This document shows, one piece after another, positions 1 through 64,000 of a stretch of DNA of 64,000 nt. Where the stretch lies: the sequence record MK774614.2; one strand, 5' to 3'. Below the pieces are notes generated by a model that worked only from the letters and a program-made list of their open reading frames with translations, was not told the origin of the DNA and ran no database searches. How positions within the stretch are numbered: the stretch's first letter is position 1; every line of letters begins with the position of its first letter. The translations under genes and the position numbers were made by a program.

Positions 1-7
1 GAACGAA

Positions 8-1489
8 TTGAACAAATTGTACGAAGCAATGCTCCTTTCTTGGAACGTCGTGTTTGACAGTGAATACGCGTTGATGTTGTCTATGGGTGGACAAGAACAT
101 CCGGTTAAAGTGGACGATAAAAAGGTCTATCTGCCAACCGCTGATAACCTGGAAGGGATCACCATGGGGAAAGTGTTCTTTCACCCAGCATGTGAATCCA
201 TCATGTCCAAGGAAACCGAGATCTTTAAGGTTATTCGTAAACTGACCTGTGCAAAGATCTATTCCACGTGGCAGCCGATTGCACAAGTCCTCTTTGCTGT
301 AGCCGGTAAAAAGACAGGTAAAACGCTGTCTGATAAAATGATCGAAGTATTGGCGCCGTTTAAGAATGCCAGTAAGGAAGTCAAGCAACAATTGATTGAT
401 CTGATCAAAGGTGTCGGTATCACACTGGACAGTAAAGGGATCGATAACCGTCTTATCTCCTTTAACATGAACAAAGGTGGAAAGGATGAAAACGATCGCC
501 ACATTTATTGGACAGCTACTCCCGTTTACCCTTACTACAATGAGCTGTGTAAATTCATGCTCAAGAACCAAGGTGTCAATGGGGCGGATAAACTGAACTT
601 TAATGGCAGTTCCGTTAGTCGCGATGCATTGATGCTCATGATGCATTTGTTGGAAGTCTGCTTCCCGTCAGCCAGTGATCCTGAAATGCACAGCTGTTAT
701 GTGGTTTCACCCGACGCAGCTCGTCTTACCGCGTACCTGAACTCCTATGTGTTAGTTGCTCGTGGTCTGAACTCCCTGATCGGTAAACACCGTAAAGAGT
801 TTGATTCAGCGGGTCAATACGGGATTGAAGTAGAGTGGTCAGTGGAACTCGATAACCTGGGTTCCCTGAAAGGCCTGATCCCGACCCTGGATTACAATAA
901 CCATAACGTATCTACCAGCCATGAAGAAACCCAATCTAATAATGGTGTTTATAATGGTGTACTCAATACCGTAGGTGGTGGGAATAATGGTGGACAACCT
1001 CAGTCTCAACGGACTGTTGTTAACCCTCCGATTAAACCTGCTCCCCGTGGTAATGAAACCCACATTGGAACCGATTACATCGAGGCCAACGGTCTCTTTG
1101 AATATCGTTACCAAATGCCCAATGGACTGGAGCGTGTGGTGGCTGTTAACGAATCAGGTCAGCTGATCTCTGAAAACATCCGTAACCCGATGGCAAACAA
1201 CATGATGGCTGGAATGCCTAACATGGGAATGCTGGCTGGTAACTTGGATCCGCGTGTTCAAGCGGCACTCCTGCTAGCAGGCGCTGGTAATAGTGGTGTT
1301 CCGCCACTAATGGGGATGGGGAATGGAATGCCCGGCTTTGTACGTGATCCGTACACCGGACAACTGGTCCCTGCTCAGAACAACAATGGTAATGGTTGGG
1401 GAAATACCGCCCCGCAAGCCAACGGCTGGGGTGAACAACAAACCAACCCGATGGATACCATTGGTGGTTTGAACATCAACGGTTTCTAA
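8..1489 (+). CDS. Conserved hypothetical protein at the phiKZ gp70 position, with N/G/M/Q-rich low-complexity C-terminus; probably truncated at the window edge
   Basis: 493-aa ORF whose frame is also open at positions 2-7; lies upstream of the nvRNAP beta C-half gene as gp70 does in phiKZ (synteny only). Confidence 0.6.
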   Translation: MNKLYEAMLLSWNVVFDSEYALMLSMGGQEHPVKVDDKKVYLPTADNLEGITMGKVFFHPACESIMSKETEIFKVIRKLTCAKIYSTWQPIAQVLFAVAGKKTGKTLSDKMIEVLAPFKNASKEVKQQLIDLIKGVGITLDSKGIDNRLISFNMNKGGKDENDRHIYWTATPVYPYYNELCKFMLKNQGVNGADKLNFNGSSVSRDALMLMMHLLEVCFPSASDPEMHSCYVVSPDAARLTAYLNSYVLVARGLNSLIGKHRKEFDSAGQYGIEVEWSVELDNLGSLKGLIPTLDYNNHNVSTSHEETQSNNGVYNGVLNTVGGGNNGGQPQSQRTVVNPPIKPAPRGNETHIGTDYIEANGLFEYRYQMPNGLERVVAVNESGQLISENIRNPMANNMMAGMPNMGMLAGNLDPRVQAALLLAGAGNSGVPPLMGMGNGMPGFVRDPYTGQLVPAQNNNGNGWGNTAPQANGWGEQQTNPMDTIGGLNINGF

Positions 1490-1508
1490 TCACATAACGC
1501 ACATACTC

Positions 1509-1538
1509 GCCAGGGAAACCCAATTGGGTTTCCCTGGC
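1509..1538. terminator. Perfect 30-bp palindrome between convergent genes
   Basis: GCCAGGGAAACCCAATTGGGTTTCCCTGGC. Confidence 0.7.
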
Positions 1539-1552
1539 TTTATGTATACTCT

Positions 1553-1888
1553 TTATTCTCTAACGACTCGACTTACCTGTATGATCGATGTCACCACACT
1601 TTTATCCACTAACCAAATCCCTTTTAAATCAGAAAAGTCTTGATTAGGATTTTCTATCCCATTAATAAACGCATTTACCCAGATCATGTCTTCTGGAATG
1701 CTGGGATTTTCTCCTCCAATAGAACGCAGTAACTTATGGAAATTACCCCGATACGCATGTTTAATGGCCGGATTGTCAAAGGGTGCAAAACTTGCCCTTG
1801 CTAATATCATCTCTTTGCAAGAACGAATCACGACTTTAAATTCATCCGAATAAAAATATTCATTTCCAGGTGTTAATGAAATTGGCAT
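1553..1888 (-). CDS. Hypothetical protein (111 aa)
   Basis: ORF in an otherwise empty gap; ATG at 1888 preceded by GGAG; ends at the palindrome. Confidence 0.65.
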   Translation of the reverse strand: MPISLTPGNEYFYSDEFKVVIRSCKEMILARASFAPFDNPAIKHAYRGNFHKLLRSIGGENPSIPEDMIWVNAFINGIENPNQDFSDLKGIWLVDKSVVTSIIQVSRVVRE

Positions 1889-1931
1889 ATATAACAAACT
1901 CCGTATAATTTTACTGCTCTTATATAAATAC

Positions 1932-1952
1932 AAACCGATATTATCAATATGT
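1932..1952 (+). promoter_or_regulatory. Putative early promoter
   Basis: AAACCGATATTATCAATATGT; same motif at 20263, 52632 and 58068; core resembles the phiKZ early consensus TATATTAC. Confidence 0.6.
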
Positions 1953-1987
1953 ATAGTACAAGAGAGTTATTCAAATAGGATTAATAA

Positions 1988-2050
1988 ATGGACATTGATA
2001 AAGAACTACTTTCGTATGATCCTATTTCAATTATCCTCAAGATTGATTGA
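1988..2050 (+). pseudogene. Relic N-terminus of an HNH homing endonuclease gene
   Basis: MDIDKELLSYDPISIILKID* matches the N-terminus of the 9127 HNH at 13/20 residues; TGA aligns with its TGG; AGGA RBS upstream. Confidence 0.7.
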
Positions 2051-2133
2051 AAAGAAACTCCGAAAGAGAAATACATTTAAACATCAAGTAAAAGGTAGAG
2101 TGCATTTTCTACTTTAACAGGAGAGTACTTGTA

Positions 2134-4248
2134 ATGGCGATTGTAAAGAAGACTCAAATAGCTCAAACCGTTAACCAAGTAACGACAAGAACCAAGGGTG
2201 TTTCTGTTGGGATGAACTCAAACAGAGAGTGCGCTTCGCCCAGTAGGTGTTACATGTTGGGCAAGAATCTTGGTAAGGCAGCAGTGATTCACGGGAACAC
2301 TAACCGTAAATTTCCCTCGGGTGAAGAAGCGGAATACGCCCGTACTGCTCGCAAAATTGAAACCACATCAGACATTCAAATTGAGGGCATCTTCTCTGTT
2401 AAAGATATCCAAAATACCAGCGAACCGATGGAGTGGGGAAACGTTTATCTGATCGTTAAAGATATCGAAACGGGGTATTATGACCTGATCGAAATGACCA
2501 AGTTCAATGCTCAAAACATGGACCTTGGCTTTGAATATCGTTACGATCAAGATCTGCTTCGCAATATCAAAGTGGATGCACGCTTTAAGAAAGGCACTAT
2601 CTTTGCTACCTCTGCTCGGATCACTGAAAGTAATGAGTGGTGTCCTGGGGTAGAGACCCGCGTGGCGCCGATGTCCCATGTCTACACCGAAGAAGATGCG
2701 GTGGTGATCTTTGAAAGTTATGCAAAGAAAATTGGGGTGACCTTTTCCCGAAGTCATGAACATCAATGGAACGAAGAAGACTGGGTTCCACTTAACCTGT
2801 ATGGTACAATCGATCATCCACAGCCTTTCCCACTGAGTGGTGAAAGTGTTCGGCACGATGGGATTGTCATGGGGTTTCGTCGAAAGGATCCCATGGCAGC
2901 GTTGGCTGGTTTGAGTAAGAAAGCACTGATGAATCCGGATCCGGTTTATGACGTACTCTTTTATTCTACTCCCGGTTGCACCGTTGCAGATATTGAAGTT
3001 CAAACCGAGCGGTATAAAAACCAGAGTAATAACCGTAAAGCGGAGAAAGCCACGCAACCTCACACACTGATCTTGGAAAAGATCGAGGAGTCGTATAACA
3101 CGTTTTACAATGATGTATTGCGTTGGTTCCAGCGTAAAAGTTATCAGTACTCGGGTAATGTTCCATTGACCGATCACTTGTGGAACTTCATTATCCGTTG
3201 CAAAGGCGGAGTAACACGTGATTTCCACACTCCGGGAGCGAATGGTAAATTTCATAAAGTTAAACGTAAGATCTACAACATCCCTTTGAAAGACTGGCGT
3301 GTTGTGATCAAACTCAAAGAAAACGTAGAAGGGAAAGTCCGGTTTAAGAACACGGGTATGGATGGTAACAAATCGGTGATCATGAAAATCCTGCCAGATG
3401 AAATGGCACCAGTGGACGATCATGGTAATCGAGCTGAGATGATTGTCGGTAATACACCGGCATTTCGTCGTCAGATTTTGTCATCATTGATAGAGCAAGA
3501 TGTTAACTTTATCAATATCCATCTGTGGCCAAAGATCAAGGCAGCCAAGGAGGCAGGAAATTACAAAGAAGCGTGGGACATTGCACATAAGTTCTACGAT
3601 ACAGTGAATCCGAGTTTTGCAGAACTGGCTGAAAGTCTGAGTGCTGAAGATCGCATGAATCACATCGATTGGATCACCAAAGATGAAAACGAGTTTTGTG
3701 TAAAGGGTTCATCAGGTACAGATATTGTTGGCATGAAAATCGTTGATCGGGTAGAGAAAGCGTACCCGGACATTAAACCAACCCCGGTGACGTATATCAA
3801 CGAATATGGAGAGACAAAACGTACCCGTTATCCAATTGGTATTACGTCGATCTATTATATCATGCTGGACAAGTTTGGTGATGACATCTCTTGCCAATCG
3901 ATGCCCAAACTGAATATCTTTGGGTTACCGACTTCTTTGTCCAAGCACGAGCGAGCAAGAGAGTTTTATCGTGCCACACTTAACCGTAACGTGGGGGAAA
4001 CAGAAGGGCGACTGTTTATCAACCAGAAAGGGGGTGCAGCAGCTGTTCGAGCACTGTCCTTGGCCAACGGTCCAAAGAACCTTGATCGTGCTGTAAAACG
4101 CATCCTACGCAGTCCTAATCCATTTCTGATCGAGCAACTGGTATTACCAGGAGAGGAAAAGGACAACCACTCTATGCAAGTGATCAATAACATCATGAGC
4201 GATTTTGGAGTGAGACTGCGTAAAGAAACGGACAGTGACATTGTGTAG
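2134..4248 (+). CDS. rpoB: Non-virion RNA polymerase beta subunit, C-terminal half (phiKZ gp71-73-like), uninterrupted
   Basis: KNTGMDGNKSVIMKILPDEMAPVDDHGNRAEMIVGNTPAFRRQ corresponds to the beta GRHGNKGVVS..EDMP..G..D motif; upstream of the beta' segment and SF2 helicase. Confidence 0.9.
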   Translation: MAIVKKTQIAQTVNQVTTRTKGVSVGMNSNRECASPSRCYMLGKNLGKAAVIHGNTNRKFPSGEEAEYARTARKIETTSDIQIEGIFSVKDIQNTSEPMEWGNVYLIVKDIETGYYDLIEMTKFNAQNMDLGFEYRYDQDLLRNIKVDARFKKGTIFATSARITESNEWCPGVETRVAPMSHVYTEEDAVVIFESYAKKIGVTFSRSHEHQWNEEDWVPLNLYGTIDHPQPFPLSGESVRHDGIVMGFRRKDPMAALAGLSKKALMNPDPVYDVLFYSTPGCTVADIEVQTERYKNQSNNRKAEKATQPHTLILEKIEESYNTFYNDVLRWFQRKSYQYSGNVPLTDHLWNFIIRCKGGVTRDFHTPGANGKFHKVKRKIYNIPLKDWRVVIKLKENVEGKVRFKNTGMDGNKSVIMKILPDEMAPVDDHGNRAEMIVGNTPAFRRQILSSLIEQDVNFINIHLWPKIKAAKEAGNYKEAWDIAHKFYDTVNPSFAELAESLSAEDRMNHIDWITKDENEFCVKGSSGTDIVGMKIVDRVEKAYPDIKPTPVTYINEYGETKRTRYPIGITSIYYIMLDKFGDDISCQSMPKLNIFGLPTSLSKHERAREFYRATLNRNVGETEGRLFINQKGGAAAVRALSLANGPKNLDRAVKRILRSPNPFLIEQLVLPGEEKDNHSMQVINNIMSDFGVRLRKETDSDIV

Positions 4249-4258
4249 TGAAAATAGA

Positions 4259-4278
4259 AAGGGGAGGAGACTCCCCTT
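4259..4278 (+). terminator. GNRA-loop hairpin after nvRNAP beta
   Basis: AAGGGGAG-GAGA-CTCCCCTT. Confidence 0.5.
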
Positions 4279-4315
4279 ATAATAAACCTACCAAACTTTT
4301 AGTTAAGGGAAAACA

Positions 4316-6334
4316 ATGAAGAAGATTAATCTACGCAATTGGGCTAACCTTGATTTAATCACTGTGCTCAATGACACTGAACGACGTTATAAATGCGAGG
4401 TCACAGATGACCAGGGTCAGAAAGTCATGACTGACTCGTGGCTCCTTGCACTGACGTGGTTCAGTCTTGGGGTTCACAGGGCATTTAATAAGGAACCTTA
4501 TCACATCGATGAGGTGGTGGTACTCAAAAGCGAAGAAGGACGCCAAGCATTTATTGATGATGACAAACTAAAAGGTCCGATTGATCGCTTCTTGGCACGC
4601 TTTATGCCAACTGTAGAAGATCCTGTAACGTACGATCTGATCAAACAACTGATCTTTGTATGGCACAACCAGATCCATAACTACATGTGCGTGAAATCAG
4701 AGACCGGGGTAGTATCTGCCACCTCCTTTGATATCAACCACTGCTACAAGAATCCAAAGATTGCTAGTTTACGTCAACGGGTGAAAACCCGGGAAACCAA
4801 TCTGGCCGACGCCTTGATGGAATTTGAACAGATCATGATGACCGACCCTGATTTTGATCGGTCTGTATTTGGATTGCTGTACCGCACTCGGGCAGTGTCG
4901 AGTGTCCAGTCATTTCAATTGGTCATTGCGCGAGGAGACGTGACTGACCTGAACTCTACCATTTTGCCAAACACCGTACTGGATTCTTACGGAGACGGAA
5001 TTACCAACCTGGCAGATTCCTTGGCAGACAGTAAAGGTGCGGGATTCTCTCTAATCTCTAACGGCTCTGCACTTAAAGACTCCGAATGGTTCCACAAGAA
5101 AGTCCATAACTTGGCTCAGGTTGTCCAAGGAATCAAGTATCAAACCGATTGTGGGTCTACCAAAGGGGTGAAGGTCAAAGTCATTAGTAAGGAGTTTCGC
5201 AGTTCCTTAGCGGGGAAATGGCAGATCCTGGATGACGGTTCTACTCGTTTACTTTATGGAGATGTGTTAAAGGAAATCAAGACAGGTGACTTTGTTAAGA
5301 TCCGATCCATTGCTTGGTGTAACCATGGCCGCACTGGTCGTCCTTGTTCCAAGTGTTTTGGTAAAATGGAATCGTCCGTTCCGTATAACCCCTACACTCA
5401 ACGCGGTGCAGTCCCCGGACTGTTCTACGGCTCTACCTTTGCAGAACCCATTGGTCAGTCTATTCTGAAAACCAAACACCGGATTGGGTCTGCGTCTGCT
5501 AAAGGGTATGTGGTTCATCCCCGAGACGCGGAATATATCAGAACGGATGAGGGCGGGGATTTTATCTACTTTAACGAGGAGATCTTAAATGGGACAGCGG
5601 ATCCTTATTTGATTTTGGATAAGGAAACACAACAGGACTTTTCTGATTACTCCTTTATGGAGTCATTGGATGAACTGGACGTCACCAGACTGAGAACTTA
5701 TGAGAGTATTAAACTCCGAGTTTCTGTCAGCAACCCCATGTTCCCTGAAGTGTTGGCAACCCATTATCCGATCATTGTGACGACAGTTGCGAGTCGTGAC
5801 GCGCGCATGACCAAGACCTTTGTTGAATACCTGATGAGTCAACCAATTGAAGAGGAGGGAAGAACCTACAAAATCTCGCTCAAAGGGTATGATCCACAAG
5901 AACCTGCATTTGAGCTTCCTCAGGTTAACGAGGATTTGGATGCATATCGTAAACGGGTAGAAAGTTTCTTTGCATTTAAAGAACTTCGCCACCGTTGGGA
6001 TTATACCATCACGGAGGAGATCCATGGCGAACTGATGGTGGGGCTTTGGAAAGTGGTAGATGAGAAATACAAGGGAGCGAATATTATTCTCCATGATATT
6101 TTCTTGTTCTCCTCTATGGCCAGAGACCCGGCAAACTTAAACTATGGGCTTCCCGCAGCGGGGGATGAACGGGTAATGATCTCCCTTCATGACGCGGTGA
6201 CACACCGCGGGATGTGTAACGCACTGCTCTACGGGTATCAGGGAGAATCTCTGCTCAATGATCCGTATCGCTTCTTAGTGCAAAACCGTCAAGGTGGTGG
6301 GCTGGAAGCGTTCTGTCAAACACTGGCTGACTAA
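4316..6334 (+). CDS. rpoC: Non-virion RNA polymerase beta' segment (phiKZ gp74-like)
   Basis: TDCGSTKG and IRSIAWCNH...PCSKCFG match the beta' C-terminal Zn site; AEPIGQSILKTKH resembles beta' GEPGTQLTMRTFH. Confidence 0.88.
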   Translation: MKKINLRNWANLDLITVLNDTERRYKCEVTDDQGQKVMTDSWLLALTWFSLGVHRAFNKEPYHIDEVVVLKSEEGRQAFIDDDKLKGPIDRFLARFMPTVEDPVTYDLIKQLIFVWHNQIHNYMCVKSETGVVSATSFDINHCYKNPKIASLRQRVKTRETNLADALMEFEQIMMTDPDFDRSVFGLLYRTRAVSSVQSFQLVIARGDVTDLNSTILPNTVLDSYGDGITNLADSLADSKGAGFSLISNGSALKDSEWFHKKVHNLAQVVQGIKYQTDCGSTKGVKVKVISKEFRSSLAGKWQILDDGSTRLLYGDVLKEIKTGDFVKIRSIAWCNHGRTGRPCSKCFGKMESSVPYNPYTQRGAVPGLFYGSTFAEPIGQSILKTKHRIGSASAKGYVVHPRDAEYIRTDEGGDFIYFNEEILNGTADPYLILDKETQQDFSDYSFMESLDELDVTRLRTYESIKLRVSVSNPMFPEVLATHYPIIVTTVASRDARMTKTFVEYLMSQPIEEEGRTYKISLKGYDPQEPAFELPQVNEDLDAYRKRVESFFAFKELRHRWDYTITEEIHGELMVGLWKVVDEKYKGANIILHDIFLFSSMARDPANLNYGLPAAGDERVMISLHDAVTHRGMCNALLYGYQGESLLNDPYRFLVQNRQGGGLEAFCQTLAD

Positions 6335-6339
6335 TCAAC

Positions 6340-6367
6340 CAATGGGGAGGGGAAACTCTCCCCATTG
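6340..6367 (+). terminator. GAAA-loop hairpin after nvRNAP beta'
   Basis: CAATGGGGAGGG-GAAA stem pairing with CTCTCCCCATTG. Confidence 0.55.
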
Positions 6368-6383
6368 TTACAAGGGGTGTTAA

Positions 6384-6644
6384 GTGGATATTAAAGCGCA
6401 ATTAGATCGAATCGAACAGAAACTGAATCTACTGTTAAGTAAGCACTTGGGATTAGTCAATCAACTTGACGGTTCCCAAAAGGACGCCAGTCATGTTCAT
6501 ACTGGCAATCTTCCACCTTTGAATATTTTCAAGTGCGATCGGTGCGAAGGGGACGAATTAGAAGTGATACCTCATCGAGTTGGCTCAGTGCGGTGTAAAC
6601 GTTGTAAACAATATGTGGTAATTAACACTACGTTATCTGAATAA
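6384..6644 (+). CDS. Small protein with N-terminal coiled coil and CxxC...CxxC zinc ribbon
   Basis: GTG start after AAGGGG RBS; CDRC and CKRC motifs. Confidence 0.7.
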   Translation: MDIKAQLDRIEQKLNLLLSKHLGLVNQLDGSQKDASHVHTGNLPPLNIFKCDRCEGDELEVIPHRVGSVRCKRCKQYVVINTTLSE

Positions 6645-6654
6645 GGATATTGAA

Positions 6655-6990
6655 ATGAAACGTCTTTTCTTAGTTAAAGAAGGTCAAGATCTCCTTCCTT
6701 ATCTGAATCCGACCTTGAACCAAGCGGGTGTCCCTAAAGCTAAGCTTAAGGTATTGAAAGCAGGAACAGATCTGATCCTTTCCTTTAAACAAGGCAAGTG
6801 CTTGATTACTCGGGCAGACATTCGCAAACCGTATCGTCACATGGTGTTCAATATGAATACCCCTATTCCTGACAAAGGACTTTGCCAAATTGAAATCTCA
6901 TGTTTAACCACACAGGGGTTCATTCCCAATTCTGTTGAAGGTTTGGACTGTTTTCAACAACCTGGTTCTGTCAATGTAAAAACAGCATAA
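6655..6990 (+). CDS. Hypothetical protein
   Basis: 111-aa ORF, AAGGA RBS, operon packing. Confidence 0.7.
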   Translation: MKRLFLVKEGQDLLPYLNPTLNQAGVPKAKLKVLKAGTDLILSFKQGKCLITRADIRKPYRHMVFNMNTPIPDKGLCQIEISCLTTQGFIPNSVEGLDCFQQPGSVNVKTA

Positions 6991-7005
6991 TAAAGAGGCT
7001 AAATA

Positions 7006-7389
7006 ATGAAAAAATTCTATTGCTTTACCGCAGGTCAACTTGTTCCTAAATGGGTTGTTGATTTTGTTTCCAAAGACCCAGAATCTGAATTTAATAACAA
7101 GAAAGCCAAGATCAGATTTATCACCAGTTGCATTGGCGTTCGGGACGGTAAGAACCAAGTTAAATTAATGCGACTTAAAAATGACAAAACTCCCGATCAT
7201 CTTCACGCTTATATTCAGATTACCAAAATGACTAACGCTGATGCAGGTGGTGTTGGAAAAGGAGCAGGGATTTCTGTTTGCGGAACCAATCACCAACACA
7301 TCTTTGGAGAAAGTAAGAAATACAACCTTTCTATTGTTAATGGAAAGGAAGTGCTTCAACAAGAAGAGTCTTCTGTTCTGCTATCGTAA
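7006..7389 (+). CDS. Hypothetical protein
   Basis: 127-aa ORF, GAGG RBS, followed by a palindrome. Confidence 0.7.
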   Translation: MKKFYCFTAGQLVPKWVVDFVSKDPESEFNNKKAKIRFITSCIGVRDGKNQVKLMRLKNDKTPDHLHAYIQITKMTNADAGGVGKGAGISVCGTNHQHIFGESKKYNLSIVNGKEVLQQEESSVLLS

Positions 7390-7393
7390 AAAT

Positions 7394-7413
7394 AAGGGAG
7401 AATATTCTCCCTT
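7394..7413. terminator. 20-bp palindrome
   Basis: AAGGGAGAATATTCTCCCTT followed by TT. Confidence 0.55.
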
Positions 7414-7529
7414 TTACAAAGCGGTTTAATATAATACACGAATAGGAATATAATAGAAAGTAATCGTTTGAGCCCGCATGAATGCTGGGTTTGTATTATT
7501 AATTCCTATGTGTTCAGTTGAGGTTTCTT

Positions 7530-9062
7530 ATGAGAACGACGTTGACAGTCTACAAGGCGAGTACATATGTCCGCCTGACGGACTTCAAACCTGAACTCGT
7601 TAGACAAGTATTAAGACCTTTTTGTAAAAGGAACTTCTTTCGATTTCAAAAAGTACCCGGAGAACTCTTTGGGACATTCAAGTGGGAAGTAAAACAAATC
7701 TACGCCCGCTTTAATCACGATCAAACCGAACTTCGTTTCAATCCATCTAAGTTAGAAGAATTGCTTAAACTGATGGAGTCTCAAGGTTATAAAAGAAGTC
7801 GGATAGAGATCAAAGACGAAAAACCCATTAAGGCAAAGAAAGTTTGCATTGAGCTGCTTAATCCTAACATAAAACCTCGCAATGAAATGCAAGAAGAGTA
7901 CTGCGAGTTTATGAGCGGGGAGAAGTCACTTGTTGTAAACAACATGGGAACAGGCCAGGGAAAGACATTTTGCGCTTTATACAGCGCATTAAATCTTGGT
8001 GAACGGATTATTATCACAGCACTTCCAAGATACGTTGATATTTGGATTAAAGCTTTTGGTGAGTTTTATAACATCAAACCTGACGACATTTTGTTAGCAG
8101 ACAGTATTGGTGTTGCAGAAGCTCATGAGTTGGTAAAAAGTGGAAAGGTTGATCCAAAGATCATTATTCTCCCTTTATCCAAAATCGACATCTATCTGAA
8201 GAAATGCAAAGAAGATCCTACCCTTCCAAGTCTTGATCAAGTTTATGCGGACATGGAAATAGGAACACGGATCATTGATGAAGCCCATGAGTCCATTTAT
8301 TCTGTTTATAACAGTTTGATGTATGGAAACGTCAACAAGACGATGATTTTGTCAGCGACCTTAAAGGGCGATGATGAATTCATTAATGGGATTTACTCGC
8401 AGATCTTCCCCCACTCAAGTTACCTAAAACCGCCCGAGTACACAAAGTACATTAAGGTTGTAGCGTATTATCACAAAATGAATTTGTGGCAATACAAAAT
8501 CAACACAAAAGGTTTTGGTGGTTATTCCCATGTCAAGTTTGAGCAAGGTATATTAAAACGCAAAGATGTGTTCGAGCGTTATTATCAAATGCTCAAAGGT
8601 GCCTACGAAATGTATTACATGGAAGGGTACCGGGAAAAACAGAAATCAATGTGGTTCTTTAGTACAACGGAGTTTTGCGAGAAGTTTAATGAACGGTTGT
8701 TGCAAGATTATCCAGATCTTGATTCAATTGTATTTAATTCATTGACAAGCAAAAAGAACCCTACGGCGTACAGAGAACACCAAAATGTGGTGACAACACC
8801 CGGATCGTGTGGGACTGGAAAAGACGTCCCCTACCTCTATGTCGTCTTCTCGCCTATCGCGGTTTCATCTTCACAACGTAATGACCAGATGGTGGGTCGA
8901 ACTCGCCCCATTGATAAATGGTGGCCTGATCTGGATCCCATCTTTGTTTATTTCGTCTGTGTGGATGAACCTAAACAATGCGAATACCATAGAAAACGTA
9001 AAGGAATATTCGAGAAAAAGATGAAAATCTTTGAGCCCATCGACAGTGGAGTTACTGTTTAA
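7530..9062 (+). CDS. Superfamily 2 helicase (phiKZ gp75-like)
   Basis: Motif I MGTGQGKT, motif II IIDEAHE, motif III LSAT, motif VI DQMVGRTR; start taken at ATG 7530 after GAGG. Confidence 0.92.
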   Translation: MRTTLTVYKASTYVRLTDFKPELVRQVLRPFCKRNFFRFQKVPGELFGTFKWEVKQIYARFNHDQTELRFNPSKLEELLKLMESQGYKRSRIEIKDEKPIKAKKVCIELLNPNIKPRNEMQEEYCEFMSGEKSLVVNNMGTGQGKTFCALYSALNLGERIIITALPRYVDIWIKAFGEFYNIKPDDILLADSIGVAEAHELVKSGKVDPKIIILPLSKIDIYLKKCKEDPTLPSLDQVYADMEIGTRIIDEAHESIYSVYNSLMYGNVNKTMILSATLKGDDEFINGIYSQIFPHSSYLKPPEYTKYIKVVAYYHKMNLWQYKINTKGFGGYSHVKFEQGILKRKDVFERYYQMLKGAYEMYYMEGYREKQKSMWFFSTTEFCEKFNERLLQDYPDLDSIVFNSLTSKKNPTAYREHQNVVTTPGSCGTGKDVPYLYVVFSPIAVSSSQRNDQMVGRTRPIDKWWPDLDPIFVYFVCVDEPKQCEYHRKRKGIFEKKMKIFEPIDSGVTV

Positions 9063-9066
9063 CATA
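9000..9066 (+). repeat. Copy 1 of the duplicated helicase 3' end (translated)
   Basis: Encodes KGIFEKKMKIFEPIDSGVTV* plus CATA; repeated at 10154-10220. Confidence 0.95.
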
Positions 9067-9075
9067 TATTAATAT

Positions 9076-9107
9076 GAACCACCAAGAACATGTGTTCTTG
9101 GTGGTTC
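9076..9107. terminator. 15-bp-stem hairpin between helicase and HNH gene
   Basis: GAACCACCAAGAACA-TG-TGTTCTTGGTGGTTC. Confidence 0.6.
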
Positions 9108-9126
9108 AGTCATTGACGGTGAACTT

Positions 9127-10167
9127 ATGGAAATTGACCAAAGATTGTTATTTTACAAACCCATTTCAATAATACTTGATTTTGATTGGGATACCAGTAG
9201 TTATGACGAGCGTGTTCAATTACGTCATAACTACGTCCAAGAACAAAAGAAGAAAAACCCTAACTATGTTGGTTGGGATTTCCCAGAACACTTTAGTAGT
9301 TTTTTTGGTGGTGGAAAAAATAAACACGCCGAAACGGTTGTTGATTTTTCAAGATTAGTAAGTACAACCGGACGGTTAATTTCCACCGGAAGAAAAAATC
9401 TGATTACAACTATTGGATATTCAAATGGCAAGGGTTATCTTGGATTTGACATAAAAACCAAGTCCAAAATTAAAAGATTAAAAGCGCATAGAGTAGTCGC
9501 ATGTACCTTTATCCCAATACCGGACCATTTAAATGAGTTTAAAGAAAAACTAGTAGTTAACCATAAAAACGATAATGGTTGCTGTAACTGGCAATCAAAT
9601 TTGGAATGGGTAACACAGCAAGAAAATGTAACTAAAGCTATTGAAACAGGTGCAAAAGACTCGACATATTTTAAATGCACTGTTAAGCTCCCAGGGAAAT
9701 TATTCGGAAAACAATATTACTTTTACCAAAACCCGGGGTTAAAGGCTTATGGGTTTGTTAATAGTGAAGTTTATAAATCCATTAATACCGGAAAGCTCTA
9801 TGTTCATTGTTTGTGGGAGATCGAGACTAAGCAAAATGCTGAAAATAAAACGTTGGGGATTCCCTTAGATGAACTTGCAATAATCAGAGATCCTAAAAAT
9901 GGCCGTTCCAACGCAAAAGGTGCGGTTGGAACGATAATGTCAGAAGGTCCATGCAAAGGTGAGCGGTTTGTTATTTATGGTAAAAAACAATTAAAAATGT
10001 TCGGGTTCCATGAAGGTATGGTCAGCGAATGCGTAAAAGGAAAAATTAAATACCATAGAGGATGTGTTTGGGAATACGTTTCTCGGAAAGAAGGATCTAA
10101 ATTTCAGCAGGGTTTAACCAAATCTCAAAAAGAACATATATTTCCGCAAGAGAAAAGGAATATTTGA
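9127..10167 (+). mobile_element. Free-standing HNH homing endonuclease gene with tandem C-terminal repeat domains
   Basis: AHRVVACTF...VVNHKNDNGCCNWQSNLEWVTQQEN is an HNH_3/I-HmuI-type motif; flanked by duplicated helicase end. Confidence 0.9.
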
Positions 10168-10220
10168 GAAGAAGATGAAAATCTTCGAACCCATTGATAG
10201 CGGAGTGACTGTTTAACATA
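10154..10220 (+). repeat. Copy 2 of the duplicated helicase 3' end (orphan; supplies the HNH stop codon in another frame)
   Basis: Same 20 codons plus TAA CATA with 8 third-position synonymous differences. Confidence 0.95.
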
Positions 10221-10230
10221 ATTCATAACT

Positions 10231-10259
10231 GACCTTAGAAGCTTATGGCTTCTAAGGTC
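10231..10259. terminator. 12-bp-stem hairpin
   Basis: GACCTTAGAAGC-TTATG-GCTTCTAAGGTC. Confidence 0.55.
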
Positions 10260-10283
10260 GTTACTTATGCTCAAGGTATAATT

Positions 10284-10787
10284 ATGCGTGTTTATCCATC
10301 TATTCCATTTGTTCATCCACCAGCGCAATTAAGCACCTTTGTCTTTTATATTGAGGAAGAGGTAGAAGAAGATCTTCTTCATGTCTTAGCAAGCGGATTG
10401 TGTACATTGATTGTCCACAGTAATGATGCTGGAGATGATGATATCGTCAATCCTTTTTCTATGGATCTTGCTAATTACCAGATGGGAGATATGTTAGCAG
10501 ATTGTTATGGTTCGATTGCAAACTTTGATAAGGAATACAGTTTTTGCACAGTTAAGTTAAAACAACTTGTACAAGAGCAAGGAAGCCTCCTTAATACGTT
10601 TGTAACAACGTCTGATAACATAGCCCAGTGTTTCTATCTGGTTAAGCCTAAAATGATTCATATCTCGATACAGGAAGGATTACCAAATGGTGAGAATCCC
10701 ACTATGATGGCAATACAAGCTGGTATCGAATCATTTAACGCCTACACGAATACCGTAGGAGGACAGTTGGAGTACCAACATGTTTGA
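10284..10787 (+). CDS. Acidic hypothetical protein
   Basis: ORF; ATG 10284 chosen because the upstream ATG lies inside the hairpin. Confidence 0.65.
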   Translation: MRVYPSIPFVHPPAQLSTFVFYIEEEVEEDLLHVLASGLCTLIVHSNDAGDDDIVNPFSMDLANYQMGDMLADCYGSIANFDKEYSFCTVKLKQLVQEQGSLLNTFVTTSDNIAQCFYLVKPKMIHISIQEGLPNGENPTMMAIQAGIESFNAYTNTVGGQLEYQHV

Positions 10788-11229
10788 TGAAGACTTATCA
10801 CACCTTGGGATTAACGTTTTTGAAACAGAAGAACCACCCGAGGTGTGTGATACCACTGTCACCACTTGGTTATTACCAAATCCTGTTTTTACCCAAGCTA
10901 TCGACACTCCTCAAGATCTCTTAATGGAGTACCTGTGTTATGCATTAGGAGAAACACTCATTGGTCCTCCCGGAAGTTATGACCCGATGATGGTGGGTGG
11001 TGAGGCGTTGTATAATAGCTTAGGTCCACTTGATAAAAATAACATTGATGCAATTGCTAAAGAAATTGAACAACATTATATTAGGATCTGTGACGATCCA
11101 GTGTTTTATAATCTTAATTATAGCGATGAAGGATTTTACCGATATGCAACCAACATTTACCCCCGGATCACCCGTTTCACCCTCTTCGCTGATCCAGACT
11201 TTAAAGTTGGATTCTGGGGTGGGGATTAA
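10780..11229 (+). CDS. Acidic hypothetical protein
   Basis: 149-aa ORF, GGAG RBS, overlaps previous stop. Confidence 0.7.
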   Translation: MFDEDLSHLGINVFETEEPPEVCDTTVTTWLLPNPVFTQAIDTPQDLLMEYLCYALGETLIGPPGSYDPMMVGGEALYNSLGPLDKNNIDAIAKEIEQHYIRICDDPVFYNLNYSDEGFYRYATNIYPRITRFTLFADPDFKVGFWGGD

Positions 11230-11713
11230 TACCGATATTGTTGTCTACAAATTTAATAGTATTGATTTGGAAGACTACGTAGAAGGTTGGAATGAGAACC
11301 AAATTACATTGGCACTGGAAGGTGCCTTAAACTTAATTTTCCATCCCTCAGTGACCAGTAATACAGAGATTTATGCAGGGGAACCTTGGAGCGAAATTGA
11401 AAACCAAATCGTGACCGAAACCGTTAACCTGATCCAATCTCATTCAGATGGATCAGAATTTGGATTTCGGTTATTTGATACTGAGGAAGAGGAAGAGCGA
11501 TGGGACCTCTTATTTTTAGAGCAAACTAACAACATAGAGGCTCAGTTTGGAAGTCTACTTGAAAAGTTAGCGGAAGACATTTCAAGTGATCATTATAACC
11601 CAGATGTCAATACCCTTTATGGGGAGATGATGTTATCTGCTAAATTGATTTTGCGAAGTTACGCTTATTACACAGACACCGGTGTATTACGTCTGGCTAT
11701 TCAATGCCAATAA
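11219..11713 (+). CDS. Acidic hypothetical protein
   Basis: Open frame 11030-11713; likely GTG start at 11219 overlapping the previous stop; start uncertain. Confidence 0.6.
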   Translation: MGINTDIVVYKFNSIDLEDYVEGWNENQITLALEGALNLIFHPSVTSNTEIYAGEPWSEIENQIVTETVNLIQSHSDGSEFGFRLFDTEEEEERWDLLFLEQTNNIEAQFGSLLEKLAEDISSDHYNPDVNTLYGEMMLSAKLILRSYAYYTDTGVLRLAIQCQ

Positions 11714-11729
11714 CAAAAGGACTAAGAAA

Positions 11730-12425
11730 ATGCAAAATAACAACATTACGTGTGCAACTATTCACCACAGTAACTTTTATGATTACCAAATCCCAATCGC
11801 TGTTCTTTACTTTAAGCCAGAAGACAAGGAACAAATTGTCGGTATATTGAAACGGTTTTATGGGTCGTTTTGGAAAATGGCCGAAGGTGATCTTATTCCA
11901 CCTACCATTGCGCTTCCTCCTGTACACAAAGTTGAAAACTACTTGTTATTCGTCGTTCCCGTTGGCGGAACTCCTGATACGGAAGTTCCAGAAATACTTG
12001 ATTTCAGAACGATGATCAAGAACAATCCTATCTCATTATGTCCAATTGGATATGAAGACTATCACGGTTCTACTATTCAAGAGTTCTTTGACCACCAAGA
12101 GGTTAATCGTTACCCCTTTGAACTTCCTTTAAGTACAAAGTCAAAACCAGCTCCTTTAGAATGGAGTTCCAAAACAGAACAAACTCTTACACTCCTAACA
12201 GAGTTAACTGATGACCCTCATCCACTTTCTAAAAAGCATTTGATTAAGCTTAAAGATAAGATCATCCTGGAATACAAGGAACAGCTCAAACAAGTGGTAA
12301 TGGAAACAGTGGAGTTAGAAAATAACCTCATTGAAATGGAAGCAGAGTTAGTTCGATTAAGAATGGAACTCACGGCCCTTCAAACTCAATTGTTAGATAA
12401 CGAGATTAAACAAGTAGAGCCATAA
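11730..12425 (+). CDS. Hypothetical protein with C-terminal coiled coil
   Basis: ATG 11730 after AAAAGGA; heptad-like C-terminus. Confidence 0.7.
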   Translation: MQNNNITCATIHHSNFYDYQIPIAVLYFKPEDKEQIVGILKRFYGSFWKMAEGDLIPPTIALPPVHKVENYLLFVVPVGGTPDTEVPEILDFRTMIKNNPISLCPIGYEDYHGSTIQEFFDHQEVNRYPFELPLSTKSKPAPLEWSSKTEQTLTLLTELTDDPHPLSKKHLIKLKDKIILEYKEQLKQVVMETVELENNLIEMEAELVRLRMELTALQTQLLDNEIKQVEP

Positions 12426-12436
12426 CCACATCAACG

Positions 12437-12469
12437 TCCCTCACACTCCTGATAAAGGAGTGTGAGGGA
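12437..12469. terminator. 14-bp-stem hairpin upstream of the second HNH gene
   Basis: TCCCTCACACTCCT-GATAA-AGGAGTGTGAGGGA. Confidence 0.55.
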
Positions 12470-12494
12470 GATATCGATCATAAAAGAGCAAATT

Positions 12495-13532
12495 ATGTTT
12501 AATACAGGAATAGAGTACACAGCCATTAAGCCGTTATCAGAAATCTTAAATATTGATTATGATAAAACCACGGTCACAGAACGTGCTAAAATGCGTTATG
12601 ATTACATAATGTCTGAAATAGCAAAAGGAAGTGACGATGTTTTCTGGGACTACTTAGAATATATTCCAGGTGTGCTTGGAAGAAACGGTTCTAAAATACC
12701 TCCATGGAGAACTGAACAGACATTAATAAACATCTATGGTGAAGCTGGAACAAACATCAAAGGAAACTTATGGACTTATAAGGGAACCGTTGATGCAAGA
12801 GGCTATGTTAAAATTGTTGTTAGGTCACCGGCATTATCTTTTAGTATCTCAGCCCACCGTGCCGCTGCCTCTACTTTTATTCCTATGGAGACACTTGATC
12901 AAACCTTACAGGTTAATCACATTGATGCCATCAAAACAAATAATTATTTCAAGAACTTTGAATGGGTAACGCATCAAGAAAACTCCCAACATGCTGTCAG
13001 TATGGGTATTGACGTCGGTATCAACAATAAGAACACGAAACCGATCCTAGGAACGTGGATTATTCCTGATGAGGATTACGGAACAAGTTTCGTGTTAGTC
13101 GGGAAAACCGAGATCTTTGCCGCCGGGTTAAATGCACCTAGTATCCATCAAGCGGCGGATAATCCCACCATAGTCAGATATGGGTGTATTTGGAAATACG
13201 TCCCCAAGGAAGACGTCCCATTGGTACATAATGGGGTTCCAGAGACATTAACCGACAAGATAAAGGATCTTGCTTATACAAACATGAATACGGAACCTGT
13301 AAAAGCAACGATTAACGTAGAGGGGAAACATAAAGGTGAGGAATTTTGTGTTTACGGAGCCTCTAGATTAAAGGAACTTGGATTTTTAGGTCCGCATATT
13401 TTAAATGTGGTGAAAGGAAAGTTGAAAACTCATGGTGGTTGCAAGTGGATAAAGGTGTCCAGAGAAGAAGCAATGCTTTTGCAACGTGACCCAACTCCAG
13501 AACAACTCAAATTTTTATTTCCAAATAAATAA
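12495..13532 (+). mobile_element. Second free-standing HNH homing endonuclease gene, paralog of 9127
   Basis: SAHRAAASTF...QVNHIDAIKTNNYFKNFEWVTHQEN; same tandem C-terminal repeats ending GC.W..V; start could be GTG 12462. Confidence 0.88.
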
Positions 13533-13534
13533 GA

Positions 13535-13568
13535 AGCTTCTATTCCTCTTTAAAGAGGAATAGAAGCT
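13535..13568. terminator. Perfect 34-bp palindrome between convergent genes
   Basis: AGCTTCTATTCCTCTTTAAAGAGGAATAGAAGCT. Confidence 0.7.
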
Positions 13569-13586
13569 ATTAAACTAAAGTTTTAT

Positions 13587-14882
13587 TTATCTAAACATAT
13601 CGTCAAATGGAACAGTGATGGTCTTTAACTGAGAAACGTGGACGCTCTTCATTCTCGTTAAAAGATACTGGGTAAATATAAACGTAACTTCCGCCGATAA
13701 CCTTTCTTTTATTCCACCAAGTTTATCACCACAACAGATTCGGCAAAGATTATCTTCAGGTTCTTTGCAAAACTGAGGAACACGCATCTGAAGTGTTTGA
13801 CCTATCAGGTGAGTGTCATCACGTTTTATATAAACCGGTTTCCCATCAACCATATGGAAACCAGCTACCCAGCCTTTAAAGTTTCTTTTATTAAGTGTAA
13901 CAGATTCAGTTCTAGTGGTTCCGCAGTCAGTATCAATGGCTAACATTCGGTTAGTTAACAAAATAGCCAGTTTTACTTCGGCACCGCCTTCACCGGTTGC
14001 ATTACCACGATCGTAAGATCCTGAAATAGCTGTGTTAATATATCCCGGGTAATTTTTCTTATCCCACCCTTCATTAAGCGAGTTACGGAGCAAGGTGTAT
14101 TTACCGGTGTTAAAATCAGGGACCATATCGAAAATAATGAACATTTTCTTACGGGCGTTATCAATGAACTTCCCGTTGATAAAGAAGTCTTTAGATGGGC
14201 CTGACAATTGGATTTTGGCATCTAGCGCCACTACTTCGTCAATCACCATGGCAACTGCAGTGGGATCATTGAGTTTGTCTTGTTCTTCCAGCTCTTTTAA
14301 TAGTTTATCTCGAAGGGCAATCACTTCTGGGTGAACAGTCAAGACATCTAAAGAAGAAGCCTTCACAAATACTTGGTTCATCCCTTCTAGGTAATCCAAG
14401 TTCTTTGTAATTGCCAAACATTGCGAGACAGTGGCTTTGCCTTCTGGAGGCGTGTCAGTATCATCCACCATGATTTGATCGATCAGGGCTTTTACAGTCC
14501 CTGCTGTGATCTGCCCGTTAATGAAACTTCCCGCTTTTCCAACAGCTTCATAAATCGCAATGATGTTAGTTAAGAAAATCCCAACGGTAGTTTCGATGCG
14601 CTCTTTTACAAACGAGTGGATGTCCGCATTAACGACAAGGGGTTCGTTCTTATGGAACAGTGCATGATCGTAATTAGGATGCTCTACAACGACTTTCTCC
14701 TTACCTTTAAAGAAGTAGACCTGCTTGAGCTTATCGTCTCTGAAAAGTGCGTAGGGAGCGCTTTGAAGCTTCTTTCTATTCTCAGGTGTGTCTTTGACAA
14801 TAGAGAAGATAGAGAGTAGAAAGGTTTTTCGGATATAAGCGCGATGGTTAAACGCTTCAAATAAATAATCGAACTTATTCAT
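13587..14882 (-). CDS. rpoC: Virion RNA polymerase beta' segment (phiKZ gp80-like)
   Basis: GSYDRGNATGEGG, DTDCGT and MRVPQFCK...LCRICCG match beta' bridge-helix and Zn-site regions. Confidence 0.85.
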   Translation of the reverse strand: MNKFDYLFEAFNHRAYIRKTFLLSIFSIVKDTPENRKKLQSAPYALFRDDKLKQVYFFKGKEKVVVEHPNYDHALFHKNEPLVVNADIHSFVKERIETTVGIFLTNIIAIYEAVGKAGSFINGQITAGTVKALIDQIMVDDTDTPPEGKATVSQCLAITKNLDYLEGMNQVFVKASSLDVLTVHPEVIALRDKLLKELEEQDKLNDPTAVAMVIDEVVALDAKIQLSGPSKDFFINGKFIDNARKKMFIIFDMVPDFNTGKYTLLRNSLNEGWDKKNYPGYINTAISGSYDRGNATGEGGAEVKLAILLTNRMLAIDTDCGTTRTESVTLNKRNFKGWVAGFHMVDGKPVYIKRDDTHLIGQTLQMRVPQFCKEPEDNLCRICCGDKLGGIKERLSAEVTFIFTQYLLTRMKSVHVSQLKTITVPFDDMFR

Positions 14883-15753
14883 GCAGTTTCACCTGTTGAA
14901 GGAGTTGTTGTGCTTTATAAACCAGTTGGATGTCTTCGGAGAATTGTGAGACAGCAGCCATGAACTGGGTTTCAATTTGTTCATCAGTTAAGTTGGCAAT
15001 TAGCATCAACCCTAAGAGATCATTAAGGTAACTGACGGGGTTTTCTACTAACATCTTCCCAAGCTCATTAACAAAGAGCATGGTCAAGTTTTCAAGCTCG
15101 AGTCCCGGGGCGCCACCATTGACAATATGATGTTCTGCCAGTGTCTCTGTTAAAAACGGTTTATTGTTGATCATCCGTTTTTTGAGTGAGGGCTCCAAAT
15201 ACTCTTTGTCATCGGTACTCAGCACATTGAGTCCAACCAGAATCCCTTTGATGACATTAGGTGCAACGCCTTTGATCAAATAAGGGAATTGTTCACAGTC
15301 ATAACTGGGATCCATTTTACGGATCACCTCAATGAACCGTCCCTTGGAGTCGTACTCTTCGTCTTCTAAGATATCGACCAATCCTAAAACATCTTCGATC
15401 CCATCGACCATGTAAATCGTATTTAAAATGTGGGTCAAATCTTTAAGTGAATTGACGTCAACAAAATCCAGATCAATGATAATTCCCATAATCTGTAAAC
15501 AGTCAACGAGATTGTTGATCAACATTTTGCGCACATGCATGACTTTATCAGCTGTTTCCGTCCCTTCGTCAATTAAGATGTTGGTGACATCAATTCCCAT
15601 ATTGTTATCTGGGAAAGAGATGGAAATTAAGTTGTACGCATCGTTGAATTGTATAGCTGCCTGCTCAGAACACACCGAGGTAAAGTCTAACCACAATTCG
15701 CCTAAGTCATCTTGAGCATAATTGCCATGAGTAAGATCAATCATATCTAACAT
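14875..15753 (-). CDS. Conserved hypothetical protein co-transcribed with the vRNAP subunit, probably virion-associated
   Basis: 292-aa ORF, AAGGAA RBS, overlaps the vRNAP gene start. Confidence 0.6.
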   Translation of the reverse strand: MLDMIDLTHGNYAQDDLGELWLDFTSVCSEQAAIQFNDAYNLISISFPDNNMGIDVTNILIDEGTETADKVMHVRKMLINNLVDCLQIMGIIIDLDFVDVNSLKDLTHILNTIYMVDGIEDVLGLVDILEDEEYDSKGRFIEVIRKMDPSYDCEQFPYLIKGVAPNVIKGILVGLNVLSTDDKEYLEPSLKKRMINNKPFLTETLAEHHIVNGGAPGLELENLTMLFVNELGKMLVENPVSYLNDLLGLMLIANLTDEQIETQFMAAVSQFSEDIQLVYKAQQLLQQVKLHE

Positions 15754-15792
15754 CGTTCGTTCCTTTATTTATTCAAAAGGTGGAGTCATACA

Positions 15793-16467
15793 ATGTCCAA
15801 AAGAGCACAACTTAACGCCGCTAAAAGGCGTGCACTGCGTAGCCAAAACAGCGTACAAAAACGCAAACAAGCTCAACGTGAACAAGCCAGTTACAAACCG
15901 GTTCGTCAAACCAAATTTAACGCCCAGCTTGATCGTATTAAAGCAGCCCTTGACAAGCGAGAAGAGGGTGTCAAAGAACTGGCATCCTCCCTTGGGGGCG
16001 TCAAGACAGAAGATCTGAGCAAAATCAATACTGCTGAGCTGATCCAAAATACTCGCACCGCCATCGGTGATGTGTTCAAACTCTTTAGTTATGTTGCCTT
16101 GGGGCGTGCGCTTGCTAAACAAGGTAAGATCGAATATACCCCGAGTTGTGATATCCATGACATCGCTCGCTCTATGACCAATCTGGATCAACAATTTACC
16201 AAGCTTGATGTATTGGTGAAAGAAAACCCAGAAGAGTTCGTGATCACGGTCTTTGACATGGGGAGCGAAATGGAAACACGTGCTCACCAACTTTATACTG
16301 AGATCACAGCTCTGGAAGCACACGAACAGGCAATTGGCTCTGCCATTGACAATACTGCCAAAACCCTTTTGCTGGAACATCCTGAAATGACCATGGATCA
16401 AGCTCGGATCGAAGTTACCCAATCTGTTGCTTACGCCCTGCTCGAAGAGTCTACTGTCGCTATTTAA
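15793..16467 (+). CDS. Hypothetical helical protein with basic N-terminus
   Basis: 224-aa ORF, GGAG RBS. Confidence 0.75.
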   Translation: MSKRAQLNAAKRRALRSQNSVQKRKQAQREQASYKPVRQTKFNAQLDRIKAALDKREEGVKELASSLGGVKTEDLSKINTAELIQNTRTAIGDVFKLFSYVALGRALAKQGKIEYTPSCDIHDIARSMTNLDQQFTKLDVLVKENPEEFVITVFDMGSEMETRAHQLYTEITALEAHEQAIGSAIDNTAKTLLLEHPEMTMDQARIEVTQSVAYALLEESTVAI

Positions 16468-16482
16468 AAGGAAGTCTTTCAC

Positions 16483-18120
16483 ATGTCCGAACAAGAACAA
16501 CCAAACGAACAACCCATCCCAGAGTTTAAAGCAGTGCACAAAGGGGGCGGCTATAGCTCCCCTATTTTGAACACTGAAGATACCCCACTGGGCGAATACA
16601 CCACCCCGATCTTCTTGGGTTCTCTGGATAGTCAGCACAAAGCAATCTTTGAAACTGCGGTGGTCTTTGCCGAACTGCGCCAGATGCGCCAGGACAATGA
16701 AGCGGAGCGCGGTGTCTCTACACAGATGCTAAACTCGCTGGAAGTCAAATACAGCGAACTGTGCGAAAAACATTTCCCGGGAATTGATGAAAAAGAACTG
16801 GCGATTACACTTGCCAATTACTTTAACTTTATTCAACGCGGTGAACGTACACTTCGTCGTGACGAGAACCGGGATCTGCTTAACGCTGAGCGATTCAGTA
16901 ATGTCTTTGATCGTCCTGCTGGTCCCGCAGGCGTTATTGAAAAGACCGCGGTTAAAACAGTTAAAGATAAAGGCATTCGTGACCGGATGCGGCGCAGTGT
17001 CCTTAAAGCGATGGGTGCGAGCGATAGTATCACGATCACACTCCCTAACTCCCGCATTGTGCTACGCATTCCTGTTCCTACTCCGTGGGAGATGGCGTCG
17101 CTCTTTAACAAGATCTCCGCTGCACTTAACTACAACCAGTTTGGTGGTCGGATTCGGGTGTCTAGCCTCCATCTAGAACGCGCCATGATTACTCGCACCA
17201 TTGTAATGTGGGTGTTGGAACGTGCCAACTACTGGTCTGTTAAAGACATCTTGGAAGCACAAGAACTCCTTGAAGTGATTCAACGCGAAGATGCCGATCT
17301 GATTGCAACAGCTATCTTAGCAAGTGCCGCACCAAAAGGTCTGTCGTATCGTCTCCATTGCCTTGCAGATAAATGTAACTACGTAGAAGACAAACTGATT
17401 GATCCTGCCAACTTGGTGGTCTTCGATGACATTCGTTATCCACAAGTCTACATGGATCAACTGCTGGAAATGTTGAACACCGGTAAGAAGTTCACCAAGC
17501 AGGAACTCAAAGATACCCGTGTTCCTTATGTGGATGTAAACGGTGAGGTGCTGGATGATAAGATCATTGCAGTGGGTGGTGAAATCGAGTTTAAAATTGG
17601 CAGTCCTTATTTGTCCGATTACTTTACTTGTTTTGATCATGCCGCCAATCTCTTAAATAAAGAGATCCGTGATCTGGCTACTCAGTTCCCTAACGCGAAG
17701 GAGTTTGCCGAAAAGCGCAAAGAACTGATGTCCAGTATGCGGATGATCGATTACCTTCAGTATTTTGAATCGATGACTCTCAAAGCGGATCCGCTTAATG
17801 AAGAAGAGAAAGACGAAGTTATTTCTCGTTCAGAAAACCCGGGTGAATTTAACCAAGGTCTGATCGATATCTTTAATAACGATGAAGTCCTCTACGGTGA
17901 AGCATTGGTTAAAGTTCTGACCATTGTCCCCCGGATGTCTTATACCTTCGTTGGGATTGCTGATGACACTTGCCCTAAGTGCAAAGAAAAACATCCCCAT
18001 ACTGAAATCCGTAATGGGTTTACACCAATCGATCCTATCCTGAATTTTTTCGACCAGGCCCGGATGTTGATTATGGTACGGCGGGACATGGGAGTTTATC
18101 AAGAGGAAGTTCTTTCCTAA
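16483..18120 (+). CDS. Putative tail/baseplate assembly chaperone-like protein (candidate 'G')
   Basis: 545-aa ORF; C-terminal CPKC and PIDPILNFF followed by a slippery T6 run; function inferred. Confidence 0.5.
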   Translation: MSEQEQPNEQPIPEFKAVHKGGGYSSPILNTEDTPLGEYTTPIFLGSLDSQHKAIFETAVVFAELRQMRQDNEAERGVSTQMLNSLEVKYSELCEKHFPGIDEKELAITLANYFNFIQRGERTLRRDENRDLLNAERFSNVFDRPAGPAGVIEKTAVKTVKDKGIRDRMRRSVLKAMGASDSITITLPNSRIVLRIPVPTPWEMASLFNKISAALNYNQFGGRIRVSSLHLERAMITRTIVMWVLERANYWSVKDILEAQELLEVIQREDADLIATAILASAAPKGLSYRLHCLADKCNYVEDKLIDPANLVVFDDIRYPQVYMDQLLEMLNTGKKFTKQELKDTRVPYVDVNGEVLDDKIIAVGGEIEFKIGSPYLSDYFTCFDHAANLLNKEIRDLATQFPNAKEFAEKRKELMSSMRMIDYLQYFESMTLKADPLNEEEKDEVISRSENPGEFNQGLIDIFNNDEVLYGEALVKVLTIVPRMSYTFVGIADDTCPKCKEKHPHTEIRNGFTPIDPILNFFDQARMLIMVRRDMGVYQEEVLS

Positions 18121-18566
18121 CGCCAGCTGATTCACCAAACTTTGCAAAACGGTGGTTAGAAAGTGCGACCAAATTTCTATTTGGGGTTTATCGCAAGCAG
18201 AGTGTCTCCACGATGGAGACACTCCTTGCCGAGCATCGTGCTTACTGCCTGTCTTATGGATGGGTCAGTGAAAAGGAATCGATGGCTACTGCAATCGATT
18301 ACAACCACAAACGCCGTGATTTCTTTCACATCTTTTCTGCAAAGTCAATTGGTGAAACATTCGGGCGTAGAGAATATGATACGCTCATTCCATTGAAAGA
18401 TTACATGGATTCCCCTATGCACTTAATCGAAGATCTTCTGGAAGGGGTAGCAGAAGGTAAGCGCAAAGCCAAGATTGCGGCTGAGCAAGCGGTTAAGAAT
18501 AAGATGGGGAATTTAAGTCCCGAACAAATTGTTCAAAAACAGATAAATAAAGAGATGCAAAGATGA
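18045..18566 (+). CDS. -1 frame extension (candidate 'T') of the 545-aa gene; alternatively a 117-aa gene from ATG 18213
   Basis: Frame open 18015-18566; no ATG/GTG/TTG in frame before 18213; no clear RBS there. Confidence 0.6.
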   Translation, partial: FFRPGPDVDYGTAGHGSLSRGSSFLTPADSPNFAKRWLESATKFLFGVYRKQSVSTMETLLAEHRAYCLSYGWVSEKESMATAIDYNHKRRDFFHIFSAKSIGETFGRREYDTLIPLKDYMDSPMHLIEDLLEGVAEGKRKAKIAAEQAVKNKMGNLSPEQIVQKQINKEMQR

Positions 18567-19108
18567 AACCTTTGAAACAACCGATCGTTGAAACACGTCA
18601 AGACGTTATTGCTGAGCAGTCAGCAAAAGTCGAGTCTATGGACACCAGCACAAAAGTCCCTACTGAAAAAGTTCCGGTTACGCCTGCGACCATTTGGAAA
18701 AACGGGTTTAACCTGTTTGTTGATTTCCTCAAAGGCGATCACTTGAGTGGGGACTTGATTAAACGTCCTTTGTTCCAAGCTGAGTTTATGGACAGTATTC
18801 CACGGATTCTGGAACTGGATCAAAACCTCGCTCACGAAGTGCTGGATCACTGGTTGATCACGATTGCTGAAAACCGCCGGACCTTTGGACAGAATCAACT
18901 TTTTGTCCCTCTCTATGCGGTAGAGAAAGATAAAATGCGACCGATCAGTGAAATTGCGCGTTACAAAATGTTCCTGGTCTTTATGGTTATGTTGTCTGAT
19001 AATGCCCAAGTTAAATCGAAGTTTATTGCTAACTTCGATGTTGCTAAACTGGTGCATGAATTCTCAGGTAAAGCAGCTCAGACCCTCAATAATTATATCT
19101 ATCGCTAA
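18563..19108 (+). CDS. Hypothetical protein
   Basis: 181-aa ORF overlapping previous stop (ATGA). Confidence 0.75.
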   Translation: MKPLKQPIVETRQDVIAEQSAKVESMDTSTKVPTEKVPVTPATIWKNGFNLFVDFLKGDHLSGDLIKRPLFQAEFMDSIPRILELDQNLAHEVLDHWLITIAENRRTFGQNQLFVPLYAVEKDKMRPISEIARYKMFLVFMVMLSDNAQVKSKFIANFDVAKLVHEFSGKAAQTLNNYIYR

Positions 19109-19117
19109 GTCTATTTT

Positions 19118-19149
19118 CATTCTTTACCCACTGGTGTGGGTAAAGAATG
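19118..19149. terminator. 14-bp-stem hairpin
   Basis: CATTCTTTACCCAC-TGGT-GTGGGTAAAGAATG. Confidence 0.55.
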
Positions 19150-19164
19150 TTTTGCTACAATAGC

Positions 19165-19271
19165 TACTTTTATAAAACAAGGGAAATAACATGAATGTGA
19201 ATATTGATCAAATGGATCATGTTTTTGACACCATTGATGGGTTTGAATCTATTAGTAATAAAGATTTTAAA
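19165..19271 (+). repeat. 107-bp leader cassette, copy 1
   Basis: 26 nt of identical upstream sequence plus 27 codons; repeated at 21583-21689. Confidence 0.95.
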
Positions 19272-20195
19272 ACAGTAAATGCGAAATACACCCAGACTGT
19301 CCTTCGGCTCAATGGGTGTGATTTAGCGGTAATTGCAGGTCAGGAAGGTTTGGGAACTGCTATTAAGGAAGGTGCTAAGAAAGTACTGGACATGCTCTTG
19401 AATCTGATCAAGGCGGTTAAAGATTTCTTCTTTGGTAGTAAAGGCAAGAACAAAGAAGTTCAGATGCGGGAAGCCAGTAAACAAGCAAAACAAGTTTTGG
19501 TAGAAGTAAAGAAAGCACCTGCCCTGGAAGAGAAGGTTGCTAAAAACGCAGAAAAACTTCAACCCAGCATGACCAAGATCGCTAAAGCTGCAACACACGA
19601 AAAGATTGAATTGGTCTTTGGCCCTTACGTTAATTTCATGTCAGAGTACTTCGAGACAATGGCGGATGCAAAAACAGAAGGCTACCTTGTTGCCGCGCAA
19701 ACTGGCAAAGCGTCACTAAATAAATGGCGAACTGATAACTTGAAACTGCTGGCGGCCTTTAATACCCTGGCTAAATCATTTACCCATCGTTACAAAGATG
19801 AAGAAACAAAAGAAGTTGAAGCCTTCGCTGTAATTGAAAGTATCGAGACGGGTAATAAAGTTATTGCTGGAACCGAAGCGTTCCGGGATGTCGCAAAAGA
19901 CGGTCTTAAAAGTGTTAATGAAACACTTGAAGGTTACACCGCGTATTATGAAAGTTTGATTAAAGAAGGAGATAAAGCTGGGAACGCTGAGCAAGTATTG
20001 AAGTTTATTCAGTCACTTGGCAAAGTAGATACCAAAATGGCTAAACTCGTCAGTGAGTGCGATGAGTTTATTATTACTATAGCTGCCGCCATTGCTCGCC
20101 TGGGTACTCCTATTCTGGAAACAGAACCACAACTGAATAAAGTATTGAGTAATATTACCAGTACTGAACAGTTAGACGATTTCATGAACAGTTAA
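19191..20195 (+). CDS. Internal head protein paralog (phiKZ gp93-family-like)
   Basis: DGFES and AGQEG maturation-type motifs followed by an amphipathic helix ending KDFFFG. Confidence 0.7.
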   Translation: MNVNIDQMDHVFDTIDGFESISNKDFKTVNAKYTQTVLRLNGCDLAVIAGQEGLGTAIKEGAKKVLDMLLNLIKAVKDFFFGSKGKNKEVQMREASKQAKQVLVEVKKAPALEEKVAKNAEKLQPSMTKIAKAATHEKIELVFGPYVNFMSEYFETMADAKTEGYLVAAQTGKASLNKWRTDNLKLLAAFNTLAKSFTHRYKDEETKEVEAFAVIESIETGNKVIAGTEAFRDVAKDGLKSVNETLEGYTAYYESLIKEGDKAGNAEQVLKFIQSLGKVDTKMAKLVSECDEFIITIAAAIARLGTPILETEPQLNKVLSNITSTEQLDDFMNS

Positions 20196-20204
20196 CTTTG
20201 TAAA

Positions 20205-20238
20205 AGAGCCACCTAACCCAATTGGGTTAGGTGGCTCT
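20205..20238. terminator. Perfect 34-bp palindrome
   Basis: AGAGCCACCTAACCCAATTGGGTTAGGTGGCTCT. Confidence 0.65.
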
Positions 20239-20262
20239 AAAACATGTTGCCTATAATTTTTG

Positions 20263-20283
20263 AAACAGATATTATTATAATGT
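20263..20283 (+). promoter_or_regulatory. Putative early promoter
   Basis: AAACAGATATTATTATAATGT. Confidence 0.6.
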
Positions 20284-20316
20284 TAAACAACCTAATGTTT
20301 ATTTAAAGGAGTGGTT

Positions 20317-20895
20317 ATGAATTGCGAAACAAAAGAGATGTTTATTCGTTTTGCTAACGGCGCTTTCACAGAGTGTAAAGCAATCCCCGCTGGGGTGTTG
20401 TTGGTTTGGGATAAAAATATTAATCCGTTAGAAGTATCGGGCGTATCATCAAAAGAATCGGAAGAACGATTCAGTCATTTTGCTCGCGTTGACGTTCATG
20501 GAAAACGTAAATCCAAACTGGGCGTTTTTACCTCTGATACTCAAGATAAGAACTACCTTGTTATTGCTCCAATACAGTTTTTTAAGGTTGCCTTAGATAT
20601 GTTGGACCCGACGTTAGACCCCAAAACCTTGTGGAATAACGAAACGCCATCTGATGGTTTTAGCACGCTGTTTGACGCACTCAGTTACGTTCGAGAGAAC
20701 TTTACTCCAACTGGCAAAATCGGCGGCAAAGAAGATCCCGAACCCGCGGAACCTGTTGTAATCAAATCTTGGTCGCTGCACAAAGAGAATTACACCAATC
20801 AAGAAGTGCAAGAGATCCTCAGTGAGTTTAAAGAAGAACTGGTTGAAACCACCAATCAGTTAATGAACCGCCTTATTAACAGACTTAGCAAATAA
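20317..20895 (+). CDS. Hypothetical early protein
   Basis: ATG 20317 after AAGGAG; downstream of the early motif. Confidence 0.75.
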   Translation: MNCETKEMFIRFANGAFTECKAIPAGVLLVWDKNINPLEVSGVSSKESEERFSHFARVDVHGKRKSKLGVFTSDTQDKNYLVIAPIQFFKVALDMLDPTLDPKTLWNNETPSDGFSTLFDALSYVRENFTPTGKIGGKEDPEPAEPVVIKSWSLHKENYTNQEVQEILSEFKEELVETTNQLMNRLINRLSK

Positions 20896-20910
20896 CATTG
20901 GAGAATAAAA

Positions 20911-21504
20911 ATGCGTATTGTATCGATTGCAATTGTTGATAAAGACATTTATCTTGGCACCGTTTATTGCGAAGATAAGTACATTGACAAAGTCCTACTT
21001 ATGTTCCCCGGATTTACAAAATTGGGGACTGATTATAATCCGAATAAAAAGGATTACGGCGTCACGTACCTTCATCTTAAACAGTTTGATTTTCCGGCTA
21101 TTTATGGTTACGCCCATAAGCACGAAAATGAGTCTCTCAATAAACTGGTCTTTGAACACGCAGAAGACATCACCGTCAGAGTTTGCGGACTTGGGATGCT
21201 CGCCTGTTTTGAACAGATCAAACAAGAACAGTTCCTGTCTCTCCCTGATCCACACAAACAAGAACAAGAGGACGAAGCAAACATGGACCTGGAACAGAAA
21301 TATCAAGCTAATAATTCGTGTAACTCGTCACCTTCGCTTAAAACCTTCCTGGAACTCTCCGAAACGATGGATGGTGTTGGACTAACCCTTACCCCTGAGC
21401 AAGAGAACAAATTGCTTCACGATGCGATTAACGAGCTTCAAGAAGAGATCCGTTCTTTGAACAATCAGCTGGCTAAGAAAAACCAATACGACCTCGACGC
21501 ATAA
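20911..21504 (+). CDS. Hypothetical early protein with C-terminal coiled coil
   Basis: 197-aa ORF, GGAG RBS. Confidence 0.75.
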   Translation: MRIVSIAIVDKDIYLGTVYCEDKYIDKVLLMFPGFTKLGTDYNPNKKDYGVTYLHLKQFDFPAIYGYAHKHENESLNKLVFEHAEDITVRVCGLGMLACFEQIKQEQFLSLPDPHKQEQEDEANMDLEQKYQANNSCNSSPSLKTFLELSETMDGVGLTLTPEQENKLLHDAINELQEEIRSLNNQLAKKNQYDLDA

Positions 21505-21509
21505 TAACA

Positions 21510-21542
21510 AGGTCCCATTTCCCAGTCTGGGAAATGGGACCT
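21510..21542. terminator. 15-bp-stem hairpin
   Basis: AGGTCCCATTTCCCA-GTC-TGGGAAATGGGACCT. Confidence 0.65.
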
Positions 21543-21582
21543 GTAACTATTTTTTATTTGTGTAATCCTTTGCTATATTGTT

Positions 21583-21689
21583 TACTTTTATAAAACAAGG
21601 GAAATAACATGAATGTAAATATTGATCAAATGGATCATGTTTTTGACACCATTGACGGCTTTGAGTCGATTAGTAATAAAGATTTTAAA
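21583..21689 (+). repeat. 107-bp leader cassette, copy 2
   Basis: Differs from copy 1 at 5 synonymous third positions only. Confidence 0.95.
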
Positions 21690-22616
21690 TCCCCTAATAG
21701 TGTTTATGCACAAACCGTACTGAAACTCAATGGTGCTGATTTGGGCGTCATCTCAGGTCAAGAAGGGTTTGGAACTGCTGTTAAGGCGGGGGCTAAGAAA
21801 GTTTACGAAATGATCATGAATTTCTTACGCGCAGTTAAGGAATTCTTCTTTGGTACCCGCTCTGGTAAAAGTGACGCCAGTCTTTCAAAAGTGATTGCCC
21901 AAATTCCCAGATCAACGTTTGTAATCAAGGCCGCTCCAAATCATAAACTAGAAAAGCTATTGGAAGAAGCAAACGCGTCCAATGCAAAACTGGAAAGCAT
22001 TCTTTCTGGGAGATACGGGAGTGTGCGTTTTGCAAGCTACGATGAGTTCTTGGATGTGATGACTGAGAACACACAAGCCTCCCTCAGAAAACTTGATCTG
22101 ACTGGGCTTTCTATCACTAACCTTGGTGATACCGAAGGTTACAAAACAGACAAACTTCGGGAAGAGCTTGAAAAACTGATCAAAATGATCGCGAATCACG
22201 AAAGTGGGAAAGGACAGGATGGTTCCATAATTGCTCTTTTCAAGGCAGTCGAAGACGGGCAAGCCATGGCAAACACCCTCGGTTCTGTTCGAACCGAAGC
22301 AAAGAAATTGATTGTCACCATGACCGCAGATCTTGAAATCGCTACTCAAGCTTTGAATCGCAATAAGCAGTTTGTTGACAAAGATGAAAACCTCACCAAA
22401 CAACATGAACGTCTCGAAGCTTACACCATTCAGCTTGGTAAATCCATGGCTAAACTCGTCAAACTCAGCAAAGATTGTGAGAACTATATTTTAAACATTG
22501 CAGATGTTTGTGTCAAAATGGAAGCGAAGGTTTCTGGCAATGATAGTAACGGTAAACAAATTCTTGCCGAATTTGATAAACTTATGTTAGACGATGGTGA
22601 CGTAAGCTTTAAGTAA
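21609..22616 (+). CDS. Internal head protein paralog (phiKZ gp93-family-like)
   Basis: First 27 aa identical to the 19191 protein; SGQEG motif then helix ending KEFFFG. Confidence 0.7.
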   Translation: MNVNIDQMDHVFDTIDGFESISNKDFKSPNSVYAQTVLKLNGADLGVISGQEGFGTAVKAGAKKVYEMIMNFLRAVKEFFFGTRSGKSDASLSKVIAQIPRSTFVIKAAPNHKLEKLLEEANASNAKLESILSGRYGSVRFASYDEFLDVMTENTQASLRKLDLTGLSITNLGDTEGYKTDKLREELEKLIKMIANHESGKGQDGSIIALFKAVEDGQAMANTLGSVRTEAKKLIVTMTADLEIATQALNRNKQFVDKDENLTKQHERLEAYTIQLGKSMAKLVKLSKDCENYILNIADVCVKMEAKVSGNDSNGKQILAEFDKLMLDDGDVSFK

Positions 22617-22624
22617 ATAATATA

Positions 22625-22658
22625 AACTCTACTTACTCCGTTTGGAGTAAGTAGAGTT
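22625..22658. terminator. 15-bp-stem hairpin between convergent genes
   Basis: AACTCTACTTACTCC-GTTT-GGAGTAAGTAGAGTT. Confidence 0.7.
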
Positions 22659-22672
22659 CTTAAATAGTATTA

Positions 22673-24391
22673 TTAATTTTGGCTTTGAACAAACGGTTTA
22701 ACAGTGTTAGAATAGAAGTCATTGATTTCCACCAAAGACGGCATTCCGTAAATGGTAGAGCACAAGGTATTCGCGTTAGCAACGGGACTACTTGCGTAGT
22801 TCACCCCCAGTCTGCGATACTCGATTCTATCCAACCCTTCTATTTTACAAACCTCCAACTTCGTTGTTTTGTTTGAAACATTAAGAGACACCGTAACGCT
22901 GGGGTAGGCGGAGCTCACATCTATGTCGTCAGTATATCCATGTGCTTTTGAACGCCAGTGAGAAAGCCCTTCATAGAGGATCTTTCCATTTTCTTCGTTC
23001 ATCTCTGCGTGAAGCAACGCAATCCAATCTCGAAGATCAGGTTTTAGTTCCTTTAAGGGATCTTCTTTTCGTCTTCCCACTGTTCCCCACACATACCCAT
23101 TCTTCAATGCAATAAACGACAACATATCAGAAATCATGGAAGGTTGGGATTGGTACGATTTGAGCTCAGATGACGTCAACAAAGACGGCAGTGACATAGA
23201 GTAGTCATTCGTCGCTCGGTTAAGGTCTTCAATGACCCAGTTATCCTGAATGTTGTACATGGCGTACAAATACGGTTCATTTTCCAACATCCACTTGTGC
23301 CATTCCGCAGAACCTTCTTGCAGATGACTCCCAACATCCGTGTAAAGCTTTGAGAGCACTTTCTCATGTTGGGCAGTAGCATTTAACGCATACGACTCTC
23401 GCTTGCCCTGAGGGGCTCTTTTAATCGCATAAAACGACATTCCATCAAACCACTGCCATTTAGCGGGAGCTTGAACAACAGGAAACCGTTCATGATTATC
23501 AAGAGGTGTTCTAGAGCCGTCTACTTTGGTTTTAAATTCCCGCCCGGGGAAATAAAGGTAATCCTGGTAACCTTGGGGAGTCTTTGGGTCAGAATAAACT
23601 TGATCTAACTTATAACCTTCGTTTAACAGTTCCCGTTGGTTGGCCTGCATATCAAAGTTAGCATTCCAGGAAACAACATAATCAGGCCCGAGTTCATGCC
23701 AGAACTGAATGTTGTTATAAACGACTTTGCCGGGGGTATCTTCTAATTGGAAATGGATTTCAACATTGTGAAGGTCCATGTACTCTTTGAGGTATTTTTG
23801 GGCATACTCATTGAGTTTTTGTAAGATGACGTGATCTTGTTCGCCTTTAAAAATTGCTCTGAGTCCTGACCAGTAGACACGGTTCTTACTGGTCGTAGAC
23901 GCCATACAAACAGGACCCACACTGCCATCAGGAAGAATATACGTTTCTACGTCATATGCGGCAACCGTATAAGACTCTTGCGGTTGGTATTGTGGGTACT
24001 TGTCATAGAACTTTTGTTTAAAGACGACAGGGAGTGTTTCTTGACATCCAAATACATACGGATTGTTTTTGATCTCTTGGATTTGTGCTTTTCGATCAGG
24101 TCTACCAAAGAGGACTTTAGAAATGTTCATGGCAAGTCTTGCTTCATTAGAAGAGAACTTGTCACACTTGTTTAATTCAATGTAATCGCGAGAGTCTTGG
24201 AAATTACGGTGTTGTTTCTTAACAATGTAAAAATCCCGTTTATAGTTTTCCAAAAAGACCAATTGATCTTCTCGAGAGTCATCATCGTAAATGTTTGTAA
24301 TCTTCGCGGTAAGCAGGTCATTATCACTTAAGTGTTTGTGATAAGAGAGATAGGCGTGCTTACAAACACGCCCAACCAGTTTCTTTTCCAT
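22673..24391 (-). CDS. Split family-B DNA polymerase, N-terminal part (3'-5' exonuclease plus motif A; phiKZ gp82-like)
   Basis: ExoI YDVET, ExoII WNANFD, ExoIII YNIQD, PolB motif A DVSSAYPS; ends shortly after motif A. Confidence 0.85.
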   Translation of the reverse strand: MEKKLVGRVCKHAYLSYHKHLSDNDLLTAKITNIYDDDSREDQLVFLENYKRDFYIVKKQHRNFQDSRDYIELNKCDKFSSNEARLAMNISKVLFGRPDRKAQIQEIKNNPYVFGCQETLPVVFKQKFYDKYPQYQPQESYTVAAYDVETYILPDGSVGPVCMASTTSKNRVYWSGLRAIFKGEQDHVILQKLNEYAQKYLKEYMDLHNVEIHFQLEDTPGKVVYNNIQFWHELGPDYVVSWNANFDMQANQRELLNEGYKLDQVYSDPKTPQGYQDYLYFPGREFKTKVDGSRTPLDNHERFPVVQAPAKWQWFDGMSFYAIKRAPQGKRESYALNATAQHEKVLSKLYTDVGSHLQEGSAEWHKWMLENEPYLYAMYNIQDNWVIEDLNRATNDYSMSLPSLLTSSELKSYQSQPSMISDMLSFIALKNGYVWGTVGRRKEDPLKELKPDLRDWIALLHAEMNEENGKILYEGLSHWRSKAHGYTDDIDVSSAYPSVTVSLNVSNKTTKLEVCKIEGLDRIEYRRLGVNYASSPVANANTLCSTIYGMPSLVEINDFYSNTVKPFVQSQN

Positions 24392-24405
24392 ATTCTTGGA
24401 TCCCG

Positions 24406-24416
24406 AATGTTATGAC
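24406..24416 (+). promoter_or_regulatory. Putative late promoter
   Basis: AATGTTATGAC; TATG core as in phiKZ late promoters; recurs at 38648, 42802 and 50251. Confidence 0.5.
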
Positions 24417-24478
24417 GTCTTATTGGGGGTTATCTAAACTATAGCCTCTTTCTTGTAAAAATACTCCGGAGTAACAAC

Positions 24479-25852
24479 ATGCTTGGAATCGATTTCTTGA
24501 AGAAAGAAGTTCCGTTTCAATTTAATATCGCTGGCGTGGAATTCATGGATCGAGCTAATCCAGCGTTGTTTTACAAACTGCAACAATTCTTTCTTCCCCT
24601 TATCAAAGTAGAAGAGATAGAAGAAGAGTCAGTCAGACTCGACATGAGCAAATCTGACTACACCGATCTGGCCACAATGATTTTCAAAGAGACAGGGATC
24701 TGTGTAGACATCAGAGCACCATCAACTGTCTTTGAGCCAGGGATTGCCATTGATGTTGGGTATTTCATGCCGCAACACATTTTTAATCACCAAGATGCCG
24801 ATAGCTACTTTAGTGCAAAACACAGTAACGTGGGACAAGCAATGCGGGCATTGAAGACCGATATCTTAAAAGGTTGGGTTGACACCACCACAGGTAAGAT
24901 CGGTGGGGATTTCTCTAAAGTCCAATTTACCATGTTGCTTGGCGGTGATCTAAAGTCATATCTGTCCGAAGAGATGCATGTCAAATACCAGATTGGGTAT
25001 AATGACAGTTTGGCAACGTTTGTCCTGCATGAACTGGGTCATGTCTTTGCAGGGTTTTATACTCTGTCCCAAACGTGTATTGACATCTCGATGTGTTATG
25101 TGACATCCCGGTTAATCGCACAAGCAGAGAATGGGACAACTAAACTTTCCATTGTCAAAGACTTTGGTAAAGAGACAGGGACTGAAGTCCCGGTTAAGGA
25201 AAAGGATCTGGAAGGACTGGATGAATCTGGCGCTGAGATCTTGTTAAGTAAGCTGACCGAAGACCGCAATACACGTCGTACTCTTTCATTAGGTCTTGCT
25301 ACCCAAAGTGCGGAAACCTATGCAGATATGTACGCAATGAAAATGGGTTGTCCAAAGACCATGGTGATTGCGCTTTCTGCGCTGACTAAGTCTCAAATAG
25401 CTCCTTTAACGGGTCTTGTGGCTCCAGTGGCCCTCACGGCTGCGTTGATTGCTCTTGCACCACCGGTGGGGATCGGGTTCGGAATGGTCACCATTCCGCT
25501 GGCTGCTATTTTAACAGTCAGTAAAGTCACTCACAACCTCATTGATAGCGTGGAGTACGATTCACCCTATCGTCGTATGAAAAACGTCTTGCGTGTTTAT
25601 GCTTCAGAAATCAGCAGCAACAAAAAACTCTCTGCACGTGATAAAGCAAACATGCTCAAAGATGCCAAAGAGATGGAAAAGGCGATTGAAGAATCCAAGT
25701 CCGCTTTAGAAGGTACCGGGTTCCAACGCTTCTTTAACTGGATGCGGGTAGGTGGTGAATTTAAAGCTCGAGATTTTGAGCATTACAATCAAGAACTCCT
25801 TAGCCATAATTTGTCACTTTATAACGAATACTTCTCCACTGATAAGGAATAA
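24479..25852 (+). CDS. Virion head-operon protein with HExxH zinc-peptidase motif and hydrophobic hairpin
   Basis: HELGH, ETYADMYA and long hydrophobic stretch LTGLVAPVALTAALIALAPPVGIGFGMVTIPLAAILTV. Confidence 0.65.
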   Translation: MLGIDFLKKEVPFQFNIAGVEFMDRANPALFYKLQQFFLPLIKVEEIEEESVRLDMSKSDYTDLATMIFKETGICVDIRAPSTVFEPGIAIDVGYFMPQHIFNHQDADSYFSAKHSNVGQAMRALKTDILKGWVDTTTGKIGGDFSKVQFTMLLGGDLKSYLSEEMHVKYQIGYNDSLATFVLHELGHVFAGFYTLSQTCIDISMCYVTSRLIAQAENGTTKLSIVKDFGKETGTEVPVKEKDLEGLDESGAEILLSKLTEDRNTRRTLSLGLATQSAETYADMYAMKMGCPKTMVIALSALTKSQIAPLTGLVAPVALTAALIALAPPVGIGFGMVTIPLAAILTVSKVTHNLIDSVEYDSPYRRMKNVLRVYASEISSNKKLSARDKANMLKDAKEMEKAIEESKSALEGTGFQRFFNWMRVGGEFKARDFEHYNQELLSHNLSLYNEYFSTDKE

Positions 25853-25858
25853 TGTATT

Positions 25859-26284
25859 ATGTCTCATCTAACCCACATTGTTGCCGTCAAACAAAGTTTG
25901 ATTGCCCTGGGCGTTACAGATCCCACTAAGCAAATCGATATTGTCCGGACTGCTTATGTTCGTGCATTGTTCAGTGCAAAATCCCAACTCAACGTCCCCA
26001 GTGAGTATCAAGGTGATTTTTACCGTTATATGCTCTCTTACTGGAATGAGACACATCCAGTGGCTGGTAACTTGGTAGTTGCCGAGATTACGCGCTTTAA
26101 TGGTCAATTGCAAAGCGCGATTGATAACATCGGTTCACTTGAAAAGATCAAGGTGGAAATTGCTCCGGTAGAGTACGAGGGTAAAGTCACCGAGATCGCT
26201 GGATACAAAGAACTGGTTGACACGTTAGTTGGTGAATCTGCGCATAAATATCCTCACTTTAAATCCACTTATATTGGGGAGTGA
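25859..26284 (+). CDS. Small putative head protein
   Basis: 141-aa ORF in the late head operon. Confidence 0.65.
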   Translation: MSHLTHIVAVKQSLIALGVTDPTKQIDIVRTAYVRALFSAKSQLNVPSEYQGDFYRYMLSYWNETHPVAGNLVVAEITRFNGQLQSAIDNIGSLEKIKVEIAPVEYEGKVTEIAGYKELVDTLVGESAHKYPHFKSTYIGE

Positions 26285-26290
26285 TGGATC

Positions 26291-27838
26291 ATGAGCGAAA
26301 CCTCAATTGGAACCGTGGTTCAACTCTCTCCTCACGGTCAAACTGATCAGATTGCTGTGGTAGCCAAAAGTGCCGAAGGGGATGAGCTGGTCTCCTTGGA
26401 TGATGTTTATGAAGTCACTGGCCAAGAATCAATCGGGTTTATTATTCGTTCTGCCAACGAGTACTTCAACAAAGGTCGGTTGCATAAGAAGTCTTTTTCA
26501 GCGTTGAAAATTGATGGGTGTGAAAGTTTCTTACCTGTCTTTGATAAGCACAACGCGCGGATGGGCGGTGAGTCTTTCATTGGTAAACTCAAAGATGGTT
26601 TTATTGCCATGGTCAAAGCGATTCGTCGATGGCTGGGTGCAATCATCGACTGGCTCTTGACACGTCTAAAATCGCTCTTTGGGTTTAGCAAAACCGAGAA
26701 AGAGATTGCCAGCGCTGAAGAGCATTTGCAAAAACTCAAGCCGCTACTTCGTACCTTTATGTTGCGTGCCTTTGGCGGTTCACCAGAGATGGTAAGTTTT
26801 GACATTGATGAATTCATGCACACGCTGCCTGAAGGTGTGACTGGCAAAGAAGTCATGACCATTATCAAGAACCGGTCTCAAAACAGCACTGACGTGGTTC
26901 AGGCAATGGATAAAGCATCGGCTGACATTGATAAAGCATACACTTTACTGGTAGAAGCAACCCAAAAAGCCAGGTCGGTTAAAAGCAACTATACCCGTGC
27001 AATGGACAATTTCAAGCGGGTTGTGAATTCTAAGAAAGTCACTGGTGCGGATATTGTTGAACTACAAAGCCAACTTTCTCGGATGGTGATGGAACAACTC
27101 AATCCCGAGAAGTACCGCGCCATGGCCGAGACCTTGGTTAGCAAGATCTATGACATTGAAATCAAAGATCTTGGGGTGGAGTCCAATTTCAAGCTTATCA
27201 GTGATGAACTCAAAGCCAAGCTGGAACAAACCAAAGCAGCCATCCCGCAAGATGCGGTAACTTATTATAAGCAGCTCCAAAAGAGTTACATCCAACGGGT
27301 GACCACGGCGGACTATTCCAAGATCACTGGCGATGAGCTTAAAGCACTCAAAGACATTGTGAATGACAAAGATGCTGAAATACTGGACCAAGTGGTTAGG
27401 ATGTATCCTGAGCACACGGAACTGGTCGGAAATTATCTCCACTTCTCTCAATGTGTCACTAATTTTAATGAGTCAGTAAACCTGATCTCAGAGGTGCTCC
27501 AGCGCTGTTCTATCACCACCAGCTCGATCAGTAAATGGCTGACTTCGCTGCAAACCTTAGGGATGGCATATGTGACTCAGGACGTCTGTAAGATCATCGA
27601 GGCACATAAAGAAGTGACCCCAGGGCATGAAGCAGAGTTCTTCTCCAAGAATGCGGATGGTTCATTAGGGCTTCCTCGCTTGATGCCAGATGACACAAAA
27701 GTCCTGAAACACTATTATCCGGACTTTGATCTGTCCCAGGAATTCACTGATGCTGCCCGTATTGCTCAGCAACTTCCTCAAGTGAAAACTCCCCTCAATA
27801 ACTTGCTCAAAGAGTTGGGTATTGGGATGAAGGTGTGA
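26291..27838 (+). CDS. Internal head/ejection protein
   Basis: TGQES, DGCES, GGES motifs followed by amphipathic helix; all-helical character. Confidence 0.7.
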   Translation: MSETSIGTVVQLSPHGQTDQIAVVAKSAEGDELVSLDDVYEVTGQESIGFIIRSANEYFNKGRLHKKSFSALKIDGCESFLPVFDKHNARMGGESFIGKLKDGFIAMVKAIRRWLGAIIDWLLTRLKSLFGFSKTEKEIASAEEHLQKLKPLLRTFMLRAFGGSPEMVSFDIDEFMHTLPEGVTGKEVMTIIKNRSQNSTDVVQAMDKASADIDKAYTLLVEATQKARSVKSNYTRAMDNFKRVVNSKKVTGADIVELQSQLSRMVMEQLNPEKYRAMAETLVSKIYDIEIKDLGVESNFKLISDELKAKLEQTKAAIPQDAVTYYKQLQKSYIQRVTTADYSKITGDELKALKDIVNDKDAEILDQVVRMYPEHTELVGNYLHFSQCVTNFNESVNLISEVLQRCSITTSSISKWLTSLQTLGMAYVTQDVCKIIEAHKEVTPGHEAEFFSKNADGSLGLPRLMPDDTKVLKHYYPDFDLSQEFTDAARIAQQLPQVKTPLNNLLKELGIGMKV

Positions 27839-28512
27839 CCATGGTTAAACAAGAGCTTATCAAAACACTTGAAAAGATTCGGATGGCCCAAGCGGTTCAA
27901 AATAAGTTCCGTGAATACTATACCGACTTTACCAGTGAACCCCGTTGTAAAAAAGGGTGTTTGGAATTTCTAAACTCATTGCAAGATTACAGCAGTACCG
28001 CCAAACCCCATTTGTTTGAACGGGAGCGTCGTGAAATTGCAATTGGGTTCACAGCAACCAAATCTGAACACAACTCCTCCCGCATTCGTCGGATGATGGC
28101 TCAGTCTTCACTGTCTTCTGATAACGCGGTGTTTCTTACCCAGACTCGGGCCCGTTTGTTAGTCCAAGTAGGTGAGTATATCACCTGGATTCATGAAGAG
28201 TTGGAGAAAGGGAGTCTTCGGGATGCAAAGGAGCGGCAAGTTTACCTGCGCCGCGCCATTGGACGTCTTGCTTCTGTCCTTCAAACTGAACTGGTTGTTC
28301 CGGTAACGAAAGATCAGTGGTGTAACGTACAAGTAGGGACTCATTTTGATTACCTCAATCGCTCTCTTCCTGAACTGGTTAATACGTTCAGTTATCCGGA
28401 AGGAGACATGTACGGGAGTGTCTGGTATGACTGGTGGAATTTGGATAGACCTAATACGTTAGATTCTATTGCCAGTTATCTGGACTATCTGGACAGTTTC
28501 TTGGTGTATTAA
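27835..28512 (+). CDS. Hypothetical protein, probably virion-associated
   Basis: 225-aa ORF overlapping previous stop (GTGA). Confidence 0.7.
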   Translation: MTMVKQELIKTLEKIRMAQAVQNKFREYYTDFTSEPRCKKGCLEFLNSLQDYSSTAKPHLFERERREIAIGFTATKSEHNSSRIRRMMAQSSLSSDNAVFLTQTRARLLVQVGEYITWIHEELEKGSLRDAKERQVYLRRAIGRLASVLQTELVVPVTKDQWCNVQVGTHFDYLNRSLPELVNTFSYPEGDMYGSVWYDWWNLDRPNTLDSIASYLDYLDSFLVY

Positions 28513-28522
28513 ACATAATAAC

Positions 28523-28555
28523 CCTACCCTTACTCCTGATGGGAGTAAGGGTAGG
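28523..28555. terminator. 14-bp-stem hairpin between convergent genes
   Basis: CCTACCCTTACTCC-TGATG-GGAGTAAGGGTAGG. Confidence 0.7.
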
Positions 28556-28570
28556 AATTAACACATTTTT

Positions 28571-31489
28571 TTAACTTCTTGGCAAATGGGCCCTAAAGGT
28601 AATCTCAATATCCTCTTTAATCGTCAAGAGTCGATCGGATGTTTGATCAAGTACTTTACGAATAGAGAACCCGTTTGTTTCATCAATGTTTGTGATGACA
28701 TCAACTTCGTCAATACCGGCCATTGCAGTGATCTTAATGGAGATCGTATCTGCGGAACGTAATTGATTAGTGAGTTCACTTACAGAGAACGTTTCACGTT
28801 TAAGTTGCTCGTTAGCCAACTTGTGTGTGTTATCTTTAAGCGACTTCTTCAGGTCTTCATCATTCATTCCTTCTGCACTTAAATAGTAAGTGACAGCCAG
28901 ACGAATATCGGTACGAATGGTTTTATTGATCGCCTCGTTCATGATGACCTGAGTAAAGCCCATGGTGGAGCGTGGCTTAAACATGATCGTGGTTTCATCC
29001 AAGGTCCGTTTATTAAACGCTTCAATTTCGCCATTGACTTGATCGGCAAAGAAGTCTTCAACCAAACCCACATACGTCGCATCGTAATCGTCTTCACTGA
29101 GCAGGTAGTTAAAATCAAACCCAATAAAGTCCCAATGGTATTTCAGTTCACGGGGTTTAAGCAAGACCGGTTCATTGTTCTCATCATACACCGTCGTTCC
29201 CGCCAAATGCTTCCAGCGAGGACTACCGTCACTGTTAAGTACCGCTTCACCAACTCGATGTTCAAGCACCGCTTTTCCATCTACGATCACTAACCGTCCA
29301 TTTTCGTACAAGAAGACATCTTCCGTATAAACTTCCGGAACGTTTTGCTCGTACTTCTGGTATTGTGCTTCACCCACCATTGGACGAATGCGGGTATAAA
29401 GTGCATCGAGGATTTGGCCAAACGAGACTTTGTACTCTGTTTCGATGATCGCAATATTGACGGTGCTAAACAAAGATTGATCAATTTTAAAATCGGAAAC
29501 AGAACGTAAAGTAAGTCCTTCAGTGCCATAGGTGAAAATAAAGTTGGCTGTTTCTTCAAGTTTGACTCTGACCTGATCTTGAGGACGTCCAAACTGATTA
29601 AACCCTTTCAGGTCCAAAGAGTCCAGTGCATCAATATCAAAGTTAGAGCCCAGTTTAAACTCAAAGATCCGCTCTTTATCTTCGGTTTTACCAAGCAACG
29701 TTCCCTTCATCACAGCAGGAGAGTTAGACCCTTCCACCTTAAAGCTAAGCTGAATCCCCACACTTGCATCCGGGAGTTCTTTATAACTGTCACTGGACTT
29801 GGTCTTAACTTGGATCACATATCCTGTTTTATCAGAGACTACATTAATCCCACCAATTCCTGTTTGAAGACCCAGATTGGCATTTTCATACTTAAAGGTT
29901 TGGTATTGGATGGTTGGTTTACTAACCCGGTAACAGCGCACTTCTGCCCGATCATTCGTGACATCAATCACGTACATAAATGGCAGATAGACCATAGACC
30001 GATTACCCATGGTATCAATCTTAATTTGATTCCCTGCCGCCTTTAACGCTTCGATCTCATAAAGCGGAACCAACCGTGGCGTTTGTTCGGTGATGTCATA
30101 AACCGCACCACGCAACAGGGTGACACGTTTACCATTATCAATCGCGTTACCGGAATTGACCAACTCATCAATTGATGTGAGGGTACTTCCGGTATAAGTC
30201 CCAATAGAACTATTAAACCGTGCTACAGATTCGTCTTCAAACAACTTATCTTCTTGTGTGGGAAGATCTTTGGTTGTTCGATACAAACGCCGAGTAACAG
30301 CATCCACTGATTTAGCGGTATCGTATCCAGCACGACTTAATGTTTGAATCAGATCGGTGTTACTGATAGGAACCTGTCTGCGACGATACCCGTAAATGAC
30401 CATGTTCTTGATTTCATCAAAGGGTGTTCCGTTTTTCCCACCGGTGATCGGGGTAATCGATTCTAAATAAACTTCGTTCGCATTACGAAGCATCTCAGAG
30501 TAAGGACCGAGCTTACCTTTCTCATTTCGATAATCGTAATACCCAACCGTGTGTTCTTGACCTTTTAATGTGGACAGGTCTTGATACATTTCCCCACGGG
30601 TCGTGTACGTCAAAATGGTCAGCCGTCCTAATGCAGTTTGATTTTGCAAATAAACGGTTGGGATACTCGCGACAAAGTTATTGTCATCGACCATGTCAAT
30701 GGTCAGTGTGGGTTGGTTTGGATCGAATGTGTCATTGTTAAAGACAATGGCCAGTTCACTGCGAGTGTTAGTGCCATCTGGAGTGATGAACGCTCGAACA
30801 GCAAAAAGTTTATCTGGGAACGTGATAGACTCCCTGAACCCAGACGAAATGTTGACAGGCCGACTTGGGTATTCAGTGACTTCCAACTGTCTAACAGGAA
30901 GGTGAATCGCTAACCAGTCAGTTCCGTTGTTCTTGATGATCTCTCGCTCAGGGGAGTTATCGGTCAACGGTTTTAACGGATTGTAATACGTGCTGTCATA
31001 AACAACCTGGATCCCACCGTGGTCCATAATGCGAATTTCAACAGGGTTCTCCAATAGGAAAGGAATCCCAGCCACATTAAATTGGGCATCAGCAGGAAGA
31101 ACAATTTTCTTATACGTATTGATCAGCGTGCCATCTTGTTCGGTGTACGTTTTTGCAATGCGTTTAAGTGTTTCCACACCAATGATCCAACGCACTGTTT
31201 CACCAGAGGGCTCTGAAAAGACACCCAACCAGTCTTCATCGCTCATGACTTTCGCAAGGTCTTGAAGATTACGTGCATGAACAGGATAGGTCTTTGCGGT
31301 AGCGTCTCCTAACCGGCTTATAAACCCGTAGTTGGTCCCCACAATCAGATCAGTGATGTATGCAAAGGGATGTCCTTTTGCATTAAGTGATCCACCCCCA
31401 GCACCAATTGCTGTTTCGATATCATTGTAAATCGTTGCAATAATCCGACTCGGGTTATTAGCATAACGTTCTAGATCATTAAAATCCAT
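28571..31489 (-). CDS. Large virion structural protein, probable baseplate wedge (phiKZ gp87-like)
   Basis: 972 aa; YPVHARNLQDLAKVMSDEDWLGVFSEPS resembles this family; synteny. Confidence 0.65.
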   Translation of the reverse strand: MDFNDLERYANNPSRIIATIYNDIETAIGAGGGSLNAKGHPFAYITDLIVGTNYGFISRLGDATAKTYPVHARNLQDLAKVMSDEDWLGVFSEPSGETVRWIIGVETLKRIAKTYTEQDGTLINTYKKIVLPADAQFNVAGIPFLLENPVEIRIMDHGGIQVVYDSTYYNPLKPLTDNSPEREIIKNNGTDWLAIHLPVRQLEVTEYPSRPVNISSGFRESITFPDKLFAVRAFITPDGTNTRSELAIVFNNDTFDPNQPTLTIDMVDDNNFVASIPTVYLQNQTALGRLTILTYTTRGEMYQDLSTLKGQEHTVGYYDYRNEKGKLGPYSEMLRNANEVYLESITPITGGKNGTPFDEIKNMVIYGYRRRQVPISNTDLIQTLSRAGYDTAKSVDAVTRRLYRTTKDLPTQEDKLFEDESVARFNSSIGTYTGSTLTSIDELVNSGNAIDNGKRVTLLRGAVYDITEQTPRLVPLYEIEALKAAGNQIKIDTMGNRSMVYLPFMYVIDVTNDRAEVRCYRVSKPTIQYQTFKYENANLGLQTGIGGINVVSDKTGYVIQVKTKSSDSYKELPDASVGIQLSFKVEGSNSPAVMKGTLLGKTEDKERIFEFKLGSNFDIDALDSLDLKGFNQFGRPQDQVRVKLEETANFIFTYGTEGLTLRSVSDFKIDQSLFSTVNIAIIETEYKVSFGQILDALYTRIRPMVGEAQYQKYEQNVPEVYTEDVFLYENGRLVIVDGKAVLEHRVGEAVLNSDGSPRWKHLAGTTVYDENNEPVLLKPRELKYHWDFIGFDFNYLLSEDDYDATYVGLVEDFFADQVNGEIEAFNKRTLDETTIMFKPRSTMGFTQVIMNEAINKTIRTDIRLAVTYYLSAEGMNDEDLKKSLKDNTHKLANEQLKRETFSVSELTNQLRSADTISIKITAMAGIDEVDVITNIDETNGFSIRKVLDQTSDRLLTIKEDIEITFRAHLPRS

Positions 31490-31526
31490 GATTACCTCAA
31501 ATGTGCTTATAGATTAACTGTACTTA

Positions 31527-32606
31527 TTATCGGCTAAGCTCCACCCACCACGTAAGCTTGATCCCGTATCGACCCACGCCGTTGGGATTACGACGGTCAT
31601 CCTGCATCGGAAGTAAGAGCGGATAAGCACCATAACCGTACTCTTCGTACTCGCTGGTTTTAAGCATTCGATAATAACTTAATCGTTTATCCGGTCGAAG
31701 ACCTGGGTTGTAACTAAAACTGTGTTCATTAAATGCCTGAATCAGTCCAAGCTCATTAAAACGCATTCCCACTGAACTAAATTGAACACTAAAGTCATCC
31801 TGACCTTCTGCACGAATTGAGTTCTGGGTGTTATCAATATTCGCTAATGCGCCGGCTTGGTAGGTATTAGGAATAGATTGAACTGTTGCAAAGATGTGTT
31901 CTAGGTACTCAGCATCTTTATTCATGATCAGGTGATAGATCCGACAATCAAAATCCACGCGATTAGAAAAGAGATAAAAATCCCGTGGAGTTAAATGCCG
32001 ATCTCCTGAGACCACTTCTGAAATGTAGTCTTGCCAAGTTTGGAATAATGCAGGAATGACCATTGGTTTTGGGTTAAAGTAAGTTTGAGACATGGTATAC
32101 ATCCCGTTCTCTTCTAACTTACTGGCAACACGTTGGTAAACCTGTTCACGAATACCTGGATCACTGCCTTGGATTTGCATTTGCAAATCACCAAATCCCG
32201 TACTGGTTTTTAAGTATCCTGTTAAACATGGGATAAAGGGGATCTTATTGTTGACAGCAACGGGTTGATTTGCTGCAGCCCAACGTTCATCCAACATCCC
32301 CCGGACATATGCCCCGATACTGTATTGACTACACCCTAACAAACTGCATAACTTCTCTGAACGACTGATATTATCGTCTGTTAAGTTCAACTGTGGGCGA
32401 GTGACGAAGCTTAATCCTATGGTGTTATCTGAGAGCGGCATCATTGCCGGTCCCGTACCCAGTATCCTAAATCCCCGCAACGAGTTTATTAATGGCGACG
32501 TGTACCCTGGTGAACCTTGACTTCGCAGGGCTGTGTCAAATCGCTCTTTTCTGTTATCTAGGGTCTCCCCCGTATAGTTTGTAAAGTTTAGTTCTTGCTC
32601 TTCCAT
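31527..32606 (-). CDS. Virion structural protein, probably tail/baseplate (phiKZ gp88-like)
   Basis: FVTRPQLNLTDDNI motif; synteny. Confidence 0.6.
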   Translation of the reverse strand: MEEQELNFTNYTGETLDNRKERFDTALRSQGSPGYTSPLINSLRGFRILGTGPAMMPLSDNTIGLSFVTRPQLNLTDDNISRSEKLCSLLGCSQYSIGAYVRGMLDERWAAANQPVAVNNKIPFIPCLTGYLKTSTGFGDLQMQIQGSDPGIREQVYQRVASKLEENGMYTMSQTYFNPKPMVIPALFQTWQDYISEVVSGDRHLTPRDFYLFSNRVDFDCRIYHLIMNKDAEYLEHIFATVQSIPNTYQAGALANIDNTQNSIRAEGQDDFSVQFSSVGMRFNELGLIQAFNEHSFSYNPGLRPDKRLSYYRMLKTSEYEEYGYGAYPLLLPMQDDRRNPNGVGRYGIKLTWWVELSR

Positions 32607-32629
32607 ATATTTACCTTAAGGAGTCAAAG

Positions 32630-33715
32630 ATGTTGTCGATTATTAACTTCGGCGCCTTTCTCGTTCAGCTGGCCAAAGTGGCTGGCAAAGGCGGGGATGT
32701 CGTCAATGCTGCTGAAAAAGCAGTGGGAGTAGCTGGTAAAGCATACAATGCGTTTAACACAAGTTCTCTTTCTCAGAGTGCTGGGAAAGTCACCATTGCC
32801 CCTATGGTTGCCGTTGAGCGTGATCTGATCCACATGGATTACATGCAAGATCTCATGACCGTGGTGATGTTGCGTGACATTCGTGATGCTCTTACTCATA
32901 TTGCAATGCAAGGCGAAGTAGAAGGGATCAAAATCAGTTCGCTGGTTGATTCACTTCAACCTCGTCGGACTGGGGGCTTCCTCTCTTTGCAAGGTGTTGA
33001 ATCCTTAGCGCAAAGTCAACTGATCTCTGGCAATGAAGCAGCTCCTCAAGGGAAAGGTGCAAACTTTGGTAGCAAAGATGTGGTTGATCTGACCTCTAAT
33101 GCTGCACTGGCTGTTGGGCGCACTGTGATGGCACAAACACAGCTGGGTGGAACGTCAGTTACCTTCCCGCTTAACTTTAAAGAAATTCCAGTGCCGTTAT
33201 CGTCAAACGATCTTAAAGCTATCTTCGAAGCGGCCCGCCCGCAGGAAGGGTGGTTTGGTCGGGTTATGATGAAAAACGCCAATGAGATCACTCGCCCTGA
33301 GTTCCTCACCGGCACGGATATTATCAAACGTGAATTTAATATCCGCACCAATGACATGTCCGGTTATTACCAAGAAGCGATGGATCGTCAAAGTAAGAAC
33401 CGTTCTGCTGCGTTGGCAACAGGAACAATGTCCATGAACACCATGGCCAACACCATTATCATGTCTTCTGAAACTGCTCGTCAGATCGAAGCTGAAAATG
33501 GGTTCCGGTTTAATAAAGGTGGTATTGATCGGATTCGTAAAGCAGTCCTGGCTAACACCATTGTCATTGTCAATGACGGTGAAGGTCTGTTTACATTCTG
33601 GAACGCAGGTTCCAACATGCCAGAAGAGTATACCTTGCGCAACATCACTGCGACTGCCAAGAAAGATACTTCTCTGGATCTTCAATCTCTCATGAAACTG
33701 TTTGGTGGTCGTTAA
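32630..33715 (+). CDS. Head protein (phiKZ gp89-like position)
   Basis: QGVES and SGNEA motifs; AAGGAG RBS; first gene of the head operon. Confidence 0.65.
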   Translation: MLSIINFGAFLVQLAKVAGKGGDVVNAAEKAVGVAGKAYNAFNTSSLSQSAGKVTIAPMVAVERDLIHMDYMQDLMTVVMLRDIRDALTHIAMQGEVEGIKISSLVDSLQPRRTGGFLSLQGVESLAQSQLISGNEAAPQGKGANFGSKDVVDLTSNAALAVGRTVMAQTQLGGTSVTFPLNFKEIPVPLSSNDLKAIFEAARPQEGWFGRVMMKNANEITRPEFLTGTDIIKREFNIRTNDMSGYYQEAMDRQSKNRSAALATGTMSMNTMANTIIMSSETARQIEAENGFRFNKGGIDRIRKAVLANTIVIVNDGEGLFTFWNAGSNMPEEYTLRNITATAKKDTSLDLQSLMKLFGGR

Positions 33716-33717
33716 TC

Positions 33718-34593
33718 ATGATTCACATTAAAGACACTAAAAAAGCAGAGGTGATTCTGGTTCTTGATCGTGAACAGAATTTCCTCACTGGTTTAAAAGA
33801 TAACCTGGTTATTCTAAACGGTGTTCAGGGGGATGCTCATGCCGACATCGCTCAGTTCATTCGTCAAAACGCCACACTAAAATCCATTGATACCCAGATT
33901 AAGAAAGGACTCAATATCCAGTCTGATTTGCTCAAGGTGGTGTATTATGCCATCGAGAACGTGGAGCTGTGGCTGGGTCGTCTTCGTGAACAGATCAGTA
34001 AATCTTCTACGCAAACTTATGACGTTAATACCGTGACGTTTAAAGAACGTGGTATTTTGGATGCTATCTCGGCTGTTAACTTCTTTAACCGCTATACAAC
34101 CATGCTGGTTGACGTCCTGACCACCCACGCGTACGATAAGGCAGATCTGGCCAAGATCGTCTCTAAAGTCGATCTGGAGTTCTTTAATAACACCAGCGCG
34201 TATTATGCTTCGTTGGTTATCCGTTTTAACCAGCCGGTAAAGGAACTCTCCAAGATCATTGATCAGCTTTCTGATGAAGTTGCAGATGAGCTGTCTGAAG
34301 ACATTCTCAAAGGTGCAGAAGGTGAAGGTGCCGTTTCTATTCGACGCGGTCTTTCTCCCCATCAACTTAACCCGGTACACTGGTATCTGGTTTGGGCGAT
34401 GAAGAAAGATGTTCAAGCCATTAAAAACGGTCAAGCGCAAATTGACCTACTGGCGATGAAAATTGCCCGTCTGAACAACAAGGCATCTGGTGTTGAAGAT
34501 CCTACCTTGGATCACCAGATCGAAGTATACAGCGATGAGATCGTTAAGATCAAAGCGCGCATTCGCAGCACATTGGAGAAATACAATGGCTAA
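33718..34593 (+). CDS. Head/inner-body protein (phiKZ gp90-like position)
   Basis: 291-aa helical ORF; synteny. Confidence 0.6.
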   Translation: MIHIKDTKKAEVILVLDREQNFLTGLKDNLVILNGVQGDAHADIAQFIRQNATLKSIDTQIKKGLNIQSDLLKVVYYAIENVELWLGRLREQISKSSTQTYDVNTVTFKERGILDAISAVNFFNRYTTMLVDVLTTHAYDKADLAKIVSKVDLEFFNNTSAYYASLVIRFNQPVKELSKIIDQLSDEVADELSEDILKGAEGEGAVSIRRGLSPHQLNPVHWYLVWAMKKDVQAIKNGQAQIDLLAMKIARLNNKASGVEDPTLDHQIEVYSDEIVKIKARIRSTLEKYNG

Positions 34594-35110
34594 AGACTTT
34601 CGTCATGCACGTTTCGGTCTGGTTCCTATTGAACTAACCGATGCTCGGATGGAAGGGAATGAACAGATTCTGAAAAGCTTTCTGAAGACGTTTAACACGT
34701 TCTCCCTTTTGTCCAATGCAGATAGTCATGCGGAAGTCTTCAGTATCGCCAAAGAGTATATTGGTGATGATTTCCGTAATTGGTGTTATGTCAACTTTCG
34801 AATGGGTTCTGGTGCTCGTAAAGAACTGGTTCGCAAAATGGTTGGGTACATCAACGGGACTATCTCGTTTAAATCCATCAATGGTCAATTGCGCCAAGAT
34901 TTCAATAAACTGAACATTGCTCGTCCCGGGACACAAATTCAAGTTCCCATCATTTACGATGAGTACGACCCAAGACGTGATCAGTTTAAAGTAGAGGGAG
35001 TTGATTTTTCGAACATCGAAGATCGTCATCTCTACGACATCCTAGCCGCAATGGGACCAGAGCTCACAGCAAAGTTCCTACTCAGTTTGGATGGGGTGTA
35101 TTATGAGTGA
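34586..35110 (+). CDS. Putative head protein
   Basis: ATG 34586 after GGAG, overlapping previous stop. Confidence 0.65.
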   Translation: MAKDFRHARFGLVPIELTDARMEGNEQILKSFLKTFNTFSLLSNADSHAEVFSIAKEYIGDDFRNWCYVNFRMGSGARKELVRKMVGYINGTISFKSINGQLRQDFNKLNIARPGTQIQVPIIYDEYDPRRDQFKVEGVDFSNIEDRHLYDILAAMGPELTAKFLLSLDGVYYE

Positions 35111-36371
35111 TGCCCTGATTCGTGATTTGAAAATGGCTGAAGTGAGTTTGGCTAAAGTTCCTAACGTTACAGAACTTCAGGCCGAAGCACGTAAAGCGCT
35201 GACCGATATCCGAACTGCAGTGGAAGTCAAAGAGCAAGTTGAGAAATCACTGCAGTTCATTGACAGCAAAGCGGATCATGAAATTACCCCTCAGGATGCT
35301 GAAGAAATTGATAAGGTGATCAATGACTTTGGTGGGTTGAAAATCCGACCGGGCGGTATTTTACAAGTTACTGGCAATGAAAGCTTTGGTTTGGACATTA
35401 CACCTGCTGATTGGCGAGCATCTCGCCGTGCTGGTCTTGAATCCATTTTGGATGAAACTTACCGAGACATCAAACGCTGGGCGAACAATCTTCAAGATAC
35501 CTTCTCTCGTCGTTGGACTGAATTGACCACATCACTTCAGATTCTGGAGAACCGTATTGAGAATTTGGAAGCGGCCATGGATAGTGCAGATGTGCTCCGA
35601 CCGGGAAGTGAGAAAGTTCACTATAACCCGATCTTGGTAAAAACACTCTCCAAGCCTAATGTCAAATTTGATAATAACTTCCCAGACGAGATCCCCAAAG
35701 AACTGAAATACTTCTCCACCATCATGAAGTTGTATGAAATGGAGATCGCTCGGTTTAAAGCCACGATCTTTAAGTTCTTCGGGACACCCAAACTGGATGA
35801 TGTACGGTTGGTGAAACTGGACATGCTCAAGATCTTAACCGATCGGGTAAAAGAGCAACCTCAAGCGGATGTCTATCAGTATCAACAATCTAAGCCACTC
35901 TTGGGTGATCGGGTTATTATCGGTAAAACACTTTCCCCTAAATGGATTAAAGAGAACTGGAAGTCGGTTGACGATAATGAAGCGTATGTTGTTGCGCTGG
36001 CCGAATCCAGTTTCTCTGTATCGGCAGAGAGTAAAAATACCGAATCTGCAGTGACCTTGGATACCTTGTCGTTAACCCAAATGTTTGGGTTATTGTCCAC
36101 GGCGAAAGAACTTGTTGCTTACATCAAAGAGATGAACAACATTTACAATAAGCTGGACATGGACAAGGTAATGGTGAAAGACGTGCTGGATACCTTGAAA
36201 AAGGAAACCAACGACGGTGGGATGAAAGTAGCGTTATATCAGTACATTGTTTCTGATTATCAATATCAGGTAAACAGTTTCCGTACAGAAGTCTCTGCTT
36301 ATCTCACTGTGCTCACCAGTCACATTCTCACTGCGGTTAACCTTAACCTGGAGTGTTATGATGCGCGATGA
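35103..36371 (+). CDS. Internal head protein paralog
   Basis: TGNES and AGLES motifs followed by amphipathic helix. Confidence 0.7.
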   Translation: MSDALIRDLKMAEVSLAKVPNVTELQAEARKALTDIRTAVEVKEQVEKSLQFIDSKADHEITPQDAEEIDKVINDFGGLKIRPGGILQVTGNESFGLDITPADWRASRRAGLESILDETYRDIKRWANNLQDTFSRRWTELTTSLQILENRIENLEAAMDSADVLRPGSEKVHYNPILVKTLSKPNVKFDNNFPDEIPKELKYFSTIMKLYEMEIARFKATIFKFFGTPKLDDVRLVKLDMLKILTDRVKEQPQADVYQYQQSKPLLGDRVIIGKTLSPKWIKENWKSVDDNEAYVVALAESSFSVSAESKNTESAVTLDTLSLTQMFGLLSTAKELVAYIKEMNNIYNKLDMDKVMVKDVLDTLKKETNDGGMKVALYQYIVSDYQYQVNSFRTEVSAYLTVLTSHILTAVNLNLECYDAR

Positions 36372-37329
36372 TCAGCAATCGCTGAGAGACGCTCTGAGAC
36401 CGTTAGAACAAGCTGAATTTCAGATAGGGGGATGCGAATCCCTCTTATCGGATGTTTTTTCAACGGTAAAAGAAAACGTCAAGACCGGTGTTCATTGGGT
36501 TGGGGCAAAAGCAGGCGATGGTGCGGTGAAAGCACTGCGTGGCGCGAGTAATGCACTTGCTCAGACCCTCCTAACTCGTCGAATGAAGATCTCCTTAATA
36601 GCACAAAAGCTTCGTAAAGAAGAAAATGTCATTAAGGAGTCTGGAACGTTTTCTGCCAGTTTCTTAGCCAAGTACACCTCCTCTGGATTCGGCGATGATC
36701 TTGCAGGGGATCTGAAAGTTCTGCTGGATGTATTAAAAGACATCAATAAGTTTGAACTGGATTTAGAAGCAACGTATAAAAAGGAACTCGCTCTTTTTAA
36801 AGAGATGGTCAATATTAAAAGCACCGACAGTGCGATTACATTGATTAATAAATTGGATAATCTTACTTATCCTGTTCCTGATTTTAGTGCTTCTCATGAT
36901 TCTATGTTAAAGAGTCAGGCGTTACCTGGTGGGAAATGTTTTGTATTTGACAAGCAAACTCACCTGTTCTCAATTGAGACTAAAGAGCTCTCAGCTGAGC
37001 AAACCAGTGTATCTTTTGCGAAAGAAGAACTTGTAAGCCTTTTGCGTGACATCAACGAGATTGTGGATCGTTATAAAGTCCTTTCTGCTGCACACGAAAA
37101 GTACGCCGATTATATTCGGGATTTTAATACTGTGGTAGGTAAGAGCTTTGTCCACCTAGAGACCTTAAAGGGGTCTGTGAGTTTCAATCTTATTCGAGAT
37201 CTGGAATCTCGGCTACGTGGCAATCCTTCGGTATTTAGCTTCTATACAGGTTTCTTACCTAAGTTCACACTCTACCTTGATGATTATGTGGATGGCTTAA
37301 CAACCTTCCTGAGTAAACAACTTAATTAA
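36358..37329 (+). CDS. Internal head protein paralog
   Basis: GGCES motif near the N-terminus; QALPGGKCF resembles PLLGDR/VLPGNR segments of neighbours. Confidence 0.7.
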   Translation: MMRDDQQSLRDALRPLEQAEFQIGGCESLLSDVFSTVKENVKTGVHWVGAKAGDGAVKALRGASNALAQTLLTRRMKISLIAQKLRKEENVIKESGTFSASFLAKYTSSGFGDDLAGDLKVLLDVLKDINKFELDLEATYKKELALFKEMVNIKSTDSAITLINKLDNLTYPVPDFSASHDSMLKSQALPGGKCFVFDKQTHLFSIETKELSAEQTSVSFAKEELVSLLRDINEIVDRYKVLSAAHEKYADYIRDFNTVVGKSFVHLETLKGSVSFNLIRDLESRLRGNPSVFSFYTGFLPKFTLYLDDYVDGLTTFLSKQLN

Positions 37330-37387
37330 ATTGTTTTGTTTCGTTTTTTCTGTTTTCAATTGACAAACTTTAAGTAAAGGATATCCC

Positions 37388-38551
37388 ATGTACGATAACA
37401 TTTTCGCCGCTGTAACTGGTGCTGAATCCGCTGATCTGGACGCTCAAGTTGAAGTTACCGCAGAAGCCGTTGCTGAAGCCGTGGTTGACAAAGAGCTGGC
37501 TGAAGTCGAAGTCGAGCTGGTTGAACACGAGAAAGACATCGAAGAAGCCGAGCACGCGATCGAAGTGCTGGAAGAGAAAGTAGAAGAGCTGCAAGAAGAA
37601 GTAGGCGGCATGGAATCTATGCTCTCTGGCGCTACCGAATTCAACGCTGCTCTGTTCCATGACAAGTTCCGTCGTGCTTCCAAGATCGCTGCGCGTTTCG
37701 GCGCCAACGTAGAGATCCAAGGTGCTGAAAGCTTTGCCGATGCTTCTACCGCTTCCATGAACTCTCTGGCCGGCATCGAAAGCTTCAAAGAGCGTGCTGG
37801 TAAAGCCAAAGAAGCGATCAAGAAGTTCTTCGTTGATCTGTACAACAGCTTCATCGCTTTCTTCCAAGGTCTGTTCAACAAGTTCAAGGGCATTGAGCAA
37901 AAAGCCAAAACCCTGGGTAACAAGTCTGGCGATGCCAAAGAGAAGGTTAACCTTCCTGCTGCTGCTTCTTGGCTGGGCGCTAACGGTCAGATCGCTCCTG
38001 CCGGTGCTGTATCCAAAGTGGTTGCCGCTGGCGAGACCGCAGTGAAAGCTGCCGGTAAAGAAGGTGCACTGTCTGGTATCCAAGCCGGTGTGAAAGCACT
38101 GAAAGAACTGGGTACTGCTACTCAGACCTCTTCTACCGAAGACACCGAGACCTTCAAGGTTGCTGTAGGCGATGGTAGCTTCACCGTTGTTTATCCGAAG
38201 ACTGTTGCTGGTCTGGGTAAAGTCCAAGTTTCCGGTATGAACGGTGGCGAAGCCAAGAAAGATCAAGACGGTCTGAAGAAAGCCCAACTGGGTACCATCA
38301 TCAGCTCTGTTCAGACTCAGGCTAAGTCCCTGCAGTTCGCTAAGCTGGATAGCAAGGCACTGACTGCTCAGCGTGATCAGACCATCGCTACCCTGGCTCG
38401 CATGGCTGCTGAAGACAAGGCTGACGTCTCTGAAGACATCGGTGCTATCAAAGCTGCTGCTAAAGCTGCTCTGAAGCTGCAAAAAGGTGCCCTGGCTGTT
38501 GCTGGTGATCTGCTGCAAGCTCAACTGGCTTTCGTTAGCGCTCACTTCTAA
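37388..38551 (+). CDS. Abundant internal head protein paralog with acidic propeptide
   Basis: TGAES, GGMES, QGAES, AGIES motifs; E-rich N-terminus; strong codon bias. Confidence 0.8.
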   Translation: MYDNIFAAVTGAESADLDAQVEVTAEAVAEAVVDKELAEVEVELVEHEKDIEEAEHAIEVLEEKVEELQEEVGGMESMLSGATEFNAALFHDKFRRASKIAARFGANVEIQGAESFADASTASMNSLAGIESFKERAGKAKEAIKKFFVDLYNSFIAFFQGLFNKFKGIEQKAKTLGNKSGDAKEKVNLPAAASWLGANGQIAPAGAVSKVVAAGETAVKAAGKEGALSGIQAGVKALKELGTATQTSSTEDTETFKVAVGDGSFTVVYPKTVAGLGKVQVSGMNGGEAKKDQDGLKKAQLGTIISSVQTQAKSLQFAKLDSKALTAQRDQTIATLARMAAEDKADVSEDIGAIKAAAKAALKLQKGALAVAGDLLQAQLAFVSAHF

Positions 38552-38586
38552 GTAGCGTTTAGCGATCAAATAGCTAACTTAAATTG

Positions 38587-38618
38587 AGGAGAGAAGGGGC
38601 TTCGGCTCCTTCTCTCCT
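38587..38618 (+). terminator. Intrinsic terminator with cUUCGg loop
   Basis: AGGAGAGAAGGGGC-TTCG-GCTCCTTCTCTCCT followed by TT. Confidence 0.8.
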
Positions 38619-38647
38619 TTGCCGTCTTCTGTTATTTTTTATTCTGG

Positions 38648-38658
38648 AATGCTATGAC
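38648..38658 (+). promoter_or_regulatory. Putative late promoter
   Basis: AATGCTATGAC, 17 nt upstream of the next ATG. Confidence 0.5.
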
Positions 38659-38675
38659 TTCTTAAGGAGAACAGC

Positions 38676-39761
38676 ATGTCTATAGAACTTATGCCTAAAA
38701 AAGGAACTGGAAACAGTACCGATGGGATTTATGCAAAAGTAGTGGAACCGATCGAAGAAAGTTTGGATTTCTTTGTTGGTAAAGAGATTAAAGTAAAGAA
38801 AGAAGACGAAGTCGATGGATTTGAATCTTTCTCAGGTCAAGGACAAGTTGCCAGTGATCTGGTAATGAGTTTTGCCCTCGCTCGTCCTACATTGACCCAA
38901 ACTACGTTGGAAATTGATGGAACAGAAAGCTTTGGTGAAAAGGCCAAGTCTGTTTTACGTACATTGGTTCAATTAGCTAAAGATGCCGTTGCTTGGTTAA
39001 TGAGTTTGATCAATAACAAAATTGTTCGTATCGATAATCGGCGATATCGGTTATCCTCTCGGCGTAAACGCCACGGTCTTCATACCAAGGATGTTAAATA
39101 CCCATCCGTGGTAAGACGGCTAATGGCCCCTAATCGAGTCACTGAAGATGGTCAGTGGATCAAAGAGTCTATTGAAGCGGTTAATGATTTTTACATCACT
39201 GCTATGAGTGTGTATAAACAACTGCTTGATCGGATTAAAATTGAACCCAGTACGTTTGATTATTCTCGTGCCATTGATGGTGTCAATAAGCTGTTTGTGT
39301 CTACGTTTAAAATGAGTGCTAATAAAACCGAAGATGACGGGGTTGTGACATTCAATTCCCAAGTGCTTCCCGGTAATCGGTATTTCATCTATAAAGCGTC
39401 GACACCTAGTCGTATTGTTAATGGTGCTATGTACTTTGATAACACCACCATGGAAGTGAAACTCAAAGCCCAAGAGTTTCGTCCCACAAGTTTCACCATT
39501 GACGCTACACTCACGTCGATCGCCAATCTTATTAATACGGTACGGGATAACCAAAAGACGGTGGGAGAACTTCACAGACGCTTTGAAAAGGCAGTGGTTG
39601 CTTTTGTTAACAAAGAAGACGTTAGACTCTCTCCAGAACAACGCACCTATCTGGATTGGTTGATTTCATTGAGCAAGAACCTTAATGCTAAATCCATTAA
39701 CTATGTCACCTCTTCAGTAGACGCCGGTTTAGACTTTTGTCAAGCGGGGATTAATGAATGA
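38676..39761 (+). CDS. Internal head protein paralog
   Basis: DGFES and DGTES motifs then amphipathic helix; VLPGNRY. Confidence 0.7.
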   Translation: MSIELMPKKGTGNSTDGIYAKVVEPIEESLDFFVGKEIKVKKEDEVDGFESFSGQGQVASDLVMSFALARPTLTQTTLEIDGTESFGEKAKSVLRTLVQLAKDAVAWLMSLINNKIVRIDNRRYRLSSRRKRHGLHTKDVKYPSVVRRLMAPNRVTEDGQWIKESIEAVNDFYITAMSVYKQLLDRIKIEPSTFDYSRAIDGVNKLFVSTFKMSANKTEDDGVVTFNSQVLPGNRYFIYKASTPSRIVNGAMYFDNTTMEVKLKAQEFRPTSFTIDATLTSIANLINTVRDNQKTVGELHRRFEKAVVAFVNKEDVRLSPEQRTYLDWLISLSKNLNAKSINYVTSSVDAGLDFCQAGINE

Positions 39762-40288
39762 ACATTAACGTCATCGCCATTAATGAACAAAGTTTAAAAC
39801 ACGCCATCTTAGTTGGGTGTAATGAAGCAAACGAGACGGAATTGCAAGTGGATGTTAATGGCTTGCGTTTTTCCTCTAGTGGAGAAGCACATGTTCTACT
39901 GAGTGACGTAACGAGTACTCGTGGACTATTGGTAAATAAGATCGATATTGCGTCGTTATTCCCATCGTCTCTTGATATCAGTCAGTTTAAACATCCAGAT
40001 AGTTGGGAAAAACAATTACCGTGTGATTCAGACGCGCTACAACGCTCTCTAATCAATTTTGGTTACCAACGTGACAATCCGGTAGTGGAACAAGCTCAAA
40101 GCGCTGTAATCGTTCCACAGAACGTTTGCGAAGAAGTTGCAAAATACTTTCTGTTGTTCTGTCGGGTAGTGGGGTTCTGGGAATTAACACTGGAAGATGT
40201 CTGTTTAGCTTTTGAAGATAACAGACTCAGTATTTCAGTTGTCAGAACCCATCCCATCTTTACCGGCTCCATTGAGATAACCGTATGA
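39758..40288 (+). CDS. Hypothetical protein, probably virion-associated
   Basis: 176-aa ORF translationally coupled (ATGA). Confidence 0.65.
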   Translation: MNINVIAINEQSLKHAILVGCNEANETELQVDVNGLRFSSSGEAHVLLSDVTSTRGLLVNKIDIASLFPSSLDISQFKHPDSWEKQLPCDSDALQRSLINFGYQRDNPVVEQAQSAVIVPQNVCEEVAKYFLLFCRVVGFWELTLEDVCLAFEDNRLSISVVRTHPIFTGSIEITV

Positions 40289-40860
40289 TGAATCAAGATA
40301 AATACCTTTCCCTGAAACAGGGATTGTGTATGTACAACGCAATGGTGCTTAAACACGCCATTGATATTAATGGTCAAGCAGTTGATATAAAACAATTGGC
40401 AGAAAGCCTGATCCAACAGTTAAACAACATCCAGCAAGATTTCAGTATTCCGATCACCCTATTAGAACGATCTATCTGTATTGGTGGGACTGTTGCACTT
40501 GCCGATCACCTAAGGGTCATTTTTCATAAAGTAGAACATGAAACACGTTGCACTTACGGTGTCCAGAAACTACGGGAATTGATTTACGAAAGACCTGTGT
40601 TCGATGATGCGGTAAAACTAATCGAAGAACAACTTCTTTTAGATAAGGAACACATGTTCACCAATCCCAAACAGATCGTGGGTAAAATCATTGAACTGGT
40701 GGAAGAGATATTTGAACGGCTTAAAGCCAGTATCCGGGTGAGCAGTGTTGGTGATCCAAGCGCACTGATCGTAAATTTGTTATTGGTAATTGAACTGGTC
40801 AATGTTCTTCATGTTACCGATTGGTATTTTGATTACGCAAATGGCAACTGGGGTAAATGA
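40285..40860 (+). CDS. Hypothetical protein
   Basis: 191-aa ORF translationally coupled. Confidence 0.65.
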   Translation: MMNQDKYLSLKQGLCMYNAMVLKHAIDINGQAVDIKQLAESLIQQLNNIQQDFSIPITLLERSICIGGTVALADHLRVIFHKVEHETRCTYGVQKLRELIYERPVFDDAVKLIEEQLLLDKEHMFTNPKQIVGKIIELVEEIFERLKASIRVSSVGDPSALIVNLLLVIELVNVLHVTDWYFDYANGNWGK

Positions 40861-41759
40861 AAATGATGGTTGAAACAAACATTTTGGATGACGGGTTAAC
40901 TAACCCCGACTTGGTAGAAGTTGCCTGCGAGGTCCCTGTATCGGATGTTGACGATCAGGTTGACCACATGGTCGCTGTCCTTGATGGTTACGGGTCTATG
41001 TTGACCAAAGAAGAAATTGAATACGCCTCGTTAACAGGTAACGAAGCCTACGCGTACAGTGTTCTTCAACTCCATGGGTTCAGTGGCTCGGAGAGCTGGG
41101 TCGACACCATGAAGCAATCTGCTGAAACCGCATATAAGGCGATCATCGAGACGCTTCGTGCTATCAAAGAGTTTTTCTTTGGGGACGGTAAAAAGGCGGT
41201 CGAGGAAGCTGACAAGAAAGCAGTGGAATCTCTGGAGTCCTTGGCCAAGCTTGATATGAATGCACCCATCAAAGAAGAAAGTAAACTGACTAACCCGTTG
41301 ACTTACTTTAAGAATCCGGGTGAAAGTGTGGAGTTAGAAAATCTTTACGCTAAATACCCAGCCGTTAAAGAAGCCCTGGAAAAAGTGCAAGGTGCAACGT
41401 CTCGTATTGCTAATGCCAAAGCAGTAGGTCAACTGGGCGCTGTTTATCAAGAGATGCGCAAGAAAGCATCAGAAGCCTCTGGGGCGATTACAAAGGCATT
41501 GGAAAGTGCACTTAAGTCGGCAGAAGACGCCGCCAACGAAATGAAAGCCGGACCTAAAGCCCAAGAGGACGCAACCAATGAAATCAAGCAGGCAGCTAAG
41601 GAACAGCAGAAAGAGAACGTGGATACTGCTAAAGAAGAAACCCGTTACTCAAAAGCCCTTGGTAGTTTGCGCAATAAAATAACCACCATGCTCAATGCGA
41701 TTTCCAATAACGCCAATTCCGTTAAAGGGGAAACAAAAGAATCTGAATTTAAGGGGTAA
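40857..41759 (+). CDS. Internal head protein paralog, same subfamily as 19191/21609
   Basis: DQVDHMVAVLDGY...SGSES...RAIKEFFFG aligns with DQMDHVFDTIDGF...GQEG...KAVKDFFFG. Confidence 0.7.
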   Translation: MKMMVETNILDDGLTNPDLVEVACEVPVSDVDDQVDHMVAVLDGYGSMLTKEEIEYASLTGNEAYAYSVLQLHGFSGSESWVDTMKQSAETAYKAIIETLRAIKEFFFGDGKKAVEEADKKAVESLESLAKLDMNAPIKEESKLTNPLTYFKNPGESVELENLYAKYPAVKEALEKVQGATSRIANAKAVGQLGAVYQEMRKKASEASGAITKALESALKSAEDAANEMKAGPKAQEDATNEIKQAAKEQQKENVDTAKEETRYSKALGSLRNKITTMLNAISNNANSVKGETKESEFKG

Positions 41760-41761
41760 CT

Positions 41762-42748
41762 ATGTTAAGTTTTAAAGAACAGGTTATTCGCAATCTCTCT
41801 CCTGGTCAAGAGTTAGTTCGGATTTACGCAAAGAGCCAATTAAAGAGTGCGGTGGAGATTCGTTATGATGGACGGTTGGTTACGCACAGTTTACAGAAAC
41901 TTGACATTGGGTCTCTTTTCTCTAAACCTCCTGTCTTTGAAATAGAAGGTCAAGGAAGTTATGATGATCTTTACCGGATGCTATCTGATCGGTATGGATT
42001 AGGGCTAGTGTCTGGCATTGATTATTATCACGGACAACCGATTTATCCGAGCGAACATCTTCAATACGCTCTGTTGCCGATTATGAGCGATTCTTACGGT
42101 TATTATGGGGAAACACCTGTCTACTTTATCAAACGCGGTTGTAGCGTCAATGGTGAAGGATATGAGCGGGATTTAACTTCATTAGACCAAGAATACCTCT
42201 TTCGAGCGATCAAAGTAAAATCCTTCTTTACGTCAACCGTGTTTTCTGTTGAGAGTAAACTGTTTGTGGATAATCGGTTAACCCAAACAGGGATTGAAGA
42301 GATTGTTAAACAAGCAAGTACCCATTTTGATGATAAACTGATTTCATTGATTCACCAACAGCTTACCGGTGGAACAGTAACTGGATTATTATCAGATGGT
42401 CTTTCTGATGTCATGATCTTTTTGTGTCCTAATGGATTAGAGTTTCTTATTCGATTCAGTTCTTTTGAAGGTGATCTTCCTGATCTTAATTTTATTTCTC
42501 AATCAAGTAGTAATATATTGAGTGACGATCCGCAAGGGTTGCTACTTGGTGAGATGGAAAAGGTATCGGAGAATCCGGGTGAAAGGGAAGGGGAAATCTA
42601 TATAAGCGATTACGAAGTAATCCAGCATAATAGTTCTTTGTCCTTACAAGAAGAAGAAACTCAAGAAGAGAAGAAACCAGAAAAACAATTAACAATAGAC
42701 GAAGTCGAAGAAGAGATTGTCGTTTATTTAGATCCAGAAAGAATGTAA
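41762..42748 (+). CDS. Hypothetical virion protein with acidic tail
   Basis: 328-aa ORF in the late operon. Confidence 0.65.
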   Translation: MLSFKEQVIRNLSPGQELVRIYAKSQLKSAVEIRYDGRLVTHSLQKLDIGSLFSKPPVFEIEGQGSYDDLYRMLSDRYGLGLVSGIDYYHGQPIYPSEHLQYALLPIMSDSYGYYGETPVYFIKRGCSVNGEGYERDLTSLDQEYLFRAIKVKSFFTSTVFSVESKLFVDNRLTQTGIEEIVKQASTHFDDKLISLIHQQLTGGTVTGLLSDGLSDVMIFLCPNGLEFLIRFSSFEGDLPDLNFISQSSSNILSDDPQGLLLGEMEKVSENPGEREGEIYISDYEVIQHNSSLSLQEEETQEEKKPEKQLTIDEVEEEIVVYLDPERM

Positions 42749-42758
42749 CATCAAACTG

Positions 42759-42789
42759 CTTCCCTACCTCCAATTAAGGGGTAGGGAAG
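42759..42789. terminator. Hairpin
   Basis: CTTCCCTACCTC-CAATTAA-GGGGTAGGGAAG, followed by TTTATTTT after 1 nt. Confidence 0.6.
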
Positions 42790-42832
42790 TTTATTTTGGT
42801 CGATGTTATGGATTCTTAATAAAGGGGGTTTT

Positions 42833-44374
42833 ATGTTCAATGTAGACGTTCCCTCCTCAGAAACGTACAAGATTTCATTAAGGCCAGCTGTGTTTAAAAC
42901 ACTGGCTACAATCATCGAATATTTCAATATCTCACAAAACCACAAAATCTTTTTTAATGGAGAAGCTGAAGTAAGTAAATTACTCGGTGGACTCTATAAT
43001 AATCGACGTGGAGATGATATTGCAACAGACGTAGGTTATGATGATAAAATCTTTGTAGAGTTAGAGGAAGATTACTCAGGTTATAACGACGGGTTAGACA
43101 GTGAGTCTCGTGCAACGCCGACTACGCCAAACATGTGGTATGACCCGGTAACAAAATCGAGTTTACGAGCAGTCTTTCAAAATCGTAAATATACTGTTAC
43201 GTTATACAAGTATTTTAAAGATCGAAACACCGCTCAAACGTTTCATCGTAAAATACGTTCTGCAATGTTATCCAGTCATCAAAATAACTTGTTTGATATG
43301 AAAACACACTACCCGATTCCCTGGCGGATATTGGAGTGTTTTAAATCTATCTATGACAAACAGGTTAAGGCTGGTGTGATTGTTGAATCTCCCACAATGA
43401 ATTTCATTAAGTGGTTTCGTGCCTTAAGCGAACTCCCCACTGATATCATCAGTAACTTGATTGGGAATAACGACACACTGGTCTTTGTCCAAGAACTAGC
43501 TAACAACGGAATTGACTTTGGTGATGCGTATTTTGCTAAAGTGACCAAAGGTGCATATATTGGAAAATACGAAGTCAGTTGGAACTATTCCTTTTATTGG
43601 AATGATCATGCTAAATGGGAAGTGAAATATCCTATTCAGGTGTATCAGCAACCCATGGAAGATGAGTGGATTCCGGATGTCTTTGAACAAAATCAGAAAG
43701 AGCTTCCTACCAGTCGGTTTATGGAATCCAAATTAGCAGGATTGATTTTCCGGGGTGACCCCAATAGCACCGTTGCGTATCACGCACTTCCCAGACAAGA
43801 TAACTGGCGACCCAATCCCATTAACTGGCTATCTCCCCAGATGCAAGTGTTAATCAATGTGGATGACAGTCCTGAACAAGTGTTGATCAATATTAATCAA
43901 CTCCAAGGCTTCACGTGGAACGGAGATTTTATTAAGTGGATTATCAAGTATAAGGATAAGGTCACTAAACGCGCGTATAATCCGATGAATTTCAAAGTGT
44001 ATTCGGATGACACCGAAGTGTTAGAAACACAAATTGAACTTCGAGAAAACGGTGATCTGGTATTGCTCAGACCCGCTACGATATCCAATATTTATCGGGT
44101 GGTATTCAGTCTTGATTATGCATTAAGGCAATACACTGAACAATGTGTAAACGACATTGTCTCTGATCCTGAGTACGGCCAATGGATTATTAATTTATTA
44201 TTCCCGGGTCTTTACGGCACTATTGATTGGGATAACCCGATTAATTGGTGGGATGATATTCACAACAAAGTTGATAATGGGGACGGAGAAGAGGTAATCT
44301 TCTTTGAGCGAGGGACGATGGGGATGGTGATTTTTGCCCATAACCAATCCCAGCAACCGAAACTTCCCTGGTAA
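42833..44374 (+). CDS. Virion structural protein, probably tail/baseplate
   Basis: ATG 42833 after AAGGGGG; GATGTTATG late-type motif at 42802; synteny with the phiKZ gp98-101 block. Confidence 0.6.
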   Translation: MFNVDVPSSETYKISLRPAVFKTLATIIEYFNISQNHKIFFNGEAEVSKLLGGLYNNRRGDDIATDVGYDDKIFVELEEDYSGYNDGLDSESRATPTTPNMWYDPVTKSSLRAVFQNRKYTVTLYKYFKDRNTAQTFHRKIRSAMLSSHQNNLFDMKTHYPIPWRILECFKSIYDKQVKAGVIVESPTMNFIKWFRALSELPTDIISNLIGNNDTLVFVQELANNGIDFGDAYFAKVTKGAYIGKYEVSWNYSFYWNDHAKWEVKYPIQVYQQPMEDEWIPDVFEQNQKELPTSRFMESKLAGLIFRGDPNSTVAYHALPRQDNWRPNPINWLSPQMQVLINVDDSPEQVLININQLQGFTWNGDFIKWIIKYKDKVTKRAYNPMNFKVYSDDTEVLETQIELRENGDLVLLRPATISNIYRVVFSLDYALRQYTEQCVNDIVSDPEYGQWIINLLFPGLYGTIDWDNPINWWDDIHNKVDNGDGEEVIFFERGTMGMVIFAHNQSQQPKLPW

Positions 44375-44386
44375 AAGGATCGTGTT

Positions 44387-45679
44387 ATGGCACAAACATT
44401 GATTGGGTCTACACCTACCCCTAAAGAGGAGGTGAAGATCTTTGATGAGGGATATAAACATTCGATTGTGCAATCGAGTTATGTTCCTCACACCAGTTTA
44501 CTTTCATTTGTAAGCGGTGAACCCACCTTAGTCGAATGGTATCGTGGTTCTTATGGTGCGGACGAAGAACAACATTCGTTTGAACCGGGGTCTATCGAAA
44601 CGTACTCCTCATATAAACGCATTAATAATCTAATTGTCAAATTAGAAAACACTCGCTCATTTACGTTTGACCCAAGTCGAGCAGAGGTGGGGGATGTGAT
44701 CTCTGGTTATGTCTTGTTTGATTTAACCCCCAGCAAAGGGGATTTGATCATTAAAGACATTGGCGATGGCCGTGCTGGGCTTTATACACTCTTTGAGCAA
44801 CCTGAAATCAGAACTTATAACGCCGACAAGTGTTATGCGTTTGAAGCTAAGTTACTTGGTATTGTAACCCAAGAGATCATGGATAACTTAAACACAAAAG
44901 TTATTCAAGAACTCCACTACCAAAAAGACATGGCGATTGCAGGTGGTAACGCTGTACTGACCACCTCAGATCGAGACCTTAACCGAGATCTCTATGACCT
45001 AAGGCTGGGGATTATTGACGATATATTAGGGAAACATTATTTCAATGATGAAGAAACCATTGTTATCCCTAATGAGAAAAATGACCTTTTATACGATCCG
45101 TATTTGGCCAAGTTTCTAAGTTACACCATTCCAACCAAACTCACCGGAATGCGTAAACCGATTAAACTACTCAACGCAAATTACTATGTTGATAACCGCC
45201 AGATGCAAGAACCGATCACTGTTTGGGATATGTTTCTTCGCGGGGGGTTTAAAACCCCTGAACGATACAAACAAAATTACTTTGAACATTATCGCGGAGA
45301 GATGATTAACACCAAAGCCTATGGTGGTATTTTCTTCTCCAAAATGGATCGGTGTATTGTGATTCATAAAGAGTCTGCTAATCCACAGGCGTATCGGCAA
45401 TCTGGATCGTTGTTTCCCATCGGACCTATCCCACCTATTCCAACCGAAGATGGTCGTCCTTACTCGTATTTCTTCTCTGAGGAATTTTATCAAGGTAAGG
45501 GCACTGATCTTGAACAGTTTGTGTGGAAAGTGTGGCGAGATAAGACTGCCGATAAAGCTGAAATTGTCAAGGTCATCGAAAATTATTGGAACCTAACGGA
45601 TGTCGAAAAACTCTACATGAGCGGTATCTATTTAGGGGCAATTAAAACGGCCTTGGTGACCAACTCCTACTATACTTGA
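44387..45679 (+). CDS. Virion structural protein
   Basis: 430-aa ORF, AAGGA RBS; synteny. Confidence 0.6.
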   Translation: MAQTLIGSTPTPKEEVKIFDEGYKHSIVQSSYVPHTSLLSFVSGEPTLVEWYRGSYGADEEQHSFEPGSIETYSSYKRINNLIVKLENTRSFTFDPSRAEVGDVISGYVLFDLTPSKGDLIIKDIGDGRAGLYTLFEQPEIRTYNADKCYAFEAKLLGIVTQEIMDNLNTKVIQELHYQKDMAIAGGNAVLTTSDRDLNRDLYDLRLGIIDDILGKHYFNDEETIVIPNEKNDLLYDPYLAKFLSYTIPTKLTGMRKPIKLLNANYYVDNRQMQEPITVWDMFLRGGFKTPERYKQNYFEHYRGEMINTKAYGGIFFSKMDRCIVIHKESANPQAYRQSGSLFPIGPIPPIPTEDGRPYSYFFSEEFYQGKGTDLEQFVWKVWRDKTADKAEIVKVIENYWNLTDVEKLYMSGIYLGAIKTALVTNSYYT

Positions 45680-45695
45680 TAGAAGGTACCCATTC

Positions 45696-46358
45696 ATGGA
45701 CGTAGAGCGTTACATGCACCTTAGAGAGCGTCTGGTGACGCTCTATCAGTTCTTGACTACCCGTACATTCCAAATCTACGCACCCCGTAACTATTTCATG
45801 ACGTATGACCAAGTTCGTCGACTAGAAACCATTGATCCCATTAATGGATTGGATAGCTATGCAAAAGTTGTTCAACGACCTGTGACCATTGAGCGACTGT
45901 GCGATGCTTTTGTGAACATGGGGGACGATGCGGGATTTAGTTTCCGTTATCCATCTAAAGACATCAAACCGATGTATGAACACATTCAAGAGTATATTTC
46001 ATCGTGGTGTGAAGTCATGGGAAAATTACCGTGGTTTGAACGCCCCGATATGAAACAATTGGAAACACTCGAGAAGATTGCCAAATATATCTTTGGGTGG
46101 TATCGGGAATATCAGATTCAGGAAGTTAATGAAATCTCTGGGATCCATAACAATAAAGACATGACTTTGCTCGATGCATTGACTTCGACGTGGATGTTTG
46201 GACACGATACGCGAGAAGGTCCTTCCTTTGTTTCTTACTTGGAAGTGTTCCGAGAAGCTGAACAAGGGATTAGACCTGTGCAATACACGCCACCCCGTGC
46301 TGAGCTCTCGATGGAAGACATGTTCTCTGCTGCCAGTCCCTTTGGGTTAGGAGATTAA
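45696..46358 (+). CDS. Conserved hypothetical protein
   Basis: 220-aa ORF in operon. Confidence 0.65.
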   Translation: MDVERYMHLRERLVTLYQFLTTRTFQIYAPRNYFMTYDQVRRLETIDPINGLDSYAKVVQRPVTIERLCDAFVNMGDDAGFSFRYPSKDIKPMYEHIQEYISSWCEVMGKLPWFERPDMKQLETLEKIAKYIFGWYREYQIQEVNEISGIHNNKDMTLLDALTSTWMFGHDTREGPSFVSYLEVFREAEQGIRPVQYTPPRAELSMEDMFSAASPFGLGD

Positions 46359-46361
46359 CGG

Positions 46362-47711
46362 ATGTCCGTAGAAGCGCAAATAGAAGGGTTCCTAAGGCAA
46401 GCACAGTTAACAGATAAGAACCGAATTAAGTTAGCTCAGACGGTTAACCTAAACGCCATTATCATTACTCCTAAAGCTCAACTTAACGTAATTGGGGTAG
46501 AGCACTTCACAGAGATCGCGGATATGATCTCTGGTCGATCTGAACGCATTGGTATAAAACTTAGGTTGCAACCGGGGGTTTATTTTGATCAGATTGTTCC
46601 GTATCGTGATGATTTGTTGATCCAAATTTTTGTTGATACGGATGAACAACGTCTTGTGAGGGAATTTGTCGCCATTCCCATTAATGATCGAGACTTACGC
46701 AGTGAAGGCGGGTTGGCGAGTATAGGGCAGCTAGGTAACTATGATAACGTATCATTAGCGACCTATGAGTTTCAGTTAATGGATAAAGCGTTTGCTAAGT
46801 TAAAAAATGTCCAAGTCAGTGAAAACCTCCTAATGGCAAATCCTGGTGATGTATTGAAGCTTGTTATGGATAAGTACACTAAGAAAGTTGACTTAGGCAG
46901 TGCGACGCCATACAAGGGACTTTATATCCACGAACCCATTGATAACCAAAATAAATACAATCAGGTGATCATCCCAGAAGGAACGAGATTAATCGATGTT
47001 CCTAAATACCTACAGACCCATAATGAGTACGGGATCTATTCAAAAGGGCTGGGGGTATTTTACAAACAAAATTATTGGTGGATTTATCCACTGTATAACA
47101 CGAATCTCGCAGATACCCATCACAGACCTATTGATATCTTAAAAGTTCCCCAAGATAAGATCCCAAGCCTTGAGTACACGTTTTATAAATCGGATGTCTC
47201 GATGTCTATCATTGCAACGGGCGAGGCCATGCACAGTGATGAAGCAGATATTCGTAAACAAAACCAAGGGGTGGGTAAACGAGTAGTAATGGGAACTGCT
47301 GTTGCTGGCAAGACGGGTTATCATTACGAGAATGGTCGAGCGATGATCACACGCGCTGATACATTGCAAGAGTTTAAACTCTCTGATCGTCGTAATGGCG
47401 ATGAGTTTATCCCCATTGATTACAATCCAACTGGGAACTTGTGCGCAGCACTTAGCGAGAATGCAATCAACGAAGGTGAGATTGTTCAGGTTGAATGGCA
47501 TAATGGCGACGTGGGATACCTAGAACCAGGTCATCCGGTTCGCTACCAATATATCGGGGATGATGATAACTTGATTATCAGACGTGGGGTATTGGTAGGA
47601 TATCGTCAAGATTACCTTCCTATTAACAATGGACTTAATCCAGACCTTAAACGAACTTGCGTACTAAGCTTGTTCTTAAAACGACAAGCGAAATATAAAA
47701 CAGAAACATAA
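46362..47711 (+). CDS. Virion structural protein, possible baseplate hub
   Basis: 449-aa beta-rich ORF; YGIYSKGLGVFY...WWIYPLYN; synteny with phiKZ gp101. Confidence 0.55.
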   Translation: MSVEAQIEGFLRQAQLTDKNRIKLAQTVNLNAIIITPKAQLNVIGVEHFTEIADMISGRSERIGIKLRLQPGVYFDQIVPYRDDLLIQIFVDTDEQRLVREFVAIPINDRDLRSEGGLASIGQLGNYDNVSLATYEFQLMDKAFAKLKNVQVSENLLMANPGDVLKLVMDKYTKKVDLGSATPYKGLYIHEPIDNQNKYNQVIIPEGTRLIDVPKYLQTHNEYGIYSKGLGVFYKQNYWWIYPLYNTNLADTHHRPIDILKVPQDKIPSLEYTFYKSDVSMSIIATGEAMHSDEADIRKQNQGVGKRVVMGTAVAGKTGYHYENGRAMITRADTLQEFKLSDRRNGDEFIPIDYNPTGNLCAALSENAINEGEIVQVEWHNGDVGYLEPGHPVRYQYIGDDDNLIIRRGVLVGYRQDYLPINNGLNPDLKRTCVLSLFLKRQAKYKTET

Positions 47712-47719
47712 ACATTAAA

Positions 47720-47753
47720 AGCTACTTCTAGACCATCAGGTCTAGAAGTAGCT
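47720..47753. terminator. 15-bp-stem hairpin between convergent genes
   Basis: AGCTACTTCTAGACC-ATCA-GGTCTAGAAGTAGCT. Confidence 0.7.
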
Positions 47754-47762
47754 AATTATTAT

Positions 47763-48077
47763 TTATTGACAGGAAACACCATGACTGCGATAACAACTTG
47801 TTTGCTGAGTATAAGCATAGCCAGAAACAACGTTTACAAATCGAACACCACCGTTATTAATTTGACTATTTATTACACGGTTATGGTCATTATCTAATAA
47901 AACAGCTATTGTATCTTCCATCCTGCAAGAATCTAGATATACCGATGCGGTTATATTGGAAATGTAGCCAGGTCCAGTTATATCGGTGTTTAGAACTGAC
48001 ACGTGAGTACCTTTATCCAATAACGTGTTAAGCTCATCGGCTGTTAAACGCTCCCCGTTGATTGCCATATCAATCAT
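47763..48077 (-). CDS. Hypothetical protein
   Basis: 104-aa ORF with AGGAG RBS directly after the DnaB-like gene. Confidence 0.65.
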   Translation of the reverse strand: MIDMAINGERLTADELNTLLDKGTHVSVLNTDITGPGYISNITASVYLDSCRMEDTIAVLLDNDHNRVINSQINNGGVRFVNVVSGYAYTQQTSCYRSHGVSCQ

Positions 48078-48088
48078 CTTTAATCTCC

Positions 48089-49624
48089 TTACATCGCGTC
48101 AAAGTCTTCACCACCACCCATTGCCTCGCTGCGGTGACCCAGCGATTTACGGTAAGTGGTCTTCTCTAAATTGATATCGTGTACCCAGCCATTATTCGGA
48201 CACAATGGATAAATGCCAAAACGTTCACTTTCTGCAGCGCCTTCCCCTCGCATCTTACCAACATAGTAAGTTAGCCATGTTTCATTATTTTGAAGTTTAG
48301 CAACATGAATACCAATAACGCAGTCCACCTCGTTCGTTAACTTAGTGCACCCTTCTGTCATCGATTTACCACCCACATCACGGATAAAGTAAATCTCAGA
48401 ATCATCATCCGTTTCACGAATGAATTTCTTCGCATCCGGGTTCAATTGGTGAGGAGTCATCAAAATAGAACCACGAGAACAGAAGAAGTTTCGAGCACGG
48501 CGATAAAGGTCTTGGAGTTTATCAGAACGACTTTCCCCTTGACACCCTTCCAAATCCGCCATGGCCAAATAGTCGTACGCGGTAAAGATGATCTCATGAC
48601 CTTTTAATTCAAGATCCCGAACACGTTGCATGATTTCATAAATGTTATCATGACTTGGGTTGACTCGATAGAAGATAAACTCCCACCCATTTTCTTTAAA
48701 AGTTTCTAGAATGAGGTTTACAACATCATTCGTATTGGCCTCAAAGAAATTGGGTTTAACACCTGTTTTAGCGGTTCCAAAGAGTTCATACATTCGTTTA
48801 AAGATCAAACCAAGCGAATCTTCAGCTGACATTAACAAGACAGTAGGAATACGAGACTTGTCTCTGAGCACGGGTTTATTATAAAGTGGGATGCTGGCGA
48901 TAAAGTGGGCAAGAGAAAATGACTTACCGCGGTTGGTCAATGCTTCGATCATGTACATCAACCCACGGCGTAACCCGTTATCCGGAGCCAGTGCATTATT
49001 TAAACCGACCATCCCCAGTTTGATAATACCCTCTGCGGAAGTTTCAACTTTAAGTTGATTAATTACATCGGCAATGGCTTGGGGATTTGCAGAACCCGCT
49101 TTCTCAACCACCGCTCGATCAAACTGACTTCCCGCATCTTGAATTTTAGCGGCGATCAACTCAGAGAGTTTAATCCAATCCTCTTTACTTAAATCTTCTT
49201 CCCCATCAAACATAAACGGACGAACCATGGATTTAAACTGACTGTTAAATCCAGCTTTATTATCGTAATCGCGCAATTCCTTAATAATTTGAAAGATGAG
49301 CTTTCTGCCGTCATCTTCGGTAATGGTTTCATCAAACGTTTGGGTTAAGGGTTTTTCCAATGTCCCATCTAGTTTAATAATCTCAGCAACCTTGCTGCTG
49401 GCCAAAGATGTTATGATGTTTGAATCCCGAGGTTGTTCTCGGATCCACATCAATAATTTCCGAAGCAGTGCTTCTACTTTCTTGTCTTGTACAACCATGC
49501 TCTCTTTACTCTTGGGAACACTTTCCGAGAGTATCAGCACTTCGTCCATCATGTCCTTGTCTCCAAGTCTCCAGGCTTGGTACATGGCGGTGGCCAATTT
49601 GACAAGGCGAATGAGGTTATTCAT
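48089..49624 (-). CDS. dnaB: DnaB-like replicative helicase (phiKZ gp118-like)
   Basis: GLRRG..MIEALTNRGKS Walker A, SAED, AYDYLAM Walker B, TPHQLN and VGKMRGE motifs. Confidence 0.85.
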   Translation of the reverse strand: MNNLIRLVKLATAMYQAWRLGDKDMMDEVLILSESVPKSKESMVVQDKKVEALLRKLLMWIREQPRDSNIITSLASSKVAEIIKLDGTLEKPLTQTFDETITEDDGRKLIFQIIKELRDYDNKAGFNSQFKSMVRPFMFDGEEDLSKEDWIKLSELIAAKIQDAGSQFDRAVVEKAGSANPQAIADVINQLKVETSAEGIIKLGMVGLNNALAPDNGLRRGLMYMIEALTNRGKSFSLAHFIASIPLYNKPVLRDKSRIPTVLLMSAEDSLGLIFKRMYELFGTAKTGVKPNFFEANTNDVVNLILETFKENGWEFIFYRVNPSHDNIYEIMQRVRDLELKGHEIIFTAYDYLAMADLEGCQGESRSDKLQDLYRRARNFFCSRGSILMTPHQLNPDAKKFIRETDDDSEIYFIRDVGGKSMTEGCTKLTNEVDCVIGIHVAKLQNNETWLTYYVGKMRGEGAAESERFGIYPLCPNNGWVHDINLEKTTYRKSLGHRSEAMGGGEDFDAM

Positions 49625-49665
49625 AGGGTGGCTCCTTAAATTTGAATTCTTGTTAGGTAAACAAT

Positions 49666-50217
49666 ATGAAAATTATGCTTGGTGAAAAAGCAATCAAGAT
49701 GGTCTTCCTTAAACCGGAGCATCTTGACTTGGTGAATTCTTATAAGCTGCAACTAGTCGATCTTCTCTCACTTCCCTCTGTTAAAGCAATCAGTGATGAT
49801 GACTGTTTAGAGTGGCTGAAATATCAGCGAGGTATGGAAAATAAATACTGTGGATTTAAGAGTACAACTTATGACGCCTCTAGTGTAAATACAAAAGGGG
49901 ATTTCAATCGTCAAGGAACGGTATATAAAACAAAATATGATCAAGTCCTTAATAGCGATGAAAAAGTCAAAGTCGGGAAGCGTTGCTATTATCACTTCTT
50001 TAACAATGTCCTCTATATTCTACACAGTGATAATACTGTGATGAGTGAGATGTTCACCGAATCTGCTGGTAATTTGCCAGTTTCTATTTATCGTGCACTC
50101 TTGACATCGGTTGCCAACTTTGGTTTTTATTACAAAGAGCAAAAGAAATTGACTGATACTGTGAAGAAGCGTGGATACATTGACGCTGGCTTTGTTTTGT
50201 CCAAAGTAGTTGCGTAA
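49666..50217 (+). CDS. Conserved hypothetical protein upstream of the capsid gene
   Basis: 183-aa ORF; position of phiKZ gp119. Confidence 0.65.
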   Translation: MKIMLGEKAIKMVFLKPEHLDLVNSYKLQLVDLLSLPSVKAISDDDCLEWLKYQRGMENKYCGFKSTTYDASSVNTKGDFNRQGTVYKTKYDQVLNSDEKVKVGKRCYYHFFNNVLYILHSDNTVMSEMFTESAGNLPVSIYRALLTSVANFGFYYKEQKKLTDTVKKRGYIDAGFVLSKVVA

Positions 50218-50250
50218 ATACTTTGTGAACCATTATTGACACGTAAGCTT

Positions 50251-50259
50251 AATGTTATG
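50251..50259 (+). promoter_or_regulatory. Putative late promoter of the capsid gene
   Basis: AATGTTATG. Confidence 0.5.
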
Positions 50260-50341
50260 CGTGGAAATATCCGTTACGCGAACAAATATATTTGTTTTCT
50301 TTTCCATTTCCGTTTCATGTTTATAAGCAAGGATAATACGT

Positions 50342-52513
50342 ATGTCCAGTAAATTTTCCGTTAAAGGTTCCGGTCGTCAAGGCGCTGGCCTGAAAGCGAT
50401 CATGAGCAACCTGAACGACATCAAATTTGATCAAGAGAACATCTGGGGTGGTATCGCCGGTAACGAATCCCTGCAACCTGAACAGCGTGCTGACAAGTTT
50501 AACTCTGTCCGTATGTCTGGCGCTGCTGCTGCTGTTGAATCCGTAAAAGACGCCAAGTTCGGTCAGCGTGCTCAAGCGCTGGGTGATTTCATGAAAGCCT
50601 CTGGTATGGAATCTTTCTCCCAGCAAATGGATGCCGGTTCCCTGGCTCGTCAGAAAGCTGCCACCATCGATCTGAACACCCGTTCTAACCGCCAGTGGGA
50701 AGGTCCTGAAGCTCTGTACCCGACCGTGATCATTCCGTATGCTCAAGAAACCATGCTGCTGCCGGTTGACGTTGCGGGTGTTGGTGCATACAACATGTCC
50801 GGTAACGTGAACGAGTCTTTCGAAGATCTGCGTCCGATCGCTGCTGTTCTGGCCGACTCCAAGTTCAATCCGGGTGATGACCTGAAACTGGTTCCGGTAT
50901 ATCCGGCTGATGCTGCTAACCCGAACAACGAAGCCTTCGTTGATCCGAGCTGGTGGACTCCGTGGGATCATTCCTATGGTGACAACGATCTGCTGGGTCG
51001 TGAAGCCCATAAGACCAACTACCTGGCCATCCGCAAAGCCAACAACCTGATGAGCCTGTGTCAAGCTCCGGGTGCTGAGCGTTTCGAGCAGAACGATGAA
51101 ATCGAGTCCAACTCCATTGCGCTGGATTCTATCCTGTTCTCCTTCAAAACCAAAGATCAAACCACCACTGGCTACTTTGCGCTGGATACCTCTACCATGT
51201 CTGGTCGCAGTATGCGTCCGAGCAATGGCCTGACCTCTGATGAGAAGCGTCAAATCCAATTCCCGGTTAACGGCATCGATGTCGCTAACTTCAAAGACAA
51301 GCTGGGTGCTTCTACCGGTGCATTCAAATCTCTGACTGATGCAGGTCTGAAAGTCTATCTGCAGTTTGAGTTCTCTGCTACCTACCATCGCTCTACCCGT
51401 GCTTGGGCTCCGGCTGTTGGTCCTGTTTCCATCGCTTATGTCATGAAAGATGGCGTGAAGATGGTTCCGGGTACACCGTCCATGCCAGCCGATATTGCCG
51501 CGCTGGTGAAAGCACAAGTTGTTGAAGCTGAGATCGTTGGTATTCTGGCGTCTCTGAACCACAACAACGTTAACCGTAGCCGTTACGGCACCGTGGTTGT
51601 TTACGCATCTTCCGTTAAGCCGTATGGCGTTAACAAGCGTAACCCGATCTCTGTGAAGTACCCGATGCAAGACGATGACAACAACGCTGATGTACTGGCT
51701 ATGCTGGTTAAGCAGATGGATGTCATGGTTACTCGCAACATGTCTCATGATGCGTTCAAAGCAGCCGGTCAACACTTCGCACGTCTGTACGACAACAACG
51801 GCTCCAAGATCGTTAACATCAACGATGATTCTGCCTCTATCATGCCGGGTCAGCACTTCCTGACCACCACCGCTGTAGACAGCAAGATCAACCTGGTGAA
51901 AGAAGTCTCCACTCTGGACTCCAAAGACACCCGTGACAACATCGAAGCGGCTCTGGTTAACAAGATCTATGACATCATCACCGCTCTGCGCGTGAACTCT
52001 AACATCGCTGCTCTGAAAGAGCTGGATGGTCGTAAAGAAGAGTATGTGATCGTAGCTCACGCTTCCCTGGCTCCGTTCCTGATGACCACTGGTGACTACC
52101 GTACCTTCGGTGAGAACGTGAAGTTCAAGGTTGTTGAAACCAACATCGATAGCGAAATTGGTCGTATGTGGGTTGTTCCGGCTTCTCAGACCACTGATAC
52201 CGAAATCGATATCTTCGGTGGTATGGGTGTTTGTGTTGCCAAGGAACTGCTGGTGATCGAAGGTCAAGTTGCTCAAGCTGATCGTCAATACCGCATGGTC
52301 ATCTCTCAGCCGTCCTATGCTCACCACAGCCTGTGCCCGGTTGCCGGTCGTCTGGTTGTTGAAGACATGGATCTGCTGCTGGGTGATGAAGGTCTGATCA
52401 CCTCTGTCAACAAACACCTCATCGCTGGTAACTTTACCGCTGATGTGTCTGGTGGTCAACCTGGTACCGATGACAAGGTTGAAGTCGAACTGGCTCCTAA
52501 CCCTGCTCCGTAA
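50342..52513 (+). CDS. Major capsid protein (phiKZ gp120-like)
   Basis: 723 aa; EALYPTVIIP motif; AGNES/SGMES propeptide motifs; strong codon bias; between DnaB and nvRNAP beta N-half. Confidence 0.9.
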   Translation: MSSKFSVKGSGRQGAGLKAIMSNLNDIKFDQENIWGGIAGNESLQPEQRADKFNSVRMSGAAAAVESVKDAKFGQRAQALGDFMKASGMESFSQQMDAGSLARQKAATIDLNTRSNRQWEGPEALYPTVIIPYAQETMLLPVDVAGVGAYNMSGNVNESFEDLRPIAAVLADSKFNPGDDLKLVPVYPADAANPNNEAFVDPSWWTPWDHSYGDNDLLGREAHKTNYLAIRKANNLMSLCQAPGAERFEQNDEIESNSIALDSILFSFKTKDQTTTGYFALDTSTMSGRSMRPSNGLTSDEKRQIQFPVNGIDVANFKDKLGASTGAFKSLTDAGLKVYLQFEFSATYHRSTRAWAPAVGPVSIAYVMKDGVKMVPGTPSMPADIAALVKAQVVEAEIVGILASLNHNNVNRSRYGTVVVYASSVKPYGVNKRNPISVKYPMQDDDNNADVLAMLVKQMDVMVTRNMSHDAFKAAGQHFARLYDNNGSKIVNINDDSASIMPGQHFLTTTAVDSKINLVKEVSTLDSKDTRDNIEAALVNKIYDIITALRVNSNIAALKELDGRKEEYVIVAHASLAPFLMTTGDYRTFGENVKFKVVETNIDSEIGRMWVVPASQTTDTEIDIFGGMGVCVAKELLVIEGQVAQADRQYRMVISQPSYAHHSLCPVAGRLVVEDMDLLLGDEGLITSVNKHLIAGNFTADVSGGQPGTDDKVEVELAPNPAP

Positions 52514-52557
52514 GAGTAATCTTAAGCTCCTTGCTTAAAGACACTGTAAGATAATTA

Positions 52558-52591
52558 CGCTAGGAACTCCTTCGGGGGTTCCTAGCGTTTT
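52558..52591 (+). terminator. Intrinsic terminator with cUUCGg loop and U-tract
   Basis: CGCTAGGAACTCC-TTCG-GGGGTTCCTAGCG-TTTT. Confidence 0.9.
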
Positions 52592-52631
52592 GTTTGGTTT
52601 AATCGTTATTTTTAAGGCTCCATAATTTTAC

Positions 52632-52652
52632 AAGCAGATATTATCAAATTGT
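52632..52652 (+). promoter_or_regulatory. Putative early promoter
   Basis: AAGCAGATATTATCAAATTGT. Confidence 0.6.
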
Positions 52653-52711
52653 AAACGTATGGAATAATTGTTCCAACGTCTCTTTAACTTAATACTGCTT
52701 GAGGTATCAAG

Positions 52712-53776
52712 ATGGCTGTAAAGCTCTGTCACGATACCGGTTATGGGCGAGTAGCTAATGCACACTTTGGGTTTACCACGGCAGTCAGTAATGGTTCAGA
52801 TATTGCACTTTGGTGCGCTGACAAATGTGGATTGATCACCATGCTTCCTCCTGAGCGAGATAAATTTCATCCTCAGGATCAAGGTCGAATCAAAGTGACT
52901 CGAGCTTGGATGGCTGCCAATGCAGCAGGAATGGAGATCAAGAAAACCTCATTGTGTTCGGACGGTGATTTCATTTATGATAATTTCAAACCTGGGATTG
53001 AACGTTTTCAGGAGAATTATAATCGTTATGTAAATCTTGGGCAACCAGATCAAAATGCCGTCCACAGTTACTTTTATCCGCCAGAGCCGGGTGAATGTTA
53101 CGTAAACCATGCATTGGGTATTATCATTGCCCGATGTGAAGATTTGATGAGATGTATTCGCAGAGAGGGGTTTTGGCCTCGCGAAGCACTGGCAGCAATG
53201 GATCCCACCCGACTGGGTGATGATCAAGGTATGTTGGTCCTTAACTCTGAAGAAGAGAAGTTTCTCACTGCTAAAATTCTGATCGTCGATAAGCTCGGTC
53301 GCACATACGGTCTTTGGACTCATATGTTGGGTCGGGCTTTCCAGATCCCTGTGATCCGATCATCTTCTCTGAAAGACGGCATCTATATAGATGCAAGTGT
53401 CACTGGCAAACCTGCCGGTCATACAGTCCACATCAGTTTTGATGACGATGATTATGAAAAACAGCTAAAAGAACACGGTATCTTCTTTGAGAGTCGGGAT
53501 GCGGAAATCGGTAAATCCAGTAAAGCATACGAAGAGCTCCAAGTAAAATTGGATGCAAGTCGTAAGGAAACCGCTACGCTTAAGAAAGAGTTGACCAAAA
53601 AGACCAAAGAGTTCGAAGTCCTTCAACGGGCACACGAAACTCAGGCCAATGAAAGTAAACTCTTTAAATCCAACAGGACTGGTAATTTTATACTCGATTA
53701 CTTGAAGTTCCTCTTCTCGATATTTGGGGCTGAATTGAAAGGATCGATAATGGGGCTAATCCGGGTACTAATTTAG
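52712..53776 (+). CDS. Conserved hypothetical protein with coiled coil and hydrophobic C-terminus
   Basis: 354-aa ORF, GAGG RBS; precedes nvRNAP beta N-half. Confidence 0.7.
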   Translation: MAVKLCHDTGYGRVANAHFGFTTAVSNGSDIALWCADKCGLITMLPPERDKFHPQDQGRIKVTRAWMAANAAGMEIKKTSLCSDGDFIYDNFKPGIERFQENYNRYVNLGQPDQNAVHSYFYPPEPGECYVNHALGIIIARCEDLMRCIRREGFWPREALAAMDPTRLGDDQGMLVLNSEEEKFLTAKILIVDKLGRTYGLWTHMLGRAFQIPVIRSSSLKDGIYIDASVTGKPAGHTVHISFDDDDYEKQLKEHGIFFESRDAEIGKSSKAYEELQVKLDASRKETATLKKELTKKTKEFEVLQRAHETQANESKLFKSNRTGNFILDYLKFLFSIFGAELKGSIMGLIRVLI

Positions 53777-53801
53777 CCATATTAAAACGAAGGAGATAAT
53801 A

Positions 53802-55499
53802 ATGGATCCGCAACTGTTAAAGTTAGTGGCCAAACAACAAGGTGGGTTTACCAAAGAGTTGGTAGAAGGCTTTCACATGAAAGATCTTCAACGCGCTATT
53901 CCCTACCTTGAGAATTCGTTTAAGAATATGTTTCGATCCCTTGAAGAAAAGGGGTACATCTTCGAGGGGATTGAGCGAGTTGATCCGCTTGAGTTTTATA
54001 ATGCGATTACCAAACCGGCTCAAGGCACGGGAACCGGAACAAAGGAGTTTGAAATTGCACGTAACTCCTTTTATGGGATTCGCATCAAACACCACTTTAA
54101 AGATCCACAGACAGGGTTAGTACATGAACTCAAACAACCGCTGATGTTCCTGGCGTATACCAATCGCCACGGGGATATTTATGTCAGGGGAAGTTTGTAT
54201 GGAATGCAGTATGTCCTTTCTGAACGAGGTCCAAGTGTTGATGGTGGTAAAGAGAAAACCATTTTTGTACGAGTAACGGGGTACAAGTTTAAAGTCACCA
54301 AAGAACTTCACACCATGAACAAAGTGTGGCAAGCCGGTGAAAATACCATTACCAACACCATCAACCTGTCGCTCCCTGCTAACCGATTCTACAGCCCGAA
54401 AGGCGATCGTCAAATCCGTAACAATAAAGTCCCCATTCCGTTGTTGGCGTGGTACTTGTTCGGTAAGTACGGTTTCTCTCGTGCAATGAAAGAATTCGGC
54501 GAGTGTGAGTACAAGCTCGATACGTTGGATACGTTACTGGACATCTGTAAAGAGAAAGATGGATGGGAGATCTACGCAAACACCTCTGGAATCCATCCTA
54601 AGGCGTTTGAACGTCCACGGGGACTTCCACCTCAGGAAGAACCTGCCATCGCGATACGCAGTCTCAAGAAGGATGGGAGGATCAACAACCTGGCGCTGCA
54701 ATACGTCGGCGGATTGATGTTTATGTTTGGTGTGTTCAGTCATGAGCTGGATATTGGCCAAATTGATAACATTGATTACTGGCGATTGATTATTGGTCGT
54801 TGTTCTATTAAACTTCCTCAGAAAAGTGGAGTAGATGTTTATCTTCGTCAGATGAACGAACACTTTGCGTCTGTGGAAGAGTACGCTGATGACTTGACTA
54901 TTGACAAGTACAACAAGTTCGATATTGAGGTCAAAGACACGTACGATTTGCTCAACTATTTGATGGTGAACTACAGTAACCTGATTAAGTTGTATGATCC
55001 CGCTGACATGCTTCACAAAGAGCTGGCCAGTATGGAATTTATGATGGACTCCATTATTAAGATGGCGAACGACTTTAAATTCCGGATCCGTAACAAAACC
55101 CTGATCTCTCCCAAAACGATTAACCGTGAAATTGATGCGCACTTTCGGTTGTTCAATATTGATCGCTCTGTGCGTGATAATAACGTGGTGTTGGAACCTA
55201 CTGGTACCGATAACCCGTTTATTGATTATGGTCTGGGGATTGTTCTTCAGACTCGTTCAGCAATTAGCAAAGGGCCAGGTGGCAAAAAGGATGAATTTGA
55301 TCCGAACCACCCCGGTTCCATGATCCATCCGTCACAGCCATTTGTATGCAGCTATCAATACTCTTCTAAACCGGCACCGGATGGGCGTGGTATGCTAATG
55401 CCCAGGGTTCATTTAATCCAGGGACGTTATACTGCACTGCACCCAGAGGACCGCCAACTCTACAAAGACACTCAGAGACGTCTGCGTGTTAAAGAATAA
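53802..55499 (+). CDS. rpoB: Non-virion RNA polymerase beta subunit, N-terminal half (phiKZ gp123-like)
   Basis: LMFLAYTNRHGDIYVRGSLYGMQYVLSER matches the beta FIING.ERV region; HPSQPFV..YQYSSKPAPDGRGML; synteny. Confidence 0.8.
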   Translation: MDPQLLKLVAKQQGGFTKELVEGFHMKDLQRAIPYLENSFKNMFRSLEEKGYIFEGIERVDPLEFYNAITKPAQGTGTGTKEFEIARNSFYGIRIKHHFKDPQTGLVHELKQPLMFLAYTNRHGDIYVRGSLYGMQYVLSERGPSVDGGKEKTIFVRVTGYKFKVTKELHTMNKVWQAGENTITNTINLSLPANRFYSPKGDRQIRNNKVPIPLLAWYLFGKYGFSRAMKEFGECEYKLDTLDTLLDICKEKDGWEIYANTSGIHPKAFERPRGLPPQEEPAIAIRSLKKDGRINNLALQYVGGLMFMFGVFSHELDIGQIDNIDYWRLIIGRCSIKLPQKSGVDVYLRQMNEHFASVEEYADDLTIDKYNKFDIEVKDTYDLLNYLMVNYSNLIKLYDPADMLHKELASMEFMMDSIIKMANDFKFRIRNKTLISPKTINREIDAHFRLFNIDRSVRDNNVVLEPTGTDNPFIDYGLGIVLQTRSAISKGPGGKKDEFDPNHPGSMIHPSQPFVCSYQYSSKPAPDGRGMLMPRVHLIQGRYTALHPEDRQLYKDTQRRLRVKE

Positions 55500-55524
55500 G
55501 TAATACCAATTTTAGGAGCCTAAG

Positions 55525-57975
55525 ATGAACAATGGTCGTATTTTACAAGGTGCGCGTCCTCCCCTTTCTCAGCAGATGGGTCAACAACCTGGCGGGGTTC
55601 CAACTGGGATGGGTGGAATGCAACCTATGCAAAACCAGCAACAAGGCTATGCGCAAGTCATGGCAGGGTTGGTGGCGGCTGCAAATGCAAAACCCGCTCA
55701 AGGACAAAGTGCTTCAGTTGGGTTTAGTTACGATCGTAGTAATACGACCTTAACAGGGACTTGGGGTGAAATGGCCCAAGACCTGCAAACTGATAAACTC
55801 ATTCGTGATCAAGCTTATTTGCAAGCCAGTGAAATTGGTTTCTTGGTCATGCGTGGCATTCAGATGCGCAACGAGAAACACGGGTTTTATTCCAGCTTCT
55901 TGTCCGGGATTAAACGGATTTGTTATCCGAATATCCACGACATGATGCGGGTGGATCCCATTGGTGAACAAGTCTTTAACGAGATTCAAAACAACCATGC
56001 GATTTATAACCGGATTTTGTCAAATACCATTGTACAAGTGGTGGGTGAATTAACTCGGTTGTTGGTCAGTGGTTATGAGCTTCGTAAAGACGGCTCAGAC
56101 GTGCGTGAGTTCGTTGTGGATGCCAGTAGCTACTGTGCTGTACAAACACTGGTGGATTGGTTATACGGTCACCCAGAGCGTGTGGTGCAGATGTCTATGG
56201 TAACTCAACCTCTGCGTCAGTTGATGCAAAAGGCCGAAGAAGCGCATGGTTTCTTCCAAGGTCGGTATGACACTGTCCCCAATGCGGAACATCCGTGGGG
56301 TGTGGGGCGTGTAAAAGAACTGTTGCAAGGGAAACCTGTCAACAACGTGTTACTCGATACATTGATCTCAGCACCTGCTGTTCATACACCGAGTGACTTC
56401 TTTGGTAACATGGGAGAGATTGCCGTGTTTGGAAACAACTTTGAAGTGGATAATAATGGGGTTGCTGTAACGCCAGAGTTTAAAGCTAAGATGGCCAGAG
56501 AAAATCAGGAGTGGATGAATAACCAAATGAAACAGTATCAAAAGCAACCTGATCCTGTTCAAGAGGTTCAGCAGTGGCATGATAATACGGTTTCGATCAA
56601 CAGTTACGATTATCAACCCATCCCTTCTGAGAAGTTCCAACTCAATTTGCGTGATCAGTTTAACATGGCTGATTACTTCAAAGAGATTCCAGGAACAGAA
56701 TACTTCATTGGTAGCTGGAAGGACACCGTGAACATCGGTACTCAATTCTATCAAGAAGGGCGTCAAATCCGTATTCCAGTAGAAAGCTTTATTGGATTGC
56801 ATAACAACCAAGTGCCGGTGATTCGTTTTATTCCCAATAGCAATAGCTTGGAAGTAAAATTGGTGACTGTCACCTTGACCACGTGGAGTGTGGAAGAAGA
56901 GATGAACAAGTTCCTAACTGACCCAGCGTCGTTGCTTCCTTTCATGTACACCGAAAATGGTGAAGTAAAGACCTCTTGGGAACCCAAGGTGCAAGAAACC
57001 AGTGAACGATTGGATAACGAAGGACACTTTACGCCAATTGATCCCATGGCACCTCAGAATGTAGAACCTCATATCCTGGTAGCGAAAACCCCGATACTCT
57101 CTGAGAACGATGGTGAAACACTGGCCCGTCTTGATGCCGCTGTTAAAACGTTTGACCCCAAAGGTAAATTGGACGCCTTTATCATTCCAGCAAAAATGGT
57201 AGGAACGTTTACGTTCAGTTCCGTTGAAGACATTGATGCGGTTTATAAAGAGATCTTCATGTTCGAACGTGGTGTTGACATTGACCATCGCACAACCGCT
57301 GATTATTTCTACAGTGTGTCTCGTGCGATTGCGCGTATTAACAATCCGGAGTTCGCTCAACTGGTCACGACTCATTTGTCCAACCTGGTCAATCGTTGGT
57401 TGGTGGAATGCCGTGGTTATCCAGAAGTGAGAACACAAAACGGGTTTATTGAAGTCACCGATATCTTAAACGATGCTGATGATCTTTATGAACTGCTGAA
57501 AAAGAAAGATCCGGATACTGCTCGTGCATTCCAGCATTTGCAAGCCAATACGTTCTTCATGGAGAACCTGCAAATCTTTGCTCCTAAAGAGGAAGTGATT
57601 ACACACTTTAAGAAGAAAGCAGGTGATGATCCTGTTGATCAAGTGATTGCTGAGAAACAAGCAGATGCGAATTTGCTTTGGACGCGTGATGTGATGGTGG
57701 TGTCTGTTAATCACATTTCAGGTCCGGTTTCAGATGCGGTTGTTACTATTAAGGAATCCCAAGAACCCAAACTCTTTGCTATTGTGAAACAAGCATTTAA
57801 GTACGGTGAGAAACACTTTAAAGGTGTTCCCCAAATCTTGATTCGTTTTGAAAGCCCAGAGGGACTACCGGTGCGTATTGCAACGTTCAGTGACTACGAT
57901 AAGTCTGTCATGAAGCTGCGTGCACTGGATCGTTACCAAGGTCTGATCCGAACGATGCCTGTTACTCATCAATAA
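55525..57975 (+). CDS. Large conserved hypothetical protein with Q/G/M-rich N-terminus
   Basis: 816-aa ORF, AGGAG RBS. Confidence 0.8.
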   Translation: MNNGRILQGARPPLSQQMGQQPGGVPTGMGGMQPMQNQQQGYAQVMAGLVAAANAKPAQGQSASVGFSYDRSNTTLTGTWGEMAQDLQTDKLIRDQAYLQASEIGFLVMRGIQMRNEKHGFYSSFLSGIKRICYPNIHDMMRVDPIGEQVFNEIQNNHAIYNRILSNTIVQVVGELTRLLVSGYELRKDGSDVREFVVDASSYCAVQTLVDWLYGHPERVVQMSMVTQPLRQLMQKAEEAHGFFQGRYDTVPNAEHPWGVGRVKELLQGKPVNNVLLDTLISAPAVHTPSDFFGNMGEIAVFGNNFEVDNNGVAVTPEFKAKMARENQEWMNNQMKQYQKQPDPVQEVQQWHDNTVSINSYDYQPIPSEKFQLNLRDQFNMADYFKEIPGTEYFIGSWKDTVNIGTQFYQEGRQIRIPVESFIGLHNNQVPVIRFIPNSNSLEVKLVTVTLTTWSVEEEMNKFLTDPASLLPFMYTENGEVKTSWEPKVQETSERLDNEGHFTPIDPMAPQNVEPHILVAKTPILSENDGETLARLDAAVKTFDPKGKLDAFIIPAKMVGTFTFSSVEDIDAVYKEIFMFERGVDIDHRTTADYFYSVSRAIARINNPEFAQLVTTHLSNLVNRWLVECRGYPEVRTQNGFIEVTDILNDADDLYELLKKKDPDTARAFQHLQANTFFMENLQIFAPKEEVITHFKKKAGDDPVDQVIAEKQADANLLWTRDVMVVSVNHISGPVSDAVVTIKESQEPKLFAIVKQAFKYGEKHFKGVPQILIRFESPEGLPVRIATFSDYDKSVMKLRALDRYQGLIRTMPVTHQ

Positions 57976-57993
57976 GCAGTAAACTGTGCTAAA

Positions 57994-58028
57994 AGGATTA
58001 CCGGGCGAAAGCTCGGTAATCCTCTTTT
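57994..58028 (+). terminator. Intrinsic terminator with GAAA loop
   Basis: AGGATTACCGGGC-GAAA-GCTCGGTAATCCT followed by CTTTT. Confidence 0.8.
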
Positions 58029-58067
58029 AGTCTCTTTTTTGTTTTAAATTTAATATGATGGAAATTT

Positions 58068-58088
58068 CAGACCTATATTACCTAAGTG
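58068..58088 (+). promoter_or_regulatory. Putative early promoter containing exact TATATTAC
   Basis: AGACCTATATTACCTAAGTGA. Confidence 0.65.
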
Positions 58089-58159
58089 ATAAACATACAA
58101 GAAGTTTATCGCATAATCCAATTCTGGATACTTTATTTAAAATACTTAGGAGTTATACC

Positions 58160-58609
58160 ATGGAAAACACCAACAAAGAAGCCGTACAAGTTGAAACCAC
58201 CGTTGCTCAAGTTGCTGACTCTGCTGCGCTGGATGCGGTACTGGGTATGAGCAAAGGCAAAGCTGCCATGATCGGTGGGCTGGGTGCGCTGGCTGCGATC
58301 GTTCCCAACCTGATGAACGAAGAGATCAACCCGGTGAACATCGGTACCTCGGCACTGGCTGTCGTTGCTGGCGCAACCACCGCTGCATTTGTGCAGGTTA
58401 CCAGTGACAGCCAAGCGGCCAATGTCGCTTGCATGATCGGTATCGGTGCCGCAGTCAGTGGACTGACCAAGTTTGGTTCCAGCTTTGCTGCTGCGAAAGC
58501 AAGTGCCTGGCTGGCTGCTGACAAAGCAGATACCGAAGCCTACATGCAGTCTATGGAATTGAGCATGGCTGTTCAAGACTCCCAAGCCCTGGATGCTGTA
58601 ACCGCATAA
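58160..58609 (+). CDS. Small Ala/Gly-rich membrane protein (149 aa)
   Basis: ATG 58160 after AGGAG; three hydrophobic segments with GxxxG-like spacing; strong codon bias. Confidence 0.75.
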   Translation: MENTNKEAVQVETTVAQVADSAALDAVLGMSKGKAAMIGGLGALAAIVPNLMNEEINPVNIGTSALAVVAGATTAAFVQVTSDSQAANVACMIGIGAAVSGLTKFGSSFAAAKASAWLAADKADTEAYMQSMELSMAVQDSQALDAVTA

Positions 58610-58617
58610 CAGAAAGA

Positions 58618-58647
58618 TCCACTCCTACCCGATTGGGTAGGAGTGGA
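58618..58647. terminator. 13-bp-stem hairpin between convergent genes
   Basis: TCCACTCCTACCC-GATT-GGGTAGGAGTGGA. Confidence 0.7.
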
Positions 58648-58673
58648 ATCTGAGTTTATTATTTTTGTTTTAA

Positions 58674-61535
58674 TTATGATTCAGGAGGAAGTTCAATTTC
58701 ATCAAAAGGTGTTTCGTTGCCTTTCTCTTGATCTTCATCTACTGTTTCATCACCAGTATCAACAGGTTCTTTTTCTTCTTCAAGATCCAGATCCTTTTCC
58801 TCTGATTCGTTATCATCAGTGGTGGTTAAATCAGGATCTCCCGGAGGAAGGTCTTCTTCAGCAAACGGGTCATTGTCATTAAATGTCATGGACGGATCCA
58901 CTTGCTCTTCTTGACCAGGAATTTCTTCCTCCTCGGTATCCCCAAACTTCTCAACCAACTTATCCCAAACCTTCTTGCCTTTTGACGTATTGGTCAAATG
59001 GGCTTCAAAGAACTTGGCTACGTTAGCATCAAGGTTAGCAATGCTGTTGACAATGCTAAGAATACCACCACCGTCACCGTTGTTGAGGATGGCTTCAAAA
59101 GGTGTTGGAATGTTAAACCGCTCAAAGGCTTCGAACATAAAGACACCTTTGATTTGGTTAGCCAACTCTTCAGGTTCCAGATTAAACTTCTCTGCGTGTT
59201 CTTTGATAAGTTTTGCACCGGCCATCTCCATCCAACGTTCAACCAATTTATCAATGGCATCAATCTTACTGTCGATTTTACTCAACGTTTCGGTGATCGC
59301 CATTTGTGGGAGTTCCACATAAAGGTTATTTAGGAAGTCGATTAATATCAATTCCACCATTTCCTGTTCAGAGGCAGATTGATACTCCTCTTCCAAGGCA
59401 TCCTTGATGTTTTTGTACTGGTCTGGTTTTTCGTATAACTTCTTGTTATCGCGAATAATTTCAACCAGTTCTCTCATCAACGGTTCGTTACACTTAATGT
59501 GTTTACGCAAGAAGTCACTTAAGAAACGACCAAACTCACGTGAATACGCAGTTGATTGGTTACGAAGGAGTTCTTGATCAGCTAACGCTTCGATTGCAAA
59601 CTCATTACCATCTCCAGTGTCTTCGAGCCAGCTGCGCTTTAACATAAAGTGGCCCGCAATGCCATTAAGTAACCCTTCCTTAACAGAGGGATCAACAGAT
59701 TTTAATGGTTCATGTTGGGCTTGACTGGCTTCGATTTGAGGAGCGATGATATGTTTGTTATCCCCCGCATCGACTTTGACAATCAATTGCTGTTCTTTAA
59801 AGCGATCCAACACCGCATCAATAGAAACGTTGTTATAACCCAATATGTCGTGTAGCGTCGGGTTATTAGCAAAGTACTCATCTCGCACCATTGCAACCAA
59901 TTGGCGAGGATCAGTGTTATGCTTCTCAAGGGTAATGCGAAGCTCTGTTTTGGAGATGGAGTTTTCAACCGCAGCTAATGCGTCCGCCGTATCCAAAATC
60001 GCCAAACGAGTAATCATCAACTTGGCTTCTTCAACCAAAGAACGCCCAGTTCCAGTGTGATTAAAGTCAGTGGCAATGTAGGTGACATATTCAGATGGAA
60101 CAAAGACACACCGAACACCTTGTTGGCGCATAGCACGGGCCAGAAAGAGTTTCTTGTTATGTTCAGAAAGAGAGACAGTAACGGACTTATTCAAATCCCC
60201 ATTTAAGAAACTTTCACAAAACTCTTTTTCCAAGGTAGCAGAAGCAAACTCCACCATCCAGTCCATATCAAAGTTGCAATCACCACCCGTGGCAATGCGT
60301 TTGATATGAGAGGCCATTTCATTAACACTACCATACCCAGAACCATTATCCAGTTTCTCACTGGCTTGGTTACGGTTTTGATAGTATTTCATGTCGGTGG
60401 TGCTTTTAAGGAACTCCCCAGATGTGGGATCCAGCAAAAGAATATGGCCAAAGGGTTTACCGATCTCACCATTCGCGTGAACAGGGATACACGCTTCACT
60501 GGGAACATGATACGTGATTCCCACCCCTTTACCAGTCCCAGTGTAGAAACGGCTCTTACGCACGCTCAGGGACTCGTTATGACGATAGTTGCGTTGGTTA
60601 TACAGTTTACCCAATGCTTCGTTAATGGTTTTCTTTTCACCAATCCCGACATTGTTTTGATTAGGGGTGTGCTTAGTCCCTTTCTCCTTGGTAAAGATGT
60701 TCGACATCATAGTCTGGATGGTTTCCATTCCAGCTCGTTGACGCAACTTATCGTGGCGAAGTTTTTGTTGTAGTTGTCCTGCTTTAAGCACATTCGGGTT
60801 ATCTGTAAACGTCCACCCTAAATCTGCGTGGACCAGATCAAATTCATTACTGGGTTCGGTCTTATCATCGTACAGTGATTCAAATCCACCGTCAAATTGC
60901 TTACCTGGTGTTTTGCGAATATAACCGATGTTGCGTGCTTTCTTCAAACTGCTGTCAAAGTGTGTATCCAGAATCTGTTTACGCAACTCCAAACTTTCTT
61001 GACCAGAGACTTCCATCCCGTTGATTAAATGATCCAGCGCACTATGCGGGAGGTTTAACAACACATAAGAGCCGGTGCGAAACAGAACGTCTTTAATAAT
61101 TTGAGCCGGTAACTCCTCTAAGGGATATTTGGTATTGGCATAATTTTCAACAACTTGTAACAAATCCGCATGGAGTTTCGTATTTTTAATATCCGAACTT
61201 TCTGTGTCATAGTTAAGCAGTTGCTTTTGATCTCCATTTGGTTTAAGCAACATGGTTAACCAAATCTGTTCAGCACGTTTAATGTAATGTGTAACAGAGC
61301 GAAGATCATTGGCAGCTTGAATGTTTTTAGAGATGATATCAGAGAGTTTCTTTACCCGGCGAAATTGCGGTTTAGAATCTTCTTCAACATCTCGATCTGA
61401 ACGGTGACGTTCATCACGAACCATGATGGCTTGAAGACTTTTTTCAACGGCCCCCAACTCGTTCAGTTTTCCCCTCAATGCGGTTTTATCAATGGGTTTA
61501 AACCCTCTTGGTAACGTACTGCTTTTATCTTTCAT
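58674..61535 (-). CDS. Portal protein (phiKZ gp129-like)
   Basis: About 950 aa from ATG 61535 (GAGGGAG RBS); HVPSEACIPVH..GHILLLD; N-terminal GQES/GFES/GMET motifs; acidic tail; synteny. Confidence 0.75.
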   Translation of the reverse strand: MKDKSSTLPRGFKPIDKTALRGKLNELGAVEKSLQAIMVRDERHRSDRDVEEDSKPQFRRVKKLSDIISKNIQAANDLRSVTHYIKRAEQIWLTMLLKPNGDQKQLLNYDTESSDIKNTKLHADLLQVVENYANTKYPLEELPAQIIKDVLFRTGSYVLLNLPHSALDHLINGMEVSGQESLELRKQILDTHFDSSLKKARNIGYIRKTPGKQFDGGFESLYDDKTEPSNEFDLVHADLGWTFTDNPNVLKAGQLQQKLRHDKLRQRAGMETIQTMMSNIFTKEKGTKHTPNQNNVGIGEKKTINEALGKLYNQRNYRHNESLSVRKSRFYTGTGKGVGITYHVPSEACIPVHANGEIGKPFGHILLLDPTSGEFLKSTTDMKYYQNRNQASEKLDNGSGYGSVNEMASHIKRIATGGDCNFDMDWMVEFASATLEKEFCESFLNGDLNKSVTVSLSEHNKKLFLARAMRQQGVRCVFVPSEYVTYIATDFNHTGTGRSLVEEAKLMITRLAILDTADALAAVENSISKTELRITLEKHNTDPRQLVAMVRDEYFANNPTLHDILGYNNVSIDAVLDRFKEQQLIVKVDAGDNKHIIAPQIEASQAQHEPLKSVDPSVKEGLLNGIAGHFMLKRSWLEDTGDGNEFAIEALADQELLRNQSTAYSREFGRFLSDFLRKHIKCNEPLMRELVEIIRDNKKLYEKPDQYKNIKDALEEEYQSASEQEMVELILIDFLNNLYVELPQMAITETLSKIDSKIDAIDKLVERWMEMAGAKLIKEHAEKFNLEPEELANQIKGVFMFEAFERFNIPTPFEAILNNGDGGGILSIVNSIANLDANVAKFFEAHLTNTSKGKKVWDKLVEKFGDTEEEEIPGQEEQVDPSMTFNDNDPFAEEDLPPGDPDLTTTDDNESEEKDLDLEEEKEPVDTGDETVDEDQEKGNETPFDEIELPPES

Positions 61536-61559
61536 AGTTCTCCCTCGGGAATTTTCATT

Positions 61560-63680
61560 ATGCTCAATAGTGTAGAGTACCTTGCCTATATCGCTAGGAC
61601 CATTGCACTTTGTCGAACCTTTGTCATTAAATGCGAAGACCAAGCTATCTTGGATAATCGGTTAATGGAAGGACACGGGATCTATTCCGGGAATGACAAA
61701 ACAAAATGGCGTTATTACCTGAATCTTAACGGTGAGTATCACAGCACCGATGAAATGATGAAGGTACAGTCCCTAGATAATGGCGAAGTCATTGATTTTA
61801 CAAAAGCAAACCTTGATCTTCACCCAGCAACAAAAAGGGCGTACCGCCAGGGGAGTTATTATTACACCCGGTTGGTAGATAAATATCAAGGTCAACGCGA
61901 ACTCATCAATGGGATCATAAACCCGATTCCTCCTTCGGAATCGATTCCAGCAAAGGATTACCAAATCCTGCGTTACAACCAAGATTATGTCCTGTGGAAC
62001 GAGTATCAATTAATCCCAGCGCTGCAAGCGCATATCTACAACATGGTGGAGACGTCATTTCGAACAGAATATCTCTTAACTGATAACTTGATGTTGACAG
62101 CGTTACTTGGTAACTTATACGGGTCCCTGATCCCTGCTATTTTACAAATCCGTAAAGAGGCAGAAGGAACACGGTACGCACACGAGTTTTATATTTGGGC
62201 AAGATTGACTTCTTTAGGGTTATCTACCATTTATAAAGATGTCTTAGATCGTCATCAAACCATGTGGCTCTATCGAAACCTTGATTATGTCTTGCGCCTC
62301 CAGGGAAGGCGTCAAACCTTCGATGAATTGGTGGACGTGATCTTAACCAGACGTTCTATTCCGCTCGCTCGTTACGAAGTACTTCAAACCACTACCGATC
62401 AATTGGAAACACTCACTCCCAGTCCTCGGTTGATTTCTAAACCAGTGAACTTAGCCAATGAGTTTGGGATGAGTACCAAGCTTTGGACAGTCGAAGAGGT
62501 AGTTAGAAAAGAACTTCCCTTGGCGCTGGATAATGAACGTAACCAAGAGATGGACAACGAGATTACCGATTACGCCATTCGGTATGACATGACATCGAAG
62601 ATTCCGACTAAAGTGTTGGAATCAACCATGGTGGATGCGACTGACCGCAATCCTCAGTCGATCATGAAAGTGCTCCATAATCATTGGTTATATTTAACCG
62701 CAAATGACCTTTACGTGATCAACCATGATTTTGTTGATTTACGTACCGGAAGACACTTTCGGTTAAATACCAAGCAAGCCTACATACTTTGGTGTTACCT
62801 CATAGATCAGTACAATGGGTTTCCCCGAGAGGACATCCCGTATTACGATTATTATGATGTAAGAAAGATCACTCCCCCAACTTATCAGACACTGATGTCG
62901 TTGGGACACAGAGAGATCCTAACAGAAGAGTTATGTAAAGACATTTTAAATGTCAATGTGGTATTTCCAAGACTGGTTTCCCCTGACGGGTTTTTTGCAA
63001 AAGTAAAGGAAGCGTTTGATCAAATCTGGGAACACAAGAAGTTATATTTACACATCAATAACTTGTTCATTCAATCACGCACTAAAAATGCCGTGGAAGC
63101 ACTTTATGAAACAGGATGTGTTAAATTAACAGAAACCAAAACGTACCAAGCCTTTTTAGCAGAGAACGATCTCTCCTTTAGCGATTATGGTAAAGAGGAT
63201 CTCTTGGATCTGGCGTGGGGGATTTGGAAAAAGGTAACTGGCTGGGAAAACGTCAACTACATCACGGTCGGGGATCAGCAACGAACACTGATTAACCTAA
63301 TGGCCGACTTGACCAGTTATACTGTACAGTATATCGGGAGCACAGAAAGTAACAATGGACATTATCAGTTAGCATTCCCTCTCCAAGTTGATACGGACAT
63401 TTGGCCGGTAAACGGAGACACCGCACTGGAAAGTGATAACAAGGATCTGCATGTTCCTGTTCACTTCAAAGGCGTGGTGGAACCTCAGTTATTTGCATCC
63501 AGTCGACCTCACTCAGTAGAAGGGAATTTGATTCACCACATCGAAGGGTTGTCAGAAGGAAGAAGCGATCTGACGTTGTCCATGAATTTGTACGATGACA
63601 CGTCGCCTGATACCATGATGCCGTGTATGATTAGAACGGGACTGATTGTTCGAGCAGACCCCAGTAATTGGAGCGAATGA
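61560..63680 (+). CDS. Virion structural protein, probably baseplate (phiKZ gp128-like)
   Basis: KWRYYLNLNGEYH motif; divergent from portal. Confidence 0.65.
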   Translation: MLNSVEYLAYIARTIALCRTFVIKCEDQAILDNRLMEGHGIYSGNDKTKWRYYLNLNGEYHSTDEMMKVQSLDNGEVIDFTKANLDLHPATKRAYRQGSYYYTRLVDKYQGQRELINGIINPIPPSESIPAKDYQILRYNQDYVLWNEYQLIPALQAHIYNMVETSFRTEYLLTDNLMLTALLGNLYGSLIPAILQIRKEAEGTRYAHEFYIWARLTSLGLSTIYKDVLDRHQTMWLYRNLDYVLRLQGRRQTFDELVDVILTRRSIPLARYEVLQTTTDQLETLTPSPRLISKPVNLANEFGMSTKLWTVEEVVRKELPLALDNERNQEMDNEITDYAIRYDMTSKIPTKVLESTMVDATDRNPQSIMKVLHNHWLYLTANDLYVINHDFVDLRTGRHFRLNTKQAYILWCYLIDQYNGFPREDIPYYDYYDVRKITPPTYQTLMSLGHREILTEELCKDILNVNVVFPRLVSPDGFFAKVKEAFDQIWEHKKLYLHINNLFIQSRTKNAVEALYETGCVKLTETKTYQAFLAENDLSFSDYGKEDLLDLAWGIWKKVTGWENVNYITVGDQQRTLINLMADLTSYTVQYIGSTESNNGHYQLAFPLQVDTDIWPVNGDTALESDNKDLHVPVHFKGVVEPQLFASSRPHSVEGNLIHHIEGLSEGRSDLTLSMNLYDDTSPDTMMPCMIRTGLIVRADPSNWSE

Positions 63681-63681
63681 C

Positions 63682-63999
63682 ATGGAAAGACTCACCACCT
63701 TATATGAAGGTGAAAGTCTAAAAGTATTAGTTAAAAACGAACAGTCTTTATTGTTATTGGTTGGTAATCGTCATGTGAAATATGAAAAAACCGATTTGTG
63801 TTTTCTCAATGCATTACGTCTTTCAACATCGAAGTCTGTGTTAAACGCTCAAGACGTTGCCAACATTGTTCGAGAAAGTTATCGTCCTTTTTATTCAACC
63901 GATATTGAAACAATTGTTTCTAAGCCAGATTGTTTTGAAATCGTAATTAAAGACGATGTGTATATTCACCGTGGTAGTTTTTATATTTATAAGGAATAA
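63682..63999 (+). CDS. Hypothetical protein
   Basis: ATG 63682 after GGAG, 1 nt after the previous stop. Confidence 0.6.
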   Translation: MERLTTLYEGESLKVLVKNEQSLLLLVGNRHVKYEKTDLCFLNALRLSTSKSVLNAQDVANIVRESYRPFYSTDIETIVSKPDCFEIVIKDDVYIHRGSFYIYKE

Positions 64000-64000
64000 A

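Follow-up and report, generated by a model that had tools for sequence, protein, structure and literature searches.

To occupy an essential gene without killing it, a homing endonuclease gene usually has to be housed in an intron or an intein. Fungal mitochondria also harbor endonuclease-encoding mobile ORFs (mORFs), the enzymes of which are of the LAGLIDADG or GIY-YIG types. In C-terminal duplication hybrids, described for atp6 of Allomyces macrogynus and for atp6, atp9, cox2, and nad3 of Glomus, a mitochondrial endonuclease mORF occupies the 3' part of a conserved gene (PMC3630166). The helicase locus of Aeromonas phage CF8 has the same layout. In both cases, the host gene ends in an in-phase replacement C-terminus, which is followed by the endonuclease ORF and a second C-terminal copy; the two C-terminal copies resemble each other in amino-acid sequence although their DNA has diverged, and ORF-less relatives have a single gene end. 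The fungal elements are mitochondrial, whereas CF8 carries an I-HmuI-like HNH gene in a phage. Some mitochondrial mORFs are fused in phase to the host gene; the CF8 HNH gene is instead a separate ORF that stands behind a stop codon, a hairpin, and its own start codon and that enters the downstream copy out of frame. Moreover, the native copy in fungi lies downstream of the ORF, an arrangement that here fits phage ZPAH34 compared with AerS_266 but not CF8 compared with L018.

Among phages, intronless homing is represented by the T4-type free-standing endonucleases SegF, SegG, SegB, and MobE (reviewed in PMC2988022). Like the CF8 HNH gene, these are free-standing genes beside or within conserved genes with a patchy distribution among relatives, and their spread together with flanking DNA by recombination repair offers a likeness for the CF8 cassette (PMC2988022). 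The same review reports a very stable hairpin right upstream of the ribosome-binding site of seg43(25) in Aeromonas phage 25, but a text search of it returned no description of a duplicated gene end. T4-type genes sit between genes or split one (mobE, Aeh1 nrdA), whereas the CF8 cassette brings a replacement gene end. No phage homing endonuclease with a duplicated gene end was found in the literature searched, a result that does not prove absence.

Two further enzymes are close in other respects. I-HmuI of Bacillus phage SPO1, an HNH nicking endonuclease (PDB 1U3E), has the same HNH_3 motif as the CF8 protein (CF8_0075), and both are modular with an extended DNA-binding C-terminal part. I-HmuI is a 174-aa protein encoded within a group I intron, whereas CF8_0075 is free-standing, has 346 aa, and also contains an additional domain at the N-terminus and two repeated modules at the C-terminus. 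Within Chimalliviridae, gp210 of PhiPA3 is reported to be an intron-encoded HNH endonuclease of the RNA polymerase gene, which indicates that enzymes of this kind can take part in competition among related phages infecting the same cell (PMC11620839). Both gp210 and, by prediction, CF8_0075 are HNH homing endonucleases located at a conserved essential-type gene of a nucleus-forming jumbo phage; gp210 resides in a self-splicing intron, whereas the CF8 gene has a duplicated gene end in place of splicing.

Anatomy of the helicase locus

The window, i.e., the whole 64,000-nt stretch of DNA analyzed, belongs to phage CF8, a jumbo phage of the genus Chaoshanvirus within the nucleus-forming Chimalliviridae. 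The genes, tail copies, and hairpins of the helicase locus all lie on its plus strand. The SF2 DEAH helicase gene CF8_0074 is annotated at 7530..9062 (its longest ORF starts at 7518), matches the Pfam DEAD/ResIII and PHROG DNA helicase profiles, and is kept throughout Chimalliviridae-type jumbo phages. Beyond the HNH gene, the hypothetical gene CF8_0076 (10284..10787) constitutes a right-hand homology flank in common with HNH-minus relatives. In the five Chaoshanvirus genomes, the helicase gene carries either the HNH cassette or a P-loop intein approximately 1 kb upstream, never both.

A repeat search and codon comparison confirmed the feature on which the first-pass annotation had built its reading, a 67-nt direct repeat (9000-9066 and 10154-10220; 59/67 nt identical; spacing, 1154) that contains the final helicase codons, the stop codon, and CATA. 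Each of the eight differences affects the third position of a helicase codon and leaves the amino acid unchanged, an outcome for which the probability is about 2e-6 to 8e-6 if eight changes were placed at random in 63 nt. At the protein level, the repeat extends upstream by three codons to a total of 23 (8991-9059 and 10145-10213). The additional Arg-Lys-Arg codons read AGA AAA CGT at 8991-8999 and CGC AAG AGA at 10145-10153, so that copies A and B encode 23 identical residues plus a stop codon with 13/69 nt differing. Copy A (8991..9066), which comprises the last 23 helicase codons (RKRKGIFEKKMKIFEPIDSGVTV), TAA, and CATA, is the functional helicase end. Copy B (10145..10220) holds the same 23 codons as an orphan tail, likewise followed by the stop codon and CATA, and its 5' end doubles as the C-terminus of the HNH ORF in another frame.

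Within each HNH-plus genome, silent sites between A and B are saturated (11/13.3 in CF8 and 14/14.2 in ZPAH34), whereas amino-acid differences of B from the resident A amount to none in CF8 and one in ZPAH34. Identity over the 69 nt is only 75-81%, with identical runs of at most 14 nt. Copy B also retains the lineage-specific Glu or Thr of the resident copy A, and the divergence of B between CF8 and ZPAH34 is silent-biased, as is that of A. These silent-only differences bear out the earlier proposal that the two tails were coding sequence when they diverged.

An AT-rich spacer and a strong hairpin lie 3' of each copy, and the two hairpins differ. Hairpin A (9075..9108; perfect 16-bp stem, 2-nt loop) lies 18 nt before the start of the HNH ORF and folds with -26.7 kcal/mol (z -4.6). 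Hairpin B (10231..10259; 13-14 bp stem; -26.2 kcal/mol, z -5.6) is the native helicase 3' hairpin and occurs directly 3' of the single helicase end in HNH-minus relatives. Hairpin A is probably a helicase 3'-end or terminator-type hairpin as well. Native 3' hairpins of helicase genes from other lineages can be aligned to it, with an ACT(G/A)AC...ACCAAG motif that it shares with AVP1 and ACP1, and its homolog in ZPAH34 shows compensatory changes. This alignment upholds the idea that the upstream tail and hairpin represent a replacement helicase end: judged by sequence, tail A plus hairpin A looks like the helicase 3' end of another allele.

The HNH gene CF8_0075 (9127..10167) encodes a 346-aa I-HmuI-like protein. 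Its last codons and its stop codon are inside copy B, with the TGA at 10165-10167 lying 12 nt into the downstream repeat, in a frame one base behind that of the helicase. HNH relatives terminate just past a conserved EHIF(G) motif, which in CF8 and ZPAH34 runs straight into the helicase-tail copy. The gene's own stop codon has thus been lost, in line with the first-pass annotation, which had seen no stop codon of its own in the ORF. That annotation's assignment to a homing-endonuclease-type gene also stands, and the gene is intact. CF8_0075 matches Pfam HNH_3 (25.6 bits; cut-off, 24.8) and PHROG HNH families, and its only significant sequence match in the PDB is I-HmuI (1U3E; E 7e-5, aligned to I-HmuI residues 38-106). 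The catalytic His/Asn/Asn residues of the HNH (beta-beta-alpha metal) motif, H146, N158, and N167, are invariant in a 32-sequence alignment, and across 45 relatives the NH...N...N columns show conservation of at least 90%. An AF2 model (pLDDT 90.6) searched with Foldseek against the PDB retrieved 1u3e_M as the sole match with E<0.001 (E 1.2e-6; probability 1.00); the TM of 0.47 on the target is low because the CF8 protein is twice as long and modular. Relative to its ZPAH34 ortholog, CF8_0075 evolves with a dN/dS of about 0.17. Sequence and model together thus indicate an intact member of the HNH_3/I-HmuI-like family under purifying selection, with a predicted nuclease activity. With a separate ORF and its own start, outside any detectable intron, it is a free-standing gene.

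Mosaic tails and HNH genes in relatives

As anticipated, the cassette is present or absent at exactly one site among close relatives. ZPAH34 carries the same cassette with the same HNH-into-tail junction, whereas AerS_266, L018/L019, and L020 are HNH-minus and have one tail with hairpin B directly after it. Two tail copies occur at no HNH-minus locus examined, and the cassette is also absent in all more distant genera. For this genus, only these two HNH-plus and three HNH-minus genomes were found among approximately 5.8 billion proteins. IMG/VR yielded no matches to the HNH protein, the helicase protein, or a degenerate tail pattern, and JGI metagenomes yielded none to the tail pattern; further relatives came from the large protein collection only.

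The expectation that HNH-minus ends would resemble the downstream copy held for AerS_266 and failed for L018, while L020 is chimeric. Compared with ZPAH34 over 69 nt, the AerS_266 tail shows 9 differences to B and 11 to A, and its flank is identical to that of copy B. L018, the closest relative of CF8, differs from the CF8 tail at 5 positions in A and 13 in B, and its informative sites are A-like across the tail but B-like past TAACATA. In L020, a single switch separates an A-like first two thirds, up to GAC, from B-like last five codons, from AGT onward. A-like, B-like, and chimeric tails with crossovers anywhere in the repeat are at odds with a fixed mobile unit of replacement end, hairpin, and HNH gene, as first envisaged. 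They argue that the cassette is gained or lost via recombination within the repeated tail, with the native copy varying by lineage. Just 5-6 of 69 nt distinguish the upstream copies from the corresponding tails of the closest relatives without the HNH gene, and self-immunity by recoding, which the first-pass annotation had proposed, is therefore not evident. ZPAH34 and L020 share blocks of 100% identity to the right of copy B; like the single-switch mosaics, these blocks fit recombination at the site and imply neither a direction nor dependence on the nuclease.

A recent homing event, also proposed at first, is not supported, given the identical junction in two phages with mutually saturated silent sites and the saturation between A and B. 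The same saturation, in both comparisons, led us to drop dating by silent divergence. Likewise, placing the cleavage site at the switch points (GAC|AGT in L020 versus ZPAH34; after TAACATA in L018 versus CF8) was rejected as unsafe because gain and loss yield the same pattern.

In related jumbo phages, the HNH family to which CF8_0075 belongs is present in several copies at various other intergenic positions, a distribution expected of mobile homing endonuclease genes. The window itself contains a 20-codon stub of a family member (1988-2050), and the metagenomic relatives P0005, P0006, and P0008 are located elsewhere, either preceding a tail-fibre-type gene or following an SMC-like one. A survey of seven family sites, with the ZPAH34 helicase site as positive control, detected a flanking duplication at the helicase site only and none at CF8 HNH2, PS1_0046, AVP1_0056, N1M2_63, ACP1_0145, or PS1_0078; the duplication is thus not general to the family.

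Origin of the cassette and competing readings

We favor, with a probability of roughly 70%, the interpretation that a free-standing homing endonuclease cassette occupies this locus, as the phage equivalent of the mitochondrial mORFs in which the C-terminus of the gene is duplicated. The cassette consists of helicase tail A, spacer, hairpin A, and the HNH body, followed by a second module of tail B, spacer, and hairpin B. We infer that it may have arisen in one event from a donor phage in which an HNH gene followed closely on the terminator hairpin of the helicase. Repair of a broken helicase tail in the recipient would have copied the donor tail, hairpin, and HNH gene, and illegitimate joining at the Arg-Lys-Arg-Lys-Gly codons would have linked the copied strand to the broken recipient end. 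Such a join would have removed the HNH stop codon and turned the recipient tail into the orphan copy B. The resulting composite would have homology to the helicase on its left and to tail B, hairpin B, and the next gene on its right, so that it could home into HNH-minus relatives in co-infection; clean loss by recombination between tails A and B would be equally possible. Crossovers at varied points in the 69-76 bp repeat would account for the A-like, B-like, or chimeric HNH-minus tails, and silent-only divergence of both copies would follow because each event can replace part of a copy with a functional allele. Either such repeated recombinational refreshing or ongoing translation can explain a copy B that is perfect in CF8 and near-perfect in ZPAH34.

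Because I-HmuI-type enzymes are typically encoded in introns, one may ask whether 8991-10144 could be spliced out, as a mobile group I intron or an element of another kind that carries the HNH ORF, such that copy B completes the helicase; splicing would yield the same protein and explain the conservation of B. This is the least probable of the readings considered. At permissive thresholds, Rfam returned no group I or group II intron but only chance hairpin matches (cmscan, E up to 10, no intron models over 8700-10500), and the ORF list gives a complete helicase ORF without any splicing. Moreover, only 64 nt of the insert, those between the helicase stop and the HNH start, lie outside an ORF that is as long as its free-standing paralogs. 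A group I intron identity was accordingly rejected on the Rfam result and these 64 nt. The original claim that the helicase is restored without splicing holds, with no detectable intron ribozyme and an upstream copy that keeps the gene whole. The direct-repeat geometry, with a spacer and a same-class hairpin in each repeat, could alternatively mean that the 3' end of the helicase gene was duplicated locally in tandem in one genome, with later HNH insertion and divergence in place. We regard this as very improbable, since divergence in place would hit all codon positions of the orphan whereas only silent changes are seen, and no examined HNH-minus locus carries both tails. In addition, the HNH frame continues directly into copy B and has lost its original stop codon, which points to break-and-join rather than insertion between finished copies.

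The strongest competitor, albeit an unlikely one, holds that the cassette is ancestral to the genus and purely vertical, its nuclease now immobile or domesticated, e.g., as a weapon against co-infecting relatives of the kind described for the PhiPA3 intron endonuclease, and that HNH-minus genomes are tail-tail deletions. The identical junction in CF8 and ZPAH34 and the resemblance of L020 and L018 to single A x B crossovers are compatible with it, and a competitive role has been documented for a jumbo-phage HNH enzyme (PMC11620839; review PMC12908238). The silent divergence of the HNH gene between CF8 and ZPAH34 (pS 0.66) is about as deep as that of the flanking genes (0.70-0.79), but with saturated silent sites equal depth is no proof of vertical descent. 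However, a tail orphaned since the CF8/ZPAH34 split should decay, whereas B keeps the silent bias of A, and three independent precise deletions are less easy between copies of such low identity and short identical runs. A different proposal, improbable in our judgment, is that purifying selection on B is real because B is still translated. A +1 slip at AAA-AGG (10153-10158) would shift ribosomes from the HNH to the helicase frame and append the last 20 helicase residues, or reinitiation at the tail ATG, 4-8 nt past the HNH stop, would yield a 13-residue peptide. The scarcity of amino-acid differences despite saturated silent sites and the retained Glu or Thr speak for translation, as do a helicase frame exactly +1 relative to the HNH frame, the AAA-AGG at the junction in both CF8 and ZPAH34, and the status of AGG as the rarest Arg codon (1.5 per 1000 codons). 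No tRNA genes occur within the window, and hence no phage AGG tRNA was found there. Yet the AAA-AGG stems from the helicase Arg-Lys-Gly codons and so adds no information, the frame relation has a one-in-three chance, in-frame AAA-AGG occurs 4 times elsewhere in other ORFs of the window, no stimulatory element is present, and recombinational refreshing with functional alleles accounts for the same pattern. The specific version in which the slip fuses the conserved 20-residue C-terminal peptide of the helicase to the HNH nuclease, so that the orphan tail is not dead DNA, is slightly more doubtful still. If true, it would explain a protein-perfect copy B in two lineages with saturated silent sites, and the fused tail could give the nuclease the partner-binding or compartment-targeting of the helicase in a nucleus-forming phage.

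As a homing endonuclease cassette, the CF8 element would represent a third solution, in phage, to the occupation of an essential gene, in which the cassette brings a spare copy of the gene's end, a strategy hitherto documented in fungal mitochondria. The system is tractable, as isolates exist of three of these Aeromonas phages, the cassette-minus AerS_266 and the cassette-plus ZPAH34 and CF8. Work on it would map the position at which the enzyme cuts, show how gain or loss depends on crossovers in the recoded repeat of 70 bp, and tell whether silent divergence between the repeats guards the element against deletion. The cassette-or-intein pattern in the helicase bears on competition among selfish elements, and the cassette itself on nuclease action between co-infecting nucleus-forming phages.

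The HNH gene and the repeated helicase end

The 3.3 kb surrounding the HNH gene match Aeromonas phage CF8 at 100% identity. CF8 is a Chaoshanvirus of the nucleus-forming jumbo phage family Chimalliviridae, with a 238-kb genome in which the helicase gene CF8_0074 (annotated "putative DNA helicase/terminase") is followed by CF8_0075 ("putative HNH endonuclease"). Coordinates are record MK774614.2 positions minus 62000. A repeat search of the window returned a 67-nt direct repeat on either side of the HNH gene (9000-9066 and 10154-10220, 59/67 identical). At the protein level the repeat is three codons longer, through an Arg-Lys-Arg specified by AGA AAA CGT upstream and CGC AAG AGA downstream. 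In full, 23 helicase codons, the stop and CATA are duplicated, as the functional copy A (8991-9066) and the orphan copy B (10145-10220), which share no identical run above 14 nt in CF8. As the first-pass annotation had observed, all eight differences within the 67 nt are silent and at third positions of the helicase frame. Silent changes make up 19% of the possible single changes in this stretch, and eight random changes would all be silent with a chance of about 2e-6 to 8e-6.

CF8_0075 (9127-10167), an ORF of 346 aa, hits Pfam HNH_3 as well as several HNH families in PHROG, and its only PDB sequence match is I-HmuI, the homing endonuclease of phage SPO1. The AlphaFold model (pLDDT 90.6, 32 relatives in the alignment) likewise has I-HmuI as its only significant predicted fold match in the PDB (E 1.2e-6). 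The predicted catalytic His/Asn/Asn residues (H146, N158, N167) do not vary across the 32 aligned sequences, and these positions are at least 90% conserved across 45 relatives. Relative to its orthologue in ZPAH34 (64% amino acid identity), the gene has a dN/dS of about 0.17 and is therefore under purifying selection.

HNH relatives terminate a few residues past a conserved EHIF(G) motif, which in CF8 and ZPAH34 directly abuts copy B. The earlier statement that the ORF lacks a stop of its own is thus borne out: translation runs into copy B, which supplies the stop (TGA at 10165-10167 in CF8) one base behind the helicase frame. Continued translation of copy B would be an alternative, though improbable, account of its silent-only divergence. 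The helicase is read +1 relative to the HNH gene, both phages have AAA-AGG at the junction, and AGG is the rarest Arg codon (1.5 per 1000). The string, however, derives from codons of the helicase itself and is found in frame at four other places. Splicing of the region is also very unlikely. Group I and group II intron models had no match in 8700-10500, even at E up to 10, and the insert holds only 64 nt outside the HNH ORF, which agrees with the proposal that the helicase gene is restored without splicing.

Hairpins and relatives with or without the cassette

As previously described, an AT-rich spacer and then a strong hairpin follow each copy, and the two hairpins differ (hairpin A, 9075-9108; hairpin B, 10231-10259). 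Perfect hairpins with stems of at least 11 bp number 13 in the 64-kb window versus 0-1 in shuffled sequence, and they adjoin gene ends in the stretch examined (6000-14500). Their stems are 11-13 bp (e.g., 1509-1538, 18200-18224, 20205-20238, 28523-28555, 47720-47753), and few are followed by a T-run. CF8 may use them routinely as transcript-end or RNA-stability elements.

ZPAH34, of the same genus (DNA identity of about 71%), has the same order and junction: tail A, hairpin A, HNH, tail B and hairpin B. Three HNH-minus relatives, namely the isolate AerS_266 and two assembled-contig groups retrieved via the helicase protein (L018/L019, with a helicase 90% identical to that of CF8, and L020, about 95% identical to ZPAH34 in DNA), have a single helicase tail leading directly to hairpin B and the next gene. 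More distant genera (Ferozepurvirus, Ludhianavirus, AhC3_1, L021) likewise lack the HNH gene and have a single tail with a single hairpin of that class. The single helicase end predicted for HNH-minus relatives was thus present throughout. Searches of IMG/VR, JGI metagenomes and a 5.8-billion-protein collection yielded no other genome with the HNH gene at this site.

Because hairpin B lies 3' of the single tail in every HNH-minus relative, it is the native helicase 3' hairpin. Hairpin A aligns with this native class; in ZPAH34 it has ACT(A/G)AC..TACCAAG in common with the native hairpins of AVP1 and ACP1, and the CF8 and ZPAH34 versions differ by compensatory changes. The duplicated module thus comprises tail, spacer and hairpin, and its upstream instance resembles a helicase 3' end, with its terminator, from a different allele; in this respect the first proposal stands. 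Hairpin A leaves the HNH ribosome-binding region uncovered, and a similar hairpin arrangement is known for seg43(25) of Aeromonas phage 25 (PMC2988022).

The expectation that HNH-minus ends would resemble the downstream copy held only in part. The AerS_266 tail does so slightly (9/69 differences from ZPAH34 copy B, 11/69 from copy A) and has the 3' flank of copy B, but the tail of L018, the closest CF8 relative, is nearer to CF8 copy A (5/69) than to copy B (13/69), agreeing with the copy B flank only from just past TAACATA. The L020 tail is a clean chimera, A-like to codon GAC at all informative sites but one; starting with the codon after it, AGT, and continuing into the flank, every informative site is B-like. 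Over about 200 nt this flank shows 100% identity to ZPAH34. Such mosaics are the pattern expected if the cassette enters or exits by recombination inside the repeated tail, with a different crossover each time. Gain (break repair from an HNH-plus template) and loss (recombination between copies A and B) leave the same pattern, and thus the mosaics do not reveal the direction of events. Since the crossover varies within the tail, the mobile unit is not fixed as replacement end, hairpin and HNH gene, as had been proposed; the unit distinguishing CF8 from its nearest empty site is hairpin A, HNH and copy B.

Age of the copies and a possible origin

Silent sites are saturated between CF8 and ZPAH34 (pS of 0.66 for the HNH gene, 0.75 for the helicase and 0.79 for an RNA polymerase gene) and equally so between copies A and B (11/13.3 in CF8, 14/14.2 in ZPAH34), which does not support the single recent homing event envisaged earlier. 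The two copies thus derive from alleles about as distant as species of the genus, with no amino acid change between them in CF8 and one in ZPAH34. Differences between the two copies B are mainly silent, and each orphan keeps its lineage's residue, which is Glu for CF8 and L018 and Thr for ZPAH34, L020 and AerS_266; copy B has therefore not drifted as dead DNA since the CF8/ZPAH34 split. The data fit a cassette whose flanking copies repeatedly swap with functional alleles. They also fit a survival bias, whereby cassettes with the most diverged repeats would be the least easily deleted.

An intact I-HmuI-like nuclease gene lies directly 3' of a terminator-type helicase hairpin. In the donor, the HNH gene may have stood downstream of the helicase as a free-standing homing endonuclease gene of the ordinary kind. 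A break in the recipient's helicase tail would have been repaired by copying the donor tail, hairpin and HNH gene, and illegitimate joining of the copied strand to the broken end at the Arg-Lys-Arg-Lys-Gly codons would have cost the HNH gene its stop codon, with the recipient's tail left orphaned. The identical junctions of CF8 and ZPAH34 argue for one founding event. The composite would since have homed, or been lost, by homologous recombination, with the helicase as left arm and tail B, hairpin B and the next gene as right arm. Immunity by recoding is not evident, as copy A differs by only 5-6 nt from the nearest empty-site tails. I-HmuI-type enzymes cut intron-plus as well as intron-minus DNA, and strict self-immunity may therefore not be required.

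Other selfish elements and known systems

Further traces of selfish elements occur in CF8 and its relatives. A 20-codon mini-ORF (MDIDKELLSYDPISIILKID, then a stop) at 1988-2050, intergenic and upstream of the gene for a 704-aa RNA polymerase subunit, is 65% identical to the first 20 HNH residues (E 0.02) and looks like what is left of an HNH homing endonuclease gene after deletion. In each of the three HNH-minus Chaoshanvirus-type helicases (L018, L020 and AerS_266), an intein with Ala, not Cys or Ser, as first residue interrupts the Walker A loop (GK|T). The inserts measure 204, 231 and 352 aa, and in L018 the intein lies at about 4436-5050; both HNH-plus helicases lack it, the empty site lying at about 7957 in the window. 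This alternation could be chance (about 1 in 10 with five genomes), or the two selfish elements, separated by 1 kb, may exclude each other.

A second HNH paralogue, CF8_0080 (12495-13532, 28% identical to CF8_0075), is bracketed by perfect 13-bp hairpins (12437-12469 and 13535-13568) and adjoins the 3' end of a convergent virion RNA polymerase beta'-like gene, with no flanking duplication. CF8 and L018 both have it along with an extra ORF, CF8_0079; ZPAH34, AerS_266 and L020 have neither. In three genera, members of the same HNH family occupy one and the same intergenic site, immediately ahead of the 3' end of a convergent gene in the virion RNA polymerase beta'-like position (N1M2, L013:2480-3544; ACP1, L008:7588-8652; PS1, L006:7360-8685; and L018:8459-9496), a pattern pointing to a second site of recurrent homing. 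The 441-aa PS1_0078 resembles two partial HNH copies fused together. On a metagenomic Ferozepurvirus-like contig (L016:512-4044), a family member begins 5 nt past the stop codon of a gene for an 827-aa SMC-like protein, and no hairpin intervenes; an upstream hairpin is thus not constant in cassettes of this family.

The CF8 cassette shares its architecture with fungal mitochondrial mobile ORFs, whose endonucleases bring a replacement C-terminus while the native one stays downstream, as in Allomyces atp6 and Glomus atp6, atp9, cox2 and nad3 (PMC3630166). Its HNH protein resembles I-HmuI in enzyme family and the Seg and Mob endonucleases of T4-type phages in free-standing lifestyle (PMC2988022). 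A jumbo-phage HNH acting between co-infecting relatives is exemplified by PhiPA3 gp210 (PMC11620839; PMC12908238). No phage homing endonuclease with a duplicated gene end appeared in the T4 review (PMC2988022), the ICP1 nuclease study (PMC10448857) or the literature searched. The cassette is a tidy, testable case, not a new principle.

Follow-up and report, generated by a model that had tools for sequence, protein, structure and literature searches.

The 3' end of CF8_0084, a gene of the Aeromonas jumbo phage CF8 (genome, 238 kb), raises the question of whether a single gene is decoded in two ways. The window analyzed here is a stretch of 64,000 nucleotides of that genome (record MK774614.2), and all the features described below lie on its plus strand. 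CF8_0084 (16483-18120) encodes a protein of 545 amino acids according to both its open reading frame and its annotation. It is followed by an annotated “intergenic gap” (18121-18212) and by CF8_0085 (18213-18566), a small gene of 117 codons assigned to phrog_19747. An earlier reading of this DNA, made from the nucleotide sequence only (henceforth, the sequence-only reading), had proposed that a -1 shift near the end of CF8_0084 produces a fusion protein of roughly 694 amino acids alongside the 545-amino acid protein. The comparative evidence presented below supports the existence of such an isoform: a -1 shift at a run of T's very probably adds around 170 residues to some copies of the 545-amino acid protein. 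As an explanation for the two isoforms, decoding of CF8_0084 in two ways by ribosomal slippage appears likely.

CF8_0084 is the Chimalliviridae core gene cg18 and a member of phrog_4585. Its orthologues are phiKZ gp77, PhiPA3 gp074, 201phi2-1 gp136 and EL gp47, as stated in the orthology notes of the PhiPA3 and 201phi2-1 records. The gene was entered as “hypothetical protein” by Prichard et al. 2023 (PMC10299810). Our literature searches found no paper reporting a frameshift in the cg18/phiKZ gp77 gene; in several papers, the names “gp77” and “gp136” follow the numbering of other phages. A third gene, CF8_0086 (18563-19108; 181 amino acids, phrog_14374), is supported by its open reading frame, annotation and synteny, and the three-gene unit is closed by a terminator-like hairpin (19118-19149), whose 14-bp stem is followed by a T tail. 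The ATG of CF8_0086 overlaps the stop codon with which the reading frame of CF8_0085 ends (ATGA), and its Shine-Dalgarno (SD) pairing is weak (-2.9 kcal/mol). The overlap suggests that CF8_0086 is translationally coupled to the upstream frame.

The slippery heptamer and the open -1 frame of CF8

The proposed shift site is the heptamer T_TTT_TTC at positions 18045-18051, made of six T's (18045-18050) and a C (18051). In the zero frame the site is read AAT TTT TTC (N-F-F, residues 521-523), which places the X_XXY_YYZ register over Phe522-Phe523, and 66 nt separate the heptamer from the zero-frame stop codon (18118-18120). Runs of six T's or six A's are depleted around 6-fold in the window: 25 were found, compared with 142 expected. 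The -1 frame opens after a TAA and remains free of stop codons from 18015 to 18566, where it closes with the stop codon at 18564-18566; CF8_0085 is the 3' part of this stretch. The first ATG, GTG or TTG encountered in the -1 frame is the ATG at 18213. The sequence-only reading had described a heptamer in the register of the 545-amino acid gene, close to its stop codon, and a -1 frame that is open between those limits and lacks a start codon until 18213. Both descriptions are correct, and the bridging peptide that it quoted is the true -1 translation.

From the heptamer on, the extension comprises 171 residues in the -1 frame. Their addition to 523 zero-frame codons yields, by simple arithmetic, a fusion of about 694 amino acids. 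When the segment was shuffled, a stop-free -1 frame survived in 3.3% of the shuffles, a figure obtained for CF8 alone. The AlphaFold model of the extension is helical and of low confidence (pLDDT 50).

The mechanism that we propose is as follows. Most ribosomes would translate the zero frame down to the stop codon at 18118-18120 and release the 545-amino acid protein, whose last 22 residues are predicted to be the final part of a C-terminal helix. Some ribosomes would slip one base back while two Phe-tRNAs are positioned on T_TTT_TTC, and would then cross the “intergenic gap” and CF8_0085 in the -1 frame until the stop codon at 18564-18566. The resulting long isoform would retain the first 523 residues or so, with the terminal helix swapped for a flexible linker of about 50 residues and a helical domain of about 120 residues. 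The ratio between isoforms would be fixed by the shift, following the same logic as in lambda G/GT. If the -1 frame is indeed read through to 18566, CF8_0085 would be mainly, and perhaps exclusively, the second half of a gene subject to recoding.

Conservation of the site and nature of the proposed slippage

The locus of CF8 was compared with its relatives in a set of 32 loci, 28 of them from annotated phage genomes and 4 from further uncultivated viral genomes. The relatives come from phages of Aeromonas, Pseudomonas, Erwinia, Vibrio, Salmonella, Ralstonia and Bacillus, and include the phiKZ-species phage KTN4, PhiPA3, 201phi2-1, EL and SPN3US. A scan of IMG/VR with alignment A1 detected 6 loci; a scan of the same database for close relatives, with a single protein as query, gave no match.

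The sequence-only reading had recommended that homologous gene pairs be examined for the heptamer and for the open -1 frame. All 32 loci turned out to carry N_TTT_TTN at the homologous, conserved Phe-Phe pair, and in all 32 the downstream ORF lies in the -1 frame, which can be followed upstream past the site without meeting a stop codon, a relation that has been kept despite indels. The full X_XXY_YYZ heptamer is found in register in 31 loci, the exception being PhiPA3, which has a G at the first position. The distance between the site and the downstream stop codon, which determines the length of the extension, is 149-180 codons in all 28 annotated loci, and identity among extensions ranges from 14 to 67%. 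The +1 frame was checked in the six IMG/VR loci and closes after 6 codons. Such uniformity across the 32 phiKZ-like phages suggests that a recoding signal, missing from the annotations, is shared by the whole family in one of its core genes. In the public records, the annotated gaps between the two genes range from -136 to +236 nt, and the downstream ORF is called with lengths of 69-182 amino acids.

The codons used at the site were also examined. All 28 loci examined use TTT for the first Phe, while the other Phe-Phe pairs of the same genes begin with TTC in 12 cases out of 12. Furthermore, a T precedes TTT-TTN in 27 of the 28, even in loci where TTT accounts for just 10-13% of the Phe codons. 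Codon choice at the site runs against the genomic bias, a pattern that points to constraint at the nucleotide level.

Many well-studied -1 sites of the tandem-slippage type have a stimulatory element, and such elements are common albeit not obligatory. On the 3' side, the 84 nt that follow the heptamer of CF8 fold less well than shuffled sequences (z-score, +1.5). The mean folding z-score across 28 loci is -0.06, the consensus fold of 15 relatives reaches only -2 kcal/mol and shows no covariation, and Rfam has no match at the site. The folding z-scores, the weakness of the consensus fold and the absence of covariation led us to reject the pseudoknot that the sequence-only reading had tentatively drawn downstream of the heptamer. 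On the 5' side, no SD-like stimulator was found, and the upstream window is less SD-like than the background. The -1 frameshifts of bacterial dnaX and of IS elements provide a comparison. Like these genes, cg18 has a tandem-slippage heptamer, is read by a bacterial translation system and would give two products. However, the sites of dnaX and IS elements are flanked by an SD-like sequence upstream, a hairpin downstream, or both, while at the cg18 site both kinds of stimulators were sought and not found. In dnaX, it is the shorter product that arises from the shift. Since neither a stimulatory RNA structure nor an upstream SD-like element is detected, the shift probably relies on the slippery run alone, and its efficiency is probably low.

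The lack of a recognizable ribosomal stimulator (3' structure or 5' SD-like sequence) is also consistent with slippage during transcription: the phage or the host RNA polymerase might stutter on the T run, and a minority of mRNAs would then join the frames and give rise to the same long isoform. The length of the run, which is 7-8 T's in many relatives, speaks in favor of this explanation, as does the fact that phiKZ-like phages are annotated to transcribe with unusual multisubunit polymerases; we know of no characterization of the slippage behavior of these enzymes. However, the run contains only six T's in CF8 and in 14 further loci, and six T's are short for efficient slippage by RNA polymerase. 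In addition, polymerase slippage needs no codon register, yet the run is always placed in the ribosomal register over the two Phe codons, with a full heptamer in 31 of the 32 loci, bearing in mind that conservation of the Phe-Phe pair would itself hold the register in place. We infer that the ribosome, rather than RNA polymerase, slips at the site, and we view transcriptional slippage as an unlikely source of the long isoform.

Probable translation of the annotated gap

In the annotated gap (18121-18212 in CF8), every locus keeps the -1 frame free of stop codons, whereas the remaining two frames are interrupted by 1-8 of them. Substitutions in the gap are concentrated at third positions of the -1 frame, with a distribution of 84/87/145 over the three codon positions, and the differences between N1M2 and Yubaba follow the same trend (2/3/17). 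The gap can also be aligned as protein across genera. Altogether, these comparisons indicate that the gap is translated in the -1 frame. In the overlap region, where both frames are open, changes fall at the third positions of the zero frame, and of the three regions compared this one changes most slowly per codon. Three residues at the C-terminus of the zero-frame product, E541, L544 and S545, are invariant. Judging from these patterns, both products look to be under selection.

A different view of the locus is that it contains two ordinary genes with separate products, each phage using a start codon of its own for the second gene (ATG 18213 in CF8), and that the T run and the open -1 frame are by-products of protein conservation. 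Two separate genes are indeed annotated in all 28 public records, and a joined product in none; the ATG at 18213 exists, and some start codon is present within the -1 ORF in CF8 and in several relatives, from which a shorter protein might be made on its own. The Phe-Phe pair is, in turn, conserved as protein sequence. However, the start positions are not: annotated starts are scattered over columns 59-141 of the alignment, and a conserved downstream start was not found among the homologous loci. For instance, the ATG of CF8 aligns with a TTG in ZPAH34 and AerS_266, while the ATG of the latter two aligns with a CTG in CF8. In several loci, the conserved open -1 frame extends for more than 60 codons without any start codon.

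The ATG at 18213 is also a poor candidate on its own merits. As the sequence-only reading had remarked, it lacks a clear SD: its pairing is among the weakest of 15 neighboring genes (-2.7 kcal/mol, compared with a median of about -5.3); the SD pairing and upstream SD-like scores in this study rest on a single 9-nt anti-SD string. Furthermore, the ATG is enclosed in a perfect 11-bp hairpin (18200-18224), which could hinder initiation at this internal start or else have a part in mRNA processing or stability. Hairpins of 9-15 bp are found in the relatives 100-165 nt 3' of the heptamer, and compensatory differences are seen between CF8 and ZPAH34. These strong hairpins have another side, as they lie inside a supposed coding gap and resemble intergenic elements; they count against the frameshift and in favor of two ordinary genes. 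A role of the 18200-18224 hairpin as an intrinsic terminator that separates the genes was considered and rejected: in CF8 it lacks a T tail and does not score as a terminator, and its surroundings evolve as coding sequence. When the coding evolution of the gap, the -1 relation kept in 32 of 32 loci and the unusual codon choice at the site are added to the behavior of the start codons, the existence of two ordinary genes seems quite improbable.

Lastly, some sequencing platforms are prone to errors in homopolymers, but it is hardly credible that a sequencing error or a recent inactivating frameshift has split one long gene: the layout recurs in 32 independent genomes, which differ in host, laboratory and year, the zero-frame tail past the site is conserved and under purifying selection, and no in-frame fusion, longer homologue or single-ORF version is found among the 150 clusters listed out of the 617 in the family, whose proteins end shortly past the Phe-Phe region. 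We regard the heptamer as an intact signal rather than a lesion.

Hub assembly proteins and tail assembly chaperones

The function of the two isoforms was approached by structure and profile comparisons. The AlphaFold model of CF8_0084 has a pLDDT of 81, and four cysteines (C293, C298, C497 and C500) are invariant in the family. A Foldseek search of the model against BFVD, in which predicted structures are compared with predicted structures, retrieved proteins named “baseplate hub assembly protein, T4-like”, “hub subunit” and “hub assembly chaperone”, with probabilities of 0.8-1.0, E values from 1e-3 to 1e-1 and TM scores (target) of 0.4-0.57. The match in predicted fold to T4-like hub proteins spans roughly the C-terminal two thirds of the protein (probability up to 1.0; TM on target, 0.5-0.57). 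Profile searches gave weak matches in the same direction: 3 of 64 distant members match PF12322, “T4_baseplate” (best E value, 1.2e-5), and 2 of 64 match phrog_150, “baseplate hub” (best E value, 2e-4). The match between P0150 and PF12322 reaches 16.4 bits, below the gathering cut-off of 24.5. The weak profile matches of the distant members cover the second Cys pair. We take the hub assembly proteins of PF12322 and PHROG 150 to be the T4 gp26/gp51 group.

The CF8_0084 protein itself stays below the threshold of every Pfam family, and a Foldseek search of its model against the PDB gave no match to a solved structure (best E value, 0.39). In sequence searches of the PDB, neither the family profile nor the downstream protein found anything beyond noise. 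T4-like hub assembly proteins have around 210-285 amino acids, while members of the cg18 family have 450-650 and possess an added N-terminal region. A few public records already name relatives “putative baseplate hub assembly protein”. In the 201phi2-1 record, a virion mass-spectrometry flag is present on the neighbors gp138 and gp139 and absent on gp136 and gp135. Judging from the remote likeness to T4-like hub proteins, the two isoforms are most likely forms of a non-virion assembly factor for the tail or the baseplate hub.

The sequence-only reading had likened the locus to the G/GT tail chaperones and had suggested a structural comparison with tail or hub chaperones. The lambda gpG/gpGT and P2 gpE/gpE+E' proteins are tail assembly chaperones, produced by the conserved -1 frameshift of long-tailed phages. 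The cg18 gene resembles them in several respects: a slippery heptamer lies a few dozen nucleotides before the stop codon of the first ORF; the next ORF, in the -1 frame, lacks a reliable start of its own; the isoforms, which for cg18 are predicted from sequence comparison, have a common N-terminal body and differ in the C-terminus; the product is a probable non-virion assembly factor; and the arrangement is conserved while the sequence is not. Differences are, however, substantial. With 545 amino acids, the cg18 protein is several times the size of the lambda and P2 chaperones, and the four-Cys motif of its family sets it apart from them. Unlike the chaperone genes, cg18 does not lie between the tube and tape-measure genes: its neighbors encode a virion RNA-polymerase subunit, a virion protein, small hypothetical proteins and a DNA polymerase, in agreement with the reservation made in the sequence-only reading. 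No match to a tail-assembly-chaperone family was found in Pfam, PHROGs, PDB sequences, PDB folds or BFVD. The size of the protein, its neighbors and the lack of such a match led us to reject membership of the lambda G/GT-type chaperone family. What stands of the G/GT analogy, on comparative evidence, is a -1 shift near the 3' end and a C-terminally extended isoform, while chaperone family, small size and position next to the tube and tape-measure genes do not apply. The comparison with hub chaperones proved more fitting: predicted folds in BFVD, and weak matches of distant family members to PF12322 and PHROG 150, point to a likeness to T4-like hub assembly proteins.

Extending these conclusions beyond CF8, we consider it moderately probable that every nucleus-forming phiKZ-like jumbo phage, with relatives reaching as far as Bacillus phages, carries in cg18 an ancient -1 site that lacks a stimulator and yields two forms of a factor for assembling the baseplate hub or the tail. 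If this is true, the small “hypothetical gene” found after cg18 in hundreds of genomes is not an independent gene, and the annotation of the downstream ORF would have to be corrected. The shift would also be the first recoding event described for the phiKZ-like phage family, and the jumbo-phage counterpart of the G/GT frameshift, located in an unrelated protein that resembles T4 hub assembly factors. One uncharacterized core gene of the Chimalliviridae would thus acquire a decoding mechanism and a plausible role, and the tail assembly logic of making two isoforms by frameshifting would be brought to a new phage lineage and a new protein family. Furthermore, a natural, conserved -1 site without a recognizable stimulator would be useful for learning what sets low-level frameshifting in bacteria.

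The proposed slip site and its reading frames in CF8

Aeromonas phage CF8 (MK774614.2; 238,150 bp) is a phiKZ-like jumbo phage of the genus Chaoshanvirus, and its record annotates CF8_0084 and CF8_0085 as two separate hypothetical proteins. The upstream gene, CF8_0084 (16483-18120, + strand), encodes 545 aa. Within it, a heptamer T TTT TTC is found at 18045-18051 (+), where the codons AAT TTT TTC specify Asn-Phe-Phe (residues 521-523); the heptamer stands in the X XXY YYZ register canonical for tandem slippage, 66 nt before the zero-frame stop codon. The -1 frame is stop-free from 18015 to a stop at 18564-18566, and its earliest ATG, GTG or TTG is the ATG at 18213, annotated as the start of CF8_0085. 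When the segment was shuffled, 3.3% of the shuffles kept the -1 frame without stops. Against a 9-mer that we take to be the anti-SD sequence, the 18213 ATG pairs at only -2.7 kcal/mol, compared with a median of about -5.3 kcal/mol for neighbouring genes. A sequence-only reading of this DNA had described the in-frame slippery heptamer, the open -1 frame lacking a start until 18213 and the ATG without a clear SD, and all three are borne out; the bridging peptide it gave is the correct -1-frame translation, and its estimate of a ~694-aa joint product is sound arithmetic (523 + 171 codons).

Runs of T6 or A6 are avoided across the 64-kb window (25 observed versus 142 expected from shuffles, a ~6-fold depletion), which suggests that homopolymer runs are under genome-wide counter-selection in CF8.

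Conservation of the layout and constraint at the site

A tblastn search with the upstream protein matched 70 phage records, and 250 when a distant family member was the query. The set compared comprised 32 loci: CF8, 27 further annotated genomes and four IMG/VR uncultivated viral genomes. The 27 annotated genomes, chosen to sample the whole family, are the Aeromonas phages ZPAH34, AerS_266, AhC3_1, pAEv1810 and D3, the Shewanella phages SXP01 and FishSpeaker, and pEt-SU, Kc263, N1M2, Survivor, Yubaba, AH04, OBP, RisingSun, EL, pTD1, Miami, PhiPA3, KTN4 (species phiKZ), 201phi2-1, SPN3US, RAY, RSL2, PCH45, Bacillus phage AgentSmith and Halocynthia phage JM-2012.

Conservation of the T run and of the open -1 frame, which the sequence-only reading had proposed as a check, holds in 32/32 loci. 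Each locus has its downstream ORF in the -1 frame with respect to the upstream gene, and no stop interrupts this frame from the ORF back through an in-register N_TTT_TTN that covers the same conserved Phe-Phe (Phe-Leu in two). The heptamer opens with T in 31 of the 32 and with G in PhiPA3. As annotated, the two genes are separated by -136 to +236 nt and the downstream protein has 69 to 182 aa; heptamer and downstream stop are nonetheless 149-180 codons apart in every locus. The other two frames of the same segments contain one to eight stops.

Annotation of the downstream ORF is inconsistent among public records. RAY gp266 (locus L024, 2924-3472) has its annotated start upstream of the heptamer, with a 136-nt overlap with the upstream gene; D3_0074 (L007, 4261-4470) is annotated at 69 aa after a 236-nt 'gap'; and in 201phi2-1 the ORF is gp135 (L022, 3026-3487). 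A joined CDS is annotated in none of the 28 public records, and full-text searches of the literature outside subscription journals found no prior report of a frameshift in this gene.

The site itself is constrained at the nucleotide level. TTT serves as the first Phe codon in 28/28 loci and follows a codon ending with T in 27/28, even in genomes that use TTT for only 10-13% of their Phe codons; at other Phe-Phe dipeptides of the same genes, TTC comes first in 12/12. Six T make up the run in 15 loci, CF8 among them; the more distant members have seven or eight. Substitutions were counted on codons aligned according to the protein alignment of the -1 frame. Between the heptamer and the zero-frame stop, differences at -1-frame codon positions 1/2/3 are 48/25/24, concentrated on the zero-frame third position, and fewer changes per codon fall in this overlap than in either of the other two regions compared (annotated gap and downstream gene), as expected under dual coding. 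Residues E541, L544 and S545 of the zero-frame tail are invariant, so that the C-terminus particular to the short form matters as well.

Possible routes to a longer product

These comparisons are best explained by a conserved programmed -1 ribosomal frameshift, from which a minor ~694-aa isoform would arise beside the 545-aa protein. The conserved layout and coding signature speak for this part of the sequence-only reading; the weak possible pseudoknot that it noted downstream is not supported. In CF8 the 84 nt that follow the heptamer form a poorer fold than their shuffles do (z +1.5), z averages -0.06 across 28 loci, and RNAalifold on 15 relatives gave -2 kcal/mol with no compensatory pair. 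Rfam had no match at the locus, and the stretch that precedes the heptamer resembles an SD, scored against the same assumed 9-mer, less than random in-gene positions do. No stimulatory element was thus found, and the shift, if ribosomal, probably depends on the slippery run alone.

The lack of stimulators, together with the 7-8-T runs of other relatives, speaks for the main rival, a polymerase slipping on the T run during transcription, with the same long protein as the outcome; against it stand the run of just six T in CF8 and the constant ribosomal register.

Independent translation as the sole mode of expression of the downstream ORF is hard to reconcile with the data. Annotated starts are scattered over alignment columns 59-141, hence there is no conserved start: the CF8 ATG aligns to TTG in the closest relatives, and their ATG aligns to CTG in CF8. 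Furthermore, the gap evolves as coding sequence. Differences at -1-frame codon positions 1/2/3 are 84/87/145 (2/3/17 for N1M2 versus Yubaba; 4/6/13 for pEt-SU versus Survivor), close to the pattern of the annotated downstream gene (217/155/424), and the third-position excess gives a chi-square of ~20 with 2 degrees of freedom (four taxon-independent pairs). Some internal initiation may coexist with the frameshift. A sequencing artefact is excluded because the layout recurs in 32 genomes and the zero-frame tail is under selection.

The 18213 ATG lies within a perfect 11-bp hairpin (18200-18224), at which no terminator tail was found. In many relatives the translated gap holds a strong perfect hairpin of 9-15 bp, placed 100-165 nt 3' of the heptamer (in their loci, L002 5601-5633, L003 5603-5635, L004 5188-5208, L005 4130-4155 and L006 4060-4092). 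Stem differences between CF8 and ZPAH34 are compensatory, and in N1M2 and ZPAH34 a short T run follows. The distance from the slip site is too great for a classical stimulator; the hairpin may mask internal initiation or mark a site of RNA processing or stability.

Neighbourhood and nature of the proteins

The ATG of a third gene (181 aa, phrog_14374; weak SD) shares bases with the stop codon of the -1 ORF (ATGA, 18563-18566), which suggests translational coupling to whatever translates that ORF. Directly after this third gene lies a hairpin whose 14-bp stem is followed by a T tail (19118-19149), the strongest terminator-like site in 15500-20500. Two paralogous genes follow (19191-20195 and 21609-22616; 35% identity over 309 aa), with the first ~27 residues near-identical and the 21 nt upstream of their starts identical. 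One of them faintly matches internal head proteins of the phiKZ-like kind (PF12699, phrog_5750), and the N-terminus that the two have in common may therefore be a targeting or propeptide segment. A putative HNH endonuclease gene, CF8_0080 (12495-13532), is absent at the syntenic position in ZPAH34 and AerS_266, and AerS_266 carries an HNH homing endonuclease elsewhere in the block; both are probably insertions of mobile homing endonucleases.

The upstream gene corresponds to phiKZ gp77, PhiPA3 gp074, 201phi2-1 gp136, EL gp47, RAY gp267 and Goslar gp081 (record notes and table in PMC10299810). It is core gene cg18, a 'hypothetical protein' in the core-genome table of Prichard et al., whose core-gene list lacks the downstream ORF (PMC10299810). 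The family is phrog_4585, and a Pfam search of the CF8 protein found no domain. Several upstream genes are labelled 'ZipA-like cell division protein', probably on account of a Q/E/P-rich N-terminus. In the 201phi2-1 record, the neighbours gp138 and gp139 are flagged as virion proteins by mass spectrometry; gp136 and gp135 carry no flag. An exhaustive profile search gave 617 family clusters; among the 150 listed, proteins end soon after the Phe-Phe region, and no natural in-frame fusion with a C-terminal extension was seen. Four cysteines are invariant family-wide, in two pairs ~200 residues apart (Cys293/Cys298, 17359-17376; Cys497/Cys500, 17971-17982, ~22 residues before the slip site), a pattern that suggests a metal-binding site.

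In the AlphaFold model of the 545-aa protein (pLDDT 81, pTM 0.81), Phe-Phe stands at the start of the final helix (518-544). Neither a fold search of solved structures (best E 0.39) nor sequence searches against them returned a counterpart. In a predicted viral structure library, the model's matches after its own family are proteins of ~250 aa that bear the names 'baseplate hub assembly protein, bacteriophage T4-like', 'baseplate hub subunit' or 'baseplate hub assembly chaperone' (probability up to 1.0, TM on target 0.5-0.57), so that the comparison with T4 hub chaperones suggested by the sequence-only reading proved fruitful. Consistent with this, Pfam PF12322 (T4_baseplate) is matched by 3/64 distant members (best E 1.2e-5) and PHROG 150 ('baseplate hub') by 2/64. 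Judging from the model and these profiles, the upstream protein more likely belongs with the T4-type hub assembly proteins, as a distant and enlarged relative. The G/GT tail-chaperone label given to it earlier does not fit: size, position, sequence and fold all speak against membership of that family.

The likeness to lambda G/GT and P2 E/E+E', in which a frameshift sets a fixed ratio of two assembly-factor isoforms, is instead one of logic. A -1 shift at the CF8 heptamer would replace the last helix with a linker and a helical domain (the low-confidence model of the extension has a ~50-residue disordered stretch, then helices), and would likewise set a fixed ratio between two isoforms of a probable assembly factor.

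Follow-up and report, generated by a model that had tools for sequence, protein, structure and literature searches.

Diverged paralogs with a shared leader in Aeromonas phage CF8, probable relatives of the phiKZ internal head proteins

Introduction

The closest precedent for the genes described here is gp53 and gp54 of phage SPN3US, and the pattern has already been described in related giant phages. The SPN3US pair, both pfam12699 members, share an identical N-terminus but only 34% identity along the full proteins; cleavage is at A-x-E, both are abundant ejection proteins, and mature gp53 begins with Gly followed by an aromatic residue (PMC5694885, PMC10052503). Their conserved N-termini have already been likened to the targeting sequences of T4 (PMC5694885, PMC10052503), in which IPI-III and Alt, otherwise dissimilar internal proteins, have a short conserved N-terminal signal that the prohead protease removes after Glu, and are then injected (PMC5694885).

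The PF12699 paralogs of phiKZ are proteolysed and mostly injected (bioRxiv 10.1101/2024.03.24.586471, 10.1101/2022.09.17.508391). The S80 protease gp175 cleaves the inner-body paralogs – several of which are injected – after Glu (bioRxiv 10.1101/2024.03.24.586471; PMC11297242). Every member of Goslar gp53-gp58 has been detected in virions, with copy numbers of about 50 to 2150 (bioRxiv 10.64898/2026.04.21.720040). According to recent work, the function of the abundant injected PF12699 proteins is unsolved in chimallivirus biology, a question to which the locus described here gives no answer.

Here, we analyse three related genes within a 64,000-nucleotide stretch of record MK774614.2 (the window), which belongs to Aeromonas phage CF8, a phiKZ-like jumbo phage. 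We consider it probable that they are diverged paralogs encoding leader-cleaved internal head proteins related to phiKZ_IP, two of them sharing a 107-bp conversion tract.

Results

Genomic context of the three genes

Gene A (CF8_0087, 334 aa; 19191..20195, + strand), a leader-family gene related to the phiKZ internal head proteins, and its paralog gene B (CF8_0090, 335 aa; 21609..22616, + strand) stand in CF8 as separate units amid replication and transcription genes, outside the head cluster. A terminator-like hairpin with a 14-bp stem followed by a T-run (19118..19149, + strand) divides A from CF8_0086, and a palindromic terminator hairpin, visible in the alignment, lies 3′ of A (20206..20237, + strand). 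Three metagenome contigs stop 39 nt past A; we rejected this point as a true contig boundary and regard the ends as an assembly artefact, because the break falls inside a perfect palindrome. CF8_0088 and CF8_0089 (20317..21504, + strand), of unassigned function and matched by neither Pfam nor PHROG searches, separate A from B, and their orthologs lie upstream of B in ZPAH34. B is preceded by an unstranded hairpin with a 15-bp stem (21510..21542), which has a counterpart upstream of B in ZPAH34, and another, with a 16-bp stem (22624..22659), separates B from the convergently oriented DNA polymerase gene.

The third relative noticed at 40857 in an initial annotation of the sequence is confirmed: gene C (CF8_0107, 300 aa; 40857..41759, + strand), a leader-family paralog, gives phmmer E-values of 2e-10 to 6e-8, and has about 27 additional residues at its N-terminus. 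It lies inside the head cluster and is probably co-transcribed with it, because the gene begins within the stop of the one upstream. The same cluster contains the true phiKZ_IP (PF12699) genes CF8_0103 and CF8_0104 (37388..39761, + strand), identified by both Pfam and PHROG. With their orthologs, in three phages, six of six match PF12699 at E <= 0.01 (best 5.4e-39); CF8_0104 scores 31.5 bits against a 27-bit cut-off, and the PHROG match to 'internal head protein' has an E-value of 6e-72. CF8 also encodes a Peptidase_S80 prohead protease, which shares 83% identity with that of AerS_266 and is also related to the phiKZ enzyme, and a conserved major capsid protein gene is present within the window (50342-52513).

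The 124-bp gap between CF8_0103 and CF8_0104 (38552-38675) holds one hairpin in CF8. In ZPAH34 and AerS_266 the equivalent gap in the head cluster, flanked by its two phiKZ_IP genes, holds an A ortholog between two hairpins. The cluster that contains the A orthologs and gene C is syntenic with phiKZ gp89-97. The earlier description of A and B as lying outside the main head operon is thus correct for CF8, but not for the A orthologs of these two phages. Because a tandem pair of copies occupies the CF8-type locus in the outgroup AhC3_1, the comparison favours the CF8 arrangement as older than the head-cluster position of A.

The placement of A and B among replication and transcription genes could mean that they are not virion proteins at all, the conserved N-terminal domain acting inside the cell during infection. 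We consider this highly improbable: the A orthologs lie inside the internal-head-protein cluster, the OBP and N1M2 relatives (OBP_089 and N1M2_207) are annotated, if only as 'putative virion structural protein', and matches to internal head protein families are weak yet repeated.

A 107-bp cassette shared by A and B

The shared cassette reported previously was recovered exactly. One copy (19165..19271, + strand) comprises 26 nt of 5′ UTR with a ribosome-binding site and codons 1-27 of A, and the second (21583..21689, + strand) lies at gene B. The two agree at 26/26 upstream bases and 76/81 coding bases, and the five coding differences (at +9, +48, +51, +57 and +60) are all synonymous, with no amino-acid change in codons 1-27. 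The edges are sharp, with only 12/22 bases identical beyond -26 and dense mismatches from +82 onward.

Comparison with orthologs suggests how this arose. Over the 26 upstream nucleotides the CF8 paralogs are identical, whereas those of a close relative agree at 18/26 and orthologs at 17-20/26. From +1 to +81 the within-genome paralogs agree at 76/81 positions against 71-72/81 for orthologs, an excess of a few sites; from +82 to +249 the order flips, with paralogs at 118/168 and orthologs at 129-144/168. The 107-bp near-identity is most readily explained by recent gene conversion between the two copies, which are 2.4 kb apart.

The tract also spans the ribosome-binding site and start codon, and two short upstream motifs are common to A and B in both CF8 and the relative and to B of ZPAH34, as might be expected if a common regulatory or RNA element – a promoter, translation-initiation region, or RNA structure – had been kept identical by selection, with no conversion. 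Strict conservation of the 26 nt does not appear to be required, because the close relative's paralogs and the orthologs diverge over it. When the shared 5′ region of four genes was folded, no structure signal emerged (z-scores of -0.4 to +0.7), an Rfam search of the window found no match, and a short upstream motif common to A and B shows no enrichment across the window; sigma-70 promoter scans are uninformative for such phages. The 26-nt string itself occurs exactly twice in the window (19165-19190 and 21583-21608; chance expectation 0) and nowhere else in it. We therefore regard a regulatory explanation as very unlikely, and retain gene conversion as the preferred reading.

The leader defines a large protein family

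Beyond CF8, a profile search (E <= 1e-3) with the leader recovers at least 282 protein clusters from chimallivirus-type phages; motif, pair and Pfam counts were taken over 150 family representatives. There are often several copies per genome, up to a maximum of seven places in Kosakonia phage Kc263.

Two motifs stand out. G17-F-E19 of A (19239..19247, + strand), common among the representatives, is a predicted first protease site, and the invariant G50-Q-E52 (19338..19346, + strand) is the predicted maturation site, with cleavage after E52. The corresponding motifs of B are at 21657-21665 and 21756-21764 (+ strand), and gene C has G77-S-E79 at the invariant site (41085-41093, + strand). All 150 representatives carry G50 and E52, while 147 have G17 and 124 have E19, and positions 17-19 and 50-52 are the sole widely conserved [S/A/G]-x-E positions among them. 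The spacing of the two motifs is likewise invariant in the true phiKZ_IP proteins CF8_0103 and CF8_0104 and their orthologs. G50-Q-E52 aligns with a G-x-E of CF8_0104 and, in a marginal match of the leader profile, with S-L-E 154-156 of phiKZ gp93, which precedes the same helix. Cleavage motifs observed elsewhere are A-x-E in SPN3US and S-x-E in phiKZ (gp93 E13), with Glu at P1. Thomas et al. are said to have found in 2012 that the phiKZ-type protease tolerates Gly at P3.

The region constant to about residue 80 in the initial annotation probably comprises two parts, a propeptide (residues 1-52) followed by the conserved helix with which the mature protein would open (53-82). By analogy with relatives, the leader looks like a targeting and processing region that would be cleaved in CF8. 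The AlphaFold2 models place it with high confidence within the folded protein, and as modelled it does not look like a floppy tag.

Direct recognition by PF12699 falls short for A and B (16.2 and 15.7 bits, both below the 27-bit cut-off), and the PF12699 search with gene C gave no match. Among the representatives, 54 of 150 match PF12699 at E <= 1e-3, with a best E-value of 9e-9. One of these relatives, P0062, exceeds the cut-off at 29.7 bits with residues 1-102 alone, over model positions 34-137; therefore the link to PF12699 runs via the leader. An hhalign comparison with CF8_0103/0104 is weak (20.6% probability) and confined to the leader region, and the leader profile gives marginal matches to phiKZ gp93 and gp96. 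We think it reasonably probable that A, B and, more distantly, C are diverged paralogs of a single all-helical protein, within a large branch, marked by the leader, of the phiKZ internal-head-protein (PF12699) superfamily of chimallivirus-type jumbo phages. The kinship proposed initially, with a leader resembling a targeting and processing region, thus gains from the G-x-E motifs, the PF12699 matches of relatives, the Peptidase_S80 enzyme and the synteny.

The C-terminal bodies share one predicted fold

A and B are 35% identical across 309 residues (BLASTP E 4e-49), with 28, 20 and 14 identities in the first three 30-residue segments and 2-9 in those that follow, and identity past the shared cassette drops to about 20%. 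This drop had been noted before, but as an almost complete divergence, which overstates it: the C-terminal 250 residues are collinear and homologous (hhalign 97.8%, E 7.5e-13, 230 columns). The AlphaFold2 models of A (pLDDT 84.4, pTM 0.82) and B (pLDDT 83.1, pTM 0.81) are both all-helical with the same helix order, and comparison of the B model with the public prediction for A gives a TM of 0.69 (E 3e-15). As judged from sequence and models, the two bodies have diverged from a common helical fold, with no exchanged domains. No PDB entry was related in sequence (best E 0.075) or in fold (best E 0.1, TM <= 0.25). Fold searches gave weak matches to 'internal head protein' and to 201phi2-1 virion proteins (E 0.007-0.1, TM 0.25-0.42).

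These comparisons bear on the original proposal, in which a portable packaging tag is joined to exchangeable effector domains, unrelated to one another, for injection against host defences. A survey of C-terminal variability, which that proposal had called for, does reveal a strong asymmetry: leaders are detectably similar in 10436/11175 pairs (93%) and C-terminal parts in 473/11175 (4%), the latter falling into 37 BLAST groups among the 150 representatives. The multiple copies per genome, as in Kc263, would also suit it, and the co-localisation of ejected inner-body proteins with the Juk sensor (bioRxiv 10.1101/2022.09.17.508391) makes host pressure on them plausible. However, the confidently predicted A and B bodies are homologous and share a fold rather than being unrelated domains, Pfam detects no enzyme, toxin or other effector domain in A, B or any of the 150 relatives (only scattered weak helical matches), and the PDB offers no relative. 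Orthologs are under purifying selection (dN/dS 0.05-0.17 overall and 0.08-0.17 in the body). There are also two length classes, which slow divergence of a single scaffold fits better than domain shuffling. Exchange of effector domains is accordingly a very doubtful account of these genes, and we favour diverged paralogs of one fold.

Discussion

The reading that we prefer can be set out as a sequence of steps. The A, B or C protein would enter the prohead via its N-terminal region, where the Peptidase_S80 prohead protease may cut at the G-x-E motifs, after E19 and E52. The rest of the protein, a body some 280 residues long that opens at G53 with the conserved amphipathic helix, would remain in the DNA-filled head as an internal and probably ejected protein. 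The leader would stay constant because it must fit the protease and shell or core partners, and the body, under looser constraint, would drift; in CF8, gene conversion between A and B would overlie this protein-level conservation of the leader. Virion location, cleavage and ejection are here ascribed to A, B and C by analogy with their relatives.

A refinement compatible with this explanation is that the leader, or its 20-52 piece, remains bound as a stabilising strip along the inside of the capsid shell, cleavage freeing the body; conservation of the leader would then reflect its fit to the major capsid protein, a conserved version of which is encoded in the window. Residues 14-84 of phiKZ gp93 behave in this way: by cryo-EM the N-terminal fragments of gp93 and gp162 bridge hexamers and have their ends at protease sites, the helix-rich domains being split off by cleavage (PMC11297242). 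In CF8, however, just 33 residues lie between the conserved sites, compared with about 70 in gp93, there is no sequence similarity to gp93 14-84 (the leader profile aligns only with helix 158-186), and the modelled leader is helical rather than an extended arm. We judge retention of a strip to be unlikely.

A broader proposal is that the leader marks an injected repertoire of at least 282 clusters, head-packaged and with bodies diversified rapidly under Juk-type pressure, leaders homogenised by conversion, and terminator-flanked cassettes that are mobile; this strikes us as distinctly unlikely as a whole. For the internal head proteins that we favour, the locus offers a leader that is best read as homogenised between paralogs by conversion, in terminator-bounded cassettes that occupy differing loci in sister phages. 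The leader signature with its two fixed G-x-E sites retrieves hundreds of relatives missed by Pfam, and makes a precise and testable prediction of a mature N-terminus at G53. CF8_0087, CF8_0090 and CF8_0107 can be changed from 'hypothetical' to 'putative internal head protein, phiKZ_IP-related'.

Among the systems with which A and B can be compared, the T4 internal proteins follow the same logic, a resemblance of logic only. Their signal is 10-20 residues long and the proteins are small and mutually unrelated, whereas A and B share one fold; none of the Pfam or PHROG matches of A, B and their relatives is to an IPI-III or Alt family. Goslar gp53-gp58 resemble A, B and C in that Pfam recognises only some of the paralogs while the predicted fold is common to them (bioRxiv 10.64898/2026.04.21.720040); they differ in that the phage search gave no sequence match to A or B, and in that a shared leader is not reported. 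The phiKZ proteins gp92-97, gp162 and gp163 are, like A and B, helix-rich paralogs with an [S/G]-x-E directly before the same amphipathic helix, and the head cluster is syntenic. At 371-816 aa they exceed A and B in size, their N-terminal regions are longer, the sequence similarity is marginal, and, unlike these inner-body paralogs, A and B of CF8 lie outside the cluster.

SPN3US gp53 and gp54 differ from A and B in reaching the Pfam threshold, which A and B miss, the likeness being drawn from the published description. Their propeptides are of 125-137 residues as opposed to a predicted 52 in CF8, the P3 residue is Ala rather than Gly, and nucleotide-level conversion and relocation, proposed here for CF8, are absent from the SPN3US account. 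The two pairs also resemble each other: the paralogs are of similar length, their N-termini are identical over 15 residues in SPN3US and 27 in CF8, and overall identity is about 34-35%; both have N-terminal propeptides with several x-E sites for an S80-type prohead protease (predicted in CF8), and in both the mature N-terminus – again as predicted for CF8 – is Gly plus an aromatic residue, followed by a helix.

Leader-family genes of phage CF8

Bases 19000-22700 of the window are a 100% match to MK774614.2, the record of Aeromonas phage CF8 (238 kb, genus Chaoshanvirus), window positions being record positions minus 62000. Phages ZPAH34 and AerS_266 cluster with CF8; AerS_266, which was defined as phiKZ-like, carries two multisubunit RNA polymerases along with chimallin and PhuZ (PMC10673249). 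Genes A (CF8_0087, 19191-20195) and B (CF8_0090, 21609-22616) are neighbouring paralogs annotated as hypothetical, as is C (CF8_0107, 40857-41759), the third relative reported at 40857 and a distant but genuine one. The surroundings of C show synteny with phiKZ gp87-gp123, and the major head protein gene is at 50342-52513. No broken genes were found at the A, B and C loci, and hairpins on either side of A and of B make each a stand-alone unit.

Three independent metagenome contigs (L006 at 11005-11044, and the ends of L007 and L008) break inside a perfect palindrome, the terminator 3′ of A (20206-20237 in CF8); a genome end at this position was considered and rejected, the breaks being an assembly artefact of palindromes. 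The DNA polymerase is split over two genes some 30 kb from each other (22673-24391, minus strand, and 53802-55499, plus strand; PHROG labels 'DNA polymerase' and 'polymerase'), an arrangement known from OBP- and SPN3US-type phages (PMC5694885). For CF8_0084 (16483-18120) the sole match is to a PHROG family without known function (E 7e-75), and the ZPAH34 ortholog is annotated 'putative ZipA-like cell division protein'.

A conserved leader related to phiKZ internal head proteins

A profile of the leader – the conserved N-terminal region of A and B, approximately residues 1-82 – was built from ten close relatives and, at E <= 1e-3, recovers 282 clusters (50% identity level), the majority 220-370 residues long with the leader N-terminal. 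It is not always so placed, because about 200 residues precede it in P0148, PHROG 27616 and a 475-aa RisingSun protein. Among 150 representatives G50 and E52 are invariant, followed by G17 and Y33 (147 each), H10 (141) and E19 (124), and no [S/A/G]-x-E motifs other than those ending at E19 and E52 are widely conserved. The picture in the initial annotation, an N-terminal part held constant and a C-terminal part that varies, is borne out quantitatively by a survey of C-terminal variability: BLAST detects one leader from another in 10436 of 11175 pairs, against only 473 pairs for the sequences beyond residue 82, which form 37 groups.

A and B score 16 bits against PF12699 (phiKZ internal head proteins), under the 27-bit cut-off, and 54 of the 150 relatives match it at E <= 1e-3. 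In one relative the first 102 residues by themselves (model positions 34-137) suffice to exceed the cut-off, and the leader therefore corresponds to the front of this model. In the true members CF8_0103 and CF8_0104, as in their orthologs, two G-x-E motifs are invariant and spaced 34 residues apart, versus 33 in A and B, and a weak profile match pairs the two sets of motifs. Marginal matches, to be taken as leads only, place S-L-E 154-156 of phiKZ gp93 directly ahead of a helix aligning with leader residues 54-81, and S-T-E ahead of the equivalent helix in gp95 and gp96. The earlier assignment to relatives of the internal head proteins, with a conserved, putative packaging and processing leader, is supported.

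In the proposed model residues 1-52 would form a propeptide, with predicted cuts after E19 and E52, and the conserved residues 53-82 the first helix of the mature protein, so that the stretch of similarity up to about residue 80 would comprise two parts. The phiKZ-type protease reportedly tolerates Gly at P3 (a finding ascribed to Thomas et al. 2012). Judged by homology, CF8 has the protease that leader processing would need: a Peptidase_S80 gene annotated only as hypothetical lies far outside the window (record 230730-231578), and its product shares 83% identity with the enzyme of AerS_266, which matches Peptidase_S80 at E 1.5e-66 and also the phiKZ protease.

Probable gene conversion between A and B

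The cassette reported as shared by A and B is genuine and well above chance. The window holds just two exact copies of the 26-nt string, one 5′ of each start codon, and codons 1-27 differ by five synonymous and no non-synonymous changes. Mismatches fall at +9, +48, +51, +57 and +60 and are dense from +82 on; identical residues per 30-residue block number 28, 20, 14, then 2-9. A and B share 102 of 107 bases, although identity between CF8 and ZPAH34 over these genes is just 68-80%.

A metagenomic relative of CF8 has unchanged gene order, and its A′ is 85% identical to A. In the upstream 26 nt the paralogs agree at 26 positions in CF8 and 18 in the relative, and orthologs between the two at 17-20; from +1 to +81 the figures are 76, 76 and 71-72 of 81, and from +82 to +249 they are 118, 121 and 129-144 of 168. 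Paralogs are thus more alike than orthologs over the first 81 nt, and the reverse holds after +82. Together with abrupt tract boundaries and no RNA structure signal at the shared 5′ region, this switch speaks for gene conversion as the origin of the 107-bp identity, recent in CF8, with confidence limited by the few sites; such conversion at the A and B leaders is probably recurrent.

Position of the cassette and its possible mobility

The A ortholog of ZPAH34 and AerS_266 (58-61% identity) sits between the CF8_0103 and CF8_0104 orthologs, bounded by two near-identical hairpins (5879-6000 and 7009-7086 in L002), of which CF8 retains one (38552-38675). The A ortholog may thus have been gained or lost through recombination between terminator repeats. 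B adjoins the DNA polymerase gene in all three phages. Since AhC3_1 carries a tandem pair of copies at the locus used in CF8, the CF8 arrangement of A may be the older.

HNH_3 endonuclease genes recur near leader-family genes (window 9127-10167 and 12495-13532; L012 2463-2918; L004 8598-9665; L009 3366-4418). One, OBP_088, is directly upstream of OBP_089; two others are found downstream, one after the AhC3_1 tandem pair and the other after B′ in the metagenomic relative, at a place where CF8 itself lacks one. These endonucleases might promote local recombination.

Diverged but homologous bodies

The proposal that the C-terminal bodies are swappable effector payloads is judged wrong, and with it the view that the backs of A and B are unrelated. 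With leaders removed, A-ortholog and B-ortholog alignments match over 230 columns (hhalign 97.8%, E 7.5e-13, 19% identity). AlphaFold2 models built on the 150-sequence alignment are confident for both A (pLDDT 84.4, pTM 0.82) and B (83.1, 0.81) and have the identical succession of helices plus two small hairpins, not different domains; a public prediction for A matches the B model with TM 0.69 (E 3e-15). No PDB relatives of A or B were found by sequence or by fold, and no enzyme or toxin family was detected in A, B, C or the 150 relatives. Ortholog dN/dS spans 0.05-0.17 across leader and body, indicating purifying selection in both, and in gene A amino-acid change is higher in the body than in the leader. 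The C-terminal part of B is a diverged homolog of that of A and no foreign module.

Comparison with known systems

The pattern of paralogs with identical N-termini is already known, and some detail is new: the invariance of the motifs, the probable gene conversion and the change of locus of the cassette. The published precedent for A and B is SPN3US gp53/gp54 (pfam12699), identical in their first 15 residues and 34% identical overall, with propeptides of 125 and 137 residues removed by several prohead-protease cuts at A-x-E; the first residues of mature gp53 are G and an aromatic one, each protein is present in >600 copies and counted as an ejection protein, and the authors likened the conserved N-termini to T4 targeting sequences (PMC5694885, PMC10052503). 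The PF12699 paralogs of phiKZ undergo proteolysis, and the majority are injected along with the DNA (bioRxiv 10.1101/2024.03.24.586471, 10.1101/2022.09.17.508391); by cryo-EM, N-terminal fragments of gp93 and gp162 remain bound beneath the capsid shell, and cleavage releases helix-rich domains (PMC11297242). The Goslar virion contains six paralogs of the PF12699-type fold, whose role has been termed an unsolved mystery (bioRxiv 10.64898/2026.04.21.720040).
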